Notes under the pieces: model-generated
Told to the model about the DNA's origin: nothing
Seen by the model: the letters and a program-made list of their open reading frames with translations, nothing else
Database searches by the model: none
Position numbers and translations under genes: made by a program
IMG/VR virus record: IMGVR_UViG_3300031160_000001
Origin: a virus
Reading direction: 5' to 3' (one strand)
Length of the DNA: 64,000 bases
Shown: positions 1-64,000 of the stretch, one piece after another
Position numbering within the stretch: the first letter of the stretch is position 1
Layout: each line of letters opens with the position of its first letter

Positions 1-157
1 CATATACTACTTTCACAGGTATAAAATCACTGATAGAAGAACAATTAATCTTCGCCCTTGGTTCATGAAACACCTGAATAATCAGGTGTTTTTTAGTATA
101 TAAAAACATACAGACAAAAAGAACACCTTATACAAAGGTGTTCTTCATATGTTATAA

Positions 158-232
158 TGGTTGGGCTGGTCGGGATCGAACCGACGACTCCTACCCTGTC
201 AAGGTAGTACTCTCCCGCTGAGTTACAGCCCA
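158..232 (-). tRNA. tRNA-Val(GAC), CCA encoded
   Basis: Reverse complement folds as a full cloverleaf: TGGGCTG/CAGCCCA acceptor, anticodon arm CTACC-TTGACAG-GGTAG, T-arm GTCGG-TTCGATC-CCGAC, ends ACCA. Confidence 0.95.
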
Positions 233-300
233 TCAGTCGGAACATTGAATAATATAACATACATAACAGATAAATTGCAAGTGGTAAATGGAGGTATTTT

Positions 301-633
301 ATGACAAACATATATAAGGGATTAATCAAATGCAAAAACTGTGGTAAGAACTATAAATTCAAAATGATGCGTAATAAACCAGTATATATATGTTCAGGAT
401 TTGCAAACTATGGAAAAGAATTTTGCACAAGTTTTTTTATTGAGGAAGAAGAAATAACTCATACTGTTACTAGACATTTAGAGATAAGGGGGGAAAAGAT
501 AGAGAAACCAATACAAGAATATATTGATAGAATAGAAGTAATAGGGGAAGGGTACAAAATTATATATAAAAATGGGGAAAATTCATTAATAAACATCGAA
601 AATGAAAATGGAATGATGTGTGTAAGATATTAA
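301..633 (+). CDS. Small stand-alone recombinase zinc-beta-ribbon domain protein
   Basis: GGAGG RBS; GLIKCKNCG...YICS...C pattern matches the zinc ribbon of large serine recombinases; no catalytic domain. Confidence 0.7.
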   Translation: MTNIYKGLIKCKNCGKNYKFKMMRNKPVYICSGFANYGKEFCTSFFIEEEEITHTVTRHLEIRGEKIEKPIQEYIDRIEVIGEGYKIIYKNGENSLINIENENGMMCVRY

Positions 634-681
634 CGATTAACCTCCCTCAAGAAAATAACCACTTTAGGACAACAAAGTGAT

Positions 682-721
682 TTTTCAAGGGGTTAGTTGA
701 GGGAGTCTAACCCCTTGAAAA
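682..721. repeat. 15-bp perfect inverted repeat between convergent genes (terminator or att-like site)
   Basis: ttttcaaggggttag (682-696) / ctaaccccttgaaaa (707-721); direct repeat ttaggacaaca at 664-674 and 743-753. Confidence 0.8.
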
Positions 722-766
722 CATTGACTTTTAGTAAGTTAATTAGGACAACATTTTTATAATATT

Positions 767-1138
767 TTACTTTGCAGAAAGCCTAAAAGTATTGGTCACA
801 ATTAACTTAACCAACACTTCAATTTGTGAATCGACCTCAATATCTATACTATGTAAAGACTCAAGAATATTTTCAATTGCAAACTCTTTTTTCTCTTCAG
901 GAGTCATATCATCTTGTTCTTGAATAAAAGAGAGGGTATTTTGAATAATTTCAATAGCTTTATCAATTCTTACATCGTCTTTACCATTCTTAGCTAAGAC
1001 TATTCGTAAAATCATCAAAAAATCATTAACCAAATCAATATCATCAACTCTGATCTTACCTTTTGATTTCAAGTAACCAAACAGATAGGACAATCCTAAA
1101 ACTAAAACTATAACACCAAATACAATAAGTAAATCCAT
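767..1138 (-). CDS. Putative holin (single N-terminal TM helix)
   Basis: Hydrophobic N-terminus followed by a charged tail; directly downstream of and overlapping the endolysin stop. Confidence 0.6.
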   Translation of the reverse strand: MDLLIVFGVIVLVLGLSYLFGYLKSKGKIRVDDIDLVNDFLMILRIVLAKNGKDDVRIDKAIEIIQNTLSFIQEQDDMTPEEKKEFAIENILESLHSIDIEVDSQIEVLVKLIVTNTFRLSAK

Positions 1139-2769
1139 TATTTTTTCATCTCCTTGTGTAATCTTGCTATCATTTCAAATACAAGCCAATTTGGTGCAGG
1201 TTCCTCAACCTTATCAATCCATTTTGCTTCTTCAATCAGGCCTTGACCTGCCAAATATTTTAAAGCATCTTTATTTGTCCAAACAGGTGTAGGATTAGGT
1301 TGTGTTGGTGTTTGAACTGGTTGTTCTTTGTTTGAATTAGATACCTCTTTGATTTTTAATACCATTCCACTATAAATAACATTCGAAGTTAAATTATTTA
1401 ATTTTTTAATATCATCCACTGTTACACCGTAAGCATTAGCAATTGCCCATAACGTATCTCCAGACTTTACAGTATGAGTCAAATATGCCTTGTTTTCAGG
1501 AGTTGTTTTTTCATTTGTTACAAAAACTAATACTGCATGGTGAGTAACTGGCTCTTTATTTCCTCGATTAATACCCAACGAACCTGTTTTATCAGCAATA
1601 ACGGAACTAGATCCACCATCACCGTTTAATGCCCATTCTACACCTTTATCAAGCATATAAAGTGCCATTTCTTCACAATTTAAACCTCTGTCATAAGGGG
1701 GATTCCTTCCATCTGCAACAGCAACAATTAAGTCACCATCTTTTGTAACACCAACAAAGGTACGTTGTGCTCTTACAGTATCAGCTTCATTCATAATATC
1801 ACTTAACACATTTTGCTTAACACGATATTCTTTATAAACAGCAGTAGGTTTACCATTAACAGGTTTTACGAGAATAGGCTTTGTTTGCACAAGCATTTCA
1901 TAACCATCGTTTATATTTAGGTTTTCACCAATAACAGCTTTTCCGTTTTTAAAACCAAAATTACCTCTAACTGATTCTCCACCAGATTTAATTACTTTGC
2001 CATCTATGACTAAATCGCTATAAATATATCCAGTAGAATCGAAGAAAGGAAAGTTAAAGCCATAATCAGCATTGTACTTTTTAACTAAATTACTGACTTT
2101 AGCTCCCTTTTCTTGAACAAATTTAAGTTTGTATTGTCCTGCTTTAAACCTTACTACTCGAACATCAGAAGCAGAAACACCATAATCTCCATCACAACGA
2201 TACAACTTTCCATTCTTGGTATATATACGTTCCTTTGCGACTTGGGGAATTGCCATTCCATTACCCTTCCTTTCTTGAATCAAAGATAAAACATCTTGAA
2301 TAAATTTGTTTCTATCGAATAATGTGTTATGAGGACAATTCTTACCTTTAACAACATAATGTGGCTTGATACGATCTGCCGTTTCCCAACCATGAAGCAT
2401 CATAATTTGAGCTGCAACATCTACAGCATTAATATAGGTTGCTATATCTAAAAGCTCCCCTTCTTCCACGGCTTCACATGCTATTTCTAGCCCAATCCAA
2501 TTACGATTATAATGTCCATTTGCCCCGTCTCCTGCATGCCAGCCATTTTCATTAAACGGCAAATGTTGTGTTGCACTGTCTTTGTCTACTGTTACATGCC
2601 AACTGACAATTCTGTCTTTAACATTCTCCATATACTCTGCATGCATTTCATCTCCCGCGCCATCTTTCCAATTATTCGTAGTATGAAACAATAGGCCAAC
2701 AGGTTTCATTGAATATCCTGGTCTATTTCTGTGTCCTTTTGGTAAGATTCTTTGTCTTATTTCTAACAA
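1138..2769 (-). CDS. Endolysin: N-acetylmuramoyl-L-alanine amidase (Amidase_2) + phosphodiester glycosidase (NAGPA-like) + LysM
   Basis: LLFHTT, SWHVTVD, GWHAGDG, IGLEIAC, PHY..KNCP amidase motifs; RTFVGVTKDG..VADGR..ALNGDGGSSS; HTVKSGDTLWAIA LysM; TTG start. Confidence 0.88.
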   Translation of the reverse strand: MLEIRQRILPKGHRNRPGYSMKPVGLLFHTTNNWKDGAGDEMHAEYMENVKDRIVSWHVTVDKDSATQHLPFNENGWHAGDGANGHYNRNWIGLEIACEAVEEGELLDIATYINAVDVAAQIMMLHGWETADRIKPHYVVKGKNCPHNTLFDRNKFIQDVLSLIQERKGNGMAIPQVAKERIYTKNGKLYRCDGDYGVSASDVRVVRFKAGQYKLKFVQEKGAKVSNLVKKYNADYGFNFPFFDSTGYIYSDLVIDGKVIKSGGESVRGNFGFKNGKAVIGENLNINDGYEMLVQTKPILVKPVNGKPTAVYKEYRVKQNVLSDIMNEADTVRAQRTFVGVTKDGDLIVAVADGRNPPYDRGLNCEEMALYMLDKGVEWALNGDGGSSSVIADKTGSLGINRGNKEPVTHHAVLVFVTNEKTTPENKAYLTHTVKSGDTLWAIANAYGVTVDDIKKLNNLTSNVIYSGMVLKIKEVSNSNKEQPVQTPTQPNPTPVWTNKDALKYLAGQGLIEEAKWIDKVEEPAPNWLVFEMIARLHKEMKK

Positions 2770-2853
2770 CTTTCAACCCCCCTTGATGACTTTTCTAAAA
2801 ATATATATAATTTACTTGGGACGATTCTCTCTTAATATGTACCAAGCAGGACA

Positions 2854-3342
2854 TTAAGAGTCTGATTCGTCCTTTTTACTTTGAATAATTTCTTGTTTGC
2901 GAGCTATTGAACGTTGCACTTTACTTTCTAATTCACTCTTTACCCATTCGATCATTTTATTTAATGCCCATTCAGGAATCCAAGTACCCCAACCTGCTCT
3001 AATTGCATTGGCTGTCATAGATTGGATAGTGTGAATAATTAATCCACCTGCTAACAATCCAAAAAATACAGGAGGTAACCCAAAAATCATATCTACAAAG
3101 TTTCCCCCCACAGGAAGCATAATCATAAAAAAAGTTCTAAAAACTCCATCTATCCCATAGTGAGAGCCATAGGTTTCATCTTTTCTCGATGCTCTAATAC
3201 CTGCTATCCAATCCAAACAAATAAAAAGAGCTAAAGCGAGCATTATATACAATGTAACCACACCATCACCATATAAAAAACTAAAGACGGGCGTTACAAT
3301 AGAACCTATAAACGCCGAAGTTATTTTTGCCCCACTTTCCAT
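2854..3342 (-). CDS. Phage holin (toxin-secretion/phage-lysis holin family)
   Basis: Three hydrophobic segments, CLDWIAGIRAS and IQSMTANAIRAG patterns, immediately upstream of the endolysin. Confidence 0.8.
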   Translation of the reverse strand: MESGAKITSAFIGSIVTPVFSFLYGDGVVTLYIMLALALFICLDWIAGIRASRKDETYGSHYGIDGVFRTFFMIMLPVGGNFVDMIFGLPPVFFGLLAGGLIIHTIQSMTANAIRAGWGTWIPEWALNKMIEWVKSELESKVQRSIARKQEIIQSKKDESDS

Positions 3343-3376
3343 AATAACACCTCTTTTAAATCATAAATAAAGAGTG

Positions 3377-3401
3377 AAGAGGTGGTATTACCACCTCTTC
3401 A
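3377..3401 (-). terminator. Hairpin terminator upstream of the lysis genes
   Basis: gaagaggtggt-att-accacctcttc inverted repeat followed by U-rich sequence on the minus strand. Confidence 0.6.
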
Positions 3402-3417
3402 AAATATAATGGTTGAC

Positions 3418-3567
3418 TTATTCTATTTCTATTTCTGTAATTAAATCTTCTCGATCTTTAGATATTAAATAATCATCAACAACTTCTTGTAAATCAGGGT
3501 ACTTTAATACGACTTGAACATAATCAAATTTTCCATCAATTATACGTTGTGCTAAATAGTTTCCCAT
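3418..3567 (-). CDS. Small phage protein (49 aa) typical of the tail-fibre/lysis boundary
   Basis: Translated by hand: MGNYLAQRIIDGKFDYVQVVLKYPDLQEVVDDYLISKDREDLITEIEIE; GGTGGTG RBS; below the ORF-track cutoff. Confidence 0.65.
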   Translation of the reverse strand: MGNYLAQRIIDGKFDYVQVVLKYPDLQEVVDDYLISKDREDLITEIEIE

Positions 3568-3568
3568 A

Positions 3569-3625
3569 TTATGCACCACCCATTAAAAGATCTGAAATGG
3601 CACCTGCTTTAATTACGTTCTCCAT
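3569..3625 (-). pseudogene. 18-aa micro-ORF, probable C-terminal remnant of a replaced gene
   Basis: MENVIKAGAISDLLMGGA with a strong GGAGGTG RBS, at the edge of the GC-rich cassette. Confidence 0.45.
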
Positions 3626-3654
3626 GATGGCACCTCCAAAAATATAGGCCCCGC

Positions 3655-3912
3655 CTATTCGGCGGAGCCTGCATCAGGCTCGGGCTCAGCAACCGTCGGC
3701 TCCTCGCCCCATACTGCGAAAATCGCAGACTTGTATGGCTCCGGCACTTCGTCCTGTACCTGCTGTCGTCCGGATGAGCTGTTTACATAGGCGCGACGCC
3801 ACGGATCGCCAATGGGATATTCGACTCCATCGACTTCGACGTACTGCTGTTTCTTAATACTCACCCCGTCCGGCGTAAGCATGTCCAGCGAATACCTTTC
3901 GATAATATCCAT
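3655..3912 (-). CDS. Tail-fibre-associated small protein (putative chaperone)
   Basis: 85-aa ORF directly after the tail fibre gene, with RBS. Confidence 0.6.
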   Translation of the reverse strand: MDIIERYSLDMLTPDGVSIKKQQYVEVDGVEYPIGDPWRRAYVNSSSGRQQVQDEVPEPYKSAIFAVWGEEPTVAEPEPDAGSAE

Positions 3913-3925
3913 ATCACTTCACCCC

Positions 3926-5122
3926 TTATATATAATACATCCCGTGAGCAGACAAACGGGTACTATTGGAAAACACATTATCCCCAACTGGAGCGCCGTC
4001 TGTATCATCCCCGTTTGCGTTCAAAACCATATAATTTGCACCGTACGCACCCTGAAGCGAAACTAATCTGTATTGAGACGCCAACGAAATGTTTTTGAAT
4101 TCCCCCACAGGAGTGAATGGTACCATTCCTCCGGCAATATTGTAAGGAAGTCCGTAAATGGCCCCCAATCCTGTAGCCGATCCTTTACTTGAAAGTTGGA
4201 TCTCGAATGCCCAGTAGACAACATTACCGATTCTTGTGTAACGCCCTACCCTCTTTGAGTATGTGATCCCCGAATTGTTTCCTCCGAACCGCAGGTCCGG
4301 CGTCCACGATCCGGTTTCATACGGGAGATTTCCGGCGTGCCAGATGTTGTTTGTCCCTAGCTGCGCTGCCACACCATCATTGGTCAGCTTAAGTAAATCT
4401 CTAATCCAATTTCCTGCTGCGTCGCGGAGTTGGACATAAAACGCACTGTTATCATGGAGGATATTGATTCTATTGTTTATGTCAGTGTCGATTAGCCAAA
4501 CGGCTGGCCACTTGGATTCTATAAACAAATCGCGCGTTAACGTCCCGCCGCTGCTAGTGATTAATTCAGCCCAAGATGTCCACGTGTCCCCGCCGTTGAA
4601 TGATGACCTTGTGTACACGCGATTTTCATAGGGGTCGCCTCCCCAAAACGCGTACCAGACTTGACGTATGTGTTGGCCATCCTGATTGTAAACGAGTAGC
4701 ACGCCCATCGTAGGGACCGGAGCATTTACAGCTCCCTCTGCAACGCCGTACATACCGGTGTCTTTTAAGTTATTTACATCCCCGTTATAGGGCGGTACTT
4801 TGCTGCGACCGTTATCTCCTGTCAACTTAAACCGTTGCCAGTTCACAGTTTCCGCCACATGTGCATCAAACTCCGTCTTAGTCGCCTGCTTTACGTTATC
4901 GACATTGCCTAATCCGACATCACCTTTTCCGAGTGATACCGCGCCAGTTTTCCCATTTACACTCGTAACGGGAGGCGCAGGAATTTGAGCTATCTTTTGA
5001 TCCGTATAATCCTTAGCATTTTGCTCCGCGATATCAGCCTTCGCTTGCGAGTCAACTACATTCTCTATTTGAACTAGTTGATTATCTTTAACTATTTTTG
5101 AGTCCTGCTTTATGATTGCCAT
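3926..5122 (-). CDS. Tail fibre / receptor-binding protein
   Basis: VTSVNGKTGAV repeat, knob-like segment (VNNLKDTGMY..NAPV..GVLLV), C-terminal YETGSWTP..GRYTRIGNVV domain typical of phage fibres. Confidence 0.8.
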   Translation of the reverse strand: MAIIKQDSKIVKDNQLVQIENVVDSQAKADIAEQNAKDYTDQKIAQIPAPPVTSVNGKTGAVSLGKGDVGLGNVDNVKQATKTEFDAHVAETVNWQRFKLTGDNGRSKVPPYNGDVNNLKDTGMYGVAEGAVNAPVPTMGVLLVYNQDGQHIRQVWYAFWGGDPYENRVYTRSSFNGGDTWTSWAELITSSGGTLTRDLFIESKWPAVWLIDTDINNRINILHDNSAFYVQLRDAAGNWIRDLLKLTNDGVAAQLGTNNIWHAGNLPYETGSWTPDLRFGGNNSGITYSKRVGRYTRIGNVVYWAFEIQLSSKGSATGLGAIYGLPYNIAGGMVPFTPVGEFKNISLASQYRLVSLQGAYGANYMVLNANGDDTDGAPVGDNVFSNSTRLSAHGMYYI

Positions 5123-5176
5123 TAAACCCCACCTTTCTTTTCTTGGGCTAATTTATCTTGTATTATCGAAACTTCC

Positions 5177-5194
5177 TATAAGTAAAAAGAGAGC
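5177..5194 (-). terminator. Intrinsic terminator after the XerD-like gene
   Basis: gagagcc-cgaa-ggctctc hairpin with a U-run on the minus strand. Confidence 0.7.
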
Positions 5195-5204
5195 CCGAAG
5201 GCTC

Positions 5205-6044
5205 TCAAAAATATTTTCGATATATTTCGCGCCGACGTTCTCCGCTCAGCTGAGCATAGAGTTTTGTCGTATCGATCTTGGCGTGTCCGAGAAATGATTG
5301 TATGACCTCGAGCGGAGCGCCGTTGTTAAGCAAGTGTGTCGCATATGAGTGTCTTAGACTGTGTGGGAAAACATTGACCTCAATGCCTGCGCGTTTGGCG
5401 ATACGCTTGATAATGTATCGCATCTGAGCGATTGACATCCGCCTCGGAGCTCGTTCGGTAACGAACAACGCGATGTCTGTGTCTCGTCTACTCCGGAGAT
5501 AACGTCTGAGTAGTATAGCGCACCTTGTAGTAAAATAAACCTCGCGTTCCTTATCCCCTTTGCCCCGGACAATGATACTGCGCGATTCAAAGTTTATTGA
5601 GTTTCGGTTAAGCTGCACAATCTCTCCGATCCGGCAACCAGTCGCGTAAAAGATCTCGATGAGTGCTGCTTCAAGGTACGAGGTTGCAGCGACTCGCAGT
5701 TCCTCGATCACATCCTCCGATAACGCCTTCGGGATACGATGCCCCTGCTTCGGTTCCTTAAGCTTCGCGGCTGGATTGCGCTGTGTCAGTCCTTCATCAT
5801 GCGCATATCGGAATAGCGACTTGAGAAAACGCACACGATGACCGATGCTCGCTGGCTTCAGGTGCCGCGTCGATTCAACAAGATAGCCTTTTAGCATTTC
5901 GTAGGTGATGGTTTGCACATCGACATCGCCGATATGCCGGACTAGAAGTTGCAACTGGAGATGATAGGCTTTCAGGGTATGCGAAGAATACCCCTCTAGC
6001 CTCTTGTCTGCCTCGTATGCAGACCAGAGTGAGGATAGTAACAT
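5205..6044 (-). CDS. XerC/XerD-like tyrosine recombinase (279 aa)
   Basis: ATGCRIGE, VRGKGDKER, FPHSLRHSYATHLL, LGHAKIDTTKLY: all catalytic residues present; start moved to ATG 6044 because of an AAGGAG RBS. Confidence 0.93.
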   Translation of the reverse strand: MLLSSLWSAYEADKRLEGYSSHTLKAYHLQLQLLVRHIGDVDVQTITYEMLKGYLVESTRHLKPASIGHRVRFLKSLFRYAHDEGLTQRNPAAKLKEPKQGHRIPKALSEDVIEELRVAATSYLEAALIEIFYATGCRIGEIVQLNRNSINFESRSIIVRGKGDKEREVYFTTRCAILLRRYLRSRRDTDIALFVTERAPRRMSIAQMRYIIKRIAKRAGIEVNVFPHSLRHSYATHLLNNGAPLEVIQSFLGHAKIDTTKLYAQLSGERRREIYRKYF

Positions 6045-6086
6045 GATATAACCAACTCCTTGGCATTGGTATTTGCCCTTGGGATT

Positions 6087-6154
6087 GTGGTACAGGCAAG
6101 CGCCCAAGGAACGCCTTTCATCCGAGTGATCAGTTCGGACTAGCCTGCATCCAC
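6087..6154 (-). ncRNA. Candidate structured RNA (three-way junction) in the recombinase leader
   Basis: P1 UGCAGGC/GCCUGUA, P2 UCCGA/UCGGA, P3 AGGCGU/GCGCUU; lies just downstream of an extended -10. Confidence 0.55.
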
Positions 6155-6155
6155 A

Positions 6156-6164
6156 ATTATACCA
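6156..6164 (-). promoter_or_regulatory. Extended -10 promoter for the recombinase
   Basis: TGGTATAAT (TG-n-TATAAT) on the minus strand. Confidence 0.65.
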
Positions 6165-6215
6165 TGCGCTTCCTCAGTTTTCCATAATCTAGAACTTCGT
6201 TAGTTTAATTACAAA

Positions 6216-7292
6216 TCACGGAATAAAAGCGGAGCGGAACCCGAGTGTCGGGCTCACGACCGAGCGAGTGTAGCCCAAGTTGAGCGCGAAAACGCCCGCA
6301 CTGGAGCCATTGCGCCAGTAGCCGCCGCGAGCCGCCAGTCGTTCTCCCCCGGCAATAAACCAGTACGCATCGTTCCCGTAATCCGCAGAACCTGAGCTGC
6401 TAGTAGTAGCCGGAATCGCAAGTGCTGACCAGTCCATGCTCGGCGTATTCGGGATCGCACCTTCGCGCATCGTAAGAATACGGTTTCCGCTGCTCATGCC
6501 GGTAGTAATATTCACACCTGTATTTACCCAATCCGATTCATTATCTGTGAAATTGTTGTCAATCATCACATAGGCGGCGCCGTCAATGATTTTCAGTCCT
6601 TGCACCCATTCCCATACGTTACCGTTCAAGTCGTAAATCCCTGCCGGTGTGTTATCGTGTGCCCAAGAGGCGGGTCCCGATCCGGTAGCGACACGGCCCG
6701 TCTTGCCAGCCTCAGAATCAAAATATGTTTCTTTGCCTCGTTCATACGAGGCGGAAATGTCTGCGCCATAGTTATTGTTGCCTCGTGGTTGGAAACCGTT
6801 AGCTTTGCACCAGAGGGCAATCACAGCCCACTCGGCATTGGTCATAAGGTGCCAGCCTGCTCCTTTCGCCGTGCAGTAGCCCTTTGCCGCATCGTAATTG
6901 ATAGAAGCCCTCGGGTCTTGCATCGGCAAGCTAATTGCGCGTTCACTGCCTGATGCACCAACTACAATGTTCTGATATTTAGAGATAAAAATTTCTGGTT
7001 TAATCACGCCATTCACGATAAACGCAGGATGCGGTGTAGTTGGTGCGCCCGGTATAAGCTCGTCAAGCGTTTTAACTGTAAACTTGACCATGATACTAGG
7101 GTTGCCAAAGTCATCATATAGTACGGTGTTTTTACCAAAGGTTATATCTTCAAGACGTTTTTGCCAGTCACGTTGTATATCTTCGTTCGTCGTTACACCG
7201 TTCGAAAAAAAGTCTCTCGTGATCTGCAGTTCAAGCTCTCTTGCTTTGACTGCAATCTCGCGCGAAAAATACTTTCCGCTTACATACTTCAT
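6216..7292 (-). CDS. Mtd-like / FGE-sulfatase C-type-lectin-fold protein (DGR target type), copy 1
   Basis: FISKYQN, GWHLMTNAEWAVIAL, DLNGNVWEW and C-terminal RGGYW...LGFRSAFIP, the architecture of DGR target proteins. Confidence 0.85.
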   Translation of the reverse strand: MKYVSGKYFSREIAVKARELELQITRDFFSNGVTTNEDIQRDWQKRLEDITFGKNTVLYDDFGNPSIMVKFTVKTLDELIPGAPTTPHPAFIVNGVIKPEIFISKYQNIVVGASGSERAISLPMQDPRASINYDAAKGYCTAKGAGWHLMTNAEWAVIALWCKANGFQPRGNNNYGADISASYERGKETYFDSEAGKTGRVATGSGPASWAHDNTPAGIYDLNGNVWEWVQGLKIIDGAAYVMIDNNFTDNESDWVNTGVNITTGMSSGNRILTMREGAIPNTPSMDWSALAIPATTSSSGSADYGNDAYWFIAGGERLAARGGYWRNGSSAGVFALNLGYTRSVVSPTLGFRSAFIP

Positions 7293-7340
7293 ACGATTTC
7301 ACCGCCTTCGATAGTAGTAACTTCCAACACGGGAACAAAA

Positions 7341-8405
7341 TCACGGAATAAAAGCGGAGCGGAAGCCAACGTTCGAACGCAAGTTCCACCGAGGGTCGTT
7401 CAGGTTGAGCGCGAACACCCCGGCAGCAGCGACACCCTGCCAGTCGCCGCCGCGAATCGGCAGCCGTTCTCCCGCTACATTAAACCAATATCCGTCGTTA
7501 CCGTAATCCGCAGAACCTGAGCTGCTGGTAGTGGCCGGAATCGCAAGTGCTGACCAGTCCATGCTCGGCGTATTTGGGATAGCACCTTCGCGCATCGTCA
7601 GAATTCGATGCCCGCTGGTCATGCCGGCAGTGATATTCACCCCGGTATTTACCCATGCCGATTCGGGATCAGCAAAGTTGTTGTCGATCATGACATGAGC
7701 AATACTGTCGATGATTTTCAGTCCTTGTACCCACTCCCAGACATTTCCGCACAAATCAGCGATACCGTCTAGGGTTCCATCGTGGTTCCAGGATGCTGGG
7801 CCGGAACTGGTCAGAGTGCGATGATAACTACCGGAGGTCGTCTTCACGCCGCGTTCATAAGGTGCGTCAGAAGAAGCCCCGTTACTTGTGTTTCCTCGGG
7901 GCATTTTGCCTACCTTTCGGCACCACAACGCAATGGCCGCCCATTCGGCGTTGGTCATGAGGTGCCAGCCTGTACCTTTGTTAGCACAGTATTGACGAGC
8001 ATTATCAAAACTAATTGAAGCCCGCGGGTCTGTCATCGGCAAGCTAATTGCGCGTTCACTGCCTGATGCACCAACCACAATATTTTGGTACTTTGATATA
8101 AAAATCTCTGGTTTCATTTTGCCGTTCACAATAAAAGCAGGATGCGGACTGGTCGGCGCACCTGGTATAAGCTCGTCAAGTGTTTTAACTGTAAACTTTA
8201 CCATCACGCTAGGATTTCCTAAGTCGTCATAGATAACTGTATTTTTTCCGAAAGTCAAGTCTTCAAGACGTTTTTGCCAGTCTCGCTGTGTATCAACACT
8301 CGTCGTAGGCCCTTTCGTGAAAAAGTCGCGAGCAAGCTGCATCTCTAACTCACGGCCTTTTACAGCGATCTCGCGCGAAAAATACTTACCGTTCACATAT
8401 TTCAT
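7341..8405 (-). CDS. Mtd-like / FGE-sulfatase C-type-lectin-fold protein (DGR target type), copy 2
   Basis: Tandem paralogue; same motifs, C-terminal RGGDW...VGFRSAFIP; last 24 nt identical to copy 1. Confidence 0.85.
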   Translation of the reverse strand: MKYVNGKYFSREIAVKGRELEMQLARDFFTKGPTTSVDTQRDWQKRLEDLTFGKNTVIYDDLGNPSVMVKFTVKTLDELIPGAPTSPHPAFIVNGKMKPEIFISKYQNIVVGASGSERAISLPMTDPRASISFDNARQYCANKGTGWHLMTNAEWAAIALWCRKVGKMPRGNTSNGASSDAPYERGVKTTSGSYHRTLTSSGPASWNHDGTLDGIADLCGNVWEWVQGLKIIDSIAHVMIDNNFADPESAWVNTGVNITAGMTSGHRILTMREGAIPNTPSMDWSALAIPATTSSSGSADYGNDGYWFNVAGERLPIRGGDWQGVAAAGVFALNLNDPRWNLRSNVGFRSAFIP

Positions 8406-8617
8406 GTTTCTTCGCCGCCTTCATTGGTCTCTGGTTCAGGTACAGGAAAAAGCTCCGAAAAATTCCTCCGCAAGTCAGCTTCAAAGATATGCACATACCG
8501 TTCTGCCGTTTGTCTATCTCCTTTTACTTCTGTTTCTCCTTGCAAGTTTACGCCTTCGTCAGAAAAATCGACTTTTATTCTTGTCACGCCGTTCAACTCT
8601 TCAAACAAAGCAATCAT
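8402..8617 (-). CDS. Hypothetical protein (tail-tip module)
   Basis: 71-aa ORF with 4-bp overlaps to both neighbours. Confidence 0.6.
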   Translation of the reverse strand: MIALFEELNGVTRIKVDFSDEGVNLQGETEVKGDRQTAERYVHIFEADLRRNFSELFPVPEPETNEGGEET

Positions 8618-9012
8618 ATCTCCATCACCGCCACCTCTACTGAGTTTGCACTTTCAGATACCGCAAAAATCTGCACGACTACGCTAGGATTAAAGTTAAA
8701 TTCAATGATCCCTCCCGGTTCGACCGGGAATCCAGTGGCTGCTGTAACTGTTGACGATCCTATGCGGATCCGATACTGTGTTGACTCGTTTTTGACGATG
8801 AGATACCGTCTGTTTTCTTTTCGCGATGCACCTGCGAAAATTTCCGCCGCTGTTGCCGTCACAGTTTTAACACCTGTCACAGGTGCGGCATCAACTGTAT
8901 CTATACTCCCCGTTAGTTTGACACCCTCTGAATACGTCCCGTCCCCATTATCTATCATTTTGATTTTAATAGAGTCGTTACCGACCCCGTATCTTGTGCT
9001 TGTATCAGCCAT
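8614..9012 (-). CDS. Hypothetical beta-rich virion-associated protein
   Basis: 132 aa, RBS GAGGTG, operonic; contains the KLTGS motif. Confidence 0.6.
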   Translation of the reverse strand: MADTSTRYGVGNDSIKIKMIDNGDGTYSEGVKLTGSIDTVDAAPVTGVKTVTATAAEIFAGASRKENRRYLIVKNESTQYRIRIGSSTVTAATGFPVEPGGIIEFNFNPSVVVQIFAVSESANSVEVAVMEI

Positions 9013-9023
9013 TATTAATCACC

Positions 9024-9224
9024 TCAAATTGGTAAACTTTTCAGTGGATCTGGGCAATTTTCAACAACCCAATCACCACCGATAAACTCGATGTTTTGAT
9101 CAGTAGCGTTATATCGACTTATTAGACCAAACATAGTCATTTCCGGCTCATCTTCTGTTGGAAGAAAATCATCATAAATCCCCTGCAAAATGGATATGAT
9201 TTGTTGTTTTCGTTGTTCATCCAT
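9024..9224 (-). CDS. Hypothetical protein
   Basis: 66 aa, GGAGGT RBS, operonic. Confidence 0.55.
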   Translation of the reverse strand: MDEQRKQQIISILQGIYDDFLPTEDEPEMTMFGLISRYNATDQNIEFIGGDWVVENCPDPLKSLPI

Positions 9225-9228
9225 AGTG

Positions 9229-9786
9229 TTACCTCCATACTCTCACAACTCTGATTGTAACCGTGGCTGTTTCTGAACTGTAGTTTACAACCTTAATCTG
9301 TTCATTCGATGCTGGGATTGCTACGCTTTTAGCCTCTTGTAAAGACGTGGGTTCTGTCAATCCAACATTACTTGCGAAACTAAAACCCAAAAATAACGAG
9401 ATGCATGGGTTAGATAAGTTAGAATATGCCGTTGTAACATTTTCCCTTTTAGGGTATACGCAATTCAAACTACTATAGCCGTGTGCAACATTCCAAGCTG
9501 CACCAGATCTGAACGACCAAGGCTGTTTATCACAGTTGATAAGGACATATGTTTCGTCTTCTCCCTTACCACCAATGCTTACAGGTGTGGTCTGACCTCC
9601 AGACGATGGCACAGACTGTGCATTAACAAGTGTTTCAACCTCTACTCTAGCAACCCTCTTAACCGGAATTGCTTGTGTATCTTGCACACTACTCCCCGTT
9701 AGTTCAACTTCTCCCTTAACTTTCAATGCCTTGCTTACATTATCTTTAAGCGTTCCTATAATTTCTGATAAACTAAATAAAGCCAT
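9229..9786 (-). CDS. Hypothetical virion-associated protein
   Basis: 185 aa, GAGGAG RBS; contains the ELTGS motif. Confidence 0.6.
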   Translation of the reverse strand: MALFSLSEIIGTLKDNVSKALKVKGEVELTGSSVQDTQAIPVKRVARVEVETLVNAQSVPSSGGQTTPVSIGGKGEDETYVLINCDKQPWSFRSGAAWNVAHGYSSLNCVYPKRENVTTAYSNLSNPCISLFLGFSFASNVGLTEPTSLQEAKSVAIPASNEQIKVVNYSSETATVTIRVVRVWR

Positions 9787-9803
9787 ATATTTATCTCACT
9801 CCT

Positions 9804-10253
9804 CTAAAAAATAACATTCTCTGTGACTTCTGGGAAAAAATAGTTCCTTTTGGAGTCTATTCGAACAGCATCAACTTCCGCAAGACCGTGCTGAATCCCA
9901 AACAACACTTCGAAAAAATCCTCAACTGCACTCTCTTCTGTGAATGCCACATCCACAACTTCAATATCTTCTACTTCTTGGTCACTATAAGTTGACCAGG
10001 CTTCGATAAACTCACCAACACATAAATATCCATTGCTCATTAGTCTTACTTGATCCACTTCCAGAAGCACAGATTCGATTCCAAGAAATAATTGAAGTAG
10101 CGAAGATAATTCATCTTCGTCGTTAATTAAAACATTCTCGTCAATCATCAGATTTTCATCAACCAAAGACTCTTCGTCAAATCCAAATTGAATTTCAACA
10201 ATCTCTCCAGCTAAAGAAACGGTCTTGTCTTTGTTTATTCTTTTTATGATCAT
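9804..10253 (-). CDS. Hypothetical acidic protein with two internal repeats
   Basis: 149 aa, overlaps the upstream stop; two halves F(D/T)EES...LFxGI...L.EVD.VR. Confidence 0.6.
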   Translation of the reverse strand: MIIKRINKDKTVSLAGEIVEIQFGFDEESLVDENLMIDENVLINDEDELSSLLQLFLGIESVLLEVDQVRLMSNGYLCVGEFIEAWSTYSDQEVEDIEVVDVAFTEESAVEDFFEVLFGIQHGLAEVDAVRIDSKRNYFFPEVTENVIF

Positions 10254-11905
10254 GTCAATACCTCAAAATCAATACTATCTAAATCTTTGTTATGTACGAT
10301 TTGAAATCTATTACCTATAGGAATAGGAATGCTACCGTCTCTAGGAATACTTGCGTTTTTGGCATTCTGCTCCGCTAAGTCGGCTTTGCTTTGTGCTCCT
10401 TCTGGTGTCTCTGCGCCCACATCTTCGTAAGTTAATTGAACATTACCCTGAGCATCTGGAGACTTGTTATTAACACTTGATACAGATCCTAATCCATCAA
10501 GCCCCTTTTGGGCTACCAAAGTCCAAAATTGCCCCTCTACTGGTGTCACACCCTGACAATCTTGCATACAACGCCAAGTTGAGCCGTTGTATCTTACATG
10601 ATTGTTTTTAACATATTGAGTAGACGGATTGTATTCTCCTAAATGTACAGATGTGTTCACCAAATTCTGTGCATTATTCGCCGCTGAATTCGCATTATTT
10701 ATAGCTGTCGTTGTATTTATCTGACGCTCATCTTCTTGTGATTGTCTTATTGCTTCATTATCCTGTCTCGTTTGTTCTGCAGATTGACGATTCGCTTCAT
10801 TATTTTGCCTTGTTAATTCATTAGTTTGTCTTATACTTTCATTAGATTCTCTAGTGTCTTCATTAGATTCTCTAAGAGTTTCATTTGCTTGACGAGTAGA
10901 TTCTTGTGATTGTCTAGTTGCTTCGTTTGATTCTCTTACGCTTTCCTGAGAGATTCTTAATTGCTCATTAGACTCCCTATTACTTTCAGCAGCAGCACGA
11001 TTTGATTCAGCAGATTGACGATTATTCTCATTGGATATCCTTGTATTTTCATTCAGTTTTCTAGTAGCCTCTTCTATCAAACGATCTGATTCAGCCAATT
11101 CACGATAAAGTTCTGCTTGAATCCTATTATACTCATTGTCATTGCGTTGCACTTCGTTTTCTTCTCTGATACTTTCAGCTTCAGATCGTGCTTCTTCGGC
11201 TTGATTAATTAATTGAATAGTCTCATCAATATTTATTATTTCTTTCCAATAATTAGAGTTGGTAAGAGGAATACCCGTACTCGAAACAACTGCTTGATAT
11301 AAAATGGTTTTATCAGAGTTTGATACCACATCACCAGCATTATAGCTACTTGCTGTATTATATGTTCCTCTCCATCTAAAACCTGAAACTAATACCCAAT
11401 AATTAGGATTAGAAGGAGAATTACCTTGGGTTGATTGTTTGCATAAATACAATGATCCACCATAGGAAACTAAATTAAACTTTTGATAAATGGTTTCTGA
11501 ATTATATTCCCCTATATAATAAAAGTTGTTTGCACCCTCAGTAAGATCGCTTAAAAGCTGAACAACTTCACCATTGTTTTCTATAGTATAAATACGTGAA
11601 GCAGGGATAAAAACCAATCCTCTACCAAAAAAATGGACTTGGACTGTTTTACCTTCTTCAGATGGATTAAAAAATACATGACCAGATAGATAATTAACGT
11701 AAAACTGATTACTGTTTAATCCTTGAGCGATATTTAAGACTTCAGAGTAGCCGGTAATCTGAACCCTTTTGCGCTCTACAGGAAGTTCAGATAATAAAAT
11801 CTTTCCATTAATAATCTTATATGTCTCAGTATATTCTACAAATTCATCTCCATCTAATCCACTTCGTAGTTCATATATCAAAGGGTTATTATTATACATA
11901 ACCAT
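10250..11905 (-). CDS. Tail fibre / baseplate protein with carbohydrate-binding-like repeats and a long heptad coiled coil
   Basis: YIGEYN..Y....VSYGGSLY repeats, R..NE/R..AE 7-aa repeats, SVSSVNNKSPD..GNV motif; position after the tail spike. Confidence 0.7.
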   Translation of the reverse strand: MVMYNNNPLIYELRSGLDGDEFVEYTETYKIINGKILLSELPVERKRVQITGYSEVLNIAQGLNSNQFYVNYLSGHVFFNPSEEGKTVQVHFFGRGLVFIPASRIYTIENNGEVVQLLSDLTEGANNFYYIGEYNSETIYQKFNLVSYGGSLYLCKQSTQGNSPSNPNYWVLVSGFRWRGTYNTASSYNAGDVVSNSDKTILYQAVVSSTGIPLTNSNYWKEIINIDETIQLINQAEEARSEAESIREENEVQRNDNEYNRIQAELYRELAESDRLIEEATRKLNENTRISNENNRQSAESNRAAAESNRESNEQLRISQESVRESNEATRQSQESTRQANETLRESNEDTRESNESIRQTNELTRQNNEANRQSAEQTRQDNEAIRQSQEDERQINTTTAINNANSAANNAQNLVNTSVHLGEYNPSTQYVKNNHVRYNGSTWRCMQDCQGVTPVEGQFWTLVAQKGLDGLGSVSSVNNKSPDAQGNVQLTYEDVGAETPEGAQSKADLAEQNAKNASIPRDGSIPIPIGNRFQIVHNKDLDSIDFEVLT

Positions 11906-11912
11906 TAAACCC

Positions 11913-12064
11913 TCTGCTACTCAAAATATGGACAAATATCCATATCGAGAAAAGTTCCTGCTTCAACGTGTTCTGCCTCGCATCATGCTACTACAGGTTC
12001 TACAACACTCCACAGGCGTTAATTCCCGACTAAGCCATCGGTACATACGTATAATCGCTTGTTT
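11913..12064 (-). ncRNA. Probable TnpB omegaRNA scaffold (IS607 right end)
   Basis: Position between the tnpB stop and the right end, where TnpB guide scaffolds are encoded; structure not computed. Confidence 0.6.
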
Positions 12065-13234
12065 TTATGCGATTTTATACGTCTTAGCATTTTTCAAATT
12101 AATCGCAGCATTCACGTCTCGATCCACCACATTTTCGCAATTATCGCAAACAAAAATTCGATCTGATAACTTTAGATTACTTTTTTTATACCCACAACAT
12201 GAACATAATTTACTGGATGGATAGAAACGATCAACAATTCTCAATTCAATTCCATGAACCTTACATTTTGCTTCAAGTTTGGATCGGAATTGATGAAAAC
12301 CTTGTTGTGCGATCGCTTTTGATAAATGCTTATTTTTCATCATGCCTCTAACATTCAAATCTTCAATTGTTATAAAGCGTGGTTTTTGCTTTATAATCAT
12401 ATTTATCGTCTGATTAATATGATTTTCTCGAATGTTAGAGAGTCGTTGATGAAGTTTCTGCACCTTCAGGATTTGTTTTTGGATATTTTGTCCAGTAGCA
12501 GTTTCCTCCTTCCTATTTTTATTTTTCTTTGCTTCCTCATATTTTCTCGAAAGTTTTCTTTGTTGACGTTTTAATGATTTCTCAAGTTTCCTTACTTTGG
12601 TTGTTTTATTTATATTTTTGATTTGTTGATCACTATTTGATAGAGTTGCAAATTTTCCAACTCCAAGATCAATTCCAATACCATCATTAAAATTTTCAAA
12701 TTTTTTTTGTTCATTGTCTTCAATTAAAACAGATACATAATAACGTCCTGCTTTTTGTGATATGGTTCCGCTTCTAATGATTGCTTTTGTTGGAATATAA
12801 CCATATTCTTTTAATCTTACCCATCCCAATGTAGGAATTTTAATTCGATGACGTTCGCATTTGATAATAGTTTTCGCATCGTTTTTTACAAAATACATTT
12901 TTACGTCTTGATTCTTTTTCTTTTTAAACTTAGGAAATCCTGATTGTCCTTTAAAGAATTGTTTAAATGCTCGCTCAGCATTCATAATCGACTGTTTAGC
13001 GGCTTTTGCATAAACTTGTTTGATCCACTGATAATCTGGATTGTTTGGAATGAATTCATTATTTAACCACTTGGAAAAATCCATTCCTGATACAAAATGT
13101 TTTTCCTTTTCATATACTTCTTTATTATGCGCGATATAGAAATTATAAACATATCTGCAAACACCAATTGTTTGATTAAATATTTTCTTCTGTGTTTCGT
13201 TCAATTGAATTTCTGTCTTGTACGATCTTAGCAA
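12065..13234 (-). CDS. tnpB: TnpB RNA-guided nuclease
   Basis: RuvC motifs GIDLG, IEDLNV, DRDVNAAIN and zinc finger CSCC..CDNC all intact; likely TTG start at 13234 after GGAGG. Confidence 0.93.
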   Translation of the reverse strand: MLRSYKTEIQLNETQKKIFNQTIGVCRYVYNFYIAHNKEVYEKEKHFVSGMDFSKWLNNEFIPNNPDYQWIKQVYAKAAKQSIMNAERAFKQFFKGQSGFPKFKKKKNQDVKMYFVKNDAKTIIKCERHRIKIPTLGWVRLKEYGYIPTKAIIRSGTISQKAGRYYVSVLIEDNEQKKFENFNDGIGIDLGVGKFATLSNSDQQIKNINKTTKVRKLEKSLKRQQRKLSRKYEEAKKNKNRKEETATGQNIQKQILKVQKLHQRLSNIRENHINQTINMIIKQKPRFITIEDLNVRGMMKNKHLSKAIAQQGFHQFRSKLEAKCKVHGIELRIVDRFYPSSKLCSCCGYKKSNLKLSDRIFVCDNCENVVDRDVNAAINLKNAKTYKIA

Positions 13235-13826
13235 TATCTTCATCCTCCAGAATTTTATTTTTATACTTTCTAAGCCCGTAGATTTTACAAGAGAAAACAT
13301 GAATAATACTTATCAAATCTTGCACTAATTCCTCTTGCGGTGAAAGTTTTTCATTATTTACTACAATTAGTTCTACTCCATTAGACTCTAAAAATTTCTT
13401 AAACCAATCGTAACCAAAGCGGATAAATCTATCTTTATGAGATACTAAGATTTTTGAAATATGACCTAACATACATTCTTCAAGTAGTTTATTCCACTTT
13501 TTTCGATTGTAATTAAGGCCGCTTCCAATATCCTCAAATATCTCATCAACAATAATCCCTTTTGCATTAGCATATTGTTTAAGAAATTCTACCTGATTAT
13601 TTAAATCATCTTTTTGATTTGAGGTAGATACTCTTGTATAAATAACAACTTTTCCGTTCGGATGACTTTCACCAATATAATCTACGTATTGTTTATGAGT
13701 ATAATATCTTCTTCCTGAAGGATGACGATTGGCAATTAACTTTTTCTCACGATCCCATCGTTGAAGTGTTTTTACAGAAACGCCGATCATTTCTGCAAAT
13801 TCTTGTGGCTTATAGTGATTACTCAT
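13176..13826 (-). CDS. tnpA: IS607 transposase (MerR-like HTH + serine recombinase)
   Basis: EFAEMIGVSVKTLQRWD, IYTRVSTSNQKDDL, DIGSGLNYNRK, QDLISIIHVFSCKIYG; start at ATG 13826. Confidence 0.95.
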   Translation of the reverse strand: MSNHYKPQEFAEMIGVSVKTLQRWDREKKLIANRHPSGRRYYTHKQYVDYIGESHPNGKVVIYTRVSTSNQKDDLNNQVEFLKQYANAKGIIVDEIFEDIGSGLNYNRKKWNKLLEECMLGHISKILVSHKDRFIRFGYDWFKKFLESNGVELIVVNNEKLSPQEELVQDLISIIHVFSCKIYGLRKYKNKILEDEDIAKIVQDRNSIERNTEENI

Positions 13827-13864
13827 AGATTTCATTCCTTTCTGTAATAATAATCCATGAGTAT

Positions 13865-13893
13865 AATTTATCACATATAAACACATTTGTCAA
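13865..13893 (-). promoter_or_regulatory. sigmaA-type promoter in the IS607 left end
   Basis: TTGACA-17 bp-TAAATT with TG extension. Confidence 0.65.
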
Positions 13894-13938
13894 TATTAAT
13901 GGTAATTATTTCGTTCCTCCATTCATTGAATTTTATAT

Positions 13939-15045
13939 TTATGGAATTGAATTTAAACTATTCACAATTCCATTCAAATAAGAAGCATATATAATACCTC
14001 CACTTGATACCATCGCAGGTGGTGGTGTTGGTGGTGACATTGCTGATATAGCTGTAACTGCTTGGTTAAACATCGAAGCTAAAAAATAATTACCTGTAGT
14101 TGCTGTAGTAAAACTAAAAGCCCCTAATCCTTTATATATCCGAAACTGATTTATTCTAGCAGTAAATGAATTCCACTCAGAAGCGGTTAAGGAAAAAGGT
14201 TGACCTGATGTTTTTGGAGTAGTCCAACTATAATTATTGGGACGCGTTCCACCCACCTGAACTTGAACCACACCTTCGGATACACTTTCAAGCCAAGTGT
14301 TATTGACATAAAGCCTTGATCTCGCCTTAAAAATAAAGGACTGACCAGATTGAAGACCCGTCCAGGTTAATGTAGAAGTCCCAGAACTAGCAGTTTTATT
14401 ATCTATATATACATTATTATTTGTATATCTATCTACTACTACCTCGTCATAATTACCTGACATACCACTGATTGAAATAGTAATGGAGTTAGATGTAGAC
14501 GTTCCAGTAATATTTGGAGTTCTCGGTGCAACTGTCGCAGGTTGCTCAATTGTATAATTAGAACTACCAGCGGAATTTTCCGATCTTACGGAAACATAAT
14601 ATGTAACACCATACTGCAAACCTGTAACCGTATAAGCGGTAGAAGATGTATTATATGTAGTAGTATAGTTATCATAACCTCTTCTAACTCTCAAAGTATA
14701 TGAAGTAGCACCACTAACAACAGGCCAATATAATCTATAACCACCTTCAACTCGATAATCAACGTAAGGTGGATGCCAAGGAGGTGATGGTGGATTGGGG
14801 GCAGGAGGATTGTCATTGGCCAATGTGGTTTCGGTAATAGAGCCATCTAATAACCATGTTCCACTTGACCAAAAATAACATCTAATTGTATATGTAGTAT
14901 TAGGCGTCAAATTAGTAAAAGTATGCGAACTCGAAGTTGTATATGATTCAATACCATTGATTTCCCATAAATAATTGCTTCTACCAGTATTGGTTGTACT
15001 AACTGATATACTTGTTGATGTTTTGTTAGTTACATAAACCGACAA
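13939..15045 (-). CDS. Fibronectin type III domain tail/baseplate protein
   Basis: FTNLTPNTTYTIR, VTGLQYGVTYYVSVRSEN, WTGLQSGQSFIFK Fn3 repeats; TTG start with GGAGG RBS. Confidence 0.78.
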   Translation of the reverse strand: MSVYVTNKTSTSISVSTTNTGRSNYLWEINGIESYTTSSSHTFTNLTPNTTYTIRCYFWSSGTWLLDGSITETTLANDNPPAPNPPSPPWHPPYVDYRVEGGYRLYWPVVSGATSYTLRVRRGYDNYTTTYNTSSTAYTVTGLQYGVTYYVSVRSENSAGSSNYTIEQPATVAPRTPNITGTSTSNSITISISGMSGNYDEVVVDRYTNNNVYIDNKTASSGTSTLTWTGLQSGQSFIFKARSRLYVNNTWLESVSEGVVQVQVGGTRPNNYSWTTPKTSGQPFSLTASEWNSFTARINQFRIYKGLGAFSFTTATTGNYFLASMFNQAVTAISAMSPPTPPPAMVSSGGIIYASYLNGIVNSLNSIP

Positions 15046-15073
15046 TTAATCCTCCACCTCTATTACAAAAATA

Positions 15074-15102
15074 TTGATTTAATGTTAAATTTTAATTATA
15101 AT
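15074..15102 (+). promoter_or_regulatory. sigmaA-type promoter of the moron gene
   Basis: TTGATT-17 bp-TATAAT. Confidence 0.65.
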
Positions 15103-15122
15103 ATTAATAGGGGTGATAATCT

Positions 15123-15767
15123 ATGAAAAAAACTATTATTACTTTATTCATAGGTATATTAATAGGTTCTGCTTTAGGTATTTCAGCTTTAGGCGCAACT
15201 CAAAAAATTGAAGCTGTGCTTATGGATGTTAAGTTCTTGCTCAATGGTGAGGTTGTTGAATTTGATAACAAGCCATTGGTTTATAACGAAAGAACTTACA
15301 TCCCAATAAGAGAAGCAGCAGAATTACTTAATCTTGAAGTGGGCTGGGATCAAGAAAAACAAATGGTTGTGCTTAATAGCAATGAGAATTCTTCTGGTTC
15401 TAATAACACTGACCAAAACAATAATAACAACTCTAATAACAATATAAATAATTCACAGAATAGAGGGGTGAATAATATTAACAACAATATTTTTTATAAC
15501 TTTTTTGAAGTTAATCGTCTTTTATCAAACAAATACACCGATGAACGTAGTGCAATTTGGGGAGATGTAAAAAACAATACAATAGTCAAAACTTATTTAG
15601 GAATTGACTATCCTGTTAACGAATCCAATTACTTCTATGATAGAAATACCAATATTCAATATCTTGAAGAAAATTATCTATTACAATTTCTTCAACCAGA
15701 AGATTTAGAGGGTGCTACCAAATATATTGTTGATTTTGAGCAGGGGATTGTTACTCCAATAAAATAA
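15123..15767 (+). CDS. Secreted copper-amine-oxidase N-terminal (stalk) domain protein, moron
   Basis: Signal peptide MKKTIITLFIGILIG; YNERTYIPIREAAELLNLEVGWDQEKQMV motif; Asn-rich linker; opposite strand to the tail operon. Confidence 0.75.
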   Translation: MKKTIITLFIGILIGSALGISALGATQKIEAVLMDVKFLLNGEVVEFDNKPLVYNERTYIPIREAAELLNLEVGWDQEKQMVVLNSNENSSGSNNTDQNNNNNSNNNINNSQNRGVNNINNNIFYNFFEVNRLLSNKYTDERSAIWGDVKNNTIVKTYLGIDYPVNESNYFYDRNTNIQYLEENYLLQFLQPEDLEGATKYIVDFEQGIVTPIK

Positions 15768-15786
15768 GGGAGAAACAATCCCTTAT

Positions 15787-18606
15787 TTATCCAAAACGCG
15801 CTATTGAATTCTGTAAAACCCAACTTCTTGTGGCTATTTTTTCATAATTTGCATAAACACTTGGATCTTCTAAAGCACCAGAATTAAGATTAATACCATT
15901 AGCAGCAGCCAATATTACTCCTGTGGGAGCAAACGTTAAGTTACCAATACCGTAAAATACAATAGTTTTTGATTCATTAGAAGAAGAACCATAACCTAAT
16001 ACAATGTTATTCCCCACTTCAACATCTGTTGTTACTTTAATTGTAGAATTAGATAATATTTCTCCACCAGTTATCTTACCACCATATATTTCAGGAGCGT
16101 ATATAAGCTTTCCATTAATAAATGTACCGCCTGAGTATGTACCATTTGCTATTGCCTGGGCTATAGACGTAGCATTTGACGCTACACTCAAAGCACTATT
16201 AGCAGTAGACTGTGCGCTAGTTGCTACAGGGTCACTATTTATATTGCTCCAATTAATGCTCCCGCCAGTCATCGTTATATTACCTGATATATTAGCATTA
16301 GTAGCTGTTAATCCATTCATTGTTGTATTCCCTTGTGAATCAACAATGAATTTATTATTTACATTTATACTCGATCCTTGAATATGTCCAGCATTAATTG
16401 ATGGATCTGTTAATGTTAAAGTCGCTGCTGTAATATTACCATTAGAATCAACATAAAAACGATCCGTCCATGTAGAACCATTCGTACTTGTCTGAATTGC
16501 TATACCCCTAGTAGCATTCATGACTATACGAACTTTTGAATCTCCCCTTGTAATAACAATTCCGTTAGATGTATCAATTACTACACCATTATAATTCTGA
16601 CCAAGATTCACCAATGAATCCTTAAAACTTGGATCTAATTGATCAGGCGGTAACCCACCTGTAATCGTTAACCTCCCCCCGTTAATGGTTACACCGTTCT
16701 GATCTACTGTAAAGATATTTACTCCACTCTCAGTTGAGGCATCTATTTTTAAATTTACACCAGCCAAAAGTGTACCCATAATTCGTTCAGCTACTACTCG
16801 ATCTGGTGTAATGACCGTCTTCCAAGTGTTCCCCCCGTCATTTGTTAAAGCAATATGACCATGCTGTAAAATAACCATTTTATCAGGATCGTTTAAATCA
16901 TGTATTCGAATACCTTGACGACCAATATCAACAGTTTCATTATTTGATGCTACAATATTCCGTTTTGTAGCATCCCATGTCGAGTGTATTTCTTCATATA
17001 CTTCACTAGTTTTTTCGCTTGTATCATTCCATTTCTTCACGTTATCTGACAACGTAGTAGATGAAGAAATAGTTTTATACATATCTCTAATAAATCTCTT
17101 TTCATCGCTTAAAATATCTCTCACATTAGCTATGGTCAAATTAATATTTTTATTTTCATAATCAAAATCAACTTCCATTATACGTGCTTGCACTCTTACA
17201 CCTAAACGTTCATGTTCAACTTGAATAGCGTCTCCAAGATTTAATCTACCCCAATTTTTCTGTTCGGTAATTAGTTCAAATAAATTCTCTATATTAATGT
17301 TAACAACAATCTTTGGCTCACGTAATTTATCAAACTCTTCAATCATTGTCTGATATAATTGTTTAGCGTCAATGATATAATTATTTGAATATTCTTTTTC
17401 AATAATAAATTGATTCAATTCTTCTAATTGCTCAGGTGTAAAATTATTTTCTTCGGCTAAAAGCGTTCTCAAATTATTTATATTGTTTTGAATACTAGTT
17501 ATTGTTGCTTTTACTGAATTAATTTCACTTTTTTTTGCATTTATCTGAGACAACTTGTTATTTTTTTGAATAATTAAACTGCTAGGGTCATTTCCATTCG
17601 CATTGGCAATAGAGATATTATCTTCTATCGTTGCAAGATCGTTTTCTAAGTCAAATAATTCATTCTCTAAATCAAACAACTCTTCTGTATGTATCTCTAA
17701 TTGTGATAAGTAGTTATTAAAATTTGTTTTATTATCTTCAATCTTTTTTTCATATGCTTCTATAGCTAAACATAATTCATCGCTCATATAATCACTGGAT
17801 TGAAGAACGTTACCGTTTCCATCAGACTGAAATGGATACATGAAGTAACTAAAAGATTGTATATAATTGCTTCCGGTAGGATTTACACTGTTTATAGTCA
17901 ATCCATTTTGACCAAACCCTCTAAGTCTTGTACACATTTCATCTGTGTTGCTTTCTCTATTAAGGCTTTTCAATAACTTCCCATATCTAACTCTAAAACC
18001 AGAATCATGACCTATACTTTCCAATTTTCTAAACGATACCTTTTTTAAATGCGTATCCCATACAATTACTGCACCAAATGTCTCAGCCACCTGAATAACA
18101 GCGTCTAATACAGAGCCACTTATCTCAAATGATCTATATTTAATATCAAAATCTGCATCTACATATCCCAACGTCCAACCAGTACCTTGCAACAACTGAT
18201 TTACTGTCGATGTTAAATTTAAAGAAGTCGTGGAAAAATTCTTTACGATTCTATTTTTTAATTGATACCCCAAACTAAAGCATTCGACATGTCTATATTC
18301 AGTATCTTCATCCATAATATCGTTAACTTTGGTTATAATATAATACTCTTCATAATTACCTTTAGTTAATTTAATATAAAAACGTTCTTTTATTTGATCA
18401 ATATGAGGTGTTTTCTTTAATTTATGTCTTTGATCTATATAAATAGGAAGCGAAAATGATAATTCAGATATATTTCCCACACTCAATTTATTTCTAATAT
18501 TGTAAGCTGAAGATAAATTCCCAATAGGATCCCTTCTCAAATTAACCTTACATAACTGGAGTTTTGGTTTTATTATTTTTTTTGTTGTGTCTATATTTAT
18601 ATACAC
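15787..18606 (-). CDS. Phage tail spike / Tal-like (prophage tail endopeptidase-type) protein
   Basis: CTRLRGFGQNGLTIN, LNLGDAIQVEH, follows Dit; likely GTG start at 18606 after GGAGG. Confidence 0.8.
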   Translation of the reverse strand: MYINIDTTKKIIKPKLQLCKVNLRRDPIGNLSSAYNIRNKLSVGNISELSFSLPIYIDQRHKLKKTPHIDQIKERFYIKLTKGNYEEYYIITKVNDIMDEDTEYRHVECFSLGYQLKNRIVKNFSTTSLNLTSTVNQLLQGTGWTLGYVDADFDIKYRSFEISGSVLDAVIQVAETFGAVIVWDTHLKKVSFRKLESIGHDSGFRVRYGKLLKSLNRESNTDEMCTRLRGFGQNGLTINSVNPTGSNYIQSFSYFMYPFQSDGNGNVLQSSDYMSDELCLAIEAYEKKIEDNKTNFNNYLSQLEIHTEELFDLENELFDLENDLATIEDNISIANANGNDPSSLIIQKNNKLSQINAKKSEINSVKATITSIQNNINNLRTLLAEENNFTPEQLEELNQFIIEKEYSNNYIIDAKQLYQTMIEEFDKLREPKIVVNINIENLFELITEQKNWGRLNLGDAIQVEHERLGVRVQARIMEVDFDYENKNINLTIANVRDILSDEKRFIRDMYKTISSSTTLSDNVKKWNDTSEKTSEVYEEIHSTWDATKRNIVASNNETVDIGRQGIRIHDLNDPDKMVILQHGHIALTNDGGNTWKTVITPDRVVAERIMGTLLAGVNLKIDASTESGVNIFTVDQNGVTINGGRLTITGGLPPDQLDPSFKDSLVNLGQNYNGVVIDTSNGIVITRGDSKVRIVMNATRGIAIQTSTNGSTWTDRFYVDSNGNITAATLTLTDPSINAGHIQGSSINVNNKFIVDSQGNTTMNGLTATNANISGNITMTGGSINWSNINSDPVATSAQSTANSALSVASNATSIAQAIANGTYSGGTFINGKLIYAPEIYGGKITGGEILSNSTIKVTTDVEVGNNIVLGYGSSSNESKTIVFYGIGNLTFAPTGVILAAANGINLNSGALEDPSVYANYEKIATRSWVLQNSIARFG

Positions 18607-18617
18607 ATCTTCGCCTC

Positions 18618-19406
18618 CTAGCCTAATAAAATGTATTGATATTTCCACTTAATTTTACATTTCCCGTATATTTTTAAATAATTATCACCATACACCATCT
18701 CTAAAAAAACACCGTTGTGATCTTTATATCTGTTTACCATTGAGAAATTCGTTTCAATCGTTTCTAATTGGCAATCAATCACTATATTTTCACCATCAAC
18801 AAGATCAGAAATTATAAGTTCTTCCCCATGATTAGATAGATTGACGATTTTCACTTCGCCATAATCAACTTTCTCAATATAGATAATAGGTTTGATTGGC
18901 AGATCGCCTTGATTCTCGAATACATAATCCGTACCATTAATAGTATTGTTTGAATAATCAAAAGTAGATGACTCATACACAGGCGAATAAGAATATGGTG
19001 AATCACAGCGGAATGTTAAAGTAACATAACCTTGTTGTAATGCATTATGAATAATCCTTGGAGATTCTACAACTAAACAATAAAATATTCGTTCTGGATC
19101 ATTTTCAAAATAGAGTGGTTGATAATAAGATTGTGCTCCCAACCACCTTGCAACTTCTCTAACGCGATCCGAATCAAAACCATCTGTAAAAAAAAATGAT
19201 AATTCAAACTGTAATGGTTCTTGTTCGATTTCTTGAAAATATGGTCGATCATTACCTCTAACACTTACTTCTCTAATCGTTCTATTCGCTATAAATTGCT
19301 CTTCTAATAATCCTTTGTTGAGATTAACATTAACAACACCCATATCTCTACTGCTAATACCTGCGTAATTAAAGTCTAAAGAGTCTTTGATTGTAATTGC
19401 ACTCAC
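18618..19406 (-). CDS. Distal tail protein (Dit)
   Basis: FNYAGISSRDMGV..., YVTLTFRCDSPYSYS, FENQGDLPIKPII; position after the tape measure. Confidence 0.85.
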   Translation of the reverse strand: MSAITIKDSLDFNYAGISSRDMGVVNVNLNKGLLEEQFIANRTIREVSVRGNDRPYFQEIEQEPLQFELSFFFTDGFDSDRVREVARWLGAQSYYQPLYFENDPERIFYCLVVESPRIIHNALQQGYVTLTFRCDSPYSYSPVYESSTFDYSNNTINGTDYVFENQGDLPIKPIIYIEKVDYGEVKIVNLSNHGEELIISDLVDGENIVIDCQLETIETNFSMVNRYKDHNGVFLEMVYGDNYLKIYGKCKIKWKYQYILLG

Positions 19407-19418
19407 CTCCTGAATACA

Positions 19419-19448
19419 ATGAGGTGAGCCAATTTTGACTCACCTCAT
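19419..19448 (-). terminator. Hairpin after the tape measure gene
   Basis: atgaggtgag...ctcacctcat inverted repeat. Confidence 0.5.
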
Positions 19449-19451
19449 AAA

Positions 19452-22400
19452 TTACAAGCCTCTCTTTTGAAGTTCTTTAACAAGCGTGTTGAATACTGTC
19501 TCTCCACCTTTTCGATCTCCAGTTATCTTTCCTATATTAATCTTGATATCATAATGCTTGGTTGTTGTTTCATTTCTTGATGTTAAATTAGATAGTCTTG
19601 GGATTGATATTCTTTGCATAAGATCTCTAGCCAACAGCACGCTCTTTAAAACATTTGACGTGTCTAATTTATCTAATACTAATTCTTTCTCATGTAAAAA
19701 TGCCAATTTCTCTCCCTTAAATTTACCTGTATACCCGCCTGTATCGAATTTCACGACTTTGTTTTTTAATTCCTCGTAACTGCCATCTTCGAATCCATAT
19801 TTGCGTCTAAGCTCATCGTTAATCGCCTTTAAATTTAGATCCCAAACTCCCGTGGCTTTGTAATAATCCTCAGCCATCTTTTTATTTTGTAAATATTGAT
19901 TCCAAGCCTCTCTTTTTTCATGGTCATACGAAGTCATATCGCCTACATTTTTCAACAACGACTGAACATTTCTGATTTCGTTAAGTATATTTTGTCTGAT
20001 GGATTCTCCAACATTAAACATTGCAGAAGCAACATTGTCTGAAAAATTCGTTAGTTCTTCCTGTAAAGTTGATAAATTTCCTATTAGAGCTTGAGTACGC
20101 ATTTCTTGGAATCTAGTTTCGTTCTCTATTTCATTCTCCCAATATGCTTCTGTTGCTTTTGCTTGCTCCTCTAGCCATCTTTTCGCTGCTTCGTAAGTAC
20201 CTCTAAACAGTTGTTCTTTAACTCTAACCACATATTGAGCACTTTCTTTTTCTTGCTCAATCTCTTTACGTTTGGCTTCTAAATTGTCATTTAATGATTG
20301 CTTTCGTAATTCTTTTGTACGTCGAAGTTTAAATTCCTCTATTTCTTCAATAATGTTAGCCAAATCTTCTTCTAACTTAGCTCTTTCTGCTATTGCTTCA
20401 AATGAATCATCAAGAGATAGTTCATTTATCCTCTTTTGAATCTTTAATTGTTGCTCTTGTTTTTTCTTTAATTCTTTATTAAATTCATCTTCTTCGGATG
20501 TGCGATCAATTTGTTTGATGATGGAGTTAACAATTTCTTCATATTTTTGAAGTTCCTCGTCTTTAGCTTTAATAAAATTATTATGAAGTTCTTCTAATGC
20601 TTCTTTTTCAGTATTGATAGCATCGAGAGCATGTTTCTTTTGCATCTCATAATGTCTTTTAATAAGTTCTATAGCTGAATCTAAAGCCGATTCCATATTC
20701 TTTTGCCATGCGTTTCTATTGTCCTGGATTAATTTTAATCGCTCTTCTAGTTGTTTCTTCTCTTCATTTAAAGATCTATCTCTTAAATCTTTTAATGTAA
20801 GTAATAAATCTCTTTCGTCAGATAAGGACTGGCTAAGATATTTAGCGTGCTCTTTTTGTAGTTTTTCGTATGCTTCAATCTGTTGATTAATTGACCATTC
20901 GTTATATTGTGTATTAAATCTGATAGTTGCAATCGCTTCATCATATGCTTTTTTCAGGTTCTCTAGTTCTATTTCCGCTAGGGTTTTTCCTGACGATGAC
21001 GATTTCGAAGTGGAGTTTGAAACGCCATAAGTTCTATCGTTTAGTAAACCACTTAAAACTTTTTGACTTTCTCTAAGTTCTCCTAATCGAGTGAGAATAT
21101 TATAAACTCTTTGCTGTTCTTTTAAGCTTGTTGCAATTCTATCATATAATTCGGGTGTATCAGACCAATCGGTAGTTACACCATTTACCGTAATACGTTT
21201 GTTTTCATCATCAAATAACATGTTCTTAAAAGCATCAGAACCAAAAATTTTTGAGACATTAAGTTTGTTTATCTCGCTCATAGCGTCAGCAAGACTATGT
21301 ATTGCATCAACCTCTAATTCGTATGCTTTTAAGCGGTCAGATGTGTTATCAAGAGTTGCTTTTGTTTTTTCAATCTCTGCTTGAATTGCATCATTTGCTT
21401 CTTGGATTTTTACTTGTCTTAATACTTCGAGAGCGTCAGAATTTATTTTATAACCATCGGCTGTTTTTTCTATTTGTGATGCTAACTGAGGATATTTTAA
21501 AATCAAATCAGCTATTGTGTCTGCAGATAAAGATTGTTGTTGAATTTGCGTATCAATGATCTGATTTAATCGTTTGATTTCATCAACTGGTTCCTTAATA
21601 ACTTCAGCGAGCGACTTAAATTCATCGAATTCTTCTGCGAGTTTTACTATGTATCCGATTAATCTTTCTGTTCCATCTTCTAAAATCTCTGTTTCATCAC
21701 TTAAATATTTGTACCCTTTAGCAGCTATTTCCGATTTATCTTTAACAAATCCAAGTTCATTACCAGATTCGTCTATTATCGGAATTAATGACTGGATGTC
21801 TTCTTTAGTAACATTGAGTCTGTTTATTAATGTATCAATTGTTTCAATAACTTTGGGATTTTCAGAGTAAATTCGTTTTAATCCTTCTAAGAAACCTTGT
21901 TCAGTTAATGAATCATCTTTAAGCAAATCAATTACATCGGTTGCTTTTTTATTCAATTCTTCAGCAGTTACCCCTGAAAACTCCATTGCATCAATTACTT
22001 GATACATTTGATCTTTAAAGTTACTACCAAATTCTATTCCAGCCAGAAATGCGGATTCATCTAAAAGTGTTTTAAAATAATCTCCTGCGCCATTGGTCAT
22101 TCGTAGAAGATCTCTGTTAAGAGAAATAAGTTCGTATCTATATGTTCTAAGCTTTGACTCTCCTCTGTGAATCGCTTCTTCAACATTCGCAATATCTTTG
22201 CCTCTTGCTGCAAGCTCATCGCGACGAGAATACAAAACATCAAGACGCTTTTGTTGACCAATAATACGCTCTTCTAGTTTTTCAATTTCTTTTAGAGTGT
22301 TTAATCGACTTTCATCATTTTGCTCGAATTTATCTAAAGCTTCCTGTTTCCTTAAGTCAGCAGTTGCTTTTGCGAGTTCTTCTGTTAACTTAAGCTCTCT

Positions 22401-25400
22401 TTCTAATGCATCACCTGTAAATAAATGCACTCTACCTTTTTCATCTATATGACTTACTAAAGTAGGCAAAAGTTCGGAAAGTTCTTTTGTAATTCTATAG
22501 TACTCTTCTTCTTGTTCTATTGATAAAGTAGAATTTTGTCTTTCTTCCTCTAAATTTCGATAGGAAATAATTAATTGATTTATTTTGTTTCTATGATTAA
22601 TATATGAATCAGTTAATTGGGCATTTTCTTCTTTAATACGCTTTGTTTCTTCGTTCGCTTTGGAAATGTGACTGATTAATTTTTCTACCGCCAAGCCAAC
22701 TCCAGCAACGATTATACCAATCCCTGTCGCTATTGCTAACCCTCTAAGCGCTCCTGCTAAACCAGTTATAGCAACTGTTGCAACTCTTGAAGCGGTAGTT
22801 GCGCCCGTGATGTTTTTAGCTAGACCAAACGCAGACGTGGTAGCTAATTTTTGTGCTACATCTTGTGAACGTATAGCTTCCGTAAGTTTTAATACATTGG
22901 TTCTCGCTTTGGTAGAAAAGATACCAAATAATGTACCAACCGTACCCAAAACCGTTGGAAGTAACCCAAAACGTTCGACTAAAGTATCGACATTGTTTGC
23001 CATATTATTAAGAAATGTAATGATACCCATTAATGTATCAGATAAAACGGCATCACCCATTGTAAGAGTGAGATTTGTCCATGCGTTTTTAAGCATGTTA
23101 ATACGGGCTTCGAATGATTTGAGATATTGTTCATTTTCTCTGTATCCAGAACCTTGGGAGTTTAAAGCTGTATTTGTTGCTTTTATGGCTTCGTCATATT
23201 GTTGCATGAGGATCAAAAACCGCGATAATTGATACCGACCTGCGATTTGTAATCCTATGTTTTGTTGTTGTTCTGCGCTTAGTTCTTTCCATTTCGAGGC
23301 CAAATCAGACAGGATATTTGAAACAGGACGCACAGTTTCTACACCGTCGCGAATTTCGCGAACAGCGACTCCAACTTGTTCTAATGCTTTGATGCTGGAA
23401 TCCATAGTTGTTATTCTAGAGAAAATAGTTTTTAATGAGTTGCCGATAATATTACCTGATTCACGAGAAACTTGTCCAATAGCTGTAACGTAACCAATTA
23501 GTTCTTGAAGCGAAACACCGAAGGTGTTTGCAGCACCCACCGATTTAGTTATTGCACTTACAATGTTTTGGGAAGTGACGCTAAAATTATTATCTACCTC
23601 ATTGATTGCGTCTACTGCAACTAATATCTCTTCAGGCAACATATTAAAGCCTTTAATAATTGCAGTAAGTCCACTTCCAGCTTCTTCTGGTGTCATTTCA
23701 GATATATTCGAAAACAAAGTAGCTGCTTCTGTAAGAGATGTTAATGCTTCTCCTCTAAAGCCTTGACGAGCAAAGTCAATAAAAGACTCATTGACACCTT
23801 TCATTTCATTCCCAAGTCTTGCTGCTAAATCTGCAGACTCTTTTAAAATCCTCACACGATCAATCTCGCCATTTGACACTCTCATAAGAGTAGTCATCTG
23901 AGAGTCAATTTCAACAATATTCTGAATTGCAGATCTTAAACCACGAACCGTCCCAAAGAATGCTGTACTAGCTCCCATCCAGATGGGGAATTTAATCATA
24001 GCATTCTGGAAAGCGCCCAAGAAAGTGCTTGTTTTATAAGTGGCGCCCTGCATTTCAATCTGCATTCTCTTTAACTCATTATTAACTTCATATAATCGTT
24101 TTTCAGTTGCAGCAGAAGTCAAATTCAATCTATCTAATTCATTTCGATATTGCTCTATCTGAGGTCTTGCACGTCTAAATAATGCATTATAATCCATTCT
24201 TAATAGACGCTGATAAATTTGCTCCCTAAGCTTTGCGTTTCTCTCTTCAAGAGCCATCTCATTTCTAATCTCTTGTTCTCTTTGAGATAATCTTTGTTTA
24301 ATCTGATTTAATTCTTTAATGTGATTCTTTGTTTTGGCATTAGATATCTGCTCTTCAAAATTCAACAATTCTTTTTCCGTCAGCAGCCCATTCTTTCTCA
24401 TTTGTTCAAGTTGATTCATTAGTGGAATTTTCTTTTGATCAACTTCAACAATTTTTACTTGTTCAGTATATAGCCTCCCATATTCTTTTGCCAAACTTTT
24501 TATTTGCTCAGGACTCTCGGCTTTTCTTGCTCTATTTTCAATTTGAGTAATTTCATTCTCGTCAATAACACCAGCCAATTTCATCTTGCTTAATTTAGAC
24601 AATAAACTCGTTCTAGCTGATGCTGTTTTATCTAACTTGTTAAACGTCTTTTCTAATTTGTCTAATTCTTGATTTGCTTGTTTAATATTGTTTACGTCAA
24701 TTTTATTTAACGAGTGTAAAACATTATTTAATGCTCCTGTCTTACCAGCAGGAAGTTCTTTGTCTGCACGATTAAAACTAATAATAGCAGACCTTAATCT
24801 TTCTATTCGATCCCTTACGGCATCAATTTCTTTTTGTCTTCGCTTGTTAAATTGCTCATTTTCTTTGTATGCTTGATTTAATAACTTCTCAGACTGTTCT
24901 AATTTCTTTATTTCATTGGTGATTCGTGAAAAATCAGCTTTGCTTGATTCTGGTGTTAATTTTGACAATGCTAATCTAAGTTTGTTTATTTCTTCTGATC
25001 CTTCACCAAAGGTTCTGGTTAATAACTGAATTCTATGATTTGCATCATCAGTAAACAACTGCAAAGCTTTTTGTGCTTCTCTATACGCTTCTGGATTTTT
25101 AACAACAGTAAATTCATCTTCATTCGTTTTAATTTCTCCACCATCAAAACGAATACCGTGAGTCGTTTTATTCTCAAATTTGTTCCCAACGGTGGTATAA
25201 ATATCTTCTCTAATTCTTTTTTGACCATCACCCAAGTCTTCAACAGTTTGCACAATTCGTTGTCGCATAGCTAAATTTTCAGCTAATGCTTTATTGCTAC
25301 TATAAATAGCATCAACTTCATTTTGTAGAGCATTACTTGCACGCTCTGTTGATTTGGCTACGTCATTTATTGCTTTATTTTGAAAGTGATAGCTTTGAGT

Positions 25401-25598
25401 AATTTTAGATAATTCATTACTCAAGCGAGTAATTTCATTTATAACATTCTTGTCAAGGGTAGCACCCAACTTTATTTTTTTGAGAGAAGGGTGTTTGGCT
25501 AATATTTTAAGGTCTTCGTTAATTTGTTTTAGTGATAATCCATAATTTAAACCAGCCGTTATTCGGAGTCCCATTTTTGTATTATCCAACGTTCTCAC
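19452..25598 (-). CDS. Tail tape measure protein (TP901-type core)
   Basis: 2048 aa, helical; TMP core (AVDAINEVDNNF, IGNSLKTIFSRI), TM segments, C-terminal FDTGGYTG..LHEKELVL. Confidence 0.93.
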   Translation of the reverse strand: MRTLDNTKMGLRITAGLNYGLSLKQINEDLKILAKHPSLKKIKLGATLDKNVINEITRLSNELSKITQSYHFQNKAINDVAKSTERASNALQNEVDAIYSSNKALAENLAMRQRIVQTVEDLGDGQKRIREDIYTTVGNKFENKTTHGIRFDGGEIKTNEDEFTVVKNPEAYREAQKALQLFTDDANHRIQLLTRTFGEGSEEINKLRLALSKLTPESSKADFSRITNEIKKLEQSEKLLNQAYKENEQFNKRRQKEIDAVRDRIERLRSAIISFNRADKELPAGKTGALNNVLHSLNKIDVNNIKQANQELDKLEKTFNKLDKTASARTSLLSKLSKMKLAGVIDENEITQIENRARKAESPEQIKSLAKEYGRLYTEQVKIVEVDQKKIPLMNQLEQMRKNGLLTEKELLNFEEQISNAKTKNHIKELNQIKQRLSQREQEIRNEMALEERNAKLREQIYQRLLRMDYNALFRRARPQIEQYRNELDRLNLTSAATEKRLYEVNNELKRMQIEMQGATYKTSTFLGAFQNAMIKFPIWMGASTAFFGTVRGLRSAIQNIVEIDSQMTTLMRVSNGEIDRVRILKESADLAARLGNEMKGVNESFIDFARQGFRGEALTSLTEAATLFSNISEMTPEEAGSGLTAIIKGFNMLPEEILVAVDAINEVDNNFSVTSQNIVSAITKSVGAANTFGVSLQELIGYVTAIGQVSRESGNIIGNSLKTIFSRITTMDSSIKALEQVGVAVREIRDGVETVRPVSNILSDLASKWKELSAEQQQNIGLQIAGRYQLSRFLILMQQYDEAIKATNTALNSQGSGYRENEQYLKSFEARINMLKNAWTNLTLTMGDAVLSDTLMGIITFLNNMANNVDTLVERFGLLPTVLGTVGTLFGIFSTKARTNVLKLTEAIRSQDVAQKLATTSAFGLAKNITGATTASRVATVAITGLAGALRGLAIATGIGIIVAGVGLAVEKLISHISKANEETKRIKEENAQLTDSYINHRNKINQLIISYRNLEEERQNSTLSIEQEEEYYRITKELSELLPTLVSHIDEKGRVHLFTGDALERELKLTEELAKATADLRKQEALDKFEQNDESRLNTLKEIEKLEERIIGQQKRLDVLYSRRDELAARGKDIANVEEAIHRGESKLRTYRYELISLNRDLLRMTNGAGDYFKTLLDESAFLAGIEFGSNFKDQMYQVIDAMEFSGVTAEELNKKATDVIDLLKDDSLTEQGFLEGLKRIYSENPKVIETIDTLINRLNVTKEDIQSLIPIIDESGNELGFVKDKSEIAAKGYKYLSDETEILEDGTERLIGYIVKLAEEFDEFKSLAEVIKEPVDEIKRLNQIIDTQIQQQSLSADTIADLILKYPQLASQIEKTADGYKINSDALEVLRQVKIQEANDAIQAEIEKTKATLDNTSDRLKAYELEVDAIHSLADAMSEINKLNVSKIFGSDAFKNMLFDDENKRITVNGVTTDWSDTPELYDRIATSLKEQQRVYNILTRLGELRESQKVLSGLLNDRTYGVSNSTSKSSSSGKTLAEIELENLKKAYDEAIATIRFNTQYNEWSINQQIEAYEKLQKEHAKYLSQSLSDERDLLLTLKDLRDRSLNEEKKQLEERLKLIQDNRNAWQKNMESALDSAIELIKRHYEMQKKHALDAINTEKEALEELHNNFIKAKDEELQKYEEIVNSIIKQIDRTSEEDEFNKELKKKQEQQLKIQKRINELSLDDSFEAIAERAKLEEDLANIIEEIEEFKLRRTKELRKQSLNDNLEAKRKEIEQEKESAQYVVRVKEQLFRGTYEAAKRWLEEQAKATEAYWENEIENETRFQEMRTQALIGNLSTLQEELTNFSDNVASAMFNVGESIRQNILNEIRNVQSLLKNVGDMTSYDHEKREAWNQYLQNKKMAEDYYKATGVWDLNLKAINDELRRKYGFEDGSYEELKNKVVKFDTGGYTGKFKGEKLAFLHEKELVLDKLDTSNVLKSVLLARDLMQRISIPRLSNLTSRNETTTKHYDIKINIGKITGDRKGGETVFNTLVKELQKRGL

Positions 25599-25664
25599 TC
25601 ACTCCTTTCTCTAACGATGAATAACAAAAAAAAAGGAAGTTCACCTACCTATAAAAGTATAGTT

Positions 25665-26684
25665 TTAACTGAAGATCTGGTCGCGTTCTTCTTCAAATTC
25701 ACGCAAATCATAGTGTTTAATTGTTGTTGAAACATCCTCGTGCTGTGCTATATGTTTAGACACTAATTCCAAACTAACTTTTTTTACTTCTAACAAATAT
25801 GTTATACAAGATGCTTTAAACAAATGGGGATTAATTCGCCTTCCTAATATATCAGACAATACGTTTTTACAAAAATCATCTGCCCATCCATCAGAAATTG
25901 GCTTAATTTCGCCACCATATCTTGTAGTAAAGATATATTCATGATCATACCCACGTTTTTCTACCCATAATTTCATGTAACGCAAAGCATCCGTATTAAT
26001 CATATACTTTCTTTGTTTACCATCCTCTCCCTTTCCCTTAAGCCGAATAAAATGACTGAATACATACGATTTACCATCAGGAATGGGATAAGATAAAATT
26101 TCAGTTTTAAATTGGGGAATCTCTGCTCTTCTAGCCCCCACGTTAAATGCAGTGGCAACCCAGGCTGCCCCAAGATAATTTTCATCATCTAATAGAGTTT
26201 CCATCATTAAATCATATTCTTCTTTTGTTATCTTTACTTTATTATATACTTGGTTTTTTGGGATCGATGGTAATCCCCTAGTAAAGTTTTTAAATGACTT
26301 GTAGTTTTCATCATCATCTGCGACTATATTTTCAATATAATTATTAAAACTTGAAACGGCAGCTTTTTTTAGACTAATACTACTAGAAGATAACCCTCGA
26401 TTTTGAAGAAAGCTAATATATCTTAAAAAATCGCGCTTTGTTATTTTATTTAAGTTTTTATCATTTAAAACTTCATGAACCCACCAAAAAAAGTGATATA
26501 ACGCTGATCTATATTGAATAAGAGTCTTAGGTGAGAGACTCCCTTTACTTATATCCAAAAACTCATTAACCAATAACCGATGTTCTTCTCTAACTTGAGC
26601 AAACATTTCCTCAGTAATGTCATCTGCTTTTTCAGCACGATCACGAAGCATGTTCATTTCAATTTTTTTAGTTATGACGATCAC
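25665..26684 (-). CDS. Tyrosine recombinase embedded in the tail module
   Basis: GARRAEI, RLKGKG, NPHLFKAS, QHEDVSTTIKHY; same position as in SPbeta-like phages. Confidence 0.85.
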   Translation of the reverse strand: MIVITKKIEMNMLRDRAEKADDITEEMFAQVREEHRLLVNEFLDISKGSLSPKTLIQYRSALYHFFWWVHEVLNDKNLNKITKRDFLRYISFLQNRGLSSSSISLKKAAVSSFNNYIENIVADDDENYKSFKNFTRGLPSIPKNQVYNKVKITKEEYDLMMETLLDDENYLGAAWVATAFNVGARRAEIPQFKTEILSYPIPDGKSYVFSHFIRLKGKGEDGKQRKYMINTDALRYMKLWVEKRGYDHEYIFTTRYGGEIKPISDGWADDFCKNVLSDILGRRINPHLFKASCITYLLEVKKVSLELVSKHIAQHEDVSTTIKHYDLREFEEERDQIFS

Positions 26685-26705
26685 CTCATTTCTTGAGTAA
26701 ATACA

Positions 26706-27209
26706 TCAATCAATCTTTTTGCCCTTGTAATATACTTCTTTACTAATGACAAAACCCCACCTATTAATTTTATTAAATTCTTCAATAGCTTTTTCTATAA
26801 AGTGAAACCCCTCATAAAATGCCAATCTATAAGGTCCAGTTTTTTTGTTCCATGTCCAACCCTCATTCAAAAGTATTGGAACAAATCCCGATTCCCCACC
26901 AAAAATTGATGGGTGCGTAGCCATATTTTTATCAAAATAAACTTCTATGTGCAATTTATCACCGTCATGCTTCACAGGTGATATTCTTATTGAATTTAAA
27001 AATTGATATGTCCTTTGATATTCTACTGGTTTATAAGAATCATAATAATCCTGTACCTTTCTTTGGAGTATTTTACTAAGTAAATCCGCAGCTTCTTTTA
27101 ATGCTTTACTTATTTCGTATGAATTTTTTATTACTTGAGTTGTACCATGTGGACTACCAATATATCTTGCTAAATCATTTAAATTATTAGCCCATTTCAC
27201 TCTTGTCAC
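26706..27209 (-). CDS. Hypothetical neck/tail protein
   Basis: 167 aa in the tail operon; YKPVEYQRTYQFLNSI motif. Confidence 0.55.
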   Translation of the reverse strand: MTRVKWANNLNDLARYIGSPHGTTQVIKNSYEISKALKEAADLLSKILQRKVQDYYDSYKPVEYQRTYQFLNSIRISPVKHDGDKLHIEVYFDKNMATHPSIFGGESGFVPILLNEGWTWNKKTGPYRLAFYEGFHFIEKAIEEFNKINRWGFVISKEVYYKGKKID

Positions 27210-27972
27210 CGCTTTGTTGCTGTCGTTCCCTTAAAATATTTAAGCGCTCATTCAGTTTTTTCATTTCCTCTACACTAAATTTTTGCATATAATCATCATA
27301 CTTACCCTCATCTTCAAGTTGTTCCAATACCCTGATTAATTGTTCAATGTCTTCATCTTCTGTTATTTCAAAGTTTCTCGCTTCAAGTTCTGCAAAATAA
27401 TTATCAATATCAATTCGTTCTTGCTCTACTTGATTTATTTCACTCATCAATCCCAGTTCTATAAACGATTTACTAATATTATCACTAGCCTGTTGTAAAA
27501 TACGATTTAGCAAACTCATGTTCGCTTCACCAAACGGGGAATTTTCACCAAAGAAATATTCGACAATGCCCAAATCAACAAGGTTTAATGTTACTTTAAC
27601 CAACTTACGTACATCATCTAACTTAGGAATAGGTAAGTTAGTAAATTCTTTCAATAACAATGTATTTAGAACATATGATGCACCAATAATAGTTTCGTCA
27701 TTTAACATATTAGAGGCTTTCATCTTTTGAAGAATTGTTATATACTCAGCGTAAACTTCACGAATTTTTGACTCTCTAAATTTATTAGAAACAAGAATTT
27801 CAAATTGTTCTCCATCCAATTCAAAATAAACTTTCTTTTTTTCATTAAATTGTGATGCTAGTTTGTTTAAAGAAGATGTGGTTAATTTTTGAGGGGTAGT
27901 AGTGCTTCTAATGTTTTTGTTATTATCAGGGGTATACGTAGAGGAACTATTTATTTTTTTATCCGAAGTCAT
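27187..27972 (-). CDS. Putative tail assembly chaperone
   Basis: Position between the tail tube and tape measure genes; helical and acidic. Confidence 0.5.
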   Translation of the reverse strand: MTSDKKINSSSTYTPDNNKNIRSTTTPQKLTTSSLNKLASQFNEKKKVYFELDGEQFEILVSNKFRESKIREVYAEYITILQKMKASNMLNDETIIGASYVLNTLLLKEFTNLPIPKLDDVRKLVKVTLNLVDLGIVEYFFGENSPFGEANMSLLNRILQQASDNISKSFIELGLMSEINQVEQERIDIDNYFAELEARNFEITEDEDIEQLIRVLEQLEDEGKYDDYMQKFSVEEMKKLNERLNILRERQQQSGDKSEMG

Positions 27973-28026
27973 ATATGATCAACTCCCTTTTTAGCCATAT
28001 TAAATAATACTAAATAATAGTAAAAA

Positions 28027-28102
28027 TAGGGGTGGCGAGATTTGAACTCGCGTACTCTCGATCCCAAATCGAGTGAGATAAACCTGACTCCTCTACACCC
28101 CT
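28027..28102 (-). tRNA. tRNA-Pro(UGG), CCA not encoded
   Basis: AGGGGTG/CACCCCT acceptor, CTCGA-TTTGGGA-TCGAG anticodon arm, GCGAG-TTCAAAT-CTCGC T-arm. Confidence 0.93.
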
Positions 28103-28142
28103 ATAATGAGCGCACGTCAAATGCGCTCAAATTTTATTAATA

Positions 28143-28898
28143 TTAACTTGAATAAGGTACTCGAACAATTTTACCAACCTTGGTTGAATTTTTAGGTTTA
28201 ACAACACGAAGATTAAACACTTGGGTTTGCGCTTCTCTTGCCGAAGAAGTGTTAATAGAAAAATTACCAGTAGGAAGAGCATTGTCAAATTGATACTGAA
28301 TCAAATGAGTTGGCATTTCAGTAGTCTCATCAATTTCCAACGTTTCAAGAATTACCATAACACCATCAGCAAACACTTGATTATCAATCTCAATTGTTTG
28401 TGTCAATGGATCTGTTTGATAAGCATAAGTTCTTACTTCAAGTTGATCTCCTTCTTGGATTGTTGGATCTATAATTGTCACTTTATTTCCAGAGACAGTG
28501 TAATCGATAGTCAATTCAAGTTTATTTCCACCTTCGTCATAAATAGCAATGCTACCATTATCAGAAGGTGTATGATCTAATTCAATTTGTAAATCAGTAG
28601 AAACTTCTTCGACTGTATACCACTTGGGCATAGCATAAGCAATACCTGCTCCAGTTACAATGTCTTGCCCCAATTGTGTGGCAAGCCACTCATAGCGGAA
28701 ATTAATATCTGTCAAATTAATAGTGATATCACGGTCACTATGCAGCACACCTAAAAGTTGATTACCCTTGCCACCACGAACATCACTTTCTTGAACAGAA
28801 ACTTCAATATTAGCATCTTGCAATGTCGTTGTTCCAATAACCTCATTAGTCTTCTTGGAAATCAAAAGTACGTCAAAAACGTCAGCTACAACTGCCAT
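28143..28898 (-). CDS. Major tail tube protein (putative)
   Basis: LQDANIEVSVQESDVRGGKGN; beta-rich; synteny; followed by hairpin tgagcgca..tgcgctca. Confidence 0.75.
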   Translation of the reverse strand: MAVVADVFDVLLISKKTNEVIGTTTLQDANIEVSVQESDVRGGKGNQLLGVLHSDRDITINLTDINFRYEWLATQLGQDIVTGAGIAYAMPKWYTVEEVSTDLQIELDHTPSDNGSIAIYDEGGNKLELTIDYTVSGNKVTIIDPTIQEGDQLEVRTYAYQTDPLTQTIEIDNQVFADGVMVILETLEIDETTEMPTHLIQYQFDNALPTGNFSINTSSAREAQTQVFNLRVVKPKNSTKVGKIVRVPYSS

Positions 28899-28943
28899 TA
28901 CACAAATTCCTCCTTTTTAAATAAAAAATAGAAGTCGAAACTT

Positions 28944-29654
28944 CTATTTCAATGCTTTATCAAGTTTATTGTTTTTATTATCCTTAAATAAATCGTCATA
29001 TGGACTTTTATATAAATCTAAGTTTTCAGCAAAGTGCTCAATAGACACATCTGAACTAACAGTACTAAGAATAATTCCTTGTTCGTGTTGTTTTAGTTTA
29101 ATTACTCTTTTAAAATCTGTTTCAAGTTGATAAATGGTATACTCAGCTAAGTCCCAATAATGCTTTCCTGTCGCCACAGAAACCGTCGAGATCTTATCTT
29201 CAAACTCTATTTTTATACTGTTTTTTGCCCTAGCTTGAATAACTTTATCTGCCCATTTTTGAACAACTTTGTTTTTATATACTTTTTGTTCAAACATTAA
29301 ATTTTGCTTCATGATTGTGTTTCGTAGATGATCATAATTATCTTTATTAATCAACGACTTTTCGCCTTTAAATCCAAAGTCGTAATCAGTTGTAAAAAAG
29401 GCGATATCTTTTTTTAGTACTAGACTAAATAATTTTTCAAAGTCTTGAACAATTTTTTCGTCTCTCAACCCAAAAATCAACAGTTCGAGTAGTGAGAAAT
29501 CTTTAAATTCCTCTCCAAAATGATCTTTGGAATAATACAAATGAGTGGAACACTCAACAAACTCATCATAGTTCTTTAATTTAACTGGATATACATTTCC
29601 AATACCCTCAAGAAAATCCGGTTCCCCAAATATATATTTCGTTGTCACAGACAT
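28944..29654 (-). CDS. Hypothetical tail-region protein
   Basis: 236 aa, operonic. Confidence 0.6.
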   Translation of the reverse strand: MSVTTKYIFGEPDFLEGIGNVYPVKLKNYDEFVECSTHLYYSKDHFGEEFKDFSLLELLIFGLRDEKIVQDFEKLFSLVLKKDIAFFTTDYDFGFKGEKSLINKDNYDHLRNTIMKQNLMFEQKVYKNKVVQKWADKVIQARAKNSIKIEFEDKISTVSVATGKHYWDLAEYTIYQLETDFKRVIKLKQHEQGIILSTVSSDVSIEHFAENLDLYKSPYDDLFKDNKNNKLDKALK

Positions 29655-29659
29655 CCCTA

Positions 29660-30136
29660 CTAGTTCCCATTCGATATTTCATAGCTGATTTTATATCCGG
29701 CATATTTCTCATTAACATACATATATTTTCCTTGATAAAACAGCAATTTTTTAACGCCTACAACTCGTTTGTTATTAAAAGTTTCATCAATCTCATGTAA
29801 TATCGAAAGAGGTCGTATCATTCCTGTATCTTTTAACACCCATAAATCTAAATGGGATATAATATCAAATACAATCAAGCCCTCTTTCAACCCCACATTC
29901 CTGGAAAGAGTAAAATTATCAAAATAAATATTTAAATATGTTCCCATTTCAGTTGTCACTTCAGGAAATTTAGGAAGAGGAAAAACTTTTTTTAATAGTA
30001 AAGTTGAAGGGTCAATGTCAGGTTCAGAGAAGGGATTATTGGTGTTATATTCAATTAGTTTACATAATTTTTGATTTTCAAGCATTAAAGATATTATACT
30101 ATTAATATTTTCATTTAAAAATTTAAATTTCGACAT
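29660..30136 (-). CDS. Putative tail terminator/completion protein
   Basis: 158 aa; IVFDIISHLDLW..RPLSILHEIDETFN; synteny. Confidence 0.55.
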   Translation of the reverse strand: MSKFKFLNENINSIISLMLENQKLCKLIEYNTNNPFSEPDIDPSTLLLKKVFPLPKFPEVTTEMGTYLNIYFDNFTLSRNVGLKEGLIVFDIISHLDLWVLKDTGMIRPLSILHEIDETFNNKRVVGVKKLLFYQGKYMYVNEKYAGYKISYEISNGN

Positions 30137-30151
30137 TTAACCCTCCCCTTA

Positions 30152-31168
30152 CTAAAATAAGCTTTTCATTTCAATTTGCATCCATCTTTCTATATGTGGA
30201 TGATTTAGCAAATAACATCTTAGCCAAACAAAACCACTATTTGCATTATTATTTTTTATCACACATGATGTATCAGTGAACGAAATTAAGGTAGCCAGAG
30301 TAGCATTGGACACTTTATCATCGGCATATAGTTCCCAAATAACCTTAGCGTCTGACAAAGCTTCTGTTTCATCTCTAACTTCCACATAGTATTCTTTACT
30401 TTGGTTTCGTTTAATCTCATTTGGCTTGTCAGAAACAGATTTGATTACTAATAACCATTCATCTTTATTAAATTCACCTACATTATTTTTGTAGGTGCTC
30501 GTATTAATATTACTTCCATAGTAATCAGCTATTCCTAAATCCAAATTATCTCTAGCAGGATCAAATTGATCATCTTTCATATTGATGTTTACAATACCTT
30601 CATCGCTAACATAATCATGATCGATAACTTGAAATACATTGCCTCCAAATATAAAGCGGTCATTTCTTTTTATTTTCATGGTGTGTTCGTTTTTTTGAAC
30701 CACTACTTGTCTACGACCATCAGGCAACGTCATTACTCTGTCAGCATAAGTACCAAAATTCGCTTTTGCTCCATAATAAAAAACACAAGGGTACGACAGT
30801 AAATCTCCATTCTCATCAATCCATTTCAAAGTGGTATTACATTTCTCTATAAAGCCCCTTGAATAAATACTGGTTGGATCATAACCAGTACACAACCAAT
30901 ACTCCTCTTCATATTTTGTTCTGAAAACGTAGTCACCTGCATGAATACTATCATTAGGATGCATCACGATAATCTTGATATTAGGCTGTTTTGTATCTGA
31001 TATAATCTGTACCCCAGTTGGATTGATGGCATGATTAATATAAACTTCCTCATATGAAGGAGAGTCTTTAAAATAATATCCTATTGTATGTTTCGCATGC
31101 TTTTCAATAGATCCTTTGATTCCATCATATTTGCCAACCCTTGCCTTATAATCATTTATAGATTTCAA
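30152..31168 (-). CDS. Putative head-tail adaptor/closure protein
   Basis: 338 aa; GFIEKCNTTLKWID; synteny with the SPbeta-like neck. Confidence 0.55.
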   Translation of the reverse strand: MKSINDYKARVGKYDGIKGSIEKHAKHTIGYYFKDSPSYEEVYINHAINPTGVQIISDTKQPNIKIIVMHPNDSIHAGDYVFRTKYEEEYWLCTGYDPTSIYSRGFIEKCNTTLKWIDENGDLLSYPCVFYYGAKANFGTYADRVMTLPDGRRQVVVQKNEHTMKIKRNDRFIFGGNVFQVIDHDYVSDEGIVNINMKDDQFDPARDNLDLGIADYYGSNINTSTYKNNVGEFNKDEWLLVIKSVSDKPNEIKRNQSKEYYVEVRDETEALSDAKVIWELYADDKVSNATLATLISFTDTSCVIKNNNANSGFVWLRCYLLNHPHIERWMQIEMKSLF

Positions 31169-31182
31169 CCTTCCACCTCATT

Positions 31183-31593
31183 TCAAGTGGAAAAATAATA
31201 AAACACTAATTTTTGATTTACTTCGCTAACTAAAAGTTGCTTTAAATTAATCAATTTATCCAAAAAGTTAGCTGGACTATAGACTCGAAAATCCTTGTTG
31301 CCTAACTCGTTTCTAATATTTTCAAGTCTTAATATGTGAGGATTCAACCAATGAATCAACATCAAATTTGCCAATATCTCTTGCTCCTGGTCATTTAGAG
31401 AGATATTAAATTGATTTAATTCATCATCTCTATTGGACAAATCTTTTGTAACATATTTAAAATCAGAGATAGCACTTTTTAAGTATTTTATAAGTTCATT
31501 TCTTAAATCGTCTGTGGTTAATTCAGCTAATTCGTAATCAGTTATTTTTGACAAGAAGCGATCAAAGATTAGATCATACGAAGTGGTAGACAT
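31183..31593 (-). CDS. Putative head-tail connector
   Basis: TSYDLIFDRFLSKITDY..EQEILANLMLIHWL; position after the capsid genes. Confidence 0.6.
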   Translation of the reverse strand: MSTTSYDLIFDRFLSKITDYELAELTTDDLRNELIKYLKSAISDFKYVTKDLSNRDDELNQFNISLNDQEQEILANLMLIHWLNPHILRLENIRNELGNKDFRVYSPANFLDKLINLKQLLVSEVNQKLVFYYFST

Positions 31594-31616
31594 CCTACCA
31601 TCACCACTTTCAATTA

Positions 31617-32051
31617 TTATTGTTCATTATTTAACAACTGTTCAAAATTATAACCGCTCACTTCTTGTAATGCATTAATAGCTCCTTTGGACAAATCGTC
31701 CATCTCCTTGGCAATATCTACAATCCGATCAATTACATGCTTGCCCTTTACATTTGCCAACTTGCTCTTTATAGCCGCAGAGCCTTCAGCGAGAATAGTT
31801 TTAATTTCTTCATCAGTAAGACTTGAAATATCATCTTTAAAATCAAGTCCAAGATTTTTATTCACTTTATCATCATGAATAATCAACTTGCGCCGTTGAA
31901 AAACTGTAGACATATTGTTGATATAATAAATTTCATTTTCATCAAGCATAACAAAAGATTTTGGATGTACTACAATCTCTCGAATTCCATCCATTAATTT
32001 TAAACCTTGTCGAAATGGATATGGGTTAGAAACCTTAATTTGCTTTGCCAT
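31617..32051 (-). CDS. Hypothetical head-associated protein
   Basis: 144 aa, GGGAGG RBS, directly after the capsid gene. Confidence 0.55.
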   Translation of the reverse strand: MAKQIKVSNPYPFRQGLKLMDGIREIVVHPKSFVMLDENEIYYINNMSTVFQRRKLIIHDDKVNKNLGLDFKDDISSLTDEEIKTILAEGSAAIKSKLANVKGKHVIDRIVDIAKEMDDLSKGAINALQEVSGYNFEQLLNNEQ

Positions 32052-32078
32052 AATATAATATTCCTCCCTTATAGATTA

Positions 32079-32112
32079 ATTGGAGAGTGTATAATATCAT
32101 ACACCCTCCAAT
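32079..32112 (-). terminator. Hairpin after the major capsid gene
   Basis: attggagagtgtat / atacaccctccaat imperfect inverted repeat. Confidence 0.5.
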
Positions 32113-32140
32113 AGTTTTATGTATATTTTATAACTTATAA

Positions 32141-33145
32141 TTAAAAACCAGACAGCGAATCATCTTCATAGACTGCAAGGGCATGACGTGGAGCATCAAC
32201 AACGCCAGCCCCCATATGCTTATCATAACGCATTTCATAAGAACGATCATAAATATTATGTTGAGACATTGGTTGTACTTCTCCTGCAAATTGAACCTTA
32301 AGAGTTTTCCATTCGTTGTTCAAAATAGGAACAATGTAAATCAGACCCTTATCAAGAACCGTATCATACCCTGCAAAACCAGAGTAAGGATTGTCGAGTT
32401 TTACGACAGGAGCGCCCTTGTATACACCAATAAGACCATTTCTATTTACTTCGTCTTTAATATTATCGCTAACGGAATTATTGATGGCAGTAAGTGCAGG
32501 AAGCTTCTGTAGAGCTTCAAAGTCGCCAATAATTGCAACCCTACCACCAAAGCGTTGCATTGCAGTAAGCAATGGATCAAAGGAACCTGCAACGACACCT
32601 GTGCCGGAAGCATAGTTAGGAGTGGACATACCTTTAAAAGCCGAATACAATGTGTTTTGTACTTTTTGAGCAATCTTAGCCTCAAACTCGTTCGTAACAT
32701 CACGAATAAGTTCAGCAAAATCGTAACGTCCTGCAGCAATTTCAGCCCATTCTGCTACTGGCATTGCGGAAAGCTCTTCGATTTCCAGCCCAGAATACTT
32801 GAAACCAACTTTCGATTTGTCAGGTGTGCCGTTGATTGCTTGCCAGAAAGCTTGAACACCTTCCGTTTTTGTCTTGAATTTTGGACGCTCATCAAATCCA
32901 GTACGCTTAACATCAGCAACAAGATCAATATAATCAATCCGAGCGTCAATTGTTGTATCTACAACATATGCCACAATGTTGTTAAGTTCCCACAAGTTCA
33001 TTGGGTTAGGATTTGCTGCCAATTCCCTAATCAATTTAATAGCGTCTTTATAATCCATTTTTTCCGTTTCAGTCATTTGATGTTCATTAAAAGATGCCTT
33101 AGAAAAAATCTTGATAATAGGCGATTTCTTAGTAAGTTGAGCCAT
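32141..33145 (-). CDS. Major capsid protein (HK97-fold, putative)
   Basis: Synteny after protease and decoration genes; size and composition fit; start moved to ATG 33145 after an AGGAGG RBS. Confidence 0.8.
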   Translation of the reverse strand: MAQLTKKSPIIKIFSKASFNEHQMTETEKMDYKDAIKLIRELAANPNPMNLWELNNIVAYVVDTTIDARIDYIDLVADVKRTGFDERPKFKTKTEGVQAFWQAINGTPDKSKVGFKYSGLEIEELSAMPVAEWAEIAAGRYDFAELIRDVTNEFEAKIAQKVQNTLYSAFKGMSTPNYASGTGVVAGSFDPLLTAMQRFGGRVAIIGDFEALQKLPALTAINNSVSDNIKDEVNRNGLIGVYKGAPVVKLDNPYSGFAGYDTVLDKGLIYIVPILNNEWKTLKVQFAGEVQPMSQHNIYDRSYEMRYDKHMGAGVVDAPRHALAVYEDDSLSGF

Positions 33146-33179
33146 TATTAAATTCCTCCTAATATATTTTATTTTTAAA

Positions 33180-33632
33180 TTAGTCTGTAACAACAATTAC
33201 TTTGAGGGCATTGTTACCATACAAAGTAACTTTATCAACAACTTTAAAAGTAATGGCAGGAGTGCGACCAGAAATATCTTCCAACTTGCCGCTTGCTCCC
33301 ACAGCTAATTCGTCGCCAACATTAAAATCGGCATATGTACCTGTGAATTGATCAGTTGTATAAACGTCACCGACCTTTGGTGCTCTCAAACGAAGGAATT
33401 GTCCTTGTTTTACAACAAAATCAGCATCAGCAACAAGTTCTTGGTCAATATGTGGATTAACATTATAAACAAAAAGCAAACCTGGCTTATCACCCGCGGT
33501 TGCATCCGCAACAGCAGCAGCAGTACCATTAGCATAGTTTGGGGTTACAAAAACACCATTCTTGATATCAGCAGCAGCCTTAAGGTTGCTGATATAAACA
33601 TTATCTGTTTGTTTGTTAATAATTGCAGCCAT
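33180..33632 (-). CDS. Putative capsid decoration protein
   Basis: 150 aa, Ala/Gly-rich beta protein between scaffold and capsid genes. Confidence 0.6.
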   Translation of the reverse strand: MAAIINKQTDNVYISNLKAAADIKNGVFVTPNYANGTAAAVADATAGDKPGLLFVYNVNPHIDQELVADADFVVKQGQFLRLRAPKVGDVYTTDQFTGTYADFNVGDELAVGASGKLEDISGRTPAITFKVVDKVTLYGNNALKVIVVTD

Positions 33633-33656
33633 TTTATAATCCTCCTATTAATTTTA

Positions 33657-35156
33657 TTATTCTTGTACTTCGTAAAGTCTTGTTTTTAGATCTTCAGGAA
33701 GCAGACTGGATTGACGAGAAGCAGTAATAATTACTTCGTCAGAATCCTTATCTTGAGTACCATCTTGTTGCTTCTTGGCTACTTCCTTTGCAACCTCATT
33801 TACAACAATTTCATTTAATCTAGCCTCATTTAACTCCTCAATAGCCTTTTTAACTTCTTCACTCTCCATCGCTTCCTTGGAAAGAAGCTTAGAATATTTT
33901 TCAGATAGCGCTGTTTGTTTTGCTTGTTTTTCAGCTAACTCAACCTTTTCCTTATACGGCTTCAATTCTTCAATTGTAGAGTTGAGTTCAGTTTCTTTGT
34001 TTTTTAATTGGACGATTTCTTCTTTTTGTGATACAACCAATTCATTCAAGTCATTAACTTGTTTTTGCAAACTTTCAACTTGAGACTCAAGTTCTTTAAT
34101 CTTTTCCTCCATTGTTTCCACTTCCTCCTTATGCTTATTATTTAAGTCTTGAATTTGATTGTTCATCTCAAGCTGCATTTTATTTTTTGCAGCAAGGAGA
34201 TCATCAACCGAAAACCCTTTCGGAATAAAACCTTTATACCCCTCAATCCAATTTTCCTTTGGCTCTAGTACTACAACATCATTTTCAATCTTATAATTAA
34301 TTTTATAAAGTGTTTCATGATCATCCCAGTCTTCAACGATCACAAAATCTGTATAAAGATCAACAATGTAATAGTTGTATTCACGATAATTATTTTTTGG
34401 ATTCACTGGATTGAGTATATTATATACTTGATTACTAATATCGCTCCATTTAAGTGACGACAGTTCTAAATCACCATGATATCGGATATTAAAACCATTG
34501 TTAAATTTCTTTTCGCTTTTATCTGACACTATTTCACCTCCCTTTAAATCCTTATCAACTGCCTCTGCAATTAATAGGTGTGCTTTTGATTTTGGCTCGG
34601 CAGGATTAGTTACAATACAACTACCAATAAGCTCATTTATTTGACCTTCATACTCATAATTTAAACTTCTAATACCAGTCTCTTCATCATAGTTATCATA
34701 GCCATAAACCAAAACTTCACAACTAAATTCAAGTTCCTCTGTTTCATATAATTCAAGAATGGCATTACATACATTAGGATATCTTTTAAGTACCCTAGCC
34801 AATCCCATAAGAAGTAATGTACCATCTTCATCTTCCTGACTCCAAAAGTCAACAAAAGAGCCTATCGTGTCTGTTTTTAGTTGTTTAGACCTTGTATCTA
34901 ATTCGTGAGTTAAATTATTGTAAAGCCCATTCTCTAGCTTCAAACGATTTACCACCAATGGAATTCCTATATATTTACTTTTATTTTCGACAACTCCATT
35001 AATGAAATCATTTGTAAATTGTAGTTTATTTAAGTTGATTTTATTAGTTAAGATACACATGGTAAGCTCCATGTAGATATCATTTGATACATTATTTAAT
35101 TCAATAATATTTGGTTTTATCTGCACTACTTCTGCTTTCTTGTTTTGATGGCTCAT
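33657..35156 (-). CDS. Prohead protease / scaffold fusion
   Basis: N-terminal HELD..TIGSF..FSCEVLV..IGSCIVTNPAEP protease-like part; C-terminal acidic coiled coil. Confidence 0.72.
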   Translation of the reverse strand: MSHQNKKAEVVQIKPNIIELNNVSNDIYMELTMCILTNKINLNKLQFTNDFINGVVENKSKYIGIPLVVNRLKLENGLYNNLTHELDTRSKQLKTDTIGSFVDFWSQEDEDGTLLLMGLARVLKRYPNVCNAILELYETEELEFSCEVLVYGYDNYDEETGIRSLNYEYEGQINELIGSCIVTNPAEPKSKAHLLIAEAVDKDLKGGEIVSDKSEKKFNNGFNIRYHGDLELSSLKWSDISNQVYNILNPVNPKNNYREYNYYIVDLYTDFVIVEDWDDHETLYKINYKIENDVVVLEPKENWIEGYKGFIPKGFSVDDLLAAKNKMQLEMNNQIQDLNNKHKEEVETMEEKIKELESQVESLQKQVNDLNELVVSQKEEIVQLKNKETELNSTIEELKPYKEKVELAEKQAKQTALSEKYSKLLSKEAMESEEVKKAIEELNEARLNEIVVNEVAKEVAKKQQDGTQDKDSDEVIITASRQSSLLPEDLKTRLYEVQE

Positions 35157-35285
35157 TTTCTACATCACCCCCTTCACCTACAAAACCTAATTCTATAAAG
35201 GGTGATATATTTTTAAAATTTAAATTAGTCCTTGATTCAACTTCAATCTTTTGAGGAATATGTCCTATTATTTTTATCACATCCT

Positions 35286-36824
35286 TTAATCACTTGGAGA
35301 TGGGGTATTATTCCCGCCAGATCCCCTTGAGAAGTCTGTGTTATCATTTTTTGAATTTTTATCTTCTGGTCTACCGCCTTTATCATTTCCGCTAGCCGTA
35401 TAGCTTGTTTGATGCACAGGTAATCTTTCATTGAGTCTTAGTACTTCATTTTCAAATATAACTTGTTGTAACCAATGATCGAAACTGTAACCAGCAGCTT
35501 CAACCATATGTTTTAAACTACCTCTGCCTTTGGTGTATAGAGATTCTGCTTGTTTAAATGAAGTTTCTCTATCAAGAATGGTAGACCTACCTAACCAAAT
35601 TCTTGCTTTAACTATTTCTCCCGTAATTAAATCTAAATACTCGTTTAAAGCATCTTCGATATCTTCAAGCACTGAAAAAATAATAGAATATATTTTCTCA
35701 ACATTTATTGTACTCGAACCATAACTTTGACCATTTCCTCCACCCATATTAAGACTCATTGAATAGCCTAACTTTTTATAAATGTCTCTTTCGATTCTTT
35801 CCCAAACTTCCTTTGGAAAAGTATTCATATTTACCTTTAATTCCTCTATGGTAATAATGGATGGAATGGACAATACACCAGTAGATGTATTATCAGTAGC
35901 ATTTCCTTCATGCTTTTTCTGAACCAAGTTTTTAAGGTTCCTATGGTAAGTATCTGCCTGTTCTTTAGGCACTGGCAATTGAGATTTTCCATCCTGAGAG
36001 GGCATCGTCCCAATTTTTTGTATTAAAATCTGATTAATGACTCGCTCTGCAAGAGATTTTTCACTTTTCTCGAGTAAATCTCTATGAATAATACTTGCTA
36101 AAGCAGGAATGCAATATGGAAAACCAAAAGGTTCGTTCCTTGCCCCCCTAATCTTAAAAACTTGAGTTTTGTTGATGTCTAATTTTACATATTGTTTTGT
36201 TTTATCCTTTTTATAAGCATTATATGCTGCCATTGTAACTTCGTCAGGTGCAGCGTTTATTTGCTGTTTGAGTTCTTCACCCTTAAATTGATCGAGATAT
36301 TGAAGGTTATACAACACTTCCCATTTTCCATTTCTCATGGTTTGGATGTCAATCTGATCATATTCAAGAAACTGTATATATTTATTTCCTCTGTTGTACC
36401 AGACGCAAAATCCTTCTTGCATAACAGAAAATATAGTGTCTCTAGCTAGTTTTTTAACTTTTATATTATTAATAAACGTATCTACTTTTTTCTTAATGTT
36501 TTTATACGAACGATGTTCCATGTTGTTATAAAAGGTTGAGGGAGAAATGATTGGAAGTGACTTAAATATATCTAACACATCGGTTACTATACCATCTTTA
36601 ACATAATAATATTTACTTAATTGAATTAATTGCTTTCTAAATTTGTTGGGGTTTCGAAGCCAAATATAAAGATCTTTCAAGTCTACATCTGTCATCCTTA
36701 CACCACCATTTGCTTGACTAAGCAAATCGTGGAATGCTGCAAGTTCATAAAATGAATGATCAAGAAACGATGGTTGTTCTACATTAGTGTCATTAATAGG
36801 AATAGTGGATATAGCTATCACCAC
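35286..36824 (-). CDS. Portal protein (putative)
   Basis: 512 aa directly after the terminase large subunit; RGARNEPFGFPY; synteny. Confidence 0.78.
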   Translation of the reverse strand: MVIAISTIPINDTNVEQPSFLDHSFYELAAFHDLLSQANGGVRMTDVDLKDLYIWLRNPNKFRKQLIQLSKYYYVKDGIVTDVLDIFKSLPIISPSTFYNNMEHRSYKNIKKKVDTFINNIKVKKLARDTIFSVMQEGFCVWYNRGNKYIQFLEYDQIDIQTMRNGKWEVLYNLQYLDQFKGEELKQQINAAPDEVTMAAYNAYKKDKTKQYVKLDINKTQVFKIRGARNEPFGFPYCIPALASIIHRDLLEKSEKSLAERVINQILIQKIGTMPSQDGKSQLPVPKEQADTYHRNLKNLVQKKHEGNATDNTSTGVLSIPSIITIEELKVNMNTFPKEVWERIERDIYKKLGYSMSLNMGGGNGQSYGSSTINVEKIYSIIFSVLEDIEDALNEYLDLITGEIVKARIWLGRSTILDRETSFKQAESLYTKGRGSLKHMVEAAGYSFDHWLQQVIFENEVLRLNERLPVHQTSYTASGNDKGGRPEDKNSKNDNTDFSRGSGGNNTPSPSD

Positions 36825-36836
36825 CTTACTTTTAAT

Positions 36837-38600
36837 TTAATTGTAAATAAAGAAATGATAATCGTCAGTTGAAGTACTTTTCATTAAGTCACGCTCTAAT
36901 TGATTGGCAATATAGTTTCCATATGTAACAGAACTATATCGGTCTTTCCTTTTATTGTGGGGTTCTTTTAATTTAACCAAGTTAGATTCAGTAATCTCAC
37001 CTTCTAAGTTAATCATTTCATTAACAAGCAAAGTAGTTTGGATATAAACTGATTCAAATTTTACTTGAAGCTCTATATCTAAACTAGAATAACCCTTTAA
37101 TTTTTTAAGATACTCACGACCCTCAAGCTCACTTACCAGTAAACGAATCTTACCTCTTTTTAATGCATCTCTCATTAATACTGCACATTCGCTATTTAAT
37201 TGAGGATTGCCTTTTATACTATAAATTACTTTGGGAGCGTCTGAATACATGCACCTTTCTTGCATTTTCTCGTCGTTAATACAATTCCAGGGTTCATATT
37301 CTTTATTATTCTCACGGTCATGCAGGGGTTGAATAAGTTGATCATAAATACCCAATCCTAAATTTTGAGTATCCAATACTAGATAATCACAATCAAATTC
37401 ATCGAACAATTGCCGAATTCTAATAGCTTGCATTACAGTATGACCGCCATCCATACTCTCCATATAAGAGACGTATCTATCGAATCCCCTTGTCGTTGGA
37501 ATAAGTCTTAATACTGAATATACACTAGCGTCGTTTTGTTTACCCGCCATTCCAGCAATATCACAGCATAACAATCTTATTTCTCCTGCTTTTTTGTGCT
37601 CTGGTTTAAAATTTGAATCTTTGATTAAACTATAATAATCCTTTGGATATAGAGGTACGACAATCTTTCTATTTTTATCAAGATCCTCAAATTTAAAAAA
37701 GGCTTTTTCAGATTCTCCGAAAAAAAGACACTCCATCTCCATTGACCAAGCAGTTTCATCAAAATCCTCTTCGGACATTTCATCTAATACTTGCTCTCTC
37801 ATTAGTAAGCCTTCTTTAATAGCCAATTGATAAGGCAAACCACACACAAAATATTTTTTCCCTTCAGTCATAGATTTAAAGTACGTGAGCAATTTGTTCC
37901 ATGACCAATGTATTTTGTACCAAGCAGAAGATAGATAGATTTCCTTATTTCTCTCTTGTAAATGAGCGTATTCAGGCTTCTCTAAATATTTTGGTTGTCT
38001 TGGAGCTGTTAAAAATTTACGCAAAACTTTGGTAATAATATTAATATCTACCATTCGGAATTCATCTACAATAAGTAGATTAGCACGTTTAGATCTTGCA
38101 TTATCATTAGAGGCAACAACTTTTATCCAGCTTCCATTGTGAAATTCAACTCTTGCATCGTTAACAGATGTGTTTAAATCAAATATTTCTCTAGCTAAAT
38201 TTGGTGAGTTTTTTCGCAAATCATCAATCTTTTCAATTACTTCACGAGCCTGATTTTTTGTTCCAGAAGCGATAACTATTTTCGTTTCGGGATATAAAAT
38301 AGCTCTTACACAACAATAAATTGCAGTCAAAAAAGTTTTCCCCTGCCCCCTACTTGCAAGGTACATAAAATAATAAAAATGATTCATATAAAAAATTAAG
38401 ATTTGTTGAAAGAGTTTTAGGTTTATCCCTAAATAATCTTTAACAAATCTATGGGGATTTGCTCTATAAAAACTAGCCCAAACAGCTATACCTTCCATTA
38501 ATCTATCTGATTTATTATTCTTTGCAAAATTTCTATTTCTTTTAAAAATATTAATACCCTTGCTATATTTATTTCTGTCAACTTGAAATTTCCTCTCCAT
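36837..38600 (-). CDS. Terminase large subunit
   Basis: Walker A ASRGQGKT, Walker B LLIVDEFR, nuclease CCDIAG / LDTQN / KDRYSS. Confidence 0.92.
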
Positions 38601-39490
38601 TAATCATCACTCTCCTCATATTGAGGAGGTTTAATTGTATACTTTTCTAATTCAGCTTCATATGCTTCTGTATGCACACCCTTACTACCGACTAATTTAG
38701 ATAAATGTCCAAAGAACCATGTATGCATATATTTGCCAATACCATCGACATCTTTCCAAGCTTCATCTGGTTCGGGTATTGGTCTTTCCATTTCCCACTT
38801 CTTTATCAAGGTTCCAAAAGTGGATTGTTCGGCTGCATTGGCTCCCGTCTCTTGTACCGGTTTAATGTTTGCTGACCCCAATAAATCCTGTAGTGTCTTT
38901 AATTCTTTATCAACCGATTCATTTTTTAATCTTTTTTTATTTATTGCTAAACGAAGATGTGCAACTTCTTGAAAAAGCATTTCCATAGCATAAGTATCGC
39001 ACTCATAAGAGTTTAATAATTTTTCATATTCATTCTGCAAAAAAAGTAAATCCTCGGTTGAGTAACCTCTGCCCCAAAAAGCAGTTAATTCTGCGAGATC
39101 TGCGGAATGCACCTCTTGAACAAAATCATCGGTTATATTATTTAAACGTTCTATTTGCTCGTCATATTTTAAAAAATCGCTATCTTTATAAGTTAACGAA
39201 CTATATTGTGTTAATGAAGAAACGGTGCGTATATATCTATTCCAATCCACATCCATTTCAATCCACAAATCTTTAAGTAGCGGTCTATTCATTATTGCCA
39301 ACATCATTTTAACTCGTTCTAAATATCCTTCAGAATTTTTCTCACCTATAAATGAATTTATACAAGGTTTACATATACTCAATTTATCAGAAGCGAATAA
39401 CGGATTTGCATTAACATAAAAATTTGACGCGGCTTTTAACGAACGACACTTTAAACATTCAATTCTTTCTTTTGAGCTTTTCATTTTCAT
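38600..39490 (-). CDS. Zinc-finger protein, candidate terminase small subunit
   Basis: CLKC...CKPC; overlaps the terL start. Confidence 0.55.
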
Positions 39491-39517
39491 ACACCTGCCC
39501 TTTTCCCTTATAAAAAA

Positions 39518-39576
39518 ATGGTGCAGAAAAGCGCAGGGAGTGGACGCTTATACTGGTTTACCCAGTTCTGCACCAT
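39518..39576 (-). ncRNA. Candidate three-way-junction RNA / attenuator upstream of the terminase genes
   Basis: 11-bp perfect closing stem AUGGUGCAGAA/UUCUGCACCAU enclosing two hairpins, followed by a U-run. Confidence 0.5.
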
Positions 39577-39668
39577 AAAAAATATACAAAAGAAAACGGA
39601 CAAGTCATACTATTTACAACAGTAAACTCATCCGCTTGAGTTTTGTATACTTATAATTCATTTGCATC

Positions 39669-39965
39669 TTAATCATCAGAATTTAAATAATTCAATGCTT
39701 CTATTTTAGCATGGATTTCTTCAAGTAGTACTTGTTGTATTCCATACTTTACGCCTTCCATAAATAAATCATTAGCAATCTCTTTAATCTCAACAACACT
39801 TTCGGCTCCCAATAACTCTTCATAGTAAAAGTCAACAATCTCATCAGGATCATCATCAATTTCAATATCATAATTTATTTCATGAATGTGATCGTTTGAA
39901 ATATACCTTGATTTTTTCTTATTGTTTTCAAATAAGTGATCATAATAACCAGCCATCATAAACAC
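39669..39965 (-). CDS. Hypothetical acidic protein
   Basis: 98 aa, AAGGAG RBS. Confidence 0.6.
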   Translation of the reverse strand: MFMMAGYYDHLFENNKKKSRYISNDHIHEINYDIEIDDDPDEIVDFYYEELLGAESVVEIKEIANDLFMEGVKYGIQQVLLEEIHAKIEALNYLNSDD

Positions 39966-40027
39966 TCCTTTGTCTAGAATAGACAGAGGACTTGTATTTA
40001 CAATTCATGTCTATTATTAAACTTGAC

Positions 40028-40188
40028 ACTCCCCATGCCTAAAGGCAGGGGATTCTTGGGAATTCCCGTCCATCGACAGGATATTGACCAAGCTATCCCT
40101 GTGTGTCCCACAGTTCAATTTATTAAACAGCCATTTTCAATTTTGTCGCCTTATATCCCCATAGCTAAAGCTAGGGGTTTTACGGCGA
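40028..40188 (+). mobile_element. Non-autonomous IS200/IS605-type element (PATE-like), ~160 bp
   Basis: TTGAC flank then hairpin CCCCATGCC-TAAA-GGCAGGGG; far-end hairpin CCCCATAGC-TAAA-GCTAGGGG-TTTTACGGCGA; no ORF of note. Confidence 0.75.
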
Positions 40189-41391
40189 TTAAACATAATG
40201 AATACTTTCTAGCTCATTTTCATTGTATTCAAATAGCATAAACCTTTTATGACTACCTACATAACCGTTGTTTTTGTGCCAATCATCTGTTTTATTCCTG
40301 GTTGCTAATGTTCTTATGACAGTACCAAACCAATCTTTAGCATCTTCTGTATGTAAATGTCCAATGTGTATCTCTCTATTTGTTGCTTTAGCCCATTCCA
40401 TTGGAAACTCCGCAGGGAAAATATTGTGGAGGTTTTTTCTCCCCTTGTCTCCATGAGTAATACCAATAAAATTGCGACCAAAAACATGAATTTTTCGTTC
40501 CTCGAAAGAATCATCTACTTCAACTTGAGGATAACGAGCCGAAAGAAATTTCACAAAAGACCAAGAGATTGTTTCATCGTGATTGCCTTTGGAATATATA
40601 ATTTTTACTTTGTTAGACGATTTTAACGCTACTTCAATTAATGGTTCGTAAAAAGATCTGCAATCCTCCCACGCCTTATGCATATCTACAACCTGTATTT
40701 GAGTGCCATTAGCTGTTCTTCCTCTGTGGTCATTATTATGAAACATATCCTGTCCAACGACAAAAAGAATTTCATCCCAATGATTTTTTATTATTTTGTT
40801 GTAAATTCTATTTTGTGTTGGTTTGTAATACTCATAATCAGACACACCAAAATGAGAATCAAATATTGGGATCTCAAGCAATTTCTTATTTGAAGCTTCA
40901 ATATAAGAAGCTTGAAAATAAATAGGTTGCACATTATTAATTGCTTCTATTATTCGATTAACCCCTGAATTTTTAATCGGTTTTATAGTTATTTTGCTTG
41001 CATACATCGGAAACTGACCATCTTGTTTTGAGTAACCAGTCCATTCTGATACTTTTGCGTTTATTAATTCCCATTCATCAGGATCATATCCATGTGCTTC
41101 TAACAAATATCTTGGATTCTTTTTTTGTTCGGCACTCAATTGAATTAATCTTGAATATGTATGACTTCCATCTCCGTGATATTCAATCGTTTCTTTAAAA
41201 TCATCTGGTTTGGCTTTTGGTGATTTACTGTGTTTTGTCTTTTTTGTGACTTGATTTTTAACCCAACTTCTCAAAACTTCTCCGTCGTTAAAATATTCGC
41301 CACCATATTTCTCCGCGATTTCCTGCCAAGTTAAATCAATTTCTTTATTTCTCTTTTTCAAACCTATTTCCAAAAGTCGCTCTCTGTTCAA
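40189..41391 (-). CDS. Calcineurin-like metallophosphoesterase-domain protein
   Basis: DSHFG, GQDMFH, GNHD, THGD, GHLH motifs. Confidence 0.82.
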   Translation of the reverse strand: MNRERLLEIGLKKRNKEIDLTWQEIAEKYGGEYFNDGEVLRSWVKNQVTKKTKHSKSPKAKPDDFKETIEYHGDGSHTYSRLIQLSAEQKKNPRYLLEAHGYDPDEWELINAKVSEWTGYSKQDGQFPMYASKITIKPIKNSGVNRIIEAINNVQPIYFQASYIEASNKKLLEIPIFDSHFGVSDYEYYKPTQNRIYNKIIKNHWDEILFVVGQDMFHNNDHRGRTANGTQIQVVDMHKAWEDCRSFYEPLIEVALKSSNKVKIIYSKGNHDETISWSFVKFLSARYPQVEVDDSFEERKIHVFGRNFIGITHGDKGRKNLHNIFPAEFPMEWAKATNREIHIGHLHTEDAKDWFGTVIRTLATRNKTDDWHKNNGYVGSHKRFMLFEYNENELESIHYV

Positions 41392-41402
41392 ACAACCACC
41401 CC

Positions 41403-41603
41403 TTATTCGAAAGGCTGCTCAACAGAAGGAATTGAATCTTCTTCCTTGATCGTAATTGAAATAGTTTTTTGATCAAACTCAGCCAAAATATCTTTCAAAG
41501 AATAATAAAACCATTCCTCTGTTTTCTTGTCTTGTTCTGCAATTACTTGTTGATCATGATAGTAATCTCCTTTTAATTGATATGAATGTGTCTTCTTAGC
41601 CAC
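41403..41603 (-). CDS. yonK: YonK-like protein
   Basis: 66 aa; MAKKTHSYQLKG...SLKDILAEFDQKTISITIKEE resembles the SPbeta YonK family; synteny. Confidence 0.65.
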   Translation of the reverse strand: MAKKTHSYQLKGDYYHDQQVIAEQDKKTEEWFYYSLKDILAEFDQKTISITIKEEDSIPSVEQPFE

Positions 41604-41631
41604 CTCAACACTCCCTTTTTAAACACCTATA

Positions 41632-42291
41632 TTACCAAGATAATGAATCTGCGTGATTTGCTAACTCTCCACGGAAATTTATTGTCAGTGTACAAACCTT
41701 AACGTAGGGTTCAGATTTAAAATGTTCAATATAAGGTACAAAACCACTTTTACTTGGATCTGATAAGTCATTTTGACCATCATGCCCAATCATAATAACT
41801 TTACAATCATCATGAATTCGAGTTAGAACTTTTTTAAGTTCTCCCCTAGTAAAATTTTGGGCTTCGTCAATAATAATAGTTTTATCTTTCAAATTAATAC
41901 CTCTTGCAAAAACATGAGACATAGGATAAACCCAAGCTGTTCCATTTTTCAAAAGGTCAGGTCTTTCAGGATTAGCAATGACTCGATCTGGTTCCTCATC
42001 GATTTCTAATAAAGCATCCTTCAGAGGGGTTATATAAGCCTCTTCTTTTTCTCGCTGATCACCAGGGCGATAACCCATAGTTTTTTCTTGTACAGGAGAA
42101 AAAATATAACACAATGATTTACCAAGTAATTTAGCTGCTGCTACAGCCAAAAATGTTTTTCCTGAGCCAGCTTTCCCATTTACAATAATCAATCTATATT
42201 TATCATCGAGGATAGCATCAACAAATTCTCTTTGTTCATTTGAAAGTTTGTCTCTGTATCCAAAGAACAAACTATCTTTAGGTAATGGCAT
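41632..42291 (-). CDS. phoH: PhoH-like ATPase
   Basis: GKAGSGKT, ARGINL, IIIDEAQN, MIGHDGQND; start ATG 42291 after GGAGG. Confidence 0.9.
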   Translation of the reverse strand: MPLPKDSLFFGYRDKLSNEQREFVDAILDDKYRLIIVNGKAGSGKTFLAVAAAKLLGKSLCYIFSPVQEKTMGYRPGDQREKEEAYITPLKDALLEIDEEPDRVIANPERPDLLKNGTAWVYPMSHVFARGINLKDKTIIIDEAQNFTRGELKKVLTRIHDDCKVIMIGHDGQNDLSDPSKSGFVPYIEHFKSEPYVKVCTLTINFRGELANHADSLSW

Positions 42292-42389
42292 ATGTGTCTC
42301 CTCCAATGTTTGTATATTTATTCATTGACGCTATGTAACAGGGGGATTATAGTTACATAGCGTCAATAGGAGGGGAAAGGAAACTCTAT

Positions 42390-42671
42390 TTAATTATTAG
42401 TTTTAACAATTTCTTTAAATCTTGAACCTGCACTAAAAGTAGGAGTTACTGTAGCAGGAATATGAATATCCTCGCCTGTTTGTGGATTTCGACCAGTTCT
42501 AGCAGCTCGTTTGCGAGTTTCGAATGTACCAAAACCAACTAATTGAACAGAATCTCCATTCTTCAAAGTCTCCATTACCGTTTCTACAAAAGCATTCACA
42601 AATACCTCAGTATCCTTCTTGGTTGCACTTGTGCGTTCTGCAATTGCAGAGATCAATTCAGCCTTATTCAT
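42390..42671 (-). CDS. hup: HU-family DNA-binding protein
   Basis: MNKAELI..VQLVGFGTFETRKRAARTGRNPQTGE; start ATG 42671. Confidence 0.95.
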   Translation of the reverse strand: MNKAELISAIAERTSATKKDTEVFVNAFVETVMETLKNGDSVQLVGFGTFETRKRAARTGRNPQTGEDIHIPATVTPTFSAGSRFKEIVKTNN

Positions 42672-42799
42672 AATATTATCTACTCCCTTATAAAGTATTT
42701 TTTTTATATATCTGTTAATTATCGAAGGAGAAAATATATACCCCCTCATAAATATATACCGTCAGAAACCACTTATTCCGTCAATTTCCTAACAATTTA

Positions 42800-44383
42800 T
42801 TATTTATTACATTTTTTGCAGTATGGAAAGAACCCATCCTTGCGGCTTCTATCTAGCGAAAAATAGCGTTCTGACGCTAATTTTACCTGCTTGCACTTAC
42901 TACAAGTCTTGTATGTACCTTTTACTTTGAAAGTGAATATCCAGTCCTCTCTTTCTTGAATATATGTATCCACTATCATTTTTGGAATGATATTATTATA
43001 AATTTCTGATACTCTTTTTTCAGTTAAATCAATCTCATATTCTCTTGATATATACTCAACTATCTCAGATGCAGGACATCCATCAATTTTCATAATTAAA
43101 ATGTCTTTTATGTATTTTTCGAATTCTGTTTTATCAATTAAGTTTTCTAAATCAGTTAATATAGCCCACATATCACTATTGGGTTTGTCATAATATGCTT
43201 GTTTTAATAGGGCATAATGATTTAATAATTCTAAAACATGTTTTTCCTTTGATAAGTCTAGTTTATTTTCAGATACTTCTACATAATCACCATGTTCATC
43301 AAAATATCCTGTATCTGAATCATAATTAAAAACAGTAGAGTCTTTCATTATCTTTTTAAAACGTATTGTGCCGGACAACAGGTCTTTCATCAAAATACTT
43401 TCTGTATTAAGATCTCTAAGCATCTTTTTCATTAACGATAGTTGCTTAGAATCATATTTATTAGCAATCTGTATTTGTTTCTCCTCTTTGGATGTTGAAT
43501 CTAGATTCACTCCAAGGGTATCTTTAAGATATTGAATTTTCTCTACTACCTCAGCAATCTCAGGATACTTCTTTAAATCCTCTTCTTTAAGATTATTTTG
43601 TTTTGTTTTACCTTTTGTCCTAGATGCCATTAAATCGACTTCTATTTCTTTCTTATCCCCAAATAATTTTTCATTTCCACGCCTATAATCCATATTGGCA
43701 CTTGATTTTTTCTTTCTTATCGTGTGTTGATCACTAATATTTAATTCTTTTTCTTTCTGGTCGTAATATTTGGGAAATGTTAAATAATCTACAATGTAAC
43801 TTAATCCAATAAGCGAAAGGTCGTTTTCAGTTAAGAAATCATTTTTGTTTTTGACTTGTTTCTTGCAAAATAGAGGTGAACTCGTATAGTTTATTAACCA
43901 TTTCATTTTTTCATCGTCTAGCAATTTATTTACGTGATTTAAACGATCTTTGGCGTACTCCAAATTATAATCCAATTGCTTCACAATACCATACAAAAAC
44001 GATTGGATATCACCATCAACACCCCATGACTTCTCTTTTCGCCACTGCTCCCTTTCTTTCTCCCAAGGTCTTTTATAAACCTCTAAATTGTATCCATATG
44101 GAAGTTCATTACTTCTGTAATAAGTGATCCAATACTCTTTTCTTTGAGGTAGCGATTCAAAATCATCAACTAGTTCTAATACATCAAACTCAAACACTCG
44201 TTCCCTATCTTCAAGATTGTATGTCAACCAAGCGTTCTGTAATCGCTTGTTATTATGTTGATTGGCGTTTAATTTCTTAACCAGAGTTTCTTTGTATGTA
44301 TATATGTTTTTTGTAGTACTGATAAATCTTTGATTCGTCTCCAAATTTGTAATGCAATACACACCATGTTGTTGAACAAACAT
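42800..44383 (-). CDS. Degenerate GIY-YIG domain fused to a sigma-like HTH/zinc-finger protein
   Basis: GVYCITN..RFIS..KEYWI..GYNL N-terminus; C-terminal ILIMKIDG.PASEIVE..RVSEIY and CSKC..CKKC. Confidence 0.55.
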   Translation of the reverse strand: MFVQQHGVYCITNLETNQRFISTTKNIYTYKETLVKKLNANQHNNKRLQNAWLTYNLEDRERVFEFDVLELVDDFESLPQRKEYWITYYRSNELPYGYNLEVYKRPWEKEREQWRKEKSWGVDGDIQSFLYGIVKQLDYNLEYAKDRLNHVNKLLDDEKMKWLINYTSSPLFCKKQVKNKNDFLTENDLSLIGLSYIVDYLTFPKYYDQKEKELNISDQHTIRKKKSSANMDYRRGNEKLFGDKKEIEVDLMASRTKGKTKQNNLKEEDLKKYPEIAEVVEKIQYLKDTLGVNLDSTSKEEKQIQIANKYDSKQLSLMKKMLRDLNTESILMKDLLSGTIRFKKIMKDSTVFNYDSDTGYFDEHGDYVEVSENKLDLSKEKHVLELLNHYALLKQAYYDKPNSDMWAILTDLENLIDKTEFEKYIKDILIMKIDGCPASEIVEYISREYEIDLTEKRVSEIYNNIIPKMIVDTYIQEREDWIFTFKVKGTYKTCSKCKQVKLASERYFSLDRSRKDGFFPYCKKCNK

Positions 44384-44448
44384 CTCTCTCTTATCACCCC
44401 CTTATTTATCTCTCTAAGTTTGAGCATTCTTCAATGCTCTACTTTGAC

Positions 44449-44492
44449 ACTCCCACAATTCATCCCCATACCTAAAGGCAGGGGCTTTCTTG
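44449..44492 (+). mobile_element. ~45-bp IS200/IS605 end remnant
   Basis: TTGAC-ACTCCC followed by CAATTCATCCCCATACC-TAAA-GGCAGGGGCTTTCTTG. Confidence 0.6.
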
Positions 44493-44560
44493 TGGTGGTT
44501 GTGGTAATTTAATTATAATACAGATAATATAAATAATCAATAAATTTATATTTCACTCCA

Positions 44561-44589
44561 TTGACGATTTGGCTTGTTTTTCTTATAAT
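44561..44589 (+). promoter_or_regulatory. sigmaA promoter of the divergent recombinase
   Basis: TTGACG-17 bp-TATAAT; AGGAGG RBS follows. Confidence 0.75.
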
Positions 44590-44620
44590 TTGGGTAAAAT
44601 AAACGAAAAGGAGGTTTATC

Positions 44621-45712
44621 ATGAACGTTGTGCAATTACCTGTTCTTTATACAACACACTCAAAAGACCAAGACTATGTTTATGAACATATAATGCGTTT
44701 TCTAAAAGGAAAGGCTAGAAGTAGTGAAAATACCGCAAAAAAATTTAAGCGAGACATTGAAATGTTCTTTAAAGTAGTTAGAGGTAAAGAACTTCATGAA
44801 TTAACCAAAAATGACTTGAAAGTAACAAATAGCGAAGTAGTAGATTATCAAGAATATTTGTCTAAAAACTATAAGAACTCAATAGTAAATAATGCTTTTA
44901 CAGCAGTAAGAAGCTTATACAAATATCTAAAGCGCAATGATTTTGATGTTAATCCAGATGCAGTCATTGTAGACCGTTTACCTGATGACACACTGTCTAC
45001 AGGGTATTTGCATCATGACGAGGTTATGAAATTGGCAGAGCTTGCTCTTGAAGAAAAACACGATCCCATCATGAAAAAGGCGATTATTGAAGTTGCCTAT
45101 GGGACGAGTCTGAGAATTAATGCCTTGTTGAAAATCAGATATAGAGATCTACGAGGAGACGAAATTGATCCAAACAAATATTGGATTGAACCTAGAGACG
45201 TAGACGAAGAAGGTCATATAACCAAAGATAAAAGCAAGATGATTAAAAAAGTCATACATGCTGAAGCTATTGAACCTATGCTGCGCTTGAAAAAGGCATA
45301 TGGTTATTCTGATGATGATTATGTCTTCCAGATTAGCCCAAGAGCATTAAATGACATGATCAAGCGTTTAGTTAAAAAAGCAGGATTAGATCCTAAAAGG
45401 GGGATCACTTTTCACAGTTTAAGAAAAGCTGGAGCCATGTCAGCGAGTAAATTATCCAACGGGAATCCTTTTGTTGTATCTAAGCAGGGTAATTGGGAAA
45501 ATCTCGAAACTGTGAATAGACATTATATTCAAAGCCAAGAAAACATAATGGGTATGGCTGCTTTTGAAAACTTTGAAGAGGATATTTATGAACAATTGAC
45601 CAAGGAACAATTGATTGAGTTGCTGAATAGTTTAAACGGAGATATCTTGGAGATTAAGCTTAAACGAGAAGCAAGAAAAATGATTGCAGAGAGCAGGAAA
45701 AGAGAATGTTAA
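44621..45712 (+). CDS. Tyrosine recombinase/integrase-family protein
   Basis: SAM-like N-terminus, GTSLRINAL, TFHSLRKAG, QGNW..TVNRHY. Confidence 0.85.
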   Translation: MNVVQLPVLYTTHSKDQDYVYEHIMRFLKGKARSSENTAKKFKRDIEMFFKVVRGKELHELTKNDLKVTNSEVVDYQEYLSKNYKNSIVNNAFTAVRSLYKYLKRNDFDVNPDAVIVDRLPDDTLSTGYLHHDEVMKLAELALEEKHDPIMKKAIIEVAYGTSLRINALLKIRYRDLRGDEIDPNKYWIEPRDVDEEGHITKDKSKMIKKVIHAEAIEPMLRLKKAYGYSDDDYVFQISPRALNDMIKRLVKKAGLDPKRGITFHSLRKAGAMSASKLSNGNPFVVSKQGNWENLETVNRHYIQSQENIMGMAAFENFEEDIYEQLTKEQLIELLNSLNGDILEIKLKREARKMIAESRKREC

Positions 45713-45713
45713 A

Positions 45714-45746
45714 AACTGGTGGAATTTCCATCAGTCAATTTTTTTT
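45714..45746 (+). terminator. Intrinsic terminator
   Basis: actggtggaa/ttccatcagt-type hairpin followed by a T-run. Confidence 0.6.
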
Positions 45747-45770
45747 GCGTTTTTTAAAGTGTGTATTTTC

Positions 45771-45851
45771 TGATCAAATTTGATCAATTTCCTGCAAGTA
45801 TATAATATATATATATAATATATATATAAAAATATATATATAAAATATAAA
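45771..45851. other. Origin-like site: 16-bp palindrome plus a 53-bp A/T-only tract
   Basis: tgatcaaatttgatca (45771-45786); (TA)n-rich tract 45799-45851. Confidence 0.45.
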
Positions 45852-45905
45852 GCAAACTCGTGTATGCACCTTTAATTTTTCGCATAATGGAGGGGAAAAT
45901 TAGCA

Positions 45906-46571
45906 TTGAATAGTTGTATCTTTATTCCGAAACGTGTTTTTCCAAATAAAAAGAACGACAGATGCCTTTTTCCTGATGAGCTATATCTGTATTCTTTGCT
46001 TTACCGATGGAGAAGTATCTATGATCATTTGATTGCTATTAACGTTGATGGAATAAGTGAATTGTGTCCATACAAATTTATGACAATTCAAGCGAAGGGG
46101 AATGACACCAGAAATAAAACCAAAATCAAACAGCTGCTAAGCAACTTATGTGAAACAAAATATCTTGAAATCAATAAAGATATAAAAACAGCAAAAAATA
46201 ATGAATTGCTACGCATTCATTTTTTAGACAGAGCAGAGTATGATTTTTATACCATTGCCTATGATTTATTTGATCAATTTCATCACCCTTTAGAATATTT
46301 TATTTATTGCTATATTGATACCAATGGCTCTGAAGGAAAAGCAATATCATATAACAAGTGGAGTGAAATTACAAATACTAGCCGTTATACATTGGATCGA
46401 GTTCTTGATAAAATGAATTCTGATTCGTTTAGACCGAGAATATGGAAAATTCCAGGAGAGTATTATCAAGAAAAAGGAGAGTATAGGCAGCATAAGAATG
46501 TGTATTATACAAGACCCAGAGAAGATATAAAAGCACAATGGTATAGGTTGTATGGAGCTAAACAAGTATAA
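45906..46571 (+). CDS. Hypothetical protein, possible replication initiator
   Basis: 221 aa, TTG start after GGAGGGG; ELYLYSLL helix; adjacent to the origin-like site. Confidence 0.45.
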   Translation: MNSCIFIPKRVFPNKKNDRCLFPDELYLYSLLYRWRSIYDHLIAINVDGISELCPYKFMTIQAKGNDTRNKTKIKQLLSNLCETKYLEINKDIKTAKNNELLRIHFLDRAEYDFYTIAYDLFDQFHHPLEYFIYCYIDTNGSEGKAISYNKWSEITNTSRYTLDRVLDKMNSDSFRPRIWKIPGEYYQEKGEYRQHKNVYYTRPREDIKAQWYRLYGAKQV

Positions 46572-47706
46572 GATTTTAAAAATATAATTAGCGATTATGT
46601 ATTAAATTATAAATAATCAATTTAGAGGCTTTTATAGACGTTGACATTTAATTTGGGATGAAGTGTACCCTGTTGATATGAAAACGTCTGTAAAAGCCTT
46701 ATATTTTGTTTAAAATGGGTATGTGACGTTTAGGTATACTGAAGATAGAGGGTTATCATGGATGAGTTAATATGGATTTGGATCTGGAGTAATCGATAGG
46801 TGAATATGATCGAAATATTAGATTTCGCTAATTAGGGTGGCAAGATTGATTTTTTGTTGTGTTAGTAGGCTTTAGGATGATTTTTGAGTGGGAATTTGAT
46901 TTGAACGTTTCGATTTTTTGGCTTTAGGATAAGGAATATTGGGACGTATGGATTGGTTATTGGGATTTTAGTGATTTTAAGCAGGGGATGTTTTTGTTGT
47001 GTTTATTGGATTTTTGCGATTATGAGTACGATGTGATTTTGAGGTAATTTGTATAATTTTGAGGTTATTTTTGGTAAATCGATGGTATTTTATATTTGGT
47101 GTGTGGATTTACGTGCTAACCACTCAGCTGACTGAACGAACAGTTGTTCGCATGTTAACTATCCCCCCTGCATGGTCAAGAATGGTCAAAATATGCCGAT
47201 ACTATGCGATATGGGAACATAAAGGAAGAAAGTGGGAAATAGTCAACCGAGTATAAAAAGCGACTCCTGGCATGATCAACTACGAAAAAGGAAATATAAG
47301 GAATTAATAAATATATTAAAAATACGAACAAAGAGCGAACATAAAAAATGGGAAATCCTGTAAAATCGAGTGGTAACATTACGCCACTGCTTGAAGTCAT
47401 AACTCCAATATATGAACATACATTCATACAAAATAAAAACCAAAATATCACAAACATATGAACAATTATTCATATAAAATAAAGCAGCAGCATATAAAAT
47501 AAAGCAGCAATACATGAACATCTATTCATATATACTCATATACACTCAAACATCATCGCAAACAAATAATAAACATTATTTATCACATACTAAAAAACCG
47601 ATAAAAAATAATATGCATAAAAAATAAAAAAAATCATTAAAAAAGAAGGAATCATTTCGTACAGGTCGAATATATATACTACAGTAAAATAGAATAAACA
47701 AAGAAG

Positions 47707-47901
47707 GTGAAAAAAGTGGATAATATCTATATCGTCACGTACTACGACGAATACACCGAACAAATCGAAAAAATTGAGTGCAAAGATACAGACGAGGCAA
47801 ACATGGTCTACAGTACGCTGTATAATCAAACCGGCGTAAAAGATTTGCACATCGTGGAATATGATGTAATCAACAAGACTCATCACTTATATCAGCTTTA
47901 A
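47707..47901 (+). CDS. Small early hypothetical protein
   Basis: 64 aa, AAGGTG RBS. Confidence 0.55.
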   Translation: MKKVDNIYIVTYYDEYTEQIEKIECKDTDEANMVYSTLYNQTGVKDLHIVEYDVINKTHHLYQL

Positions 47902-47970
47902 TCACTGCACAGCAAGCATGATCTTGTCATGATCATGCTTGCGATGGAGTGATTAAGACACTCTAAAAAA
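47900..47970 (+). repeat. Structured leader repeat, copy 1
   Basis: atcactgcacag-[12-bp stem]-gatggagtgattaa..acactctaaaaaa. Confidence 0.75.
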
Positions 47971-47990
47971 AATACAGGAGGATAAAAAAA

Positions 47991-48203
47991 ATGAGAAAAA
48001 AAACATTTGAAGAAACTATAGCTTACTACAACGCAAAAAAAATTAGTAGTCGTGATGACCGCGACATTTATGTTGGAACTTGTTTAACAGGATATGTAAT
48101 TTTAGAAAAAGCGGCGTCTGGCTACTCTTTGCATCTTGTTACAAAAGATCATTTTAATGCAATACAAGCATATAATAACACACATAGCACAGATCAGATT
48201 TGA
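47991..48203 (+). CDS. Small early hypothetical protein
   Basis: 70 aa, AGGAGG RBS. Confidence 0.65.
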   Translation: MRKKTFEETIAYYNAKKISSRDDRDIYVGTCLTGYVILEKAASGYSLHLVTKDHFNAIQAYNNTHSTDQI

Positions 48204-48273
48204 TCACTGCACAGGACACATGATCATATAAGAATCATGTGTCTGATGGAGTGATTAAATACACTCTAAAAAA
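48203..48273 (+). repeat. Structured leader repeat, copy 2
   Basis: Same flanks as copy 1, different self-complementary inner stem. Confidence 0.75.
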
Positions 48274-48296
48274 TAAAAAGTAAAGGATGATGAAAA

Positions 48297-48842
48297 ATGT
48301 CTCAAAATCCTATCTTAGATCGCATTTTGAAAGAAGAGAAGGCAGTCAAGCGTATCATTGCTAACACAATTTTGACACGTAACATCAAGCAATCAAGCTA
48401 TCTTGACATTGACGATATCTATCAAGACATCCTCGAATATACGCTCGACTATGACAGAGCATCTAAACGCTTTAAAGACATTGACAAATACTTTTACGGC
48501 TCGATCAAAATGCTTACAATTGACTTTATACTAAAAGAGCAGAGACGGCTTCATCGCTTCCACATGTCTGCAATCGGTCATACTACCAAAGATAAGAGCG
48601 GCAACCGCAAATCCATCGTTGGATACGAGCATCATAAACGTTTATCACACCCGACATTTACGCACATATCTGACACAATGATGTCGATCAAAATGACTCT
48701 TAAAAATAGCGATTATCAAATCTTTAAACTTTACCTACAGGGTTACACAATGCAAGAGATAGCAAAAAAAGTCAGTTTGTCATCCGTCCAGTATCGCCTT
48801 AACAAAATTAAATTACAAGTCGCCCAAATCCTTAATGACTAA
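48297..48842 (+). CDS. ECF-like sigma-70 family factor
   Basis: Region-2-like DIDDIYQD..KMLTIDFILKEQRR and region-4 HTH IFKLYLQGYTMQEIAKKVSLSSVQYRLNKIK. Confidence 0.65.
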   Translation: MSQNPILDRILKEEKAVKRIIANTILTRNIKQSSYLDIDDIYQDILEYTLDYDRASKRFKDIDKYFYGSIKMLTIDFILKEQRRLHRFHMSAIGHTTKDKSGNRKSIVGYEHHKRLSHPTFTHISDTMMSIKMTLKNSDYQIFKLYLQGYTMQEIAKKVSLSSVQYRLNKIKLQVAQILND

Positions 48843-48973
48843 ATTTTACAGTCGCTATGATATTAAGTCATAGCGACAGTATTTTTTTGTTATTTTTTTA
48901 TTGTGTTTTTTTTTATTTTTCCTCATTTCATATCGATATATATAACAAGATTGCAATAAGGAGGTTATACATA

Positions 48974-49477
48974 ATGTCTAATACTATTCCCTATACTCGT
49001 TTTCATGATATTTCATTCTTTTTATCTGATCGAGTACATGTTAACAACCTGGAAACAGCTGCAATCAAGCATGGAGGTGCAACAAAAAATCTTTTGACAG
49101 GCCAAGCTTGGTCAAACATCGCTAAAACGGATTATATAGCACTCAATAACAGTGAAAATAAAATATCGCTGTTTGTACCAGATACAACCAACATTGATAC
49201 TCAAAACACAAACAAACAACAGGAAATACTTAACAATATCCTGCCAAGAATAAAAGAAAAATATAACAGATATAATATATCAACCGCCATTGGGACGTGG
49301 TACAGTAGCGACTTGCAAAGGGTTGTATATGACAACCTAATCATTGTAACGGTTACTTTAACAACAGTATCAATAGCTGACATTCATGAATTCATCAAAA
49401 TGGCAAAGTACATAAAACGTGAAATGTCGCAAGAAGGCGTATCAATTATGATCAATGACTCTCTGGCTATAGTCTAA
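48974..49477 (+). CDS. Hypothetical protein (C-terminal DUF3574-like)
   Basis: Start moved to ATG 48974 after AGGAGG; GTWYS..VVYD..I.V pattern. Confidence 0.55.
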   Translation: MSNTIPYTRFHDISFFLSDRVHVNNLETAAIKHGGATKNLLTGQAWSNIAKTDYIALNNSENKISLFVPDTTNIDTQNTNKQQEILNNILPRIKEKYNRYNISTAIGTWYSSDLQRVVYDNLIIVTVTLTTVSIADIHEFIKMAKYIKREMSQEGVSIMINDSLAIV

Positions 49478-49579
49478 CAGACTATAGCCAATATTTTTTT
49501 TTGTTTCTTTTTTATTTTTTCTATTCTCGTATCGATATATATTATGAAAATAAAATTTATGTAACAGGAGGTAATACAT

Positions 49580-49846
49580 ATGCAACAAAAATACACGGAT
49601 GAGCAGATCAATCAAATCGTTTCTGTAGTCGCGAAGGGTTGGAGGCAATCGTATTTTCTGCGTCAACTGTTTGCTACAGGCACACTCGCATTTCGTTCGT
49701 TTGCTGCAAACGCAACTACTAATTATAACGGGAATCGCAAATCATTTTATAACATGTTGTCTCGTCTTGCTGATACAGGTGTAAAATATCAAATTACACT
49801 GGGCAAACGTGGTGGCATGTGGTCTGCTAAGGTTGTCCTGTTGTAA
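49580..49846 (+). CDS. Hypothetical early protein
   Basis: 88 aa, AGGAGG RBS, motif promoter and terminator. Confidence 0.7.
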   Translation: MQQKYTDEQINQIVSVVAKGWRQSYFLRQLFATGTLAFRSFAANATTNYNGNRKSFYNMLSRLADTGVKYQITLGKRGGMWSAKVVLL

Positions 49847-50007
49847 CATCCTATTCCTCACGGTGCAGGTTAATCTGCGCCGTGAGGAATTTTTTTGTTT
49901 TTTTGTTGTTATATTTTAAGACATAGTATCGATATATAATATAGATAAAATGTATAACAACGAGTCATGAGATAATCACTAGACACATAAGGGGAAGGTG
50001 ATAACAA

Positions 50008-50351
50008 TGCATTCAAAATCAATCATTATTGACATTCGCCCAGTCGCTAAACGTTACTACGATCAAGAGAGAGAGCTGACATTCGACGAAACAATACGTA
50101 AATATAAGAAGGATATTATCAATATTGTTACCCAGGAAGTTAAGAAGCCTGTTTTATTTGACAAGGATATAACAAGCAAGACTAAAATAAAATTGAACGT
50201 TAAGGATCGAGAATTGATCATTACTTATGAATGGGACGAGCTATCAAACATTAACACTTGGTTAAACAGTATGAATAAAAACCTTGCAATTATATGTAAT
50301 CATCTATGCTCAAAATCGTTTAACTGTTTTTTTAAAAACGTAGATTTTTAA
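50008..50351 (+). CDS. Hypothetical early protein
   Basis: AAGGTGA RBS before ATG 50008; followed by a terminator. Confidence 0.65.
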
Positions 50352-50510
50352 TGCATAATGCCTTGTGATTGATCACGTTTCAGTCACAAGGCATTTTTTT
50401 TTGTTTTTATGTAACAATAATAAAATAAGGTGAGGATGTAAAAATAAAATATTTACAAAAGCATATAATTATGATAGCATTAAAAATAAATTAACAGCAG
50501 GAGGTTTAGC

Positions 50511-50690
50511 ATGCTTGAATATGACTACCTTTTCTCTGTCCGATACATAAACGGGAGTCAAGAATATCATGTTATTACTGCAAATAATACAGTTAATGCA
50601 TACAACAAGCTTTTTAAGCTTGTGGATGTTGATAGTATCCAGACCATAACAACCGTTGAAAAGGAATCATATTTATACAGTAATTCATAA
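50511..50690 (+). CDS. Hypothetical early protein (59 aa)
   Basis: Hand-translated MLEYDYLFSVRY...; AGGAGG RBS. Confidence 0.6.
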   Translation: MLEYDYLFSVRYINGSQEYHVITANNTVNAYNKLFKLVDVDSIQTITTVEKESYLYSNS

Positions 50691-50820
50691 CATAAATTAA
50701 GTCTTATTTAACCCATAACAGATCAATCGTCTGTTATGGGTTATTTTTTTTGTTTATTGTTAAATAGTCGTTTCTTATATCGATATATGTTATAGAGGAT
50801 TACAGAAGGGAAGTGATATA

Positions 50821-51126
50821 ATGTCCACTCCAAGGTTAACAGAACAGCAACTGCTTCAAGTGCTGCCGATCTTATCAAGAAACCTTCATAATATCTATGT
50901 AACAGAACATGCTGAACAGCGCATGAATGAACGTAATATTACATATGACGATGTTTTAACAGCACTTCATAAGCCTATGCAGCTTGTCGATGTTCGATAC
51001 GACGAAGTTTTTAAGGGTTACAAATATAAAATAACAGGAGTGGATAAAAACAAGGAAGTTGTAGTTGCAATTGATGGTGTAAAGCGTCACATACATATTG
51101 TAACAGTTATTAATAAACTGCTATAA
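50821..51126 (+). CDS. DUF4258-like (RelE-fold) protein
   Basis: YVTEHAEQRMNERNITYDDVLTAL...IHIVTV. Confidence 0.65.
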   Translation: MSTPRLTEQQLLQVLPILSRNLHNIYVTEHAEQRMNERNITYDDVLTALHKPMQLVDVRYDEVFKGYKYKITGVDKNKEVVVAIDGVKRHIHIVTVINKLL

Positions 51127-51233
51127 TAAGTACAATTGAAGATTGACGTTTTGTAGTTGATGACAACATAAAATTGATAGACTTATATGTTAAATTAAAT
51201 GTGGTCAAATACGAATAACAAAGGAGTGATTAA

Positions 51234-51398
51234 ATGAATCATACTGGTACACTTTGCGTTAAATGCGGCCATAGAGGGTTTACCAAAATTCAAAAACCAT
51301 ATGACAGCGTGCATATAACAGCACTGGAGTGTAACAATTGCAAATCAATCATCTATCCTCATGAATCAATGGTGATTATTCAAACAAACAAAGAATAG
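51234..51398 (+). CDS. Small zinc-finger protein (54 aa)
   Basis: CVKCG...CNNC; AAGGAG RBS. Confidence 0.6.
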   Translation: MNHTGTLCVKCGHRGFTKIQKPYDSVHITALECNNCKSIIYPHESMVIIQTNKE

Positions 51399-51581
51399 GC
51401 GGTAACAAATTAATCATGTTGCCGTCTGTTCCTTTTTTATTTTTAAATAGCAGATATCGATATAATATCTAGATGATATATTAGGAGGAGGCGACACTAA
51501 ACAGCGCATTAAGCCATGAGCGTTAGACCGCTTTATATGCGGTCTAGGTTGCGATATAATCCACTTATAGGAGGTAATCAC

Positions 51582-52019
51582 ATGCAACTAACAGACAAGT
51601 TATATTACAACGGTTTAACCTTTTACCATGTAGGTAATACAAGCGACAACGATCGTATTTACGAGTCATTGGACGAATTGATACATTACACAATAACAAC
51701 AGCACCAGCAGACTATGACGGTGTTTTAATTGCTGTTGTTGACGAGTCTTTTAGAGAGTCGGAGAACGATGACATGATACGTTATTTTGACAGCGAAACA
51801 GGAAAGGAAGAAACAATAGATGATATAACGGTAATAGAAAAATTAGAAAGCGAACTAACAGAAAGGTTTAACAGTTGCACTAATAAAGAACTGGTTTTAT
51901 TCTCTTACAATGGAATAAGCATAACTAACCCGTTTTTATCTGAATGCATGCGCTATGCTGTATATCCACGATATTATGGAGTTGACAATATTAATAAAGC
52001 AATTGCAGCATTATCATAA
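51582..52019 (+). CDS. Hypothetical early protein
   Basis: Start moved to ATG 51582 after AGGAGG. Confidence 0.65.
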   Translation: MQLTDKLYYNGLTFYHVGNTSDNDRIYESLDELIHYTITTAPADYDGVLIAVVDESFRESENDDMIRYFDSETGKEETIDDITVIEKLESELTERFNSCTNKELVLFSYNGISITNPFLSECMRYAVYPRYYGVDNINKAIAALS

Positions 52020-52075
52020 AGCGGTTAAAAGCAGGATTTTAACACGAATAAAAAATAGAACAGATGACAGACAAG

Positions 52076-52171
52076 ACATTATTGACGCACTTGACAGAGG
52101 GGAAGACGTAAACGGTTGGGAAGACGGTGCAGGAAATACGATTTATGTCTAATAAATGATCATGCCCAGGT
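52076..52171 (+). repeat. 96-bp perfect direct repeat, copy 1
   Basis: Identical to 53267-53362. Confidence 0.9.
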
Positions 52172-52226
52172 GAGGATAGACAATAGTAAAGAAGTAGAGC
52201 GCAATTAAAAAGGAGTTGTAGCAAAA

Positions 52227-52430
52227 ATGAAACTTATAAAAGGCAATCAGTATAATTACGTTTCTATTGCCGGCAATATTCCAGTTATATTTATTGCGGA
52301 AGAAAAAGACTTCATAGAACATCATTGCAATTATTGCAATAAAAAAATTAGGCATATTTATTTTTTCGAAGATGATCGAAAATCAACGTATGCTTTCGGT
52401 AGCGAATGTATCAAAAAGATTATTCGTTAA
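52227..52430 (+). CDS. Hypothetical protein with Cys motifs
   Basis: 67 aa; HCNYCNKKIRH..FGSECIKK; AAGGAG RBS. Confidence 0.6.
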   Translation: MKLIKGNQYNYVSIAGNIPVIFIAEEKDFIEHHCNYCNKKIRHIYFFEDDRKSTYAFGSECIKKIIR

Positions 52431-52614
52431 AGATTGAAACAACTTTAACAGTTAAAGACACGCTAGAAACCGCCAAACGTTACGTTTTAACATTAGTCCA
52501 GCAGGAACAAGAACAAGAGCAAGAAACAGAAACTGCATAAAAAATAAATATAACAGTCTACAAACGAAAGTTAATTTGTTTGTAGACTGTTAAACAGGAG
52601 GTTATATAACAAAA

Positions 52615-52716
52615 ATGGGAATCACTTTAACAATCGCTAATATTATGTTTGTAATATCTTTAATAAACGTTTTCGTTGTTATTGGCTTAAACGTCACTAA
52701 AATTTGCGGACTATGA
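52615..52716 (+). CDS. 33-aa hydrophobic membrane peptide
   Basis: MGITLTIANIMFVISLINVFVVIGLNVTKICGL; AGGAGG RBS. Confidence 0.55.
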   Translation: MGITLTIANIMFVISLINVFVVIGLNVTKICGL

Positions 52717-52773
52717 AGAAATTGAACGTTCCACAATATAACTATCCCGAAACATAACAGGAGTTGAAAAATA

Positions 52774-53226
52774 ATGCTAAAATGGAAAAATCGTAAAGCT
52801 AGAGTATCGTATCATAAGGAATGGGAAAGTAAAGGCAAAAATCCATTTTTTATTGATGTTAGCGCAGAAGTATCCAAGAAAGACAAATATCATTATGTAA
52901 CTCCTAATTGGGATGGAACAGTAACAACATTATGGAATCATGAATTGTCTTTTCAACGTATGCCGGATGAATTTTGGAATATTGACGAATGGATGATCGA
53001 TTTAACACCTGTTCCCTTTGAATTATGGAAAGATGCAATAAATGCAGCAAAAAAACAATTAACATTTTATCATCACAGTCACTACGCACACAAGCGATTA
53101 GAGGAGGTTTTAAGCGATTTAGTAAAATATCCGTCAATGTCTCCACAAAGAGAAAAATTAATCAATATGTCGGCACATGATATAATTAGAAAGTTTTATG
53201 ATCCTGAGTATGTAGATATACATTAA
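52774..53226 (+). CDS. Hypothetical early protein
   Basis: 150 aa, AGGAG RBS. Confidence 0.65.
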   Translation: MLKWKNRKARVSYHKEWESKGKNPFFIDVSAEVSKKDKYHYVTPNWDGTVTTLWNHELSFQRMPDEFWNIDEWMIDLTPVPFELWKDAINAAKKQLTFYHHSHYAHKRLEEVLSDLVKYPSMSPQREKLINMSAHDIIRKFYDPEYVDIH

Positions 53227-53266
53227 CAGCATAACAGGGAAGGTTTATCCTTCTCTTAAAAAACAA

Positions 53267-53362
53267 ACATTATTGACGCACTTGACAGAGGGGAAGACGT
53301 AAACGGTTGGGAAGACGGTGCAGGAAATACGATTTATGTCTAATAAATGATCATGCCCAGGT
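53267..53362 (+). repeat. 96-bp perfect direct repeat, copy 2
   Basis: Identical to 52076-52171; runs into hairpin tgcccaggt-ttcgt-acctgggca. Confidence 0.9.
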
Positions 53363-53572
53363 TTCGTACCTGGGCAATATATTTATGTGTAAAAAAGGAG
53401 TGATACCTATAAAAATCATCGGTGTACTTTTGATCCTTGCTATTGTCTTTTATCCTTTAATCATTCGATTCCCTTATTTTTCTGACGATAAATAATAAAA
53501 TATTATTAATATAATACGTTTCATATCGATATATATTATAGGGATAACTTTATAACACTGGAGGAATAAACA

Positions 53573-54205
53573 ATGACCGTCTCTGTTAATGAAACGCTTG
53601 ATTTTGTATCCGACTTGTTAGGCGAAGCAATTTTTTCGGTCGATTCAAAACACTACAAAGATTTGACCGATGAACAAAAGGATCAAGTCAAGCAAACTTT
53701 TTTCCGTATGCTTGATGCCGAAAATATCAACGTTACAAGAATATTGATTGAACAAGCTGCTTCTATCTTTGTCAATTCTCCACTGGATTCACTTCTGCAG
53801 GAATACAAAAATCTTAAAAGTGAATTTTATCCTGCGCTTCAAAGTATTCAACCAGGACAGAAAATCACTATCGTTAAATTTTCTGAATTTGGCTTCCCAA
53901 TTCATTTTCAAACAACAGTTCACAGTATAACAATCAAACCATACGCACAGTATGAAGAAACACTTTATATTCTCCATAGACCAAAACGCAAACGATCATT
54001 ATACGGAACAAGAATTTGCCCTTATGAATCATTTTTTGTTTATGATGGTTGGATTGATATTGACATGGACAATATTATGCATAACACGTCCAAAACGGAT
54101 TCTGCCACTATTAAAACAACAAGATATGTCAGTTTTAATCGTGGTTTTCTTCATGATGTTTTATCCATCATTGACAAAGAGCCTCTTTACAGATATAAAA
54201 TATAA
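53573..54205 (+). CDS. Hypothetical early protein
   Basis: 210 aa, GGAGG RBS, motif promoter. Confidence 0.7.
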   Translation: MTVSVNETLDFVSDLLGEAIFSVDSKHYKDLTDEQKDQVKQTFFRMLDAENINVTRILIEQAASIFVNSPLDSLLQEYKNLKSEFYPALQSIQPGQKITIVKFSEFGFPIHFQTTVHSITIKPYAQYEETLYILHRPKRKRSLYGTRICPYESFFVYDGWIDIDMDNIMHNTSKTDSATIKTTRYVSFNRGFLHDVLSIIDKEPLYRYKI

Positions 54206-54226
54206 TAACACGATTAAAAGGAGGGA

Positions 54227-54547
54227 ATGTACATGACTTTGTATACACTACTGGACAGAACTGCGATTAAAACGGCGTTGAGTGCATATCTTAATGCTGA
54301 ACAACAACGCGTAGCCGTTTTAGATGACCGGCAAATTCAGATGTTATTTTCCAAAGATCAAAATGAAGAAGCTAGGAAATTAATTGATCTGCGATATCCT
54401 GAAGCCCGCAAAGTTAAAGTAAGAGCAATTGAGCTTATTAAGGTAATGACACAAAACATTGAGGAATGGAAAGGAGTTGATCCAGAGGATGTATATTACA
54501 GTGTAGTTCAATTTAACAAACTTGTAGAACTTGCTAAACAAATATGA
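54227..54547 (+). CDS. Hypothetical early protein
   Basis: 106 aa, AGGAGG RBS. Confidence 0.65.
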   Translation: MYMTLYTLLDRTAIKTALSAYLNAEQQRVAVLDDRQIQMLFSKDQNEEARKLIDLRYPEARKVKVRAIELIKVMTQNIEEWKGVDPEDVYYSVVQFNKLVELAKQI

Positions 54548-54595
54548 CTATCAATGTTATAATCATACATATATAACCTGGATAGGAGGGATACC

Positions 54596-54796
54596 ATGTC
54601 TAAACTAAAGGTGATTAAATCACATGTGACGTATAACCATGAAACGCTGCCCGATGGCAAATATCGTTTGTCCAAGGTTATCAAGGAGTATGATAAAGAT
54701 CAATACCAACAAATGATTGATGATACATTTAAGTTGATTCGGGGTGAGATTTCAGAAAGTAAACTTTATCAAGAGTGGAAACGGAGTGAAAAATAA
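54596..54796 (+). CDS. Hypothetical early protein
   Basis: 66 aa, AGGAGG RBS. Confidence 0.65.
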   Translation: MSKLKVIKSHVTYNHETLPDGKYRLSKVIKEYDKDQYQQMIDDTFKLIRGEISESKLYQEWKRSEK

Positions 54797-54940
54797 TTCT
54801 ATCTTTTTCAAGTGCATAAAGAGTCAATAAATTTATGCACTTTATAAAGGGTAGAATCGTTATTATTTATCTTCTCATATCGATATATACTATGAAAAAC
54901 TTCGTCTATAGAGTAAATTTAAACAAAGGAGTGAATGCGT

Positions 54941-55255
54941 ATGCTAAAAACGAAAATCAAGCTTGTAGAAGAAGGAAAGAGTCGAATCTTTGCTGATTGG
55001 AGTCGGCACGCAGGTGTTACGAAGGAGCAATTTATCGAGGGTTTGAAGTGGGTCTGTTCTGATCCGTGTGACGGATCGACTGGCGGACATCCTGGGAGAT
55101 TGACAAGGGAGCTTGGCTGCCACCCTGAGCGCGGTCTAGTCAAAATAAAGCGTCAATATGACGAGACTGGCGGAGTTGTATTTTACGAGATCGAGACAGG
55201 GCAGCTATGGAGCAAATTAGGCACTGCTTCTATTAGCGCACGAGACAAAATATGA
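54941..55255 (+). CDS. Hypothetical early protein
   Basis: AAGGAG RBS, motif promoter; higher GC than neighbours. Confidence 0.65.
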   Translation: MLKTKIKLVEEGKSRIFADWSRHAGVTKEQFIEGLKWVCSDPCDGSTGGHPGRLTRELGCHPERGLVKIKRQYDETGGVVFYEIETGQLWSKLGTASISARDKI

Positions 55256-55668
55256 GAAAGCGCACCATGAGGTGCGCCTTAGCCCCGACAGTTCGGGGAG
55301 CAACGATCCGAAAAAGGTTGTAAGTTAATGATTAACTATGAACCAAACGGATCACCCCTGCTAATGCAAGGAATAACAAATTTATTACAATCCACGCACT
55401 GCAAGGAGTGCGACAACCTACAAACCTATCGTACTCCTTGGCTACAAAATTGTCAAGTAAAGGAGTAGATTTTAATGGGCAAAACTGTGATACAGAGCAA
55501 ATAGGGTTGTCGCTCACATTCTCCTTTTTACTCATTGTTCAAGCGCATAACATATGAGTTGTGCGCTTGCTAGAGTGAGTAAAAAAAATTTTATTTCTTT
55601 ATTTTTTATTATTTTTGCCCATCTTATATCGATATATATAATAACAAGGCATTTAGGAGGGGAAGCGA

Positions 55669-56844
55669 ATGAGTATATATAAATGCTTGTCAACTGACTT
55701 TCACAAACTAAAAAAGCGCATCAACCGTATAACAAAAAAGCTTGACAAGCACGGCAAGTCTTGGACGTTTGAACTTATTAGCATGCATCCAGAACGCGTT
55801 AAAGTAGTAGACATGACGAATCATGACAACATACCATCATGGCAATTCCAGCCGAAGACAAAGGAAATTATTACAGAAGTTGCAACCTATCGTTTTGAAA
55901 TGGAACCTTTAAAACTTGGTGATTACAAGGTAATAGCAATCATCGAGCATGGCAAAACTAAAGATGATAAAAACGTAAATATCATACATGCGTTAGAGTA
56001 TGACCATGTAGACATTGAGCAATACAGGCATGCACCAAGTCGCTGCAATCATTGCAATATTAACAGACATCGCAACAAAACAGTTTTGCTACTTGATAAT
56101 ATCACAGGTGACATTATTCAAGTCGGCATGACATGCTTACATGAGTATACAGGCATTGATTGCCTGGACGTGATCCAAGCATATCAAGATGCTACTATCG
56201 TCATTAACGAAAAGCCACAAATTGATGGCTCATATATTAATAACAGTTGGCAATACGAAGAAACTTTAATTTATCTCGCCTCCTGCATCCAGGAGATCGA
56301 GATGCACGGATACGAGAAGGAAGTTACAAAAACAAGAGCATGGAACAACATTGAAAAGCGTTACTATGAGCCGTATATTAATAAGGCGCAAGAGGTTATT
56401 GACTACTTTACTAGTCGTGATTTTGACGATTATTTTTTGCGTAACATTAAGTCAACGTTATCCCATGAATACGCAAAAAGTAGCGGTCTGGTTGCTTATG
56501 CTTACATAGCGTATCAAAAGGATATGGAGCGTGAAAAACAAAGAGAGATTGAGCGTGAAATTGCAGAAGCAAGTAAGCATGTCGGCAATGTCAAAGACAG
56601 AATAACAGTTAAGGTTGAATTGTATAATCAGTTCACTTATGAAACAAATTATAGTTATTATGGTGAACTTAATTACATTCACATCTTTATTGATGAAGAA
56701 GGCAATCAATACAAATGGAAAACTCAAAACGCGCTAATTGATTATGATATAGGCGATGAGTTAATTATTACAGGCACAATCAAGGCGCATGGAGAATATA
56801 AAGGAGTGAAACTAACAGAACTGACACGGTGCAAAATAGTATAG
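55669..56844 (+). CDS. Conserved phage protein with CxHC motif and an OB-fold-like C-terminus
   Basis: RCNHCNINRHRNKT; HVGNVKDRITV..YIHIFIDEEGNQYKWKT; AGGAGG RBS. Confidence 0.65.
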   Translation: MSIYKCLSTDFHKLKKRINRITKKLDKHGKSWTFELISMHPERVKVVDMTNHDNIPSWQFQPKTKEIITEVATYRFEMEPLKLGDYKVIAIIEHGKTKDDKNVNIIHALEYDHVDIEQYRHAPSRCNHCNINRHRNKTVLLLDNITGDIIQVGMTCLHEYTGIDCLDVIQAYQDATIVINEKPQIDGSYINNSWQYEETLIYLASCIQEIEMHGYEKEVTKTRAWNNIEKRYYEPYINKAQEVIDYFTSRDFDDYFLRNIKSTLSHEYAKSSGLVAYAYIAYQKDMEREKQREIEREIAEASKHVGNVKDRITVKVELYNQFTYETNYSYYGELNYIHIFIDEEGNQYKWKTQNALIDYDIGDELIITGTIKAHGEYKGVKLTELTRCKIV

Positions 56845-57070
56845 GCAGAGCCGATCTGCCTAATCTTGTTTTCTGAATAAAAATAGAATTTTAAAGTAAC
56901 TTATGATGGGGGTTAGCTGATGCAAGAAAAAAAAATAAAAAAACTGTTATTTTTCCTTCGTTCATATCGATATATATAATGAAAGTAAATTAAATCAAAG
57001 GAAAAACAAAGATGAGGCTTACATATGAGCAACATAGATATATTGAAAAGCAATATTGGAGGTTTTAAAA

Positions 57071-57226
57071 ATGAAAACTATAAACGAACTAAAAGACGGA
57101 AAATGTGTAGTTATTGCTGAAAAGAATGGAGTTGTTAAAAAATTTGCTGGGCATTTTGTATCAAAGTATCCAGCAGTATTTTTCACTATTCCAGCAGATT
57201 ATAAAATTTTAGGTTATGAACAATAA
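57071..57226 (+). CDS. Hypothetical protein (51 aa)
   Basis: Hand-translated MKTINELKDG...; GGAGG RBS. Confidence 0.55.
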   Translation: MKTINELKDGKCVVIAEKNGVVKKFAGHFVSKYPAVFFTIPADYKILGYEQ

Positions 57227-57247
57227 AATTTTTAGGAGGTTTAACAA

Positions 57248-57700
57248 ATGAAAAAAATCAAAGTTAAACAAATTATTTTTGAATGGACAGAAGCTTCTCA
57301 TATTGTCAAAGATAATACAGTAGTTAATACATTCAAAGAAGCAGAAGAAATTATTTTCAAAATTGCAGCACATTCACACAATGAGGGATACACAAAAACC
57401 GCCTTTATAATTGAATGGGAGGACGGCAGAATACACAAGGGAAGAATAGACGTTCAACGGAAAGACGCATGGAAGGAAAATCCACTAGGAAAACACGTCA
57501 AGTATTTTTATGAACATTTAGCTGGTGTCAGAAAACCTTGTGGCTGGACGGACGAGCAACTCAAAGCATATTTAAAGGCGGTTTATGATATTGACGAACA
57601 AGGACAAGAAGAAATAAAAGAAATTTTGAACACATATGCATTAGAAGACATTCCAGATACACCAGAGCAACAAACAATATGCAAAGTGGGAGAAGAATAA
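57248..57700 (+). CDS. LPD25-like (polyvalent-protein-associated) domain protein
   Basis: FEWTE..FKEAE..GYTKTAFII..KGRID pattern. Confidence 0.5.
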   Translation: MKKIKVKQIIFEWTEASHIVKDNTVVNTFKEAEEIIFKIAAHSHNEGYTKTAFIIEWEDGRIHKGRIDVQRKDAWKENPLGKHVKYFYEHLAGVRKPCGWTDEQLKAYLKAVYDIDEQGQEEIKEILNTYALEDIPDTPEQQTICKVGEE

Positions 57701-57738
57701 GAAAATATCATATTGAACACACTTGAGGAGGTAATATA

Positions 57739-58326
57739 ATGAGCGCATATCTTTCATATTCACCTTGGGGAAGTATTCAACATCGAAAAACAATTCAAGA
57801 TGGAATTGTTGTAGTCGATACAGCAGGTCATGGGGGAATAATGATTCGTAAGGATGTTGCAGAACAATATCTTTCAAAACAAGCTAGAAAAAAAGGGGTG
57901 AGATATCATGATTATTTTACATATGAGGAAGATTGTGACTATGCCATTCCAGTTTATGAATTAAGACACTTATGGAATAAATTTTACAAAGACAAGACGG
58001 AAGATGAAATTGAACTTTCGCTGATGAAGTCATTGAGTTTGTGGAACCCCGATTATCTTATTGCTATTGGAGTGAAGCCACTTGATGAACAATATCAAAT
58101 TTATTTAGACAACAAAAGAGAGGAAGAAATGAGAAAGAATCAAGATCCAGATTTAATTGTGGTAGCTTGGGGGTCGTGGCATACCAAAAAAGAAGGTGTT
58201 GTTTTGGTTGGAACCGCAGACGGTAAAAAACATTATGTTACCGAGAAAAGTTATGAAAACAGAAAGGGCTTGAATTTATTGAGTAAATGCGAAGTTATCG
58301 AATATGATGTTCAAGAATCTGCATAA
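57739..58326 (+). CDS. DUF7007-like domain protein
   Basis: SPWG..GIVVVDTAGHGGIMI..YEEDCDYAIP pattern. Confidence 0.55.
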   Translation: MSAYLSYSPWGSIQHRKTIQDGIVVVDTAGHGGIMIRKDVAEQYLSKQARKKGVRYHDYFTYEEDCDYAIPVYELRHLWNKFYKDKTEDEIELSLMKSLSLWNPDYLIAIGVKPLDEQYQIYLDNKREEEMRKNQDPDLIVVAWGSWHTKKEGVVLVGTADGKKHYVTEKSYENRKGLNLLSKCEVIEYDVQESA

Positions 58327-58380
58327 GAGGGTGGATTATAATCCATCCTCTTTATGTTTGTTTTTAAGGATGAATATTAT

Positions 58381-58614
58381 ATGACAAATCTTGTTGTTGA
58401 GAAGCAATATATATTGAATTGTGAAACAGGTAAGATTGAATTACATTTTACAAAAGCAGAATATCAAGCATTGTCTGATCAACAAAAGACTGAATTAATG
58501 AGTGCTTTTTTGTTCAGTGGTCAACGTCGAGCCTGGGCATCCAGGTTAAAGAATAATCATTTGCTGATGAATTACAGCCTGGTGCTGATTACAGGTGAAT
58601 GGGATGAAATTTGA
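58381..58614 (+). pseudogene. Truncated paralogue of the 59533 gene
   Basis: KQYILNCETGKIELHFTKAEYQAL versus RQYILNRETGRIELRFSKEEYQNL; stops after 77 aa. Confidence 0.6.
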
Positions 58615-58670
58615 AGTGAAAATTTAAGTGGAAGTAACCAGTTTGCAATTTATTAGAATAGGAGTGAGTG

Positions 58671-58825
58671 CAATGAGCGTCATCGTCGTTGAAAATTGGA
58701 AAGGGCAAATAGTTATTACGGAATATGATTTTTCTAACGATGAAGAAAAACGACAATTCATTAAGATGTGTAGGGATCAAGGCTGTTTGGTATTTGAAAA
58801 AAGAAAGGGAAGCACTGTTTCATGA
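58671..58825 (+). CDS. Small hypothetical protein
   Basis: MSVIVVENWKG...; AGGAGTGA RBS; start read by eye. Confidence 0.5.
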
Positions 58826-59113
58826 AATACAATGGGCGCAGGACGCGCCACCTAAATACGTTTGTGGTACTTCAGATTATGAATTACTGCAGAAGGCCAA
58901 TGAAAATATTATGAACGTGAACGAGAAGAAAGGAAGGGTTATTTAAATCTAGCAATTTACGTTATTCTCTTGCTTATTATTTTCGGAGGCTGTGAATTTG
59001 GTGGATAGAGTCTAATTAAAACTATATGATTTTAATGACATTACTGAACTTTTATTATTTTTTCCATCCTCATATCGATATATAAATTAGACGAAAACAA
59101 GGGGGAATAAGCA

Positions 59114-59464
59114 ATGAAGATACAAGATATCGGTAATTTAGACATGAACAATATGATTTTTAAATTAAGCGACAATAGTATAACCGCAAGGCAAAACAGT
59201 AAAACAGTTGCAGTTATAAATGACGTTAGAAGGGTCAAGGGGTTGCCTTTTAGGGATAGAGTCGATCTGAATATGAAGTTCAAAGGGAAGCTGAATCAAA
59301 TTGCTGATGATTATTTTTATGTTTCTTCAGATAATAAATTTTACAGTTTTATCAGTCAAAGTTACTACGAACTTGGTAATAAAGAGACTATTAACAGTAT
59401 TGAAGAAAAGATTAAGAAATTAAATGAATATGGTGTTAACATTATTTTCGCATATATTAATTAA
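59114..59464 (+). CDS. Hypothetical early protein
   Basis: 116 aa, GGGGG RBS, motif promoter. Confidence 0.65.
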   Translation: MKIQDIGNLDMNNMIFKLSDNSITARQNSKTVAVINDVRRVKGLPFRDRVDLNMKFKGKLNQIADDYFYVSSDNKFYSFISQSYYELGNKETINSIEEKIKKLNEYGVNIIFAYIN

Positions 59465-59478
59465 TAAGTTATTAAAAG

Positions 59479-59511
59479 TCGCCGTAAACCCTAGCTTTAG
59501 CTATGGGGAGT
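59479..59511 (-). mobile_element. 33-bp solo-hairpin IS200/IS605 remnant
   Basis: Minus strand TTGAC-ACTCCCCATAGC-TAAA-GCTAGGGTTTACGGCGA. Confidence 0.7.
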
Positions 59512-59532
59512 GTCAAAATAGGAGGAGTGAGC

Positions 59533-60720
59533 ATGACAACAGCAACAGATAGGCAGTATATTCTCAATCGAGAAACTGGACGTATTGAGCTACGTTTTTC
59601 AAAAGAGGAGTATCAGAATCTACCAAGCGACCAGAAAGCCGAACTAAAACGATTTTTTAATTTTAGTCGTTATGCTAGTGCTTGGGTTTCAAAAAGCAAG
59701 AATGATCACTATTCAGCTATTAGAACAGCAAAAAATTTAGGCTTTTCTGACGGTGGGAAAATTGGTAAACGTCTATCATATGCAGAAGAGTTAGAGAGCA
59801 AGGCTCAAAAAGCAGAAGCAAGAGCAGAGCGTTACGAGCAATATGCAGAAAACGCTGAATTAAGAGCAGTAAAATTACAAAGCGAATTTAATGAGCTACG
59901 TAAAGATTGGTCGTGGTTGACACAACCAAACATTAATAGTAGTAAAGGTAGAGCCTTTACAAGACAACGAGAGAAGGTGCTGGATCGGTATCATAAAGGA
60001 TTTGAAGAATATCGAAAAAGCGAATATTTCCGTGAGCGTGCAGCGGTTGCTCAAGTCACCGCAAGTAATGTACAACTTAATAATAGAGCATACTTGAGTA
60101 ATCGGATTGAAGAATCAAGCAAGCGCATTAGAGACTTGGAAAGAGCGATCGTTAAAGCTGAAGAACGTCAAAATGAAAGATGGCTTGATGATTTGCTTGA
60201 AAAAATGGAGTATGAAATTGACAAACTGGCATTCTTTCAAAATGCGTTAGATGAACTTGGAGGGATTCAATACAACAAAGATAATTTGAAAGTTGGTTAC
60301 GAAGTAAAAATACGTGGTCGTTGGTATATTGTCGTTAAAACTAATCCAAAAACGGTTGAAGTACAATCACCTCATGCCCCATTCACTTTAAAATATTCAT
60401 ATGCAGAGATTCAGGAAGTTAAGGTTCCTGAAGGATGGGTAGAACCAAAGGAGGAATTAAATAATCCTTTTCGAGTTGGCGATGTCGTTGTTCAAATCTT
60501 TCATAAGGGAAGTTCGAGGGAGTTTATTTATAGAGCGTTCCAGGTGATAAAAACAACATCTAAATCAGTAAATATCAAACAGATAAAAATTGAAGATGAA
60601 AAACCTTTGCGCGACAATTTTGTTAATGATCAGACTCTACAGCGCAGAGTAACGAAAAACAGAGATGGTGAATATGTTGTAAATTATGATAATTCATATT
60701 TGTATAAGTATAATGATTAA
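59533..60720 (+). CDS. DUF3560-like domain protein
   Basis: KAEARAERYEQYA..QPNI..GRAFTRQRE pattern; start ATG 59533 after GGAGG. Confidence 0.6.
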   Translation: MTTATDRQYILNRETGRIELRFSKEEYQNLPSDQKAELKRFFNFSRYASAWVSKSKNDHYSAIRTAKNLGFSDGGKIGKRLSYAEELESKAQKAEARAERYEQYAENAELRAVKLQSEFNELRKDWSWLTQPNINSSKGRAFTRQREKVLDRYHKGFEEYRKSEYFRERAAVAQVTASNVQLNNRAYLSNRIEESSKRIRDLERAIVKAEERQNERWLDDLLEKMEYEIDKLAFFQNALDELGGIQYNKDNLKVGYEVKIRGRWYIVVKTNPKTVEVQSPHAPFTLKYSYAEIQEVKVPEGWVEPKEELNNPFRVGDVVVQIFHKGSSREFIYRAFQVIKTTSKSVNIKQIKIEDEKPLRDNFVNDQTLQRRVTKNRDGEYVVNYDNSYLYKYND

Positions 60721-60997
60721 TTAATGATTGTTTTAATGCCTACATATCGATATATGGTATGTAGGCATTAAAAATAATGATTTAAAAGAGATGATTTTTA
60801 CGAATAATGATTTTTTGAAGAACTAACATTTTTGTGTTATAAACATGGACTATGGATTGAAGGAAAGGAAATGAAAGCAATAACTAGCAATAATCAAATT
60901 GTAGCTACAATTTGGAATATGATTGTGATTGTGGTGGATTATATGCAGATATAGTATGATAGAAGAATACACAGACAAAAAGGAGAGAAAATATAGA

Positions 60998-61528
60998 ATG
61001 TGGTTGAATTTTCATCGGAGAATCAATCAAGGCAAAGTTTATGATGAGCCACAATTGGTTGTAATTCCGATTGATCCTCATCGAAGAAATTATGATTTTG
61101 AAGTTGTCTCTGGTTCATTCTGGGATATTAAAGGTAATGAATATCTTTCTAAAGATCAAGCGTTGATTAAAGGAGTAAAGGAAAGCGATATTTTGTTTGA
61201 AGAAGATGTACTTGATGAGCATGTGTGTTTGGCTTATAGATATGAGAAGAGTTATTCAGATAAAGTAAATCATGCGAATGCTAAAAAGGCAGGGTTTGGT
61301 GTAATTAAAATGATTAAAGGAGACCAGACAGGAACTGAATACATGTATTGCTTATATCAGACTATACGTGCATTGAATATTCTTATTTATGGTTACTTAA
61401 CACATGGTTTTGTTGATCTCAAATTACTAAACAAAATTAAGACCGACAAGAAGTTGCAGAATGAACTATCATTTATTCTCGGTAATAATCAAGATGTTTA
61501 TAGTAGCATTATGAACTATGGAAAATGA
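60998..61528 (+). CDS. Hypothetical early protein
   Basis: AAGGAG RBS before ATG 60998. Confidence 0.6.
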   Translation: MWLNFHRRINQGKVYDEPQLVVIPIDPHRRNYDFEVVSGSFWDIKGNEYLSKDQALIKGVKESDILFEEDVLDEHVCLAYRYEKSYSDKVNHANAKKAGFGVIKMIKGDQTGTEYMYCLYQTIRALNILIYGYLTHGFVDLKLLNKIKTDKKLQNELSFILGNNQDVYSSIMNYGK

Positions 61529-61607
61529 TTTTTATTTTGTCGTTATTTTTAAGTATGTGATATCGATATATAAGATGAGTTCAAAATATGACTTGGAGGT
61601 ATCTTAT

Positions 61608-61958
61608 ATGAACAACAATCAAACGACCGCACATGCAAGATATGAAGCACATGTTAAAGAATCTTTACTGGCTGGAAAACCAGTCGAGTATAGATTGAAA
61701 GACTTTTTACCAAAGGATAATAAAAGCAAGACAAAACGATCACGACCAAAAACAAAGTATGAAAAAATGGTGCTTGAAGCATTTGAAGAAGGCAAAATAA
61801 TGTTTCCCAAAATGCACGAGGATGTGACTATTAGACACGCTTATATTAAAAGTACAATCATGCACTGGATGTCAGAGTGTGAATCCATTGACGAAGTGAA
61901 AGAACTATACAACACTTATAAAAGAATTACATATAACACACCAGTATTCGAGTATTAA
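61608..61958 (+). CDS. Hypothetical early protein
   Basis: GGAGG RBS before ATG 61608; motif promoter. Confidence 0.65.
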   Translation: MNNNQTTAHARYEAHVKESLLAGKPVEYRLKDFLPKDNKSKTKRSRPKTKYEKMVLEAFEEGKIMFPKMHEDVTIRHAYIKSTIMHWMSECESIDEVKELYNTYKRITYNTPVFEY

Positions 61959-62022
61959 TGTTAAGGGAAGGTTTTATACTTCCCTTAAAATAAATCTTTT
62001 AAAAAGAAATGGAGGTTGTGAT

Positions 62023-62199
62023 ATGAAAGACGTTTATATTCAAGAGTGTAATTCTTGTGGAGCAGAATTTCCAGTCCAATACACAAAAGGCGGTTATAAT
62101 TATATAGGAGAAACTTGTGATTGTGAAGATTCTTTTTCTCCACGTTGGGATTCTCCTAGTATTTCAGAGTGGGAGCAACAACAGAGCAAGAGCCAATAA
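62023..62199 (+). CDS. Small Cys-containing protein (58 aa)
   Basis: MKDVYIQECNSCG..CDCE; GGAGG RBS. Confidence 0.55.
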   Translation: MKDVYIQECNSCGAEFPVQYTKGGYNYIGETCDCEDSFSPRWDSPSISEWEQQQSKSQ

Positions 62200-62227
62200 A
62201 ACAAGTCATTTAAGGAGTTGAATATCA

Positions 62228-62377
62228 TTGGCTAAAGAAGAATGGAAATCTCAAAGTTTAGAGGAAATTATTGAGGAATTTGATCGAAAACATGGTAAAA
62301 TTGATGTGTCTTTATATTGGGAGGGTTGGCGCAAAATAACAGCAGAAGATTTAAAAGATTATCAAGGGAGATATTAA
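62228..62377 (+). CDS. Small hypothetical protein (49 aa)
   Basis: TTG start after AAGGAG. Confidence 0.45.
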   Translation: MAKEEWKSQSLEEIIEEFDRKHGKIDVSLYWEGWRKITAEDLKDYQGRY

Positions 62378-62445
62378 ATTTTTTTATATTTTCCCTATTT
62401 TCTTGATTCTCAAATTATATATATAATGAGAGGAGGATTAAGAAA

Positions 62446-62697
62446 ATGAGAAAAAGATTAAGCGTAGCAGAAGCAATTGCTAATGTACTTGGTTAGGATA
62501 TTTCCGATGTGAAAGAAAACAGATATCAATATGGCAGGACATCTAAGCCAGTATTTACGGCAGGTGATCATTATTATTGTGCAGATGATGTTCCAGCAAA
62601 ATTTTATGGTGTTGAAAATCGGTGGGAGTGGGAGAAGGTAGAGCATCCAATAAATAATAAAAACGGATGGATTGTATGGAGAGCAAACATGAAATAA
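62446..62697 (+). pseudogene. Gene interrupted by a single in-frame TAG
   Basis: AGGAGG RBS, MRKRLSVAEAIANVLG*DISDVKENRYQ..., TAG at 62494-62496. Confidence 0.65.
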
Positions 62698-62772
62698 AAA
62701 AGGTGAATTTTAAGGGGTTTTATTATAATTAAGACGTTGACATAAGAATATTTTAAACTTTGGAGTGATTTC

Positions 62773-62934
62773 ATGTATCAATATATGCCTAAGTGGAAAG
62801 AGACAAACAAAGAAACTTATATAAAAATGTTGGAGTCAAGAATAGAAGGGATTGAAAGAAAGAGGGTAAAATCAGTTAGTGATTCAAAAAGATTAGAGGG
62901 GTTAAAGCGAGAACTTGATCAGATAAAAAAATAA
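62773..62934 (+). CDS. Small basic hypothetical protein (53 aa)
   Basis: GGAGTGA RBS. Confidence 0.5.
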   Translation: MYQYMPKWKETNKETYIKMLESRIEGIERKRVKSVSDSKRLEGLKRELDQIKK

Positions 62935-63068
62935 TTTTATTCGGTCATTATTTTTTATTGTGCCGTATCGATATATATAATGGAGGTGAAAATAAGAATA
63001 AAATATATATTGAAACCTAAAAATAAAAGTGTATAATAAAACTAAAATAATACTAAGGAGTGAATTTA

Positions 63069-64000
63069 ATGTCAAAAATTGATTTGGGACAAAAATTTGA
63101 AGAAGTTATGAGACAGCTCGAGGAACTTGAAGAAAAGAAAGTAGATGTTTTGAAGAAACCAAGAGATATTGGAATTAGAGATAATAGCTTACATATTGAA
63201 GGACTTGGGCTTGTTGATTTTACAAAGACTGGTTTACAGACGTTTTGTGCCAAGTTGGATCTTCCATCCTCTTATATGTTCAAATTGATGGACAAGCAGG
63301 ACAAGAGTTTGCGAGAAATTGAAAGAGATCAAGAAGTGTTCAAAATGAATATTCAAAGAGGTCTTGAAACATTGAGACCTGATACGGATATCTTTTTTAG
63401 AACATACAATGAGGGAGACAGACATATCATTAGAGGGGTGTTCAGTGACCGATATAATGTAGTGGACAATTTGCCACTCCTGGGAGAGATTCGAAACTAT
63501 GATTTTAGCCAACTTAAAACTGAACACTTTAATGTAACAAGCGATTATTTGGATGTTCGCTTCACGATGCCTCATTTGAAGCGGTCGATTGGCAAATTGT
63601 CAGAACATGAAGTTAGATTTGGAGTGTCTGATGATATTGTTTTTCCTGCAATTCACCTTAGAAATTCAGAAGTCGGTCGTAGTAAAATTTCTATTCAATT
63701 CATTATTTATCGCCTGGTTTGCACAAATGGATTAATTAATCAACGTGATCAATATCGAATCGTAAATAAAAAACATGTTGGCGATTATGATTTGTCTGAA
63801 GTAAATAATCGCATTGCTGACATTGTGGGAAAGACTCCAGATATGTTTGAAGCATACATTGATACCATGATTAATTCAAAAAGCGAAAAAGTGGAGGATG
63901 CGGAAGAGATTATTTTGGGTTTAAATAAGCGACAAGGAATCACAAAACGAATGACTGAAACAGTATTGGATAATTGGAAAAGCGAGCAGCGAAGCGAAGC
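63069..64000 (+). CDS. DUF932-like protein, truncated by the window edge
   Basis: AAGGAG RBS; IRGVFSDRYNVVDN..RNSEVGRSK..YRLVCTNGLI; open to the window end. Confidence 0.7.
   Translation, partial: MSKIDLGQKFEEVMRQLEELEEKKVDVLKKPRDIGIRDNSLHIEGLGLVDFTKTGLQTFCAKLDLPSSYMFKLMDKQDKSLREIERDQEVFKMNIQRGLETLRPDTDIFFRTYNEGDRHIIRGVFSDRYNVVDNLPLLGEIRNYDFSQLKTEHFNVTSDYLDVRFTMPHLKRSIGKLSEHEVRFGVSDDIVFPAIHLRNSEVGRSKISIQFIIYRLVCTNGLINQRDQYRIVNKKHVGDYDLSEVNNRIADIVGKTPDMFEAYIDTMINSKSEKVEDAEEIILGLNKRQGITKRMTETVLDNWKSEQRSE

Follow-up and report, generated by a model that had tools for sequence, protein, structure and literature searches.

Organization of the tail-tip region

Within the window, the 64,000-nucleotide stretch of virus record IMGVR_UViG_3300031160_000001 that we analysed, every annotated feature of the tail-tip region lies on the minus strand. 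The features follow in the order two orphan DGR-type targets, promoter, leader, XerD-like recombinase, terminator, tail fibre and a small gene. An earlier sequence-only reading had proposed this succession of two Mtd-like genes, a promoter, a three-way-junction RNA, an intact recombinase and a fibre, and it was borne out by Pfam and PHROG searches, a promoter scan and covariation analysis. The region forms a GC-rich block (42-55% GC) inside a phage of 32% GC, and the block is foreign DNA. We ruled out an assembly chimera as its source, as the same low-GC phage is present on both sides and the gene order is correct. A terminator at 3646-3670 closes the island, and at that point the GC content drops from 0.55 to 0.27-0.39.

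Two small tail-distal proteins are encoded upstream of the Mtd-like genes. The first, orf185 (9229-9786), consists of a short N-terminus, an LTGS junction (described below) and a C-terminal module, and a small gene, orf66 (9024-9224), travels with this module and is 74% identical to the L002 gene that lies directly upstream of the recombinase unit in that relative. The second, orf132 (8614-9012), joins its N-terminus through an LTGS junction to a jelly-roll-like C-terminal module, and the part held in common with its homologues in L007 and L235 is the portion after LTGS only. In the interval between orf132 and the Mtd-like genes, orf71 (8402-8617) is 55% identical to its L007 counterpart, with the order kept. 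Pfam and PHROG searches with the box-bearing proteins yielded almost no matches. Protein-atlas searches returned leads only: SPbeta YouA, XepA and the PRD1 P5 spike for orf185, all with scores below 0.9, and for orf132 viral clusters at 0.96-0.97 and a structure at TM 0.72.

On the other side of the recombinase, the 398-aa tail fibre (3926-5122) matched tail-fibre PHROGs, and its C-terminus is 48% identical to the L003 fibre. The 85-aa gene 3' of it (3655-3912) had no family match in Pfam or PHROG and is 78% identical to an L003 gene in the matching post-fibre position. The sequence-only reading had called this pair a fibre and its chaperone; the PHROG matches establish the fibre, and the 85-aa gene is possibly a chaperone, as judged from its position and the L003 counterpart.

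The tandem Mtd-like genes, mtdA (7341-8405) and its paralogue mtdB (6216-7292), were identified by Pfam (FGE-sulfatase/Mtd-like, 1e-9 to 1e-10) and by PHROG 2889 (6.5e-105) as DGR-type targets with the C-type-lectin/FGE fold. They share 81-86% DNA identity and diverge in their VR-like C-termini. A search of the whole 148.6-kb record found no reverse transcriptase (RVT_1) and no copy of a template repeat, the sole second VR copy being the paralogue; a hidden DGR at the locus is thereby rejected, in agreement with the sequence-only reading that the two genes lack this machinery. At 39 of 80 loci encoding Mtd homologues in other phages, a downstream repeat lies approximately 450-550 nt away, and the VR differs from it almost only at the repeat's own adenines. 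Because the differences are confined in this way, the Mtd-like family consists of real DGR targets, and mtdA and mtdB are orphans.

The recombinase gene (5205-6044) encodes 279 aa with a Pfam Phage_integrase domain (1e-36) and SAM-like domains. Its best match among solved structures is E. coli XerD (1a0p; 1.4e-34, aligned residues 19-275), with which the catalytic Arg, Lys, His-x-x-Arg, His and Tyr all align, and judged from this alignment the enzyme is catalytically intact. IntI4 gave a weak match, over residues 203-266 only (7e-16). The protein thus has the attributes of a simple Xer-like tyrosine recombinase, namely the catalytic set, a SAM-like N-domain and no arm-binding domain, and both its length and its architecture are those of XerD.

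Promoter, leader RNA and terminator

The region's best promoter-like site, TGGAAA-17-TGnTATAAT (6156-6184; 10 of 12 matches, with the TG extension), precedes the recombinase, and relatives keep a TTGAC-17/18-TATRRT promoter. It is followed by a structured leader of approximately 125 nt (6042-6166) composed of P0, P1, P2, P3, a mid copy and P4/SD. The three-way junction noticed earlier is real and is one part of this larger leader. P0 pairs the -10 region with the start codon, the P2 loop is palindromic, and the P3 loop is an anti-SD. The structure is conserved in 18 distinct sequences, in which 96.8% of cells are paired and 13 pairs have changed on both sides; none of 500 shuffles was as good, and slid controls reached 29-48%. 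Complementarity between the P3 loop and the copy is 7-8 nt for cognate combinations versus 4.3 for non-cognate ones. An Rfam search with the leader gave no family match up to E = 1. We consider the leader a new RNA motif with good support, and it is unusual in three respects: one helix is specific to read-through transcripts, one loop has two possible partners, and another loop is palindromic in every case.

It had been suggested that this RNA regulates or directs the recombinase. The covarying contacts of the leader are with its own ribosome-binding site. We found no complementarity between the leader and the DNA sites described below, and therefore nothing suggests that it directs the enzyme; it looks like a cis translational control element and not a guide. 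Nor is the same leader shared by all homologous loci, a point that the sequence-only reading had wanted checked: it is present in a subset of recombinase loci, and in the rest a divergent Xre-type regulator is found instead, or the ribosome-binding site is covered by a simple hairpin. When a loose leader pattern was applied to metagenome contigs, the matches were mostly due to chance, with approximately 10 of 120 passing the covariance model. Just 5' of the -35 element, approximately 10 of the 18 distinct leaders have a LexA-like box (GAAC-N4-GTTC, at most one mismatch), which is perfect in L027 and absent or degenerate at the window's unit and in L002.

An intrinsic terminator (5189-5206) follows the recombinase, the unit ending near 5180, and every relative has such a terminator. 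A proposal made for Tyrovirus gp50, that the hairpin 3' of the recombinase is an att site, was rejected for this locus: both in the window and in all relatives the hairpin is an ordinary terminator of variable sequence, followed by a T-run.

Conserved sites at cassette borders

Cassette 3' ends are marked by a palindromic site, TTCAACTAAC-(5-7 nt)-GWTAGTTSAA, whose left arm is also found as a conserved 15-mer, the "LTGS box", in the two upstream tail genes. Box s1, AACTAACGGGGAGTA, occupies codons 28-32 of orf185 (9690-9704) and is a half-site comprising left arm and spacer; box s2 is the identical 15-mer in codons 32-36 of orf132 (8904-8918). The two are an exact 15-nt direct repeat with unrelated flanks. 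At s1 the GC content increases, being 0.32 ahead of the box and 0.43 beyond it. At s2 the homology to L007 begins precisely at the box, with identity of 0.32 upstream and 0.67 downstream (homologous window 8918-8614). The 15-mer is identical between coding sequences that are otherwise unrelated, with flanks of 22-32% identity, and the junction codons CTA ACG GGS AGT are fixed in 10 of 12 copies and differ in three incidental LTGS motifs. By these codon-level comparisons the 15-mer is an element of the DNA, and the boxes mark the join of a short N-terminal anchor to an exchangeable C-terminal module.

The LTGS boxes have only one good arm, and 13-16 nt of the in-frame box recur in the arms at the borders of recombinase units. 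Because the spacer of the box (GGGGAGT) differs from that of the window's palindrome (GAAGTTC), excision between box and palindrome in cis is unlikely. Every box and every palindrome lies in direct orientation on the strand of the recombinase. We found no meaningful inverted repeats in 3000-10500 and no inverted gene fragments, and therefore this is not an invertase or shufflon; the earlier view that any change would proceed by exchange and not by inversion was upheld.

Of 28 recombinase loci, 13 had sites, in every case on the strand of the recombinase, versus 3 of 80 control tail loci (Fisher 6e-7), and phage tail cassettes carry one palindrome each. In phages that are free of the recombinase, cassettes of differing context end in non-coding palindromes of 20 nt that have remained nearly identical. 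Among phages with the 15-mer, the recombinase was nearby in 9 of 77 contigs and was present in 1 of 24 whole records and in none of 8 complete genomes. Most of these phages do not encode it, so that the enzyme would have to work in trans, unless ordinary recombination is what the sites serve.

The recombinase unit as a discrete cassette

Promoter, leader, gene and terminator together make up a discrete cassette of 1.03 kb, and homology between the window and L002 is limited to it (6209-5180). Its left boundary is formed by the left part of a split palindromic site (6182-6208), TTAAACTAAC-GAAGTTC followed by a non-consensus arm, with the L002 homology beginning at 6209. The right part, GAAGTTTC-GATAATACAA (5158-5175), consists of the spacer repeat and the right arm and matches the intact site of L188 at approximately 17 of 20 positions in a manual alignment. 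The window's unit therefore sits inside a palindrome, with the spacer GAAGTTY on both sides. This duplicated spacer is clear only in the window and in the Bacillaceae copies, most phage units being without a right-hand site.

The relatives L188 and L002, which are collinear at 81-95% identity, provided an empty site: L188 has 17 nt where L002 has a unit of 1008 nt, and identity beyond the palindrome is 94.6%. The unit is thus polymorphic in its presence at a defined palindrome. A search for an empty copy of the window's own site, with the exact 21-nt pattern, gave no match.

Comparison of related phages also revealed where tail modules are joined. In each of three independent replacements (L188/L002, L176/L179 and L187/L202), the break on the left coincides with the box and that on the right with the palindrome, so that mapping breakpoints, as the sequence-only reading had advised, uncovered a shared site. 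On sequence comparison, the tail-tip genes are organized as cassettes bordered by conserved recombination-type sites, and it is plausible that these cassettes are swapped by exchange. The breakpoints could equally reflect short-homology recombination combined with selection for working chimeras, which tells against a need for site-specific exchange by the recombinase.

Recombinase relatives and the Bacillaceae arrays

We found more than 500 relatives of the recombinase. Those in phages are embedded and co-oriented in late or tail modules (30 loci), consistent with the expectation that homologues would sit among variable fibre genes; their positions in the late operons vary. That expectation failed for most of the best 78 genome matches, which are units of approximately 1 kb in chromosomal cassette arrays of Bacillaceae without adjacent phage genes. 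Homologues in unrelated contexts were one of three joint observations that the sequence-only reading had taken to speak against it; another, the lack of a shared site at fibre breakpoints, is contradicted by the breaks at box and palindrome.

The conserved Bacillaceae unit, approximately 1.04 kb long, is bordered by the same arms as the phage units and has right-hand sites. Across 808 kb of these loci we counted 184 sites, versus 5 and 17 in controls, and approximately 180 of the 184 have one orientation; the sites separate single-gene cassettes. In these loci, as in integrons, cassettes end in an imperfect palindrome and the palindromes share an orientation; the genes present include SUKH and Imm11 immunity genes. 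In a check for joint occurrence of box and recombinase, the exact box was found in 6 of 269 genomes of one Bacillaceae family versus 4 for a control pattern, which is near chance. The exact palindrome, a pattern too strict for genome-wide density, had 6 matches in Priestia, all on one strand, among five complete genomes. A limited literature search found no papers describing such cassette arrays in Bacillota. Even if it is no more than a selfish element, this tyrosine-recombinase unit of 1 kb, present in more than 500 copies across genomes, does not appear to have been catalogued.

Proposed mechanism and alternatives

The model that we propose, to which we assign about an even chance, is that the foreign tail-tip block is made of site-bordered cassettes and that the recombinase acts at TTCAACTAAC-type sites, moving its own unit and exchanging receptor-binding modules, under limitation by the leader. 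The enzyme would bind the arms and perform conservative site-specific recombination, by which its own unit would move. With two phage genomes in one cell, recombination of box with box and of palindrome with palindrome would exchange the intervening receptor-binding cassette, so that a change of tail module would be an exchange and not an inversion. The leader would keep the enzyme scarce: in late read-through transcripts, P0 would tie up the start codon by pairing it with the -10 region of the unit's promoter, and transcription from that promoter would yield an RNA whose P3 loop can pair with the Shine-Dalgarno region or with its upstream copy. Swapping of tail-tip cassettes by the recombinase, the central proposal of the sequence-only reading, is favoured by the conserved recombination-type site and by cassette breakpoints at the sites, and is opposed by the rarity of the enzyme in site-bearing phages.

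More broadly, and tentatively, Bacillota phages may carry an integron-like exchange system in which the LTGS box corresponds to attI and the 3' palindrome to attC. A XerD-like enzyme on a 1-kb cassette, often SOS-inducible and located in the phage or elsewhere in the cell, would swap C-terminal tail-tip modules, captured DGR targets included, between co-resident phage genomes, and the same pair of enzyme and site would build the Bacillaceae arrays. Action of the recombinase at the sites would supply a defined mechanism for the long-observed mosaicism of phage tail fibres with its sharp module boundaries, and it would extend integron-like gene capture to Bacillota and to the in-frame exchange of protein domains. 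Enzyme and sites could also be put to use in the laboratory, to replace the receptor-binding modules of phages.

The same observations can be read more narrowly. The recombinase may only insert its own 1-kb unit into palindromes, with tail mosaicism arising by general or phage-encoded homologous recombination at short linkers, and box and palindrome resembling one another through common linker descent. The presence or absence of the unit at one site, the multi-copy Bacillaceae units (often on contigs of 1-2 kb), the hairpins that sequester ribosome-binding sites, which are typical of transposase genes, and the many site-bearing phages without the enzyme are all in keeping with such a selfish element. 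We nevertheless regard it as somewhat unlikely, because it leaves unexplained both the near-identical 20-nt palindromes at cassette ends of recombinase-free phages and the 13-16 nt common to the in-frame box and the arms of the units. A housekeeping role resembling that of Cre/loxP, in which a single adjacent site serves to cyclize incoming DNA or to resolve dimers or concatemers, seems to us improbable. The site directly adjoins the gene, as loxP adjoins cre, the prophages that contain several of the relatives have FtsK-like and replication-relaxation genes, and tyrosine recombinases of unknown role inside structural modules are on record (PMC9703825); however, such a role is at odds with units that occur in many chromosomal copies between gene cassettes, L188, a close relative, can dispense with the unit, and the place of the unit in late operons is not fixed.

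We give very little credence to an invertase, shufflon or RNA-directed recombinase that flips or reshuffles tail-tip segments in one genome with the leader as guide. The precedents of Gin/Cin and Rci beside fibre genes, and a leader that is conserved and elaborate, speak for it, but it is largely refuted by the anatomy of the locus, with its direct sites and lack of inverted repeats or gene fragments; moreover, the leader contacts its own ribosome-binding site, and close relatives of the enzyme use other regulatory regions without such an RNA. Equally remote is the idea that the recombinase is the lysogeny integrase of the phage. Although it belongs to the Phage_integrase family, it lacks the arm-binding domain, has the build of XerD and lies amid late genes. 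The record encodes a second, longer tyrosine recombinase elsewhere, and four of five related proviruses have another integrase at the provirus end, on which grounds we rejected a role as primary integrase.

Comparison with known systems

The proposed exchange system shares elements with several described ones. Many members of the mtdA/mtdB family (39 of 80 loci) have a template repeat with almost adenine-only differences, as in a DGR of the BPP-1 Mtd type, whereas at mtdA and mtdB themselves the reverse transcriptase and the repeat are both absent and the genes are passengers of a cassette. As in integrons, a tyrosine recombinase stands beside mostly single-gene cassettes that each end in an imperfect palindrome of fixed orientation, and the in-frame box could play the part of attI. 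A LexA-like box precedes integron integrase promoters (PMC3108266), as a candidate box does the promoters of many relatives of this recombinase. The differences are that the enzyme here is XerD-like, with 279 aa, and not of the IntI family; that the sites are approximately 27 bp long versus 60-120 nt for the folded attC; that the array includes the recombinase unit as one of its cassettes; and that the phage cassettes are parts of tail genes joined in frame. The Bacillaceae arrays, with their SUKH and Imm11 genes, resemble the rAID-1 clusters of Bacteroidales (Ross et al., bioRxiv 10.1101/471110), which by their description are set apart by genes co-directional with a 5' recombinase, where the cassettes here run opposite to the recombinase, and which belong to another phylum, with no phage tail context described.

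Xer-type enzymes acting at dif and pdif likewise use short sites, with two arms and a 5-7-nt spacer, that border exchangeable modules; pdif modules rely on host XerC/XerD and alternate in site orientation, whereas the sites described here are direct, and one dedicated recombinase is encoded on a unit of its own. The Gin/Cin and Rci shufflon systems also place a recombinase beside fibre genes and a crossover site within a gene at the junction of constant and variable parts, but they invert DNA between inverted sites in one genome, where we propose exchange or insertion. In the fold-back inhibition of IS10 and IS50, a helix formed only in read-through transcripts hides the start of the transposase gene, and the 5' strand of this helix lies upstream of the element's own transcription start. 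By analogy, the recombinase leader may contain a similar read-through-only helix, its 5' strand being upstream of the unit's transcription start; this leader additionally has the three-way junction, the palindromic loop, and a loop for which two copies of the SD region are alternative possible partners. Finally, a XerC/D-like gene whose function is stated to be unknown lies among the tail genes of Tyrovirus (gp50), Perkons and the 949 group (PMC9703825); these genes are likened to the window's recombinase by position, and GenBank phage proteins are at most 35% identical to it.

An acquired GC-rich block

The window spans bases 12-64011 in an IMG/VR virus record of 148.6 kb with a GC content of about 32%, and in it a block at 42-55% GC runs from ~9700 down to ~3625. 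In order of transcription on the minus strand, the genes are a 551-aa fibre (10250-11905) with orf149; orf185, orf66, orf132 and orf71; two Mtd-like genes followed by the recombinase; a 398-aa fibre with an 85-aa gene; and low-GC holin and endolysin genes. An assembly chimera was considered as the source of the block and ruled out: because the sequences on either side come from one low-GC phage, with modules in the right order, we take the block to be an acquired module.

A second GC-rich block (0.46 against ~0.32) is present at ~80-84 kb of the record, outside the window. We also note an IS607-type pair at 12065-13886 (a 411-aa TnpB-like ORF and a 236-aa serine-recombinase-like ORF) between an FN3-rich tail protein and the 551-aa fibre, and an unusually long endolysin (1138-2769; 543 aa) with extra domains past the amidase and a LysM-like C-terminus.

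The recombinase unit and its relatives in phages

The recombinase is 279 aa long from an ATG at 6044 that is preceded by AAGGAG. It is XerD-like and every catalytic residue aligns; ahead of it lies the region's strongest match to a promoter (TGGAAA-17-TATAAT plus TG, at 6184-6156), and an intrinsic terminator is found at 5206-5189. The sequence-only reading was thus right to describe an intact tyrosine recombinase with a promoter ahead of it. The unit is discrete: homology of the window to the phage contig L002 is confined to 6209-5180, and in L188, which is collinear with L002 at 81-95% identity, 17 nt replace the 1008-nt unit of L002. L188 has the empty site. The leader is identical over 125 nt between window 6045-6209 and L002:7559-7724, and the recombinase gene downstream of it is only ~77% identical in DNA and 85% in protein, a pattern that either very strong constraint on the leader or its recent exchange could explain. 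A second tyrosine recombinase on the plus strand (~45005-45541; longer, with an open frame of 369 aa) is probably the phage's true integrase.

Relatives at 40-91% identity were found in 30 viral contigs, and a published survey has noted such tyrosine recombinase genes in structural modules, unexplained (PMC9703825). The idea that homologues sit among fibre genes behind the same leader survives only in part. In all 30 contigs the gene is co-oriented with the late genes; its position varies, ahead of the head-tail connectors in some, immediately ahead of the holin in others, and elsewhere separating the distal tail genes from the tail endopeptidase, and the leader is present in a subset. Every phage copy has its own terminator and its own control region, which falls into one of three kinds. 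Some copies have the RNA leader, others a divergent HTH gene of the Xre type together with repeated palindromes, and the third kind has a longer N-terminus. In the second kind (L003, L006, L009, L011-L016, L019 and L022-L024) the Xre/HTH_26 gene and 3-4 palindromes replace the leader; these palindromes have A-rich spacers, differ in sequence by locus, and could be operators or further recombinase sites.

Conserved sites at the borders of replaced tail cassettes

The 15-mer AACTAACGGGGAGTA occurs on the minus strand at 9704-9690 and 8918-8904, in frame as LTGS in orf185 and orf132, and we refer to it as the LTGS box. The box stays identical where the surrounding sequence is unrelated, its flanks being 22-32% identical in pairwise comparison, and homology between the window and L007 begins exactly there. 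The junction copies use the codons CTA ACG GGS AGT in 10 of 12 cases, and three incidental LTGS motifs are coded differently. An exact scan of the viral collection returned 77 contigs, most copies being in frame in tail-region ORFs that join one N-terminal domain to differing C-terminal modules, and vice versa.

Directly past the last gene of box-bearing modules stands a palindrome related to the box, TTCAACTAAC-(5-7 nt)-GWTAGTTSAA, which in many loci also delimits the recombinase unit on the left. In the window it is split on the minus strand into a left part, TTAAACTAAC-GAAGTTC (6208-6192), and a right part, GAAGTTTC-GATAATACAA (5175-5158), the pattern that conservative recombination within the spacer would leave; the right-hand site is absent from most other phage copies. 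Upstream of the recombinase promoter in L007 (7819-7870) and L071, the left arm AAACTAACG occurs twice, 26 nt apart, the first belonging to a full palindrome and the second abutting the -35 box.

In three independent phage pairs the two sequences nearly match as far as the box, are unrelated over the next 0.6-2.4 kb, and become alike again from the palindrome. Identity before and after the box is 98% and 29% for L188/L002, 98% and 27% for L176/L179, and 86% and 26% for L187/L202. The window itself resembles a tandem pair of such cassettes: an L002-like orf185C-orf66 cassette, and an L007-like orf132C-orf71-Mtd cassette in which the Mtd gene is duplicated. GC content rises from 0.32 to 0.43 at the first box.

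Boxes or palindromes go with the recombinase: 13 of 28 non-redundant loci of the gene have them, compared with 3 of 80 tail loci that served as controls (Fisher, 6e-7), and in the recombinase loci they are invariably on the recombinase strand. In the other direction, a nearby recombinase is the exception among the 77 box-bearing contigs (9 have one), and the gene is present in just 1 of 24 whole records and 0 of 8 complete genomes; the sites therefore need no enzyme in cis.

The same sites in Bacillaceae cassette arrays

A scan of species-representative genomes yielded 506 relatives of the recombinase. The best 78 of these (60-69% identity) are almost all from Bacillaceae, with some from Paenibacillus, often several per genome and often on 1-2-kb contigs. 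Phage tail markers adjoin only three of these 78 loci. The conserved unit is ~1.04 kb, the size of the window's unit; its left-hand flanking site is TTCAACTAAC-CTGCCCC-GWTAGTTGAA and its right-hand one GCACCC-GTTAGTTGAA.

We counted 184 sites in 808 kb of these loci, of which ~180 share one spacer orientation. Scrambled controls gave 5 and 17, and 743 kb of DGR loci gave none. In L313 the sites part single genes on the opposite strand, encoding a MaoC dehydratase, SUKH and Imm11 immunity proteins, GNAT, SDR and MerR. Read on the strand of the cassette genes the site is TTCAACTAAC-GGGGCAG-GTTAGTTGAA, from which it follows that the phage LTGS box is the left arm plus spacer of the Bacillaceae site.

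The arrays have an integron-like or rAID-like architecture, and a limited literature search found no description of such arrays in Bacillota. Across the Bacillaceae chromosomes of L236-L313 (e.g. L313:1-12837, L238 and L298), single-gene cassettes for immunity proteins, GNAT, SDR, MaoC and MerR are parted by ~27-bp palindromes, TTCAACTAAC-CTGCCCC-GTTAGTTGAA, in a single orientation, with ~1-kb XerD-like recombinase units scattered among them, several per genome.

Role of the recombinase

The proposal that the recombinase swaps tail-tip cassettes is partly supported. Breakpoints fall at the box and palindrome in three phage pairs. The first observation named at the outset as counting against the proposal, that the enzyme's homologues occur in unrelated contexts, is borne out. 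Because those contexts are cassette arrays with the same sites, they strengthen a role in cassette recombination rather than remove it. The reading that we favour, at about even odds, is that the TTCAACTAAC-type arms are the cognate sites of an enzyme that moves its own unit and, acting on two genomes, can also swap whatever cassette lies between a box and a palindrome. Its main rival, that the unit is a selfish mini-element only and that tail mosaicism arises from short-homology recombination, we consider a weaker but serious contender.

The other explanations fit the data poorly. Dimer resolution or cyclisation seems improbable. Inversion or RNA guidance is very unlikely: no inverted repeats of note were found in the region, as the absence of inverted cassettes in the first description would lead one to expect, and a guiding role for the leader, raised there too, is unsupported since the RNA is not complementary to the DNA sites. 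Prophage integration is just as unlikely; four of five related proviruses carry a separate integrase, and the window's record has its second tyrosine recombinase.

A structured leader RNA

We compared the leader in seven relatives and then in 18 distinct sequences, using RNAalifold and a covariance model. In a long-range helix, P0, the stretch CAUGRUAU that overlaps the -10 box is paired with the stretch AUAYCAUG that holds the start codon; P1 (GCAGGC/GCCUGC), hairpins P2 and P3, and a small hairpin around the Shine-Dalgarno (SD) sequence complete the fold. That the leader is structured, as had been proposed, is borne out by pairing in 96.8% of cells of the model-based alignment, with 13 pairs altered on both sides; none of 500 shuffles was as good, and slid controls pair at 29-48%. 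No matching Rfam family was found.

In 16 of 17 sequences the P3 loop shows 7-8 nt of Watson-Crick complementarity to a mid copy that lies ~25 nt ahead of the SD (the 17th, L008, was mis-sliced). The loop is likewise complementary to the SD region, by 6-8 nt; non-cognate loop combinations average 4.3 and 4.6 nt for the two partners, and six or more loop variants covary with both. The P2 loop contains a perfect 6-nt palindrome at constant position in 16 of 17 sequences, in four versions (UGAUCA, UAGCUA, UAAUUA and UCGCGA), an argument for loop-loop dimerisation.

Transcripts from the unit's own promoter would begin just before P1, without the 5' strand of P0, so that P0 may silence translation only in late read-through transcripts, reminiscent of the fold-back inhibition of IS10. 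The P3 loop would then toggle between the SD and its decoy. By inspection, a GAAC-N4-GTTC-like box directly precedes the -35 box in ~10 of 18 leaders; the window lacks a good copy. Of the Bacillaceae and Paenibacillus loci only one has the leader, the others having a simple hairpin over the ribosome-binding site.

Orphan DGR targets

Both Mtd-like genes encode an FGE-sulfatase/C-type-lectin domain (PHROG 2889, 6.5e-105) and are 81-86% identical in DNA, with sharp divergence over the last ~120 nt. The 148.6-kb record contains no reverse transcriptase and no template copy of the variable repeat (VR) was found in it, in keeping with the missing avd, template repeat (TR) and reverse transcriptase remarked on earlier. 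At 39 of 80 homologue loci there is, 450-550 nt downstream, a repeat whose differences from the VR fall almost solely at the repeat's own adenines; the family is therefore made up of bona fide DGR targets, of which the window's two are orphans. Downstream of the Mtd homologue in L344, L345 and L351, three or four tandem VR/TR-like repeats of 110-118 nt trail one target gene, where the usual arrangement is a single template repeat.

Follow-up and report, generated by a model that had tools for sequence, protein, structure and literature searches.

The window, the whole 64,000-nucleotide stretch analyzed here, belongs to an IMG/VR virus record of 148.6 kb. A Xer-like tyrosine recombinase of 279 amino acids, the proposed target of the control described below, is encoded on its minus strand at 5205-6044, with the ATG start codon at 6044-6042. 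The protein matches the Pfam family Phage_integrase (9e-37) and falls under the cut-off of all three NCBIfam models XerA, XerC and XerD. Tail-fibre-like genes flank the recombinase gene, a holin gene and a 543-aa open reading frame (1138-2769) lie downstream of it, and a terminator scan placed a hairpin and T-run that resemble an intrinsic terminator where the gene ends (5189-5206, minus strand). The 543-aa reading frame was called an endolysin in the initial annotation. The GC content is approximately 50% around the recombinase, compared with 30-35% elsewhere. The nearest relatives of the recombinase are those of Bacillaceae and Paenibacillus. A tblastn search of the protein against GenBank phages gave no relative above 35% identity, and blastn of the leader against the same phages returned chance matches only. 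The palindromic site CTAAC-N5-9-GTTAG was not found in the window.

The homology of the window with two related phage loci (L003 and L112) begins at AACTAACGAAG (6195-6205, minus strand), just upstream of the promoter, and this left homology edge marks the sequence as a candidate recombination site. Related loci contain the 8-mer AACTAACG 14 times, each time on the strand that is sense for the recombinase. Between the AACTAACG site (6205) and the ATG (6042), the leader differs from those of the same two loci by no substitution and by a single 2-nt indel (6188-6189). Since the full 1035-nt match to these loci, leader included, is nevertheless 76.6% identical, the differences sit in the coding part.

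Homologous leaders were located by recombinase protein searches and by DNA patterns in viral contigs, and 18 distinct leaders of this type were obtained. A covariance model was built from eight leaders and recovered the remaining ones at 37-130 bits. The pattern CATGRTAT...TCATAYCATG gave mostly chance matches in viral contigs and was of use only once its matches had been filtered with the covariance model. Four matches to the core pattern (L193, L194, L196 and L197) were discarded as coding-region false positives.

The putative promoter of the recombinase gene lies on the minus strand at 6156-6184 and consists of a -35-like TGGAAA (6184-6179) and an extended -10 box, TGgTATAAT (6164-6156), which together scored 10/12 with TG in a consensus scan. 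The motif TGnTAnnnT stands at a constant distance from P1, the basal helix of the fold described below, in all 18 leaders, and 10 of them have TTGAC 17-18 nt further upstream. Furthermore, a LexA (Cheo) box of the Gram-positive type, GAAC-N4-GTTC with no more than one mismatch, occupies a fixed place just upstream in 11 of the 18 leaders, as against 0.3 in shuffled sequences. The window has the best -10 box among the 18 leaders, but it has neither TTGAC nor a LexA box. Judged by its conservation, the TG-n-TATAAT promoter that was noticed in the initial annotation is real, and it is probably of the sigma-A type. The transcription start is predicted at approximately 6150-6148, the first base of P1.

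In four phyllosphere metatranscriptome runs, contigs that carry the recombinase and the leader had a depth of 10-31, compared with 2-5 for the flanking tail genes. The greater depth of these assembled contigs, from libraries that possibly contain DNA, is a weak hint that the gene has its own promoter. Three contigs from the RNA libraries end at 6071 and a processing site was considered at this position. However, an overlap of 30 nt with a contig of 99 nt (6042-6140) identified the ends as an assembly branch. The strain behind the branch co-occurs with the phage; the leader is common to both, the coding sequence is not. The terminator scan detected no terminator between the upstream tail-fibre genes and the leader.

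The elements of the leader RNA described in the initial annotation were all present on the minus strand. The core of the structure is a three-way junction at 6091-6149 that is found in the minimum-energy fold, in the covariation and in the alignment to the int-alpA RNA family discussed below. P1 pairs UGCAGGC (6149-6143) with GCCUGUA (6097-6091). The junction strand J1/2, UA (6142-6141), leads into P2, where (G)UCCGA (6140-6135) pairs with UCGGA(U) (6125-6120) and encloses the 9-nt loop ACUGAUCAC (6134-6126), which contains UGAUCA. It is followed by J2/3, GAAA (6119-6116), and by P3, formed by AGGCGU (6116-6111) and GCGCUU (6103-6098). The distance from the end of P1 to the ATG is 45-46 nt, where about 40 nt had been given. 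The minimum-energy fold calculated by ViennaRNA for 6087-6164 is exactly the proposed junction, with an energy of -29.2 kcal/mol and a z-score of -2.75, and 2 of 200 shuffled sequences were as stable. The junction was retained when the 131-nt leader was folded. The folding energy of the single sequence is modestly unusual; the comparative evidence is decisive. A hammerhead-like reading was also considered, as the GAAA between two stems and the CUGAUCA are suggestive of one. This reading was rejected because the motifs are misplaced and no ribozyme model matched.

In a model-based alignment of 16 distinct rows, standard pairs made up 96.2% of the cells, compared with 85.7% in shuffles and 29-40% when the partners were slid. 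Changes on both sides were seen in 12 of 19 pairs (16 leaders). None of 500 shuffles reached the observed values, although the leaders are related to one another, so that shuffle controls overstate their independence. All six pairs of P2 and three of the five in P3 covary; the sequence of P1 is nearly invariant and its few changes are compensatory. Nearly every pair that is not Watson-Crick is a G.U when read on the sense strand, and the sole exceptions to standard pairing are at helix ends. Such a strand bias points to selection acting on RNA rather than on duplex DNA. In the core set the hairpins are constant in length (P2, 21 nt; P3, 15 nt), and the junction nucleotides UA (J1/2) and GAAA(A) (J2/3) are near-invariant across the 18 leaders. 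By this covariation the three-armed fold of the leader RNA is real and conserved, and the junction first proposed from one sequence is upheld by its homologues.

The P3 loop, UCCUUGG (box A, 6104-6110, minus strand), is an anti-Shine-Dalgarno sequence with two complements downstream. The one previously noticed, CCAAGGA (6063-6057; box C, 6056-6063, minus strand), overlaps the Shine-Dalgarno sequence AAGGAG (6061-6056). The other, CCCAAGG(G) at 6083-6076, was absent from the initial annotation. It forms box B, CCCAAGGG (6076-6083, minus strand), a candidate decoy partner for the loop. Box B lies 7 nt after P1 and within the Rfam model of int-alpA, and it is separated from box C by an A-rich spacer. 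Perfect complements of the P3 loop, 6-8 nt in length, occur at two fixed places in 15 of 16 leaders, box B 7-10 nt after P1 and approximately 30-36 nt before the AUG, box C 10-13 nt before the AUG. The exception (L028) has box C and no clear box B, which indicates that box B is not indispensable. There are about eight different P3 loop sequences among the leaders, and both boxes follow each variant. A comparison of cognate and non-cognate matches was chosen for the pseudoknots; the model-based alignment has several rows that are one column off register. The longest match between loop and box had a mean of 6.7 nt for cognate pairs, compared with 3.7 nt when the boxes were taken from leaders that carry another loop.

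The calculated duplex energies in the window are -12.7 kcal/mol for A:B and -12.1 kcal/mol for A:C, and across the leaders the gap between the two is 0.4-3.2 kcal/mol. The A:C helix spans only the 5' part of the Shine-Dalgarno sequence. With a P3 of 5 bp, a single nucleotide, a loop helix of 7 bp and 0 nt before the 3' strand of P3, either pairing would have, we infer, the geometry of a standard H-type pseudoknot. The covariation of the loop with the box at the ribosome binding site bears out the pairing on which a translational switch had been proposed in the initial annotation; the switching itself would be a further step, and it is probable only to the extent that the pairing controls translation, as we infer that it does. 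The CCAAGGR targets were not enriched in the window (11 vs. 7.7 expected) and no second copy of the leader RNA was found in the 148-kb record. The chromosomal homologues of the recombinase in Bacillaceae (approximately 80, about 62% identical) are without the junction and have a plain anti-Shine-Dalgarno hairpin directly behind a promoter, suggesting that hiding of the Shine-Dalgarno sequence is a theme across the wider recombinase family.

The palindrome UGAUCA in the 9-nt loop of P2 (6127-6132, minus strand) is a candidate site for kissing dimers. A 6-nt palindrome is present at the same place in 15 of the 18 leaders as four different hexamers, UGAUCA in 10 leaders, UAGCUA in three, and UCGCGA and UAAUUA in one each; two further leaders have only AGCU and one has no palindrome. 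The energy of the loop self-duplex was calculated to be -6.4 kcal/mol. A palindrome in the loop is unable to pair within its own loop, and together with the paired substitutions this is the pattern expected from selection for pairing of one RNA with an identical second one. The self-complementary loop pointed out in the initial annotation is thus retained through changes of sequence, and the kissing dimers that were predicted from it are supported by this co-variation as structures that may form. However, the three leaders that lack a 6-nt palindrome, and the P2 loops of canonical int-alpA RNAs, which are often non-palindromic, rule out dimerization as the core mechanism of the family.

An additional pairing, P0, was found that the initial annotation did not contain. 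Its 5' arm, CAUGGUAUAAUU (6155-6166, minus strand), overlaps the -10 box and is complementary to 6053-6042, and its 3' arm, GGUUAUAUCAUG (6042-6053, minus strand), includes the start codon. In 15 of 16 leaders, a 12-nt segment over the -10 box, beginning with CATG, is complementary to the final 12 nt through the AUG. The first ten positions of P0 comprise 140 Watson-Crick pairs, 15 G.U pairs, no A.C pair and 5 other pairs. Compensatory changes were observed at position 5 (G-C, G.U and A-U) and at position 9 (mostly G-C, A-U in the window); the covariation at position 5 alone was not significant. Since the 5' arm is the -10 box of the gene's own promoter, P0 can be present only in read-through transcripts and is absent from the RNA made from that promoter. 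The pattern is suggestive of insulation against read-through translation, although the -10 box and the start region that make up the two arms are conserved for other reasons as well.

The relation of the leader to catalogued RNAs was examined with Rfam models. A search of 2.5 kb around the leader with E values up to 10 gave nothing at the leader, and a search of the whole phage record with the int-alpA model (RF02996) also gave nothing, a filter effect. The match to int-alpA surfaced only when the homologues, and then a 161-nt slice of the window, were searched. In the 161-nt search, 6076-6150 (minus strand) matched RF02996 with 25.4 bits (E = 0.0013), which is below the gathering cut-off of 35.8. 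The alignment covers model positions 1-71 of 71 and places the three helices as in the fold described above. One homologue (L006) meets the cut-off with 35.9 bits and another (L008) scored 31.3 bits, whereas six other homologous loci gave no match with E values up to 5. Conversely, our own covariance model scored canonical int-alpA members weakly, at 13-21 bits, and in the right places. The search of Rfam suggested in the initial annotation, which had allowed for a known motif, thus led to a catalogued one whose function is uncharacterized.

The int-alpA RNAs and the leader of the window share a basal P1 (8 bp in int-alpA) and two hairpins around a three-way junction, with UA in J1/2 and GAAA(A) in J2/3. 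They also share a pyrimidine-rich P3 loop of the CCUU type on a P3 that has 5 bp in int-alpA, and a purine box, AAGG, shortly after P1 that is complementary to this loop; the int-alpA consensus AaGG is aligned to CCCAAGGG. Both are found in phage or prophage DNA near genes of the integrase family, and the element of the window stands directly upstream of its Phage_integrase-domain gene. The differences are in the details. P2 has 6-8 bp and a palindromic loop of 7-9 nt in the leaders described here, compared with 3-4 bp and a loop of 4-6 nt in int-alpA. The linker J3/1 between P3 and P1 has 0-1 nt in the window and most homologues and is CU in int-alpA, and the spacing of the boxes is approximately 21 nt here and approximately 11 nt in int-alpA. 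P0, between the -10 region and the AUG, is a further difference from int-alpA. The downstream genes are recombinases here, while canonical int-alpA RNAs precede small unrelated proteins. The int-alpA family is known from Proteobacteria and their phages; the leaders described here belong to AT-rich phages, probably of Firmicutes. Among 33 distinct examples of canonical int-alpA RNAs from viral contigs, 25 had at least two complements of the loop downstream, the second at the Shine-Dalgarno sequence, whereas shuffled loops gave 1.4. The design of loop, decoy and Shine-Dalgarno box therefore appears to be a property of the whole family, and the long P2 with its palindromic loop and the outer pairing are the marks of the branch described here. 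Judged from these alignments, the leader RNA is a divergent branch of int-alpA, probably from phages of Firmicutes, and not a new class.

The int-alpA motif was one of the candidate structured RNAs of a 2017 survey that reported 224 candidates (Weinberg et al. 2017, NAR 45:10811, PMC5737381). The main text of PMC5737381 does not discuss the motif, and other papers that name int-alpA assign it no function. In Rfam the family is filed as 'Gene; sRNA'. To our knowledge, int-alpA has no assigned function, and the description of the family does not decide between action in cis and action in trans. A search of the literature for kissing motifs or motifs in recombinase leaders gave nothing relevant. 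The 'xerDC' motif named as a lead in the initial annotation did not hold up; it is the STAXI motif (PMC2864571), which consists of tandem pseudoknot repeats and whose Rfam model was unmatched by the window or its homologues, int-alpA being the sole Rfam match.

The leader has functional counterparts among unrelated RNAs. In the pseudoknot PK-repZ, as in the leader, a hairpin loop pairs beside the ribosome binding site and the pseudoknot sets translation. Unlike the proposed leader pseudoknot, PK-repZ, which a separate antisense RNA blocks, has an activating effect on translation, and it has neither a decoy box nor a three-way junction. This element of plasmid ColIb-P9 is named in PMC12370729. 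The 9-nt P2 loop has the same arrangement as the dimerization initiation site of HIV-1, a 6-nt palindrome preceded by two nucleotides and followed by one, and in both the palindrome varies by lineage and stays self-complementary. The RNA, the host and the purpose are nevertheless unrelated, some of our leaders have a 7-nt loop or a 4-nt palindrome, and the dimer of the leader is a predicted one. Read-through transcripts of IS10 are silenced by fold-back inhibition. In IS10/Tn10, as proposed for P0, the start region of the gene is paired by a sequence that lies upstream of the element's own transcription start, so that only transcripts from outside promoters are silenced. There is no homology between the two; in P0 the -10 box itself serves as the 5' arm, and the gene concerned, inside a phage late operon, encodes a tyrosine recombinase.

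The preferred interpretation, to which we assign a rough probability of 0.55, is that the leader is a cis-acting translational gate that keeps the recombinase low by means of a pseudoknot switch, a P2 dimer and insulation against read-through. The promoter of the gene would start the transcript at the base of P1, and the RNA would fold into the three-way junction with the anti-Shine-Dalgarno P3 loop. With the loop on box B, the ribosome site would be free; with the loop on box C, the Shine-Dalgarno sequence would be blocked. The nearly equal energies of A:B and A:C are what suggests a gate with two states. Two leaders may kiss through the P2 palindrome and, as a leading guess, repression would then rise with the RNA concentration. 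In read-through RNA from the upstream tail-fibre genes, the -10 region would pair with the spacer and the AUG, and the RNA would go untranslated. The net outcome would be that recombinase synthesis is low and tied to its own promoter.

Several other explanations were considered. One that we regard as rather unlikely is that the junction is freed as an sRNA of approximately 60-75 nt whose P3 loop acts on box C in trans, or in cis after processing, in the manner of an antisense RNA such as c4 or CI. Box B would then mask the loop in the unprocessed precursor, and the consequence would be a delayed shut-off or an 'immunity' whose specificity is set by the loop. The c4 RNAs of P1 and P7 and the CI RNA of P4 are small structured RNAs encoded in leaders, in which a loop is the complement of boxes repeated at ribosome binding sites. 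As in the leader described here, a small multi-helix RNA lies in the leader of the controlled transcript, its loop is complementary to repeated boxes, one of them at the ribosome binding site, and loop and boxes covary between phages; the resemblance is one of function only. The roughly eight specificity variants of loop and boxes look like heteroimmune types, the Rfam entry type of int-alpA would fit a free RNA, and the palindromic P2 loop would let such an RNA dock on an identical leader. However, the Rfam C4 model (RF01695) gave no match with E values up to 10 in the window region and eight homologous loci. No processing of the RNase P type is in evidence and no processing site is evident, the contig ends at 6071 being a k-mer branch with the co-occurring strain. 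In addition, both boxes are downstream and there is one complementary loop, and the phage has a single copy of the RNA and no enrichment of its targets. Binding of a ligand at the junction or P2, either a small molecule as in a riboswitch or a protein such as the recombinase, could also set the choice between box B and box C. The junction nucleotides are nearly invariant across phyla, the helix lengths are constant, and an expression platform with two partners is typical of riboswitches. Nevertheless, we consider an aptamer improbable, as there are very few conserved unpaired nucleotides for a small-molecule pocket, both loops vary freely while the pairing rules hold, and the differing genes downstream of the family members suggest no common metabolite.

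The remaining two explanations dispense with a switch. The helix at the first nucleotide might protect the mRNA against decay that depends on the 5' end, with the boxes adding stability without switching. In all leaders the predicted +1 is the first base of P1, and 5'-terminal helices stabilize mRNAs of Bacillus. It is hardly probable that this is the only role of the structure, since both the duplicate complement of the loop, placed exactly at the Shine-Dalgarno sequence across two phyla, and the palindrome rule would be left unexplained. Alternatively, the dyads could act in the DNA as a recombination core site or as the operator of a protein dimer, with the RNA fold a mere by-product. In favor of this, P2 and its palindrome form a dyad of 21 bp, the gene encodes a recombinase and has the candidate site AACTAACG 45 nt upstream, and there are LexA boxes nearby in the relatives. 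Against this, three nested helices covary as an RNA junction, the helix sequences change freely among the homologues, unlike a protein-binding site, and the strand asymmetry of G.U pairs, which in P0 also number 15 with no A.C, fits RNA. Because of this asymmetry the DNA-level explanation is the weakest of the alternatives and very unlikely.

The cis-acting translational gate may be extended to a self-sensing switch. In a dimer kissed through P2, each anti-Shine-Dalgarno loop would quit its own decoy and clamp the Shine-Dalgarno sequence of its partner. This extension is tentative, and we would sooner expect it to fail than to hold. If it is true, the amount of recombinase per genome would fall as the copy number of the phage and the level of transcript rise, and the recombinase would shuffle cassettes of the tail-fibre tip at AACTAACG sites.

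The leader would guard a recombinase that is located inside a tail-fibre module, where the unchecked enzyme could rearrange receptor-binding genes. The analysis extends int-alpA to AT-rich phages, probably of Firmicutes, that were missed by the Rfam threshold, and it gives this orphan family a concrete and testable mechanism in three simple rules. The P3 loop covaries with a decoy box and the Shine-Dalgarno sequence in two distant branches of the family, the P2 loop is self-complementary in one branch, and in the same branch as the P2 palindrome there is a fold-back pairing that would silence read-through transcripts. If the self-sensing switch is true, the whole int-alpA family would be a decoy/anti-Shine-Dalgarno pseudoknot gate for the genes of mobile elements.

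Fourteen copies of the 8-mer AACTAACG were found across the loci that carry the recombinase, and every copy lies on the recombinase-sense strand. The window has three, all on the minus strand (6198-6205, 8911-8918 and 9697-9704). Among the related loci, copies are present in L003 (2187 and 2842), L008 (1074, 2819 and 2845) and L218 (10097 and 10788), and single copies in L011 (1679) and L006 (2774). One copy is usually contained in an upstream tail-fibre ORF as AACTAACGGGSAGTA, which codes for LTGS, and a second is located directly 5' of the recombinase promoter.

The sites at window 6205-6209 and 8918 coincide with homology breakpoints. The window's similarity to L003 and L112 begins at 6209 and skips window 6210-9066, a segment containing a 132-aa ORF and two tail genes with the FGE-sulfatase fold; its similarity to L008 begins exactly at 8918. 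The two tail genes (phrog_5302 tail protein; 6216-7292 and 7341-8405) are paralogues, 81% identical to each other. They belong, along with the recombinase and a 398-aa tail-fibre-like gene, to a GC-rich island (about 3600-9100) of about 50% GC in a phage backbone of 30-35% GC. The AACTAACG copies look like directly repeated recombination sites bounding tail-fibre tip cassettes.

The promoter and leader at window 6042-6205 showed zero substitutions relative to L003 (2842-3003) and L112, the sole difference being a 2-nt indel at 6188-6189. Over the whole 1035-nt match, recombinase coding sequence included, identity is only 76.6%. A substitution-free stretch within so divergent a match points either to very strong constraint or to a recent exchange running from the AACTAACG site to the start codon. 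Among runs X1-X24, window 5000-7500 is present in many phyllosphere metagenomes and metatranscriptomes, and part of it occurs in compost metagenomes; some runs also contain a strain that has the same leader with a different coding sequence.

The closest cellular homologues of the recombinase (L032-L111), from Bacillaceae and Paenibacillus chromosomes, are multi-copy. In several cases the contig is 1-2 kb long; Priestia megaterium carries two copies, spaced 7.6 kb apart. A palindromic site of the ACTAAC-CTGCC-CGTTAGTT type precedes each homologue, overlapping the -35 element, and recurs in direct orientation every 0.5-1.7 kb at several of these loci, an arrangement resembling an integron-like or IS-like array. 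The window's type of leader also heads the genes of a subfamily of longer recombinases (331-368 aa; L203, L311, L221, L276 and L028), which have an added N-terminal segment and are 40-44% identical to the window recombinase. Many canonical int-alpA RNAs (L321-L372) are on contigs about 16 kb long, with small non-recombinase ORFs downstream. CGGCCA, UAGCU(A) and GACG are frequent P2 loops in the canonical RNAs; 4-nt palindromes are accordingly common there, though not universal.

The 18 distinct related leaders were also searched for the LexA (Cheo) box GAAC-N4-GTTC, allowing up to one mismatch. The same search found no box in the window leader. In 11 of the 18 (L006, L011, L198, L203, L218, L221, L276, L311, L028, L009 and L375), the box occupies a fixed position adjoining the -35 element, 41-52 nt upstream of P1. 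Its presence implies that the recombinase of these 11 phages would be under SOS control, and the phages with LexA-box leaders are probably temperate.

Follow-up and report, generated by a model that had tools for sequence, protein, structure and literature searches.

Two tandem genes of a diversity-generating-retroelement target family in a prophage genome without the retroelement

Layout of the locus

The window, i.e. the whole stretch of 64,000 nucleotides analysed here (IMG/VR record IMGVR_UViG_3300031160_000001), had been described from its letters alone as carrying, at 6216-8405, two tandem target genes of the kind used by diversity-generating retroelements (DGRs); two open reading frames are found exactly there, both on the minus strand, and this observation stands. 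The locus comprises the following features:

3600-9000, no strand: high-GC island of ~5.4 kb
5205-6107, minus strand: XerC/D-like tyrosine recombinase (PF00589, E=1e-36), at the site of the avd-TR-RT cassette of relatives
6108-6215, minus strand: 108-nt spacer after gene A, the site of the GC hairpin, avd and TR in relatives, none of which is present here
6216-7292, minus strand: gene A (open reading frame call, 358 aa), paralog of gene B
6225-6338, minus strand: variable-region-like 114 nt of gene A
6371-6473, minus strand: tract of ~100 nt shortly before the variable region of gene A, sharing 95-97% identity with 7496-7598 in gene B
7341-8405, minus strand: gene B (354 aa), predicted receptor-binding protein of FGE/C-type-lectin fold and paralog of the DGR-type target
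7350-7463, minus strand: variable-region-like 114 nt of gene B, the segment compared with the L006 template below
8402-9012, minus strand: pair of small genes upstream of gene B (71 aa and 132 aa), found in synteny with the target in 13-14 relatives

The island (48.5% GC over 3500-9020) lies in a phage genome of 33-34% GC (33.4%), and the host has 57% GC. Its left edge is sharp, at ~3600, where GC rises from 30% to 57%, and its right edge, at ~9000, is gradual. Besides genes A and B, it contains the recombinase, a tail-fibre-like gene (3926-5122) and the two small genes; the latter were matched by tblastn at 58-66% identity just upstream of the targets of L015, L018, L027, L052 and L058, and a 4-nt overlap joins the start of gene B to the stop of the 71-aa gene. 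The longest open reading frame of the recombinase has 300 aa (279 aa in the public gene call). The contrast in GC content between phage, island and host (34%, 48.5%, 57%) points to capture of the module as a route of host adaptation. A 15-nt repeat at 8904 and 9690 was considered as the graft point of the island but is unsupported (flanking GC 43.6% and 47.6%). A second high-GC island, at 80-84.5 kb of the genome, showed no DGR parts, only YopX, Phage_ABA_S and DUF7694 genes.

Protein family and fold

The proteins encoded by genes A and B are 75% identical. Both match the Pfam family FGE-sulfatase (PF03781; E=1.6e-9 for gene B) and the PHROGs family phrog_2889 at ~E-100 (E=6e-101 for gene B). 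In a phmmer search, gene A matched TaqVP of Thermus aquaticus (PDB 5VF4) with E=9e-49 over residues 45-249 and the C-terminal RGG.W...GFR segment, and its AF2 model (pLDDT 80) was aligned to TaqVP by Foldseek with a TM of 0.70; TvpA and Mtd variants were also among the fold matches of the model. The FGE-sulfatase/CLec fold with a variable C-terminal RGG.W...GFR segment is thus found in both proteins, and judged from sequence and model, A and B are members of a real DGR target family (phrog_2889/TaqVP-like).

Homologs of A and B are labelled 'nonheme iron enzyme' in public annotation. Catalysis by FGE needs a pair of cysteines in the C-terminal segment. Genes A and B share the Pfam domain and the fold with the FGE and SUMF1-EgtB-PvdO enzymes (PF03781), but the fold matches to these enzymes are weak (TM ~0.3) and the catalytic pair is absent: residues 315-358 contain no cysteine in either protein, the C-terminal segment RGGYWRNGSSAGVFALNLGYTRSVVSPTLGFRSAF being cysteine-free. 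The enzyme label is very likely a misnomer for this protein family.

Relatives with and without a retroelement

A DGR RT was identified just downstream of the target in 46 of 80 related viral loci. It is of the IGNLTSQ..YMDD type, lies 0.5-1.8 kb downstream of the target and belongs to an avd-TR-RT cassette; in ~30 TR/VR pairs the mismatches are confined to template adenines, i.e. homologs of A and B are demonstrably DGR targets. Members linked to a DGR occur in the sister clade (L004-L006) and in most major clades of the family tree; the family as a whole has more than 5000 members. The templates of L004 and L006 were missed by a first blastn search and recovered with a local aligner. About a quarter of the assessable relatives also have no RT nearby, so that the RT-less state of A and B is ordinary for the family. 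A megablast search of positions 1-20000 of the window against the phage collection yielded no usable relative; the sole match, of 100 nt at 79% identity to Pseudomonas phage Bise, falls within the conserved lectin core.

A remote second target (L074), which has the hairpin, lies 26 kb from its RT in the closest relative prophage and serves as a positive control for remote targeting. It agrees with the template that serves it at every non-adenine site save one base at the 3' end of the repeat, and this base also differs in that template's own VR; genes A and B, in contrast, differ from each other at 19 non-adenine sites.

Adenine-site signature in the variable tips

The last 41 codons of A and B align without gaps, with the invariant and variable codons that the preliminary description had listed. 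The invariant codons are CGC GGC GGC, TGG, TTC GCG CTC AAC and TTC CGC TCC GCT TTT ATT CCG TGA, and the variable pairs are TAC/GAC, AAT/GGT, GGC/AAC, TAC/GAC and GTC/AAC. In codons of AAY origin the third base is kept, and A and B differ in the first two bases only.

For a test of the signature, both tips were aligned to 26 real template repeats of relatives, an adenine site being a position with A in at least half of the templates. By this measure, which uses templates of the family, the two genes differ at 16/24 adenine sites and at 19/102 other sites (Fisher p=1e-5). Compared with the template of L005, the tip of gene A has mismatches at 14/23 adenine and 15/91 non-adenine sites (p=5e-5), and it resembles the VR of L005 at 13 of 16 diagnostic non-adenine sites. 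The tip of gene B, compared with the template of L006, has mismatches at 12/24 adenine and 7/90 non-adenine sites (p=1e-5) and follows that template at 14 of 16 diagnostic non-adenine sites, wobble positions included. On these alignments the adenine-site bias is a DGR signature, and the pattern goes beyond chance. The codons with template adenines are also those that contact the ligand, however, and part of the enrichment could be due to ordinary diversifying selection.

The preliminary description had read the wobble differences as a sign of drift or of different templates, and the resemblance of gene B to the L006 template and of gene A to the L005 VR bears out the latter. The non-adenine differences make it very unlikely that both tips came from a single template: such a template would have to carry adenines at the 19 differing sites, where they are rare or lacking in the 26 family templates. 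The target signal is still partly present, since both tips retain a 3' end (GCTTTT...) identical to the VR ends of relatives.

Selection and history of the gene bodies

The ratio dN/dS is ~0.7 in the variable region and 0.08-0.09 over most of the rest of the gene; judged from these values, both gene bodies are under purifying selection. The bodies are old and diverged (dS ~0.9-1.6). With a dS of 0.45-0.66, the tips fall below most of the remaining gene, which is what one would expect had they been rewritten from related templates once the bodies had separated. The tract at 6371-6473, which encodes a loop modelled with low confidence (pLDDT 30-42), is probably a recombination or gene-conversion tract. 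The tree places A and B as sisters (SH-aLRT 99), which suggested a recent tandem duplication; this was rejected on account of the mosaic codons 161-220, in which A and B share ~50% nucleotide identity, while A and L004 share 72-88%. On the aligned sequences, A and B are recombination mosaics.

These data bear on the explanation that A and B are plain duplicated adhesins, shaped by point mutation and selection in a lineage in which a DGR was never involved. The old, diverged bodies, the many non-adenine differences between the tips, the lack of a retroelement and the diversifying selection to which ligand-contact codons are subject anyway would all be compatible with it. We nevertheless regard it as very unlikely, given that DGR-linked members occur in L004-L006, the sister clade, and in most of the family's major clades, that the tip of gene B equals the L006 template at 14/16 diagnostic sites, even at wobble positions, that changes in AAY-type codons are limited to the first two bases, and that dS is lower in the tips than in most of the gene.

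Absence of the retroelement in the phage and its host

The phage genome is complete at 148,616 bp, as a Logan contig of the excised circle (L085) joins positions 1 and 148616 via a 14-nt overlap. No RVT_1 hit was obtained in these 148.6 kb. A tblastn search of the genome with ~40 DGR RTs of relatives revealed no RT, the matches being translations of TRs that hit the VRs only, and 43 Avd proteins of relatives found nothing at E<0.1. Searched with either VR, the genome yields that VR and its paralog alone (E<=10), without a third repeat. The earlier statement that no RT, avd or TR is visible in 64 kb therefore extends to the whole 148,616-bp genome. No catalogued RNA was detected in the spacer or the leader of the recombinase when 3000-9500 was scanned with Rfam (E<=1).

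A search of the VRs against the phage and host genomes for a TR near an RT had been proposed as a check and found none. The host MAG, a member of the Paenibacillaceae, was assigned by 100% identity to the kinase that flanks the phage. It contains RTs of the group II intron type only, no DGR-type RT and no target homolog, and no TR-like DNA was found in it (best VR match 42 nt, 81% identical, E=0.016); this MAG does not carry the prophage and is possibly incomplete, and a DGR may sit in the true host strain or a co-resident prophage.

The absence of a strong hairpin after the VR was likewise confirmed, as no perfect stem of at least 5 bp occurs within 117 nt past the stop codon of A or B. In L004-L006 and most other RT-linked relatives a GC stem of 7-11 bp with a GRNA tetraloop lies 13-49 nt after the stop. 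A hairpin was scored by a strict criterion in 26 of 42 RT-linked relatives, 8 of the 42 have none by the same perfect-stem criterion as A and B, and five RT-less relatives have kept it. Across relatives, RT and hairpin are not significantly associated by the strict criterion (p=0.12), for which reason absence of the hairpin is taken as supportive but not as proof.

Among contigs from four metagenome runs no difference was seen in either VR (run X5 was shown to cover the tip of gene B only), and each protein occurs as a single sequence, on 7 (A) and 6 (B) contigs of a collection of 15 billion proteins; assembled contigs hide rare variants, so that low-level diversification is possible, and the samples probably stem from one campaign, some perhaps being the source of the window itself, which derives from phyllosphere metagenomes.

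The preliminary description had offered two alternatives, that the targets are either fossilised or served in trans. This reading is supported, and the evidence favours fossilisation: RT, TR and Avd are absent from a complete genome, the host MAG has no DGR-type RT or TR-like DNA, the hairpin is missing, the tips differ at 19 non-adenine sites whereas L074 agrees with its template, and the contigs of the samples show no variation. Service in trans would make A and B live targets of a DGR in the host chromosome, in another prophage or in a co-infecting phage. Remote targeting is real in the family, as L074 demonstrates, the hairpin persists in five RT-less relatives, and the 3' end GCTTTT of the L004-L006 VRs is retained in both tips. 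Against this stand the complete genome without RT, TR or Avd, a host MAG with group II intron-type RTs only and no TR-like DNA, the lack of a hairpin after either gene, sequences of A and B that are identical across all assemblies, and the 19 non-adenine differences, which are ill-suited to one shared template; we consider active targeting in trans highly improbable.

The neighbouring tyrosine recombinase

A further possibility is that the block is a receptor cassette which the tyrosine recombinase transfers from phage to phage or rearranges so as to switch the tip in use; variation based on recombination would then have replaced variation based on a DGR. The XerC/D-like recombinase follows directly after gene A, a homologous recombinase (35% identical) occupies the same place in the RT-less relative L027, and a C-terminal fragment of one lies right after the RT of L052; the block is a sharp high-GC island, the integration of the phage is handled by a separate large serine recombinase, and one X5 contig departs at 6209, just outside gene A, into unrelated DNA. 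However, recombinases are common in phages, and none of the segments is flanked by convincing repeats, inverted or direct. No joints were found in the four runs; an invertible or shufflon-type switch, looked for as inverted repeats around any segment and as contig joints, was not detected although the recombinase is present. The loose end at 6209 was also considered as an inversion junction and rejected, since neither the genome nor the loci of relatives contain a match to it, and so it does not reflect an internal inversion. Moreover, A and B are complete, co-oriented and have their own starts, so that no inversion is needed to express either. We regard such a cassette as unlikely. The recombinase occupies the place of the DGR cassette both here and in L027.

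Proposed history of genes A and B

Taken together, genes A and B are likely to be receptor-binding proteins whose tips were once written by a DGR and are now fixed, the avd-TR-RT cassette and the hairpin having gone. They would be tail-tip adhesins of an SPbeta-like prophage in a Paenibacillaceae bacterium, and their C-terminal, C-type-lectin ligand-binding sites would have been written in the past by DGRs; the loss of the avd-TR-RT cassette and of the target hairpin downstream would have left them as the fixed sequences seen now. The high-GC module of ~5.4 kb that carries them might have been acquired by horizontal transfer from higher-GC phages, the presumed donors being of the type whose closest homologs still carry DGRs. 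The tips of A and B presumably derive from two different template lineages, and the phage may now use the two genes as two static, alternative receptor specificities.

A more specific version, which we put forward only tentatively and think doubtful, is that the island is a transferable module, a low-GC SPbeta-like phage having captured two DGR-matured tips with the retroelement left behind; the recombinase may have carried the module. The tips would then have matured in DGR-bearing phages of the same host lineage of 57% GC. If such capture were general, diversity made by DGRs would spread as frozen cassettes to phages that never encoded a DGR, and surveys centred on the RT would miss a large share of DGR-shaped genes.

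Significance and comparison with known systems

The DGR reading of A and B breaks no new ground in itself. The two genes appear to display a DGR target after loss of the retroelement, intact under purifying selection, with the adenine signature kept, the hairpin gone and no variation among the assembled contigs, and they offer an internal test, in that two tips of one template must agree at non-adenine sites. Within the literature searched we found no paper on orphan or fossil DGR targets as such; surveys of DGRs start from the RT, so that orphan targets like A and B go uncounted. A and B are also the best candidates for the host-recognition determinants of this phage.

TaqVP (Thermus aquaticus; 5VF4), a variable protein reported to belong to a DGR (Handa, Shaw & Ghosh 2019, PMC6328139), has the same fold and domain order as A and B, with the VR at the C-terminus of an FGE-type C-type-lectin fold. 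Unlike TaqVP, A and B are phage-borne and in tandem, lie in a genome without a retroelement and have an N-terminal extension of ~40 aa. The archetype, Mtd of Bordetella phage BPP-1 (Guo et al. 2011, PMC3240598), is, as proposed for A and B, a phage receptor-binding protein with a C-type-lectin site made from AAY-derived codons. Homing in BPP-1 is efficient only with a hairpin downstream of the VR, and transplanting the IMH together with this hairpin suffices to make a new gene a target (PMC3240598); by this model A and B, which have no hairpin, RT or template, would not be competent targets. The closest comparison is with L004-L006, Bacillota prophages from IMG/VR (e.g. IMGVR_UViG_2517572150_000001), whose targets are 72-74% identical to gene A and share with A and B the C-terminal motif, the 3' end of the VR and the position in the tail/lysis module. 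Their order is target, GC hairpin (GGGCCTGC GATA GCAGGCCC), avd, TR and RT, with mismatches at adenines only and even a remote second target, whereas A and B are followed by a tyrosine recombinase in place of hairpin, avd, TR and RT, none of which is present.

Genes A and B belong to a family of DGR targets

The two tandem genes recognized in the preliminary description as resembling targets of a diversity-generating retroelement (DGR) were confirmed as members of a DGR target family. Separated by 48 nt, they encode proteins that are 75% identical:

6216-7292, minus strand: gene A, ORF of 358 aa
7341-8405, minus strand: gene B, ORF of 354 aa

Both match Pfam FGE-sulfatase and the phage family phrog_2889 (E about 1e-100), and gene A matches PDB 5VF4 (E=9e-49), i.e., TaqVP, the DGR variable protein of Thermus aquaticus (PMC6328139). 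An AlphaFold2 model of gene A, built from 48 homologs (pLDDT 80, pTM 0.83), aligned with TaqVP at TM 0.70 and showed weaker fold matches to FGE enzymes, Treponema TvpA and Bordetella Mtd. FGE catalysis requires a Cys pair. The C-terminal segments of A and B contain no cysteine, which argues that the two proteins, as predicted from sequence, are lectin-type binders rather than FGE enzymes. This phage adhesin family has more than 5000 members at E<=1e-30, with Bacillota predominating, and its public name is 'SUMF1/EgtB/PvdO family nonheme iron enzyme' (homologs P0006, P0014, P0037 and others), a label that is probably wrong for its members.

A scan of viral contigs yielded 80 loci encoding homologs. 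A reverse transcriptase (RT) with the DGR signature (IGNLTSQ...YMDD) is located 0.5-1.8 kb downstream in 46 of them, and in about 30 a template repeat (TR) lies between target and RT, with mismatches to the 3' end of the target only at template adenines. TR mismatches to the variable region (VR), at adenines and elsewhere, are 14+1 in L006, 12+1 in L004 and 11+0 in L012. L004-L006, the closest relatives (72-74% identity to gene A), share the gene order target, avd, TR, RT, holin, endolysin. Given these RTs and adenine-only mismatches, the family is a bona fide DGR target family.

Adenine signature, origin and selection

The codon pattern described earlier was recovered in the nucleotide alignment of A and B: no gaps occur in the final 41 codons, where unchanged codons are interleaved with variable pairs, including TAC/GAC, GGC/AAC, GTC/AAC and AAT/GGT. 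About 100 nt ahead of this stretch are 95-97% identical, and the last 26 nt show no difference. When template-adenine positions were defined by adenine in 50% or more of the 26 family templates aligned with both C-terminal, VR-like tips, A and B differed at 16 of 24 such positions versus 19 of 102 others (p=1e-5). Comparisons with single templates gave similar enrichments, with 12/24 adenine-site versus 7/90 other mismatches between gene B and the L006 template, and 14/23 versus 15/91 between gene A and the L005 template. Sixteen non-adenine sites separate the L005 and L006 templates; gene B has the L006 state at 14 of these, and gene A looks like the L005 VR at such diagnostic sites, suggesting that the tips descend from different template lineages, one of the two origins (the other being drift) proposed earlier for their wobble differences. 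The L005 DGR itself (8829-8939 versus 9397-9507) shows non-adenine TR/VR mismatches, 7-11 according to the aligned span, several of which recur in the gene A tip; the explanation is either template drift after the most recent homing or decay of this DGR.

Between A and B, dN/dS rises from 0.08-0.09 across most of the gene body, indicating purifying selection on both genes, to about 0.7 in the tips. Tip dS is 0.45-0.66, below the 0.9-1.6 of the body; the tips were probably rewritten later than the divergence of the bodies, yet long ago. A and B are sisters in the family tree (SH-aLRT 99), and over codons 161-220 their nucleotide identity is about 50%, versus 72-88% between A and L004: both genes are mosaics.

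Contigs of four phyllosphere metagenome runs over 5200-9000, in which rare variants are invisible, showed zero base differences in either tip, with coverage in run X5 shown for the gene B tip only, and broke solely at k-mers common to both paralogs. The samples behind the identical tips are probably related to each other. Among 15 billion proteins searched, A and B are each the sole member of their own 90% cluster (on 7 and 6 contigs, respectively), and the nearest other protein is 74% identical.

The retroelement is missing from a complete prophage

The absence of RT, avd and TR, reported for 64 kb, extends to the whole 148,616-bp record, in which we found no match to RVT_1, no Avd, and nothing with the RTs of about 40 relatives. 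A search with the VRs for a template elsewhere revealed no third copy of the repeat in the phage record. The record is rated 83% complete by CheckV; however, the Logan contig L085 runs from 6449 to 1 and then directly through 148616-139380, across a 14-nt overlap (TGGGAGAGCACCAT) present at both record ends (window 1-14 and 148603-148616 of the full record). The record is thus a complete prophage, the CheckV value is too low, and L085 is the excised circle. Contigs L084 and L087 extend beyond position 1 into host genes for an SLH protein, a two-component system and an ABC transporter, and represent the integrated form. The host is an uncultured Paenibacillaceae MAG (CALGAO01), which contains a kinase with 100% identity to the one in the host flank; in this MAG, RT matches had only group II intron-type motifs (PQGGPLSPLLANI...YADD) and searches found neither TR-like DNA nor a target homolog. 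At 301-633, a 110-aa ORF retains no part of a large serine recombinase other than the zinc-ribbon domain and, in the excised form, adjoins a full-length serine recombinase of 573 aa; duplication or splitting of a recombinase at the attachment junction may have produced it.

A high-GC island with a tyrosine recombinase

GC content is 33.9% in the phage, 56-57% in the host flank (L084:11150-20372, L090) and 48.5% in a segment at about 3600-9000, whose left edge is sharp. The gap between phage and host flank is large and unusual for a temperate phage. The island contains, in order:

first, minus strand: two small genes, syntenic with the target in 13-14 relatives
after the small genes, minus strand: gene B, then gene A
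after gene A, minus strand: XerC/D-like tyrosine recombinase, in the exact place of the relatives' avd-TR-RT
after the recombinase, minus strand: 398-aa fibre-like gene
last, minus strand: 85-aa gene

Beyond it, holin and endolysin lie in low-GC DNA. For integration the phage has its own large serine recombinase, encoded at the end of the genome, and a YomF_N domain points to an SPbeta-like backbone. A and B were probably acquired inside this foreign-GC module.

In the RT-less locus L027 (5643-6470), a tyrosine recombinase likewise directly follows the target, replacing avd-TR-RT, and in L052 (3533-3766) a 78-aa C-terminal recombinase fragment, 41% identical, is found immediately past the RT stop codon; such recombinases occur repeatedly beside this target family. 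The adjacent recombinase could act as a switch, but a search for repeats or joints in keeping with such a role found none, and this is a minor alternative. Across 3000-9500, including the recombinase leader (6087-6164), Rfam gave no family at E<=1.

An X5 contig has 1-nt deletions at 6187 and 6189 and departs at 6209, just outside the gene A stop, into 78 nt of unrelated DNA (AAGCCGAGTTAGATCGG...) with no match in the phage genome or the fetched loci, which suggests a related element whose recombinase unit has another neighbour. A perfect 15-nt direct repeat (8904-8918 / 9690-9704) encodes LTGS about 30 codons into two adjacent tail genes; it was rejected as an island boundary, since the flanking GC does not mark one. 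A second high-GC island outside the window (80000-84500 of the full record; 44-49% GC) carries the small accessory genes YopX, Phage_ABA_S and DUF7694, and no DGR parts were found in it.

Hairpins, service in trans and the status of A and B

In BPP-1, a hairpin structure is required for efficient homing (Guo et al., PMC3240598). L004-L006 and 26 of 42 RT-linked relatives (strict criterion) carry this structure, with a GC stem of 7-11 bp and a GRNA tetraloop (GATA, GGTA, GACA, GAAA) 13-49 nt past the stop codon. The 117 nt past the stops of A and B contain no perfect stem of at least 5 bp, in agreement with the earlier impression that a strong post-VR hairpin is lacking. Since 8 RT-linked relatives are also hairpin-less by the same detector, this is support rather than proof. 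Among relatives with sufficient downstream sequence, 42 have an RT and 14 have none in the fetched flank; the RT-less loci are dispersed across the family tree, and 9 of the 14 also lack the hairpin.

The preliminary description had left open whether A and B are fossilised or served in trans. A live remote target exists in the prophage of L004 (L004:9383-9497, on contig IMGVR_UViG_2517572150_000001). There, a highly divergent additional homolog, L074 (8781-8960), with only 41% identity to gene A, lies some 26 kb away from the RT. L074 is equipped with a GC hairpin of its own (loop GAGA), and its tip departs from the L004 template at 9 adenines and at the terminal repeat base, where the template also departs from its own VR. 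The L004 template thus acts on both of these strongly diverged paralogs across 26 kb, and L074 serves as the positive control for the in-trans scenario. A and B, by contrast, disagree with one another at 19 non-adenine sites, and a shared template would need adenines at sites with few or none among the 26 family templates. We therefore favour the fossilised state, which we regard as likely, and A and B add two orphans to an already known family of DGR variable proteins.
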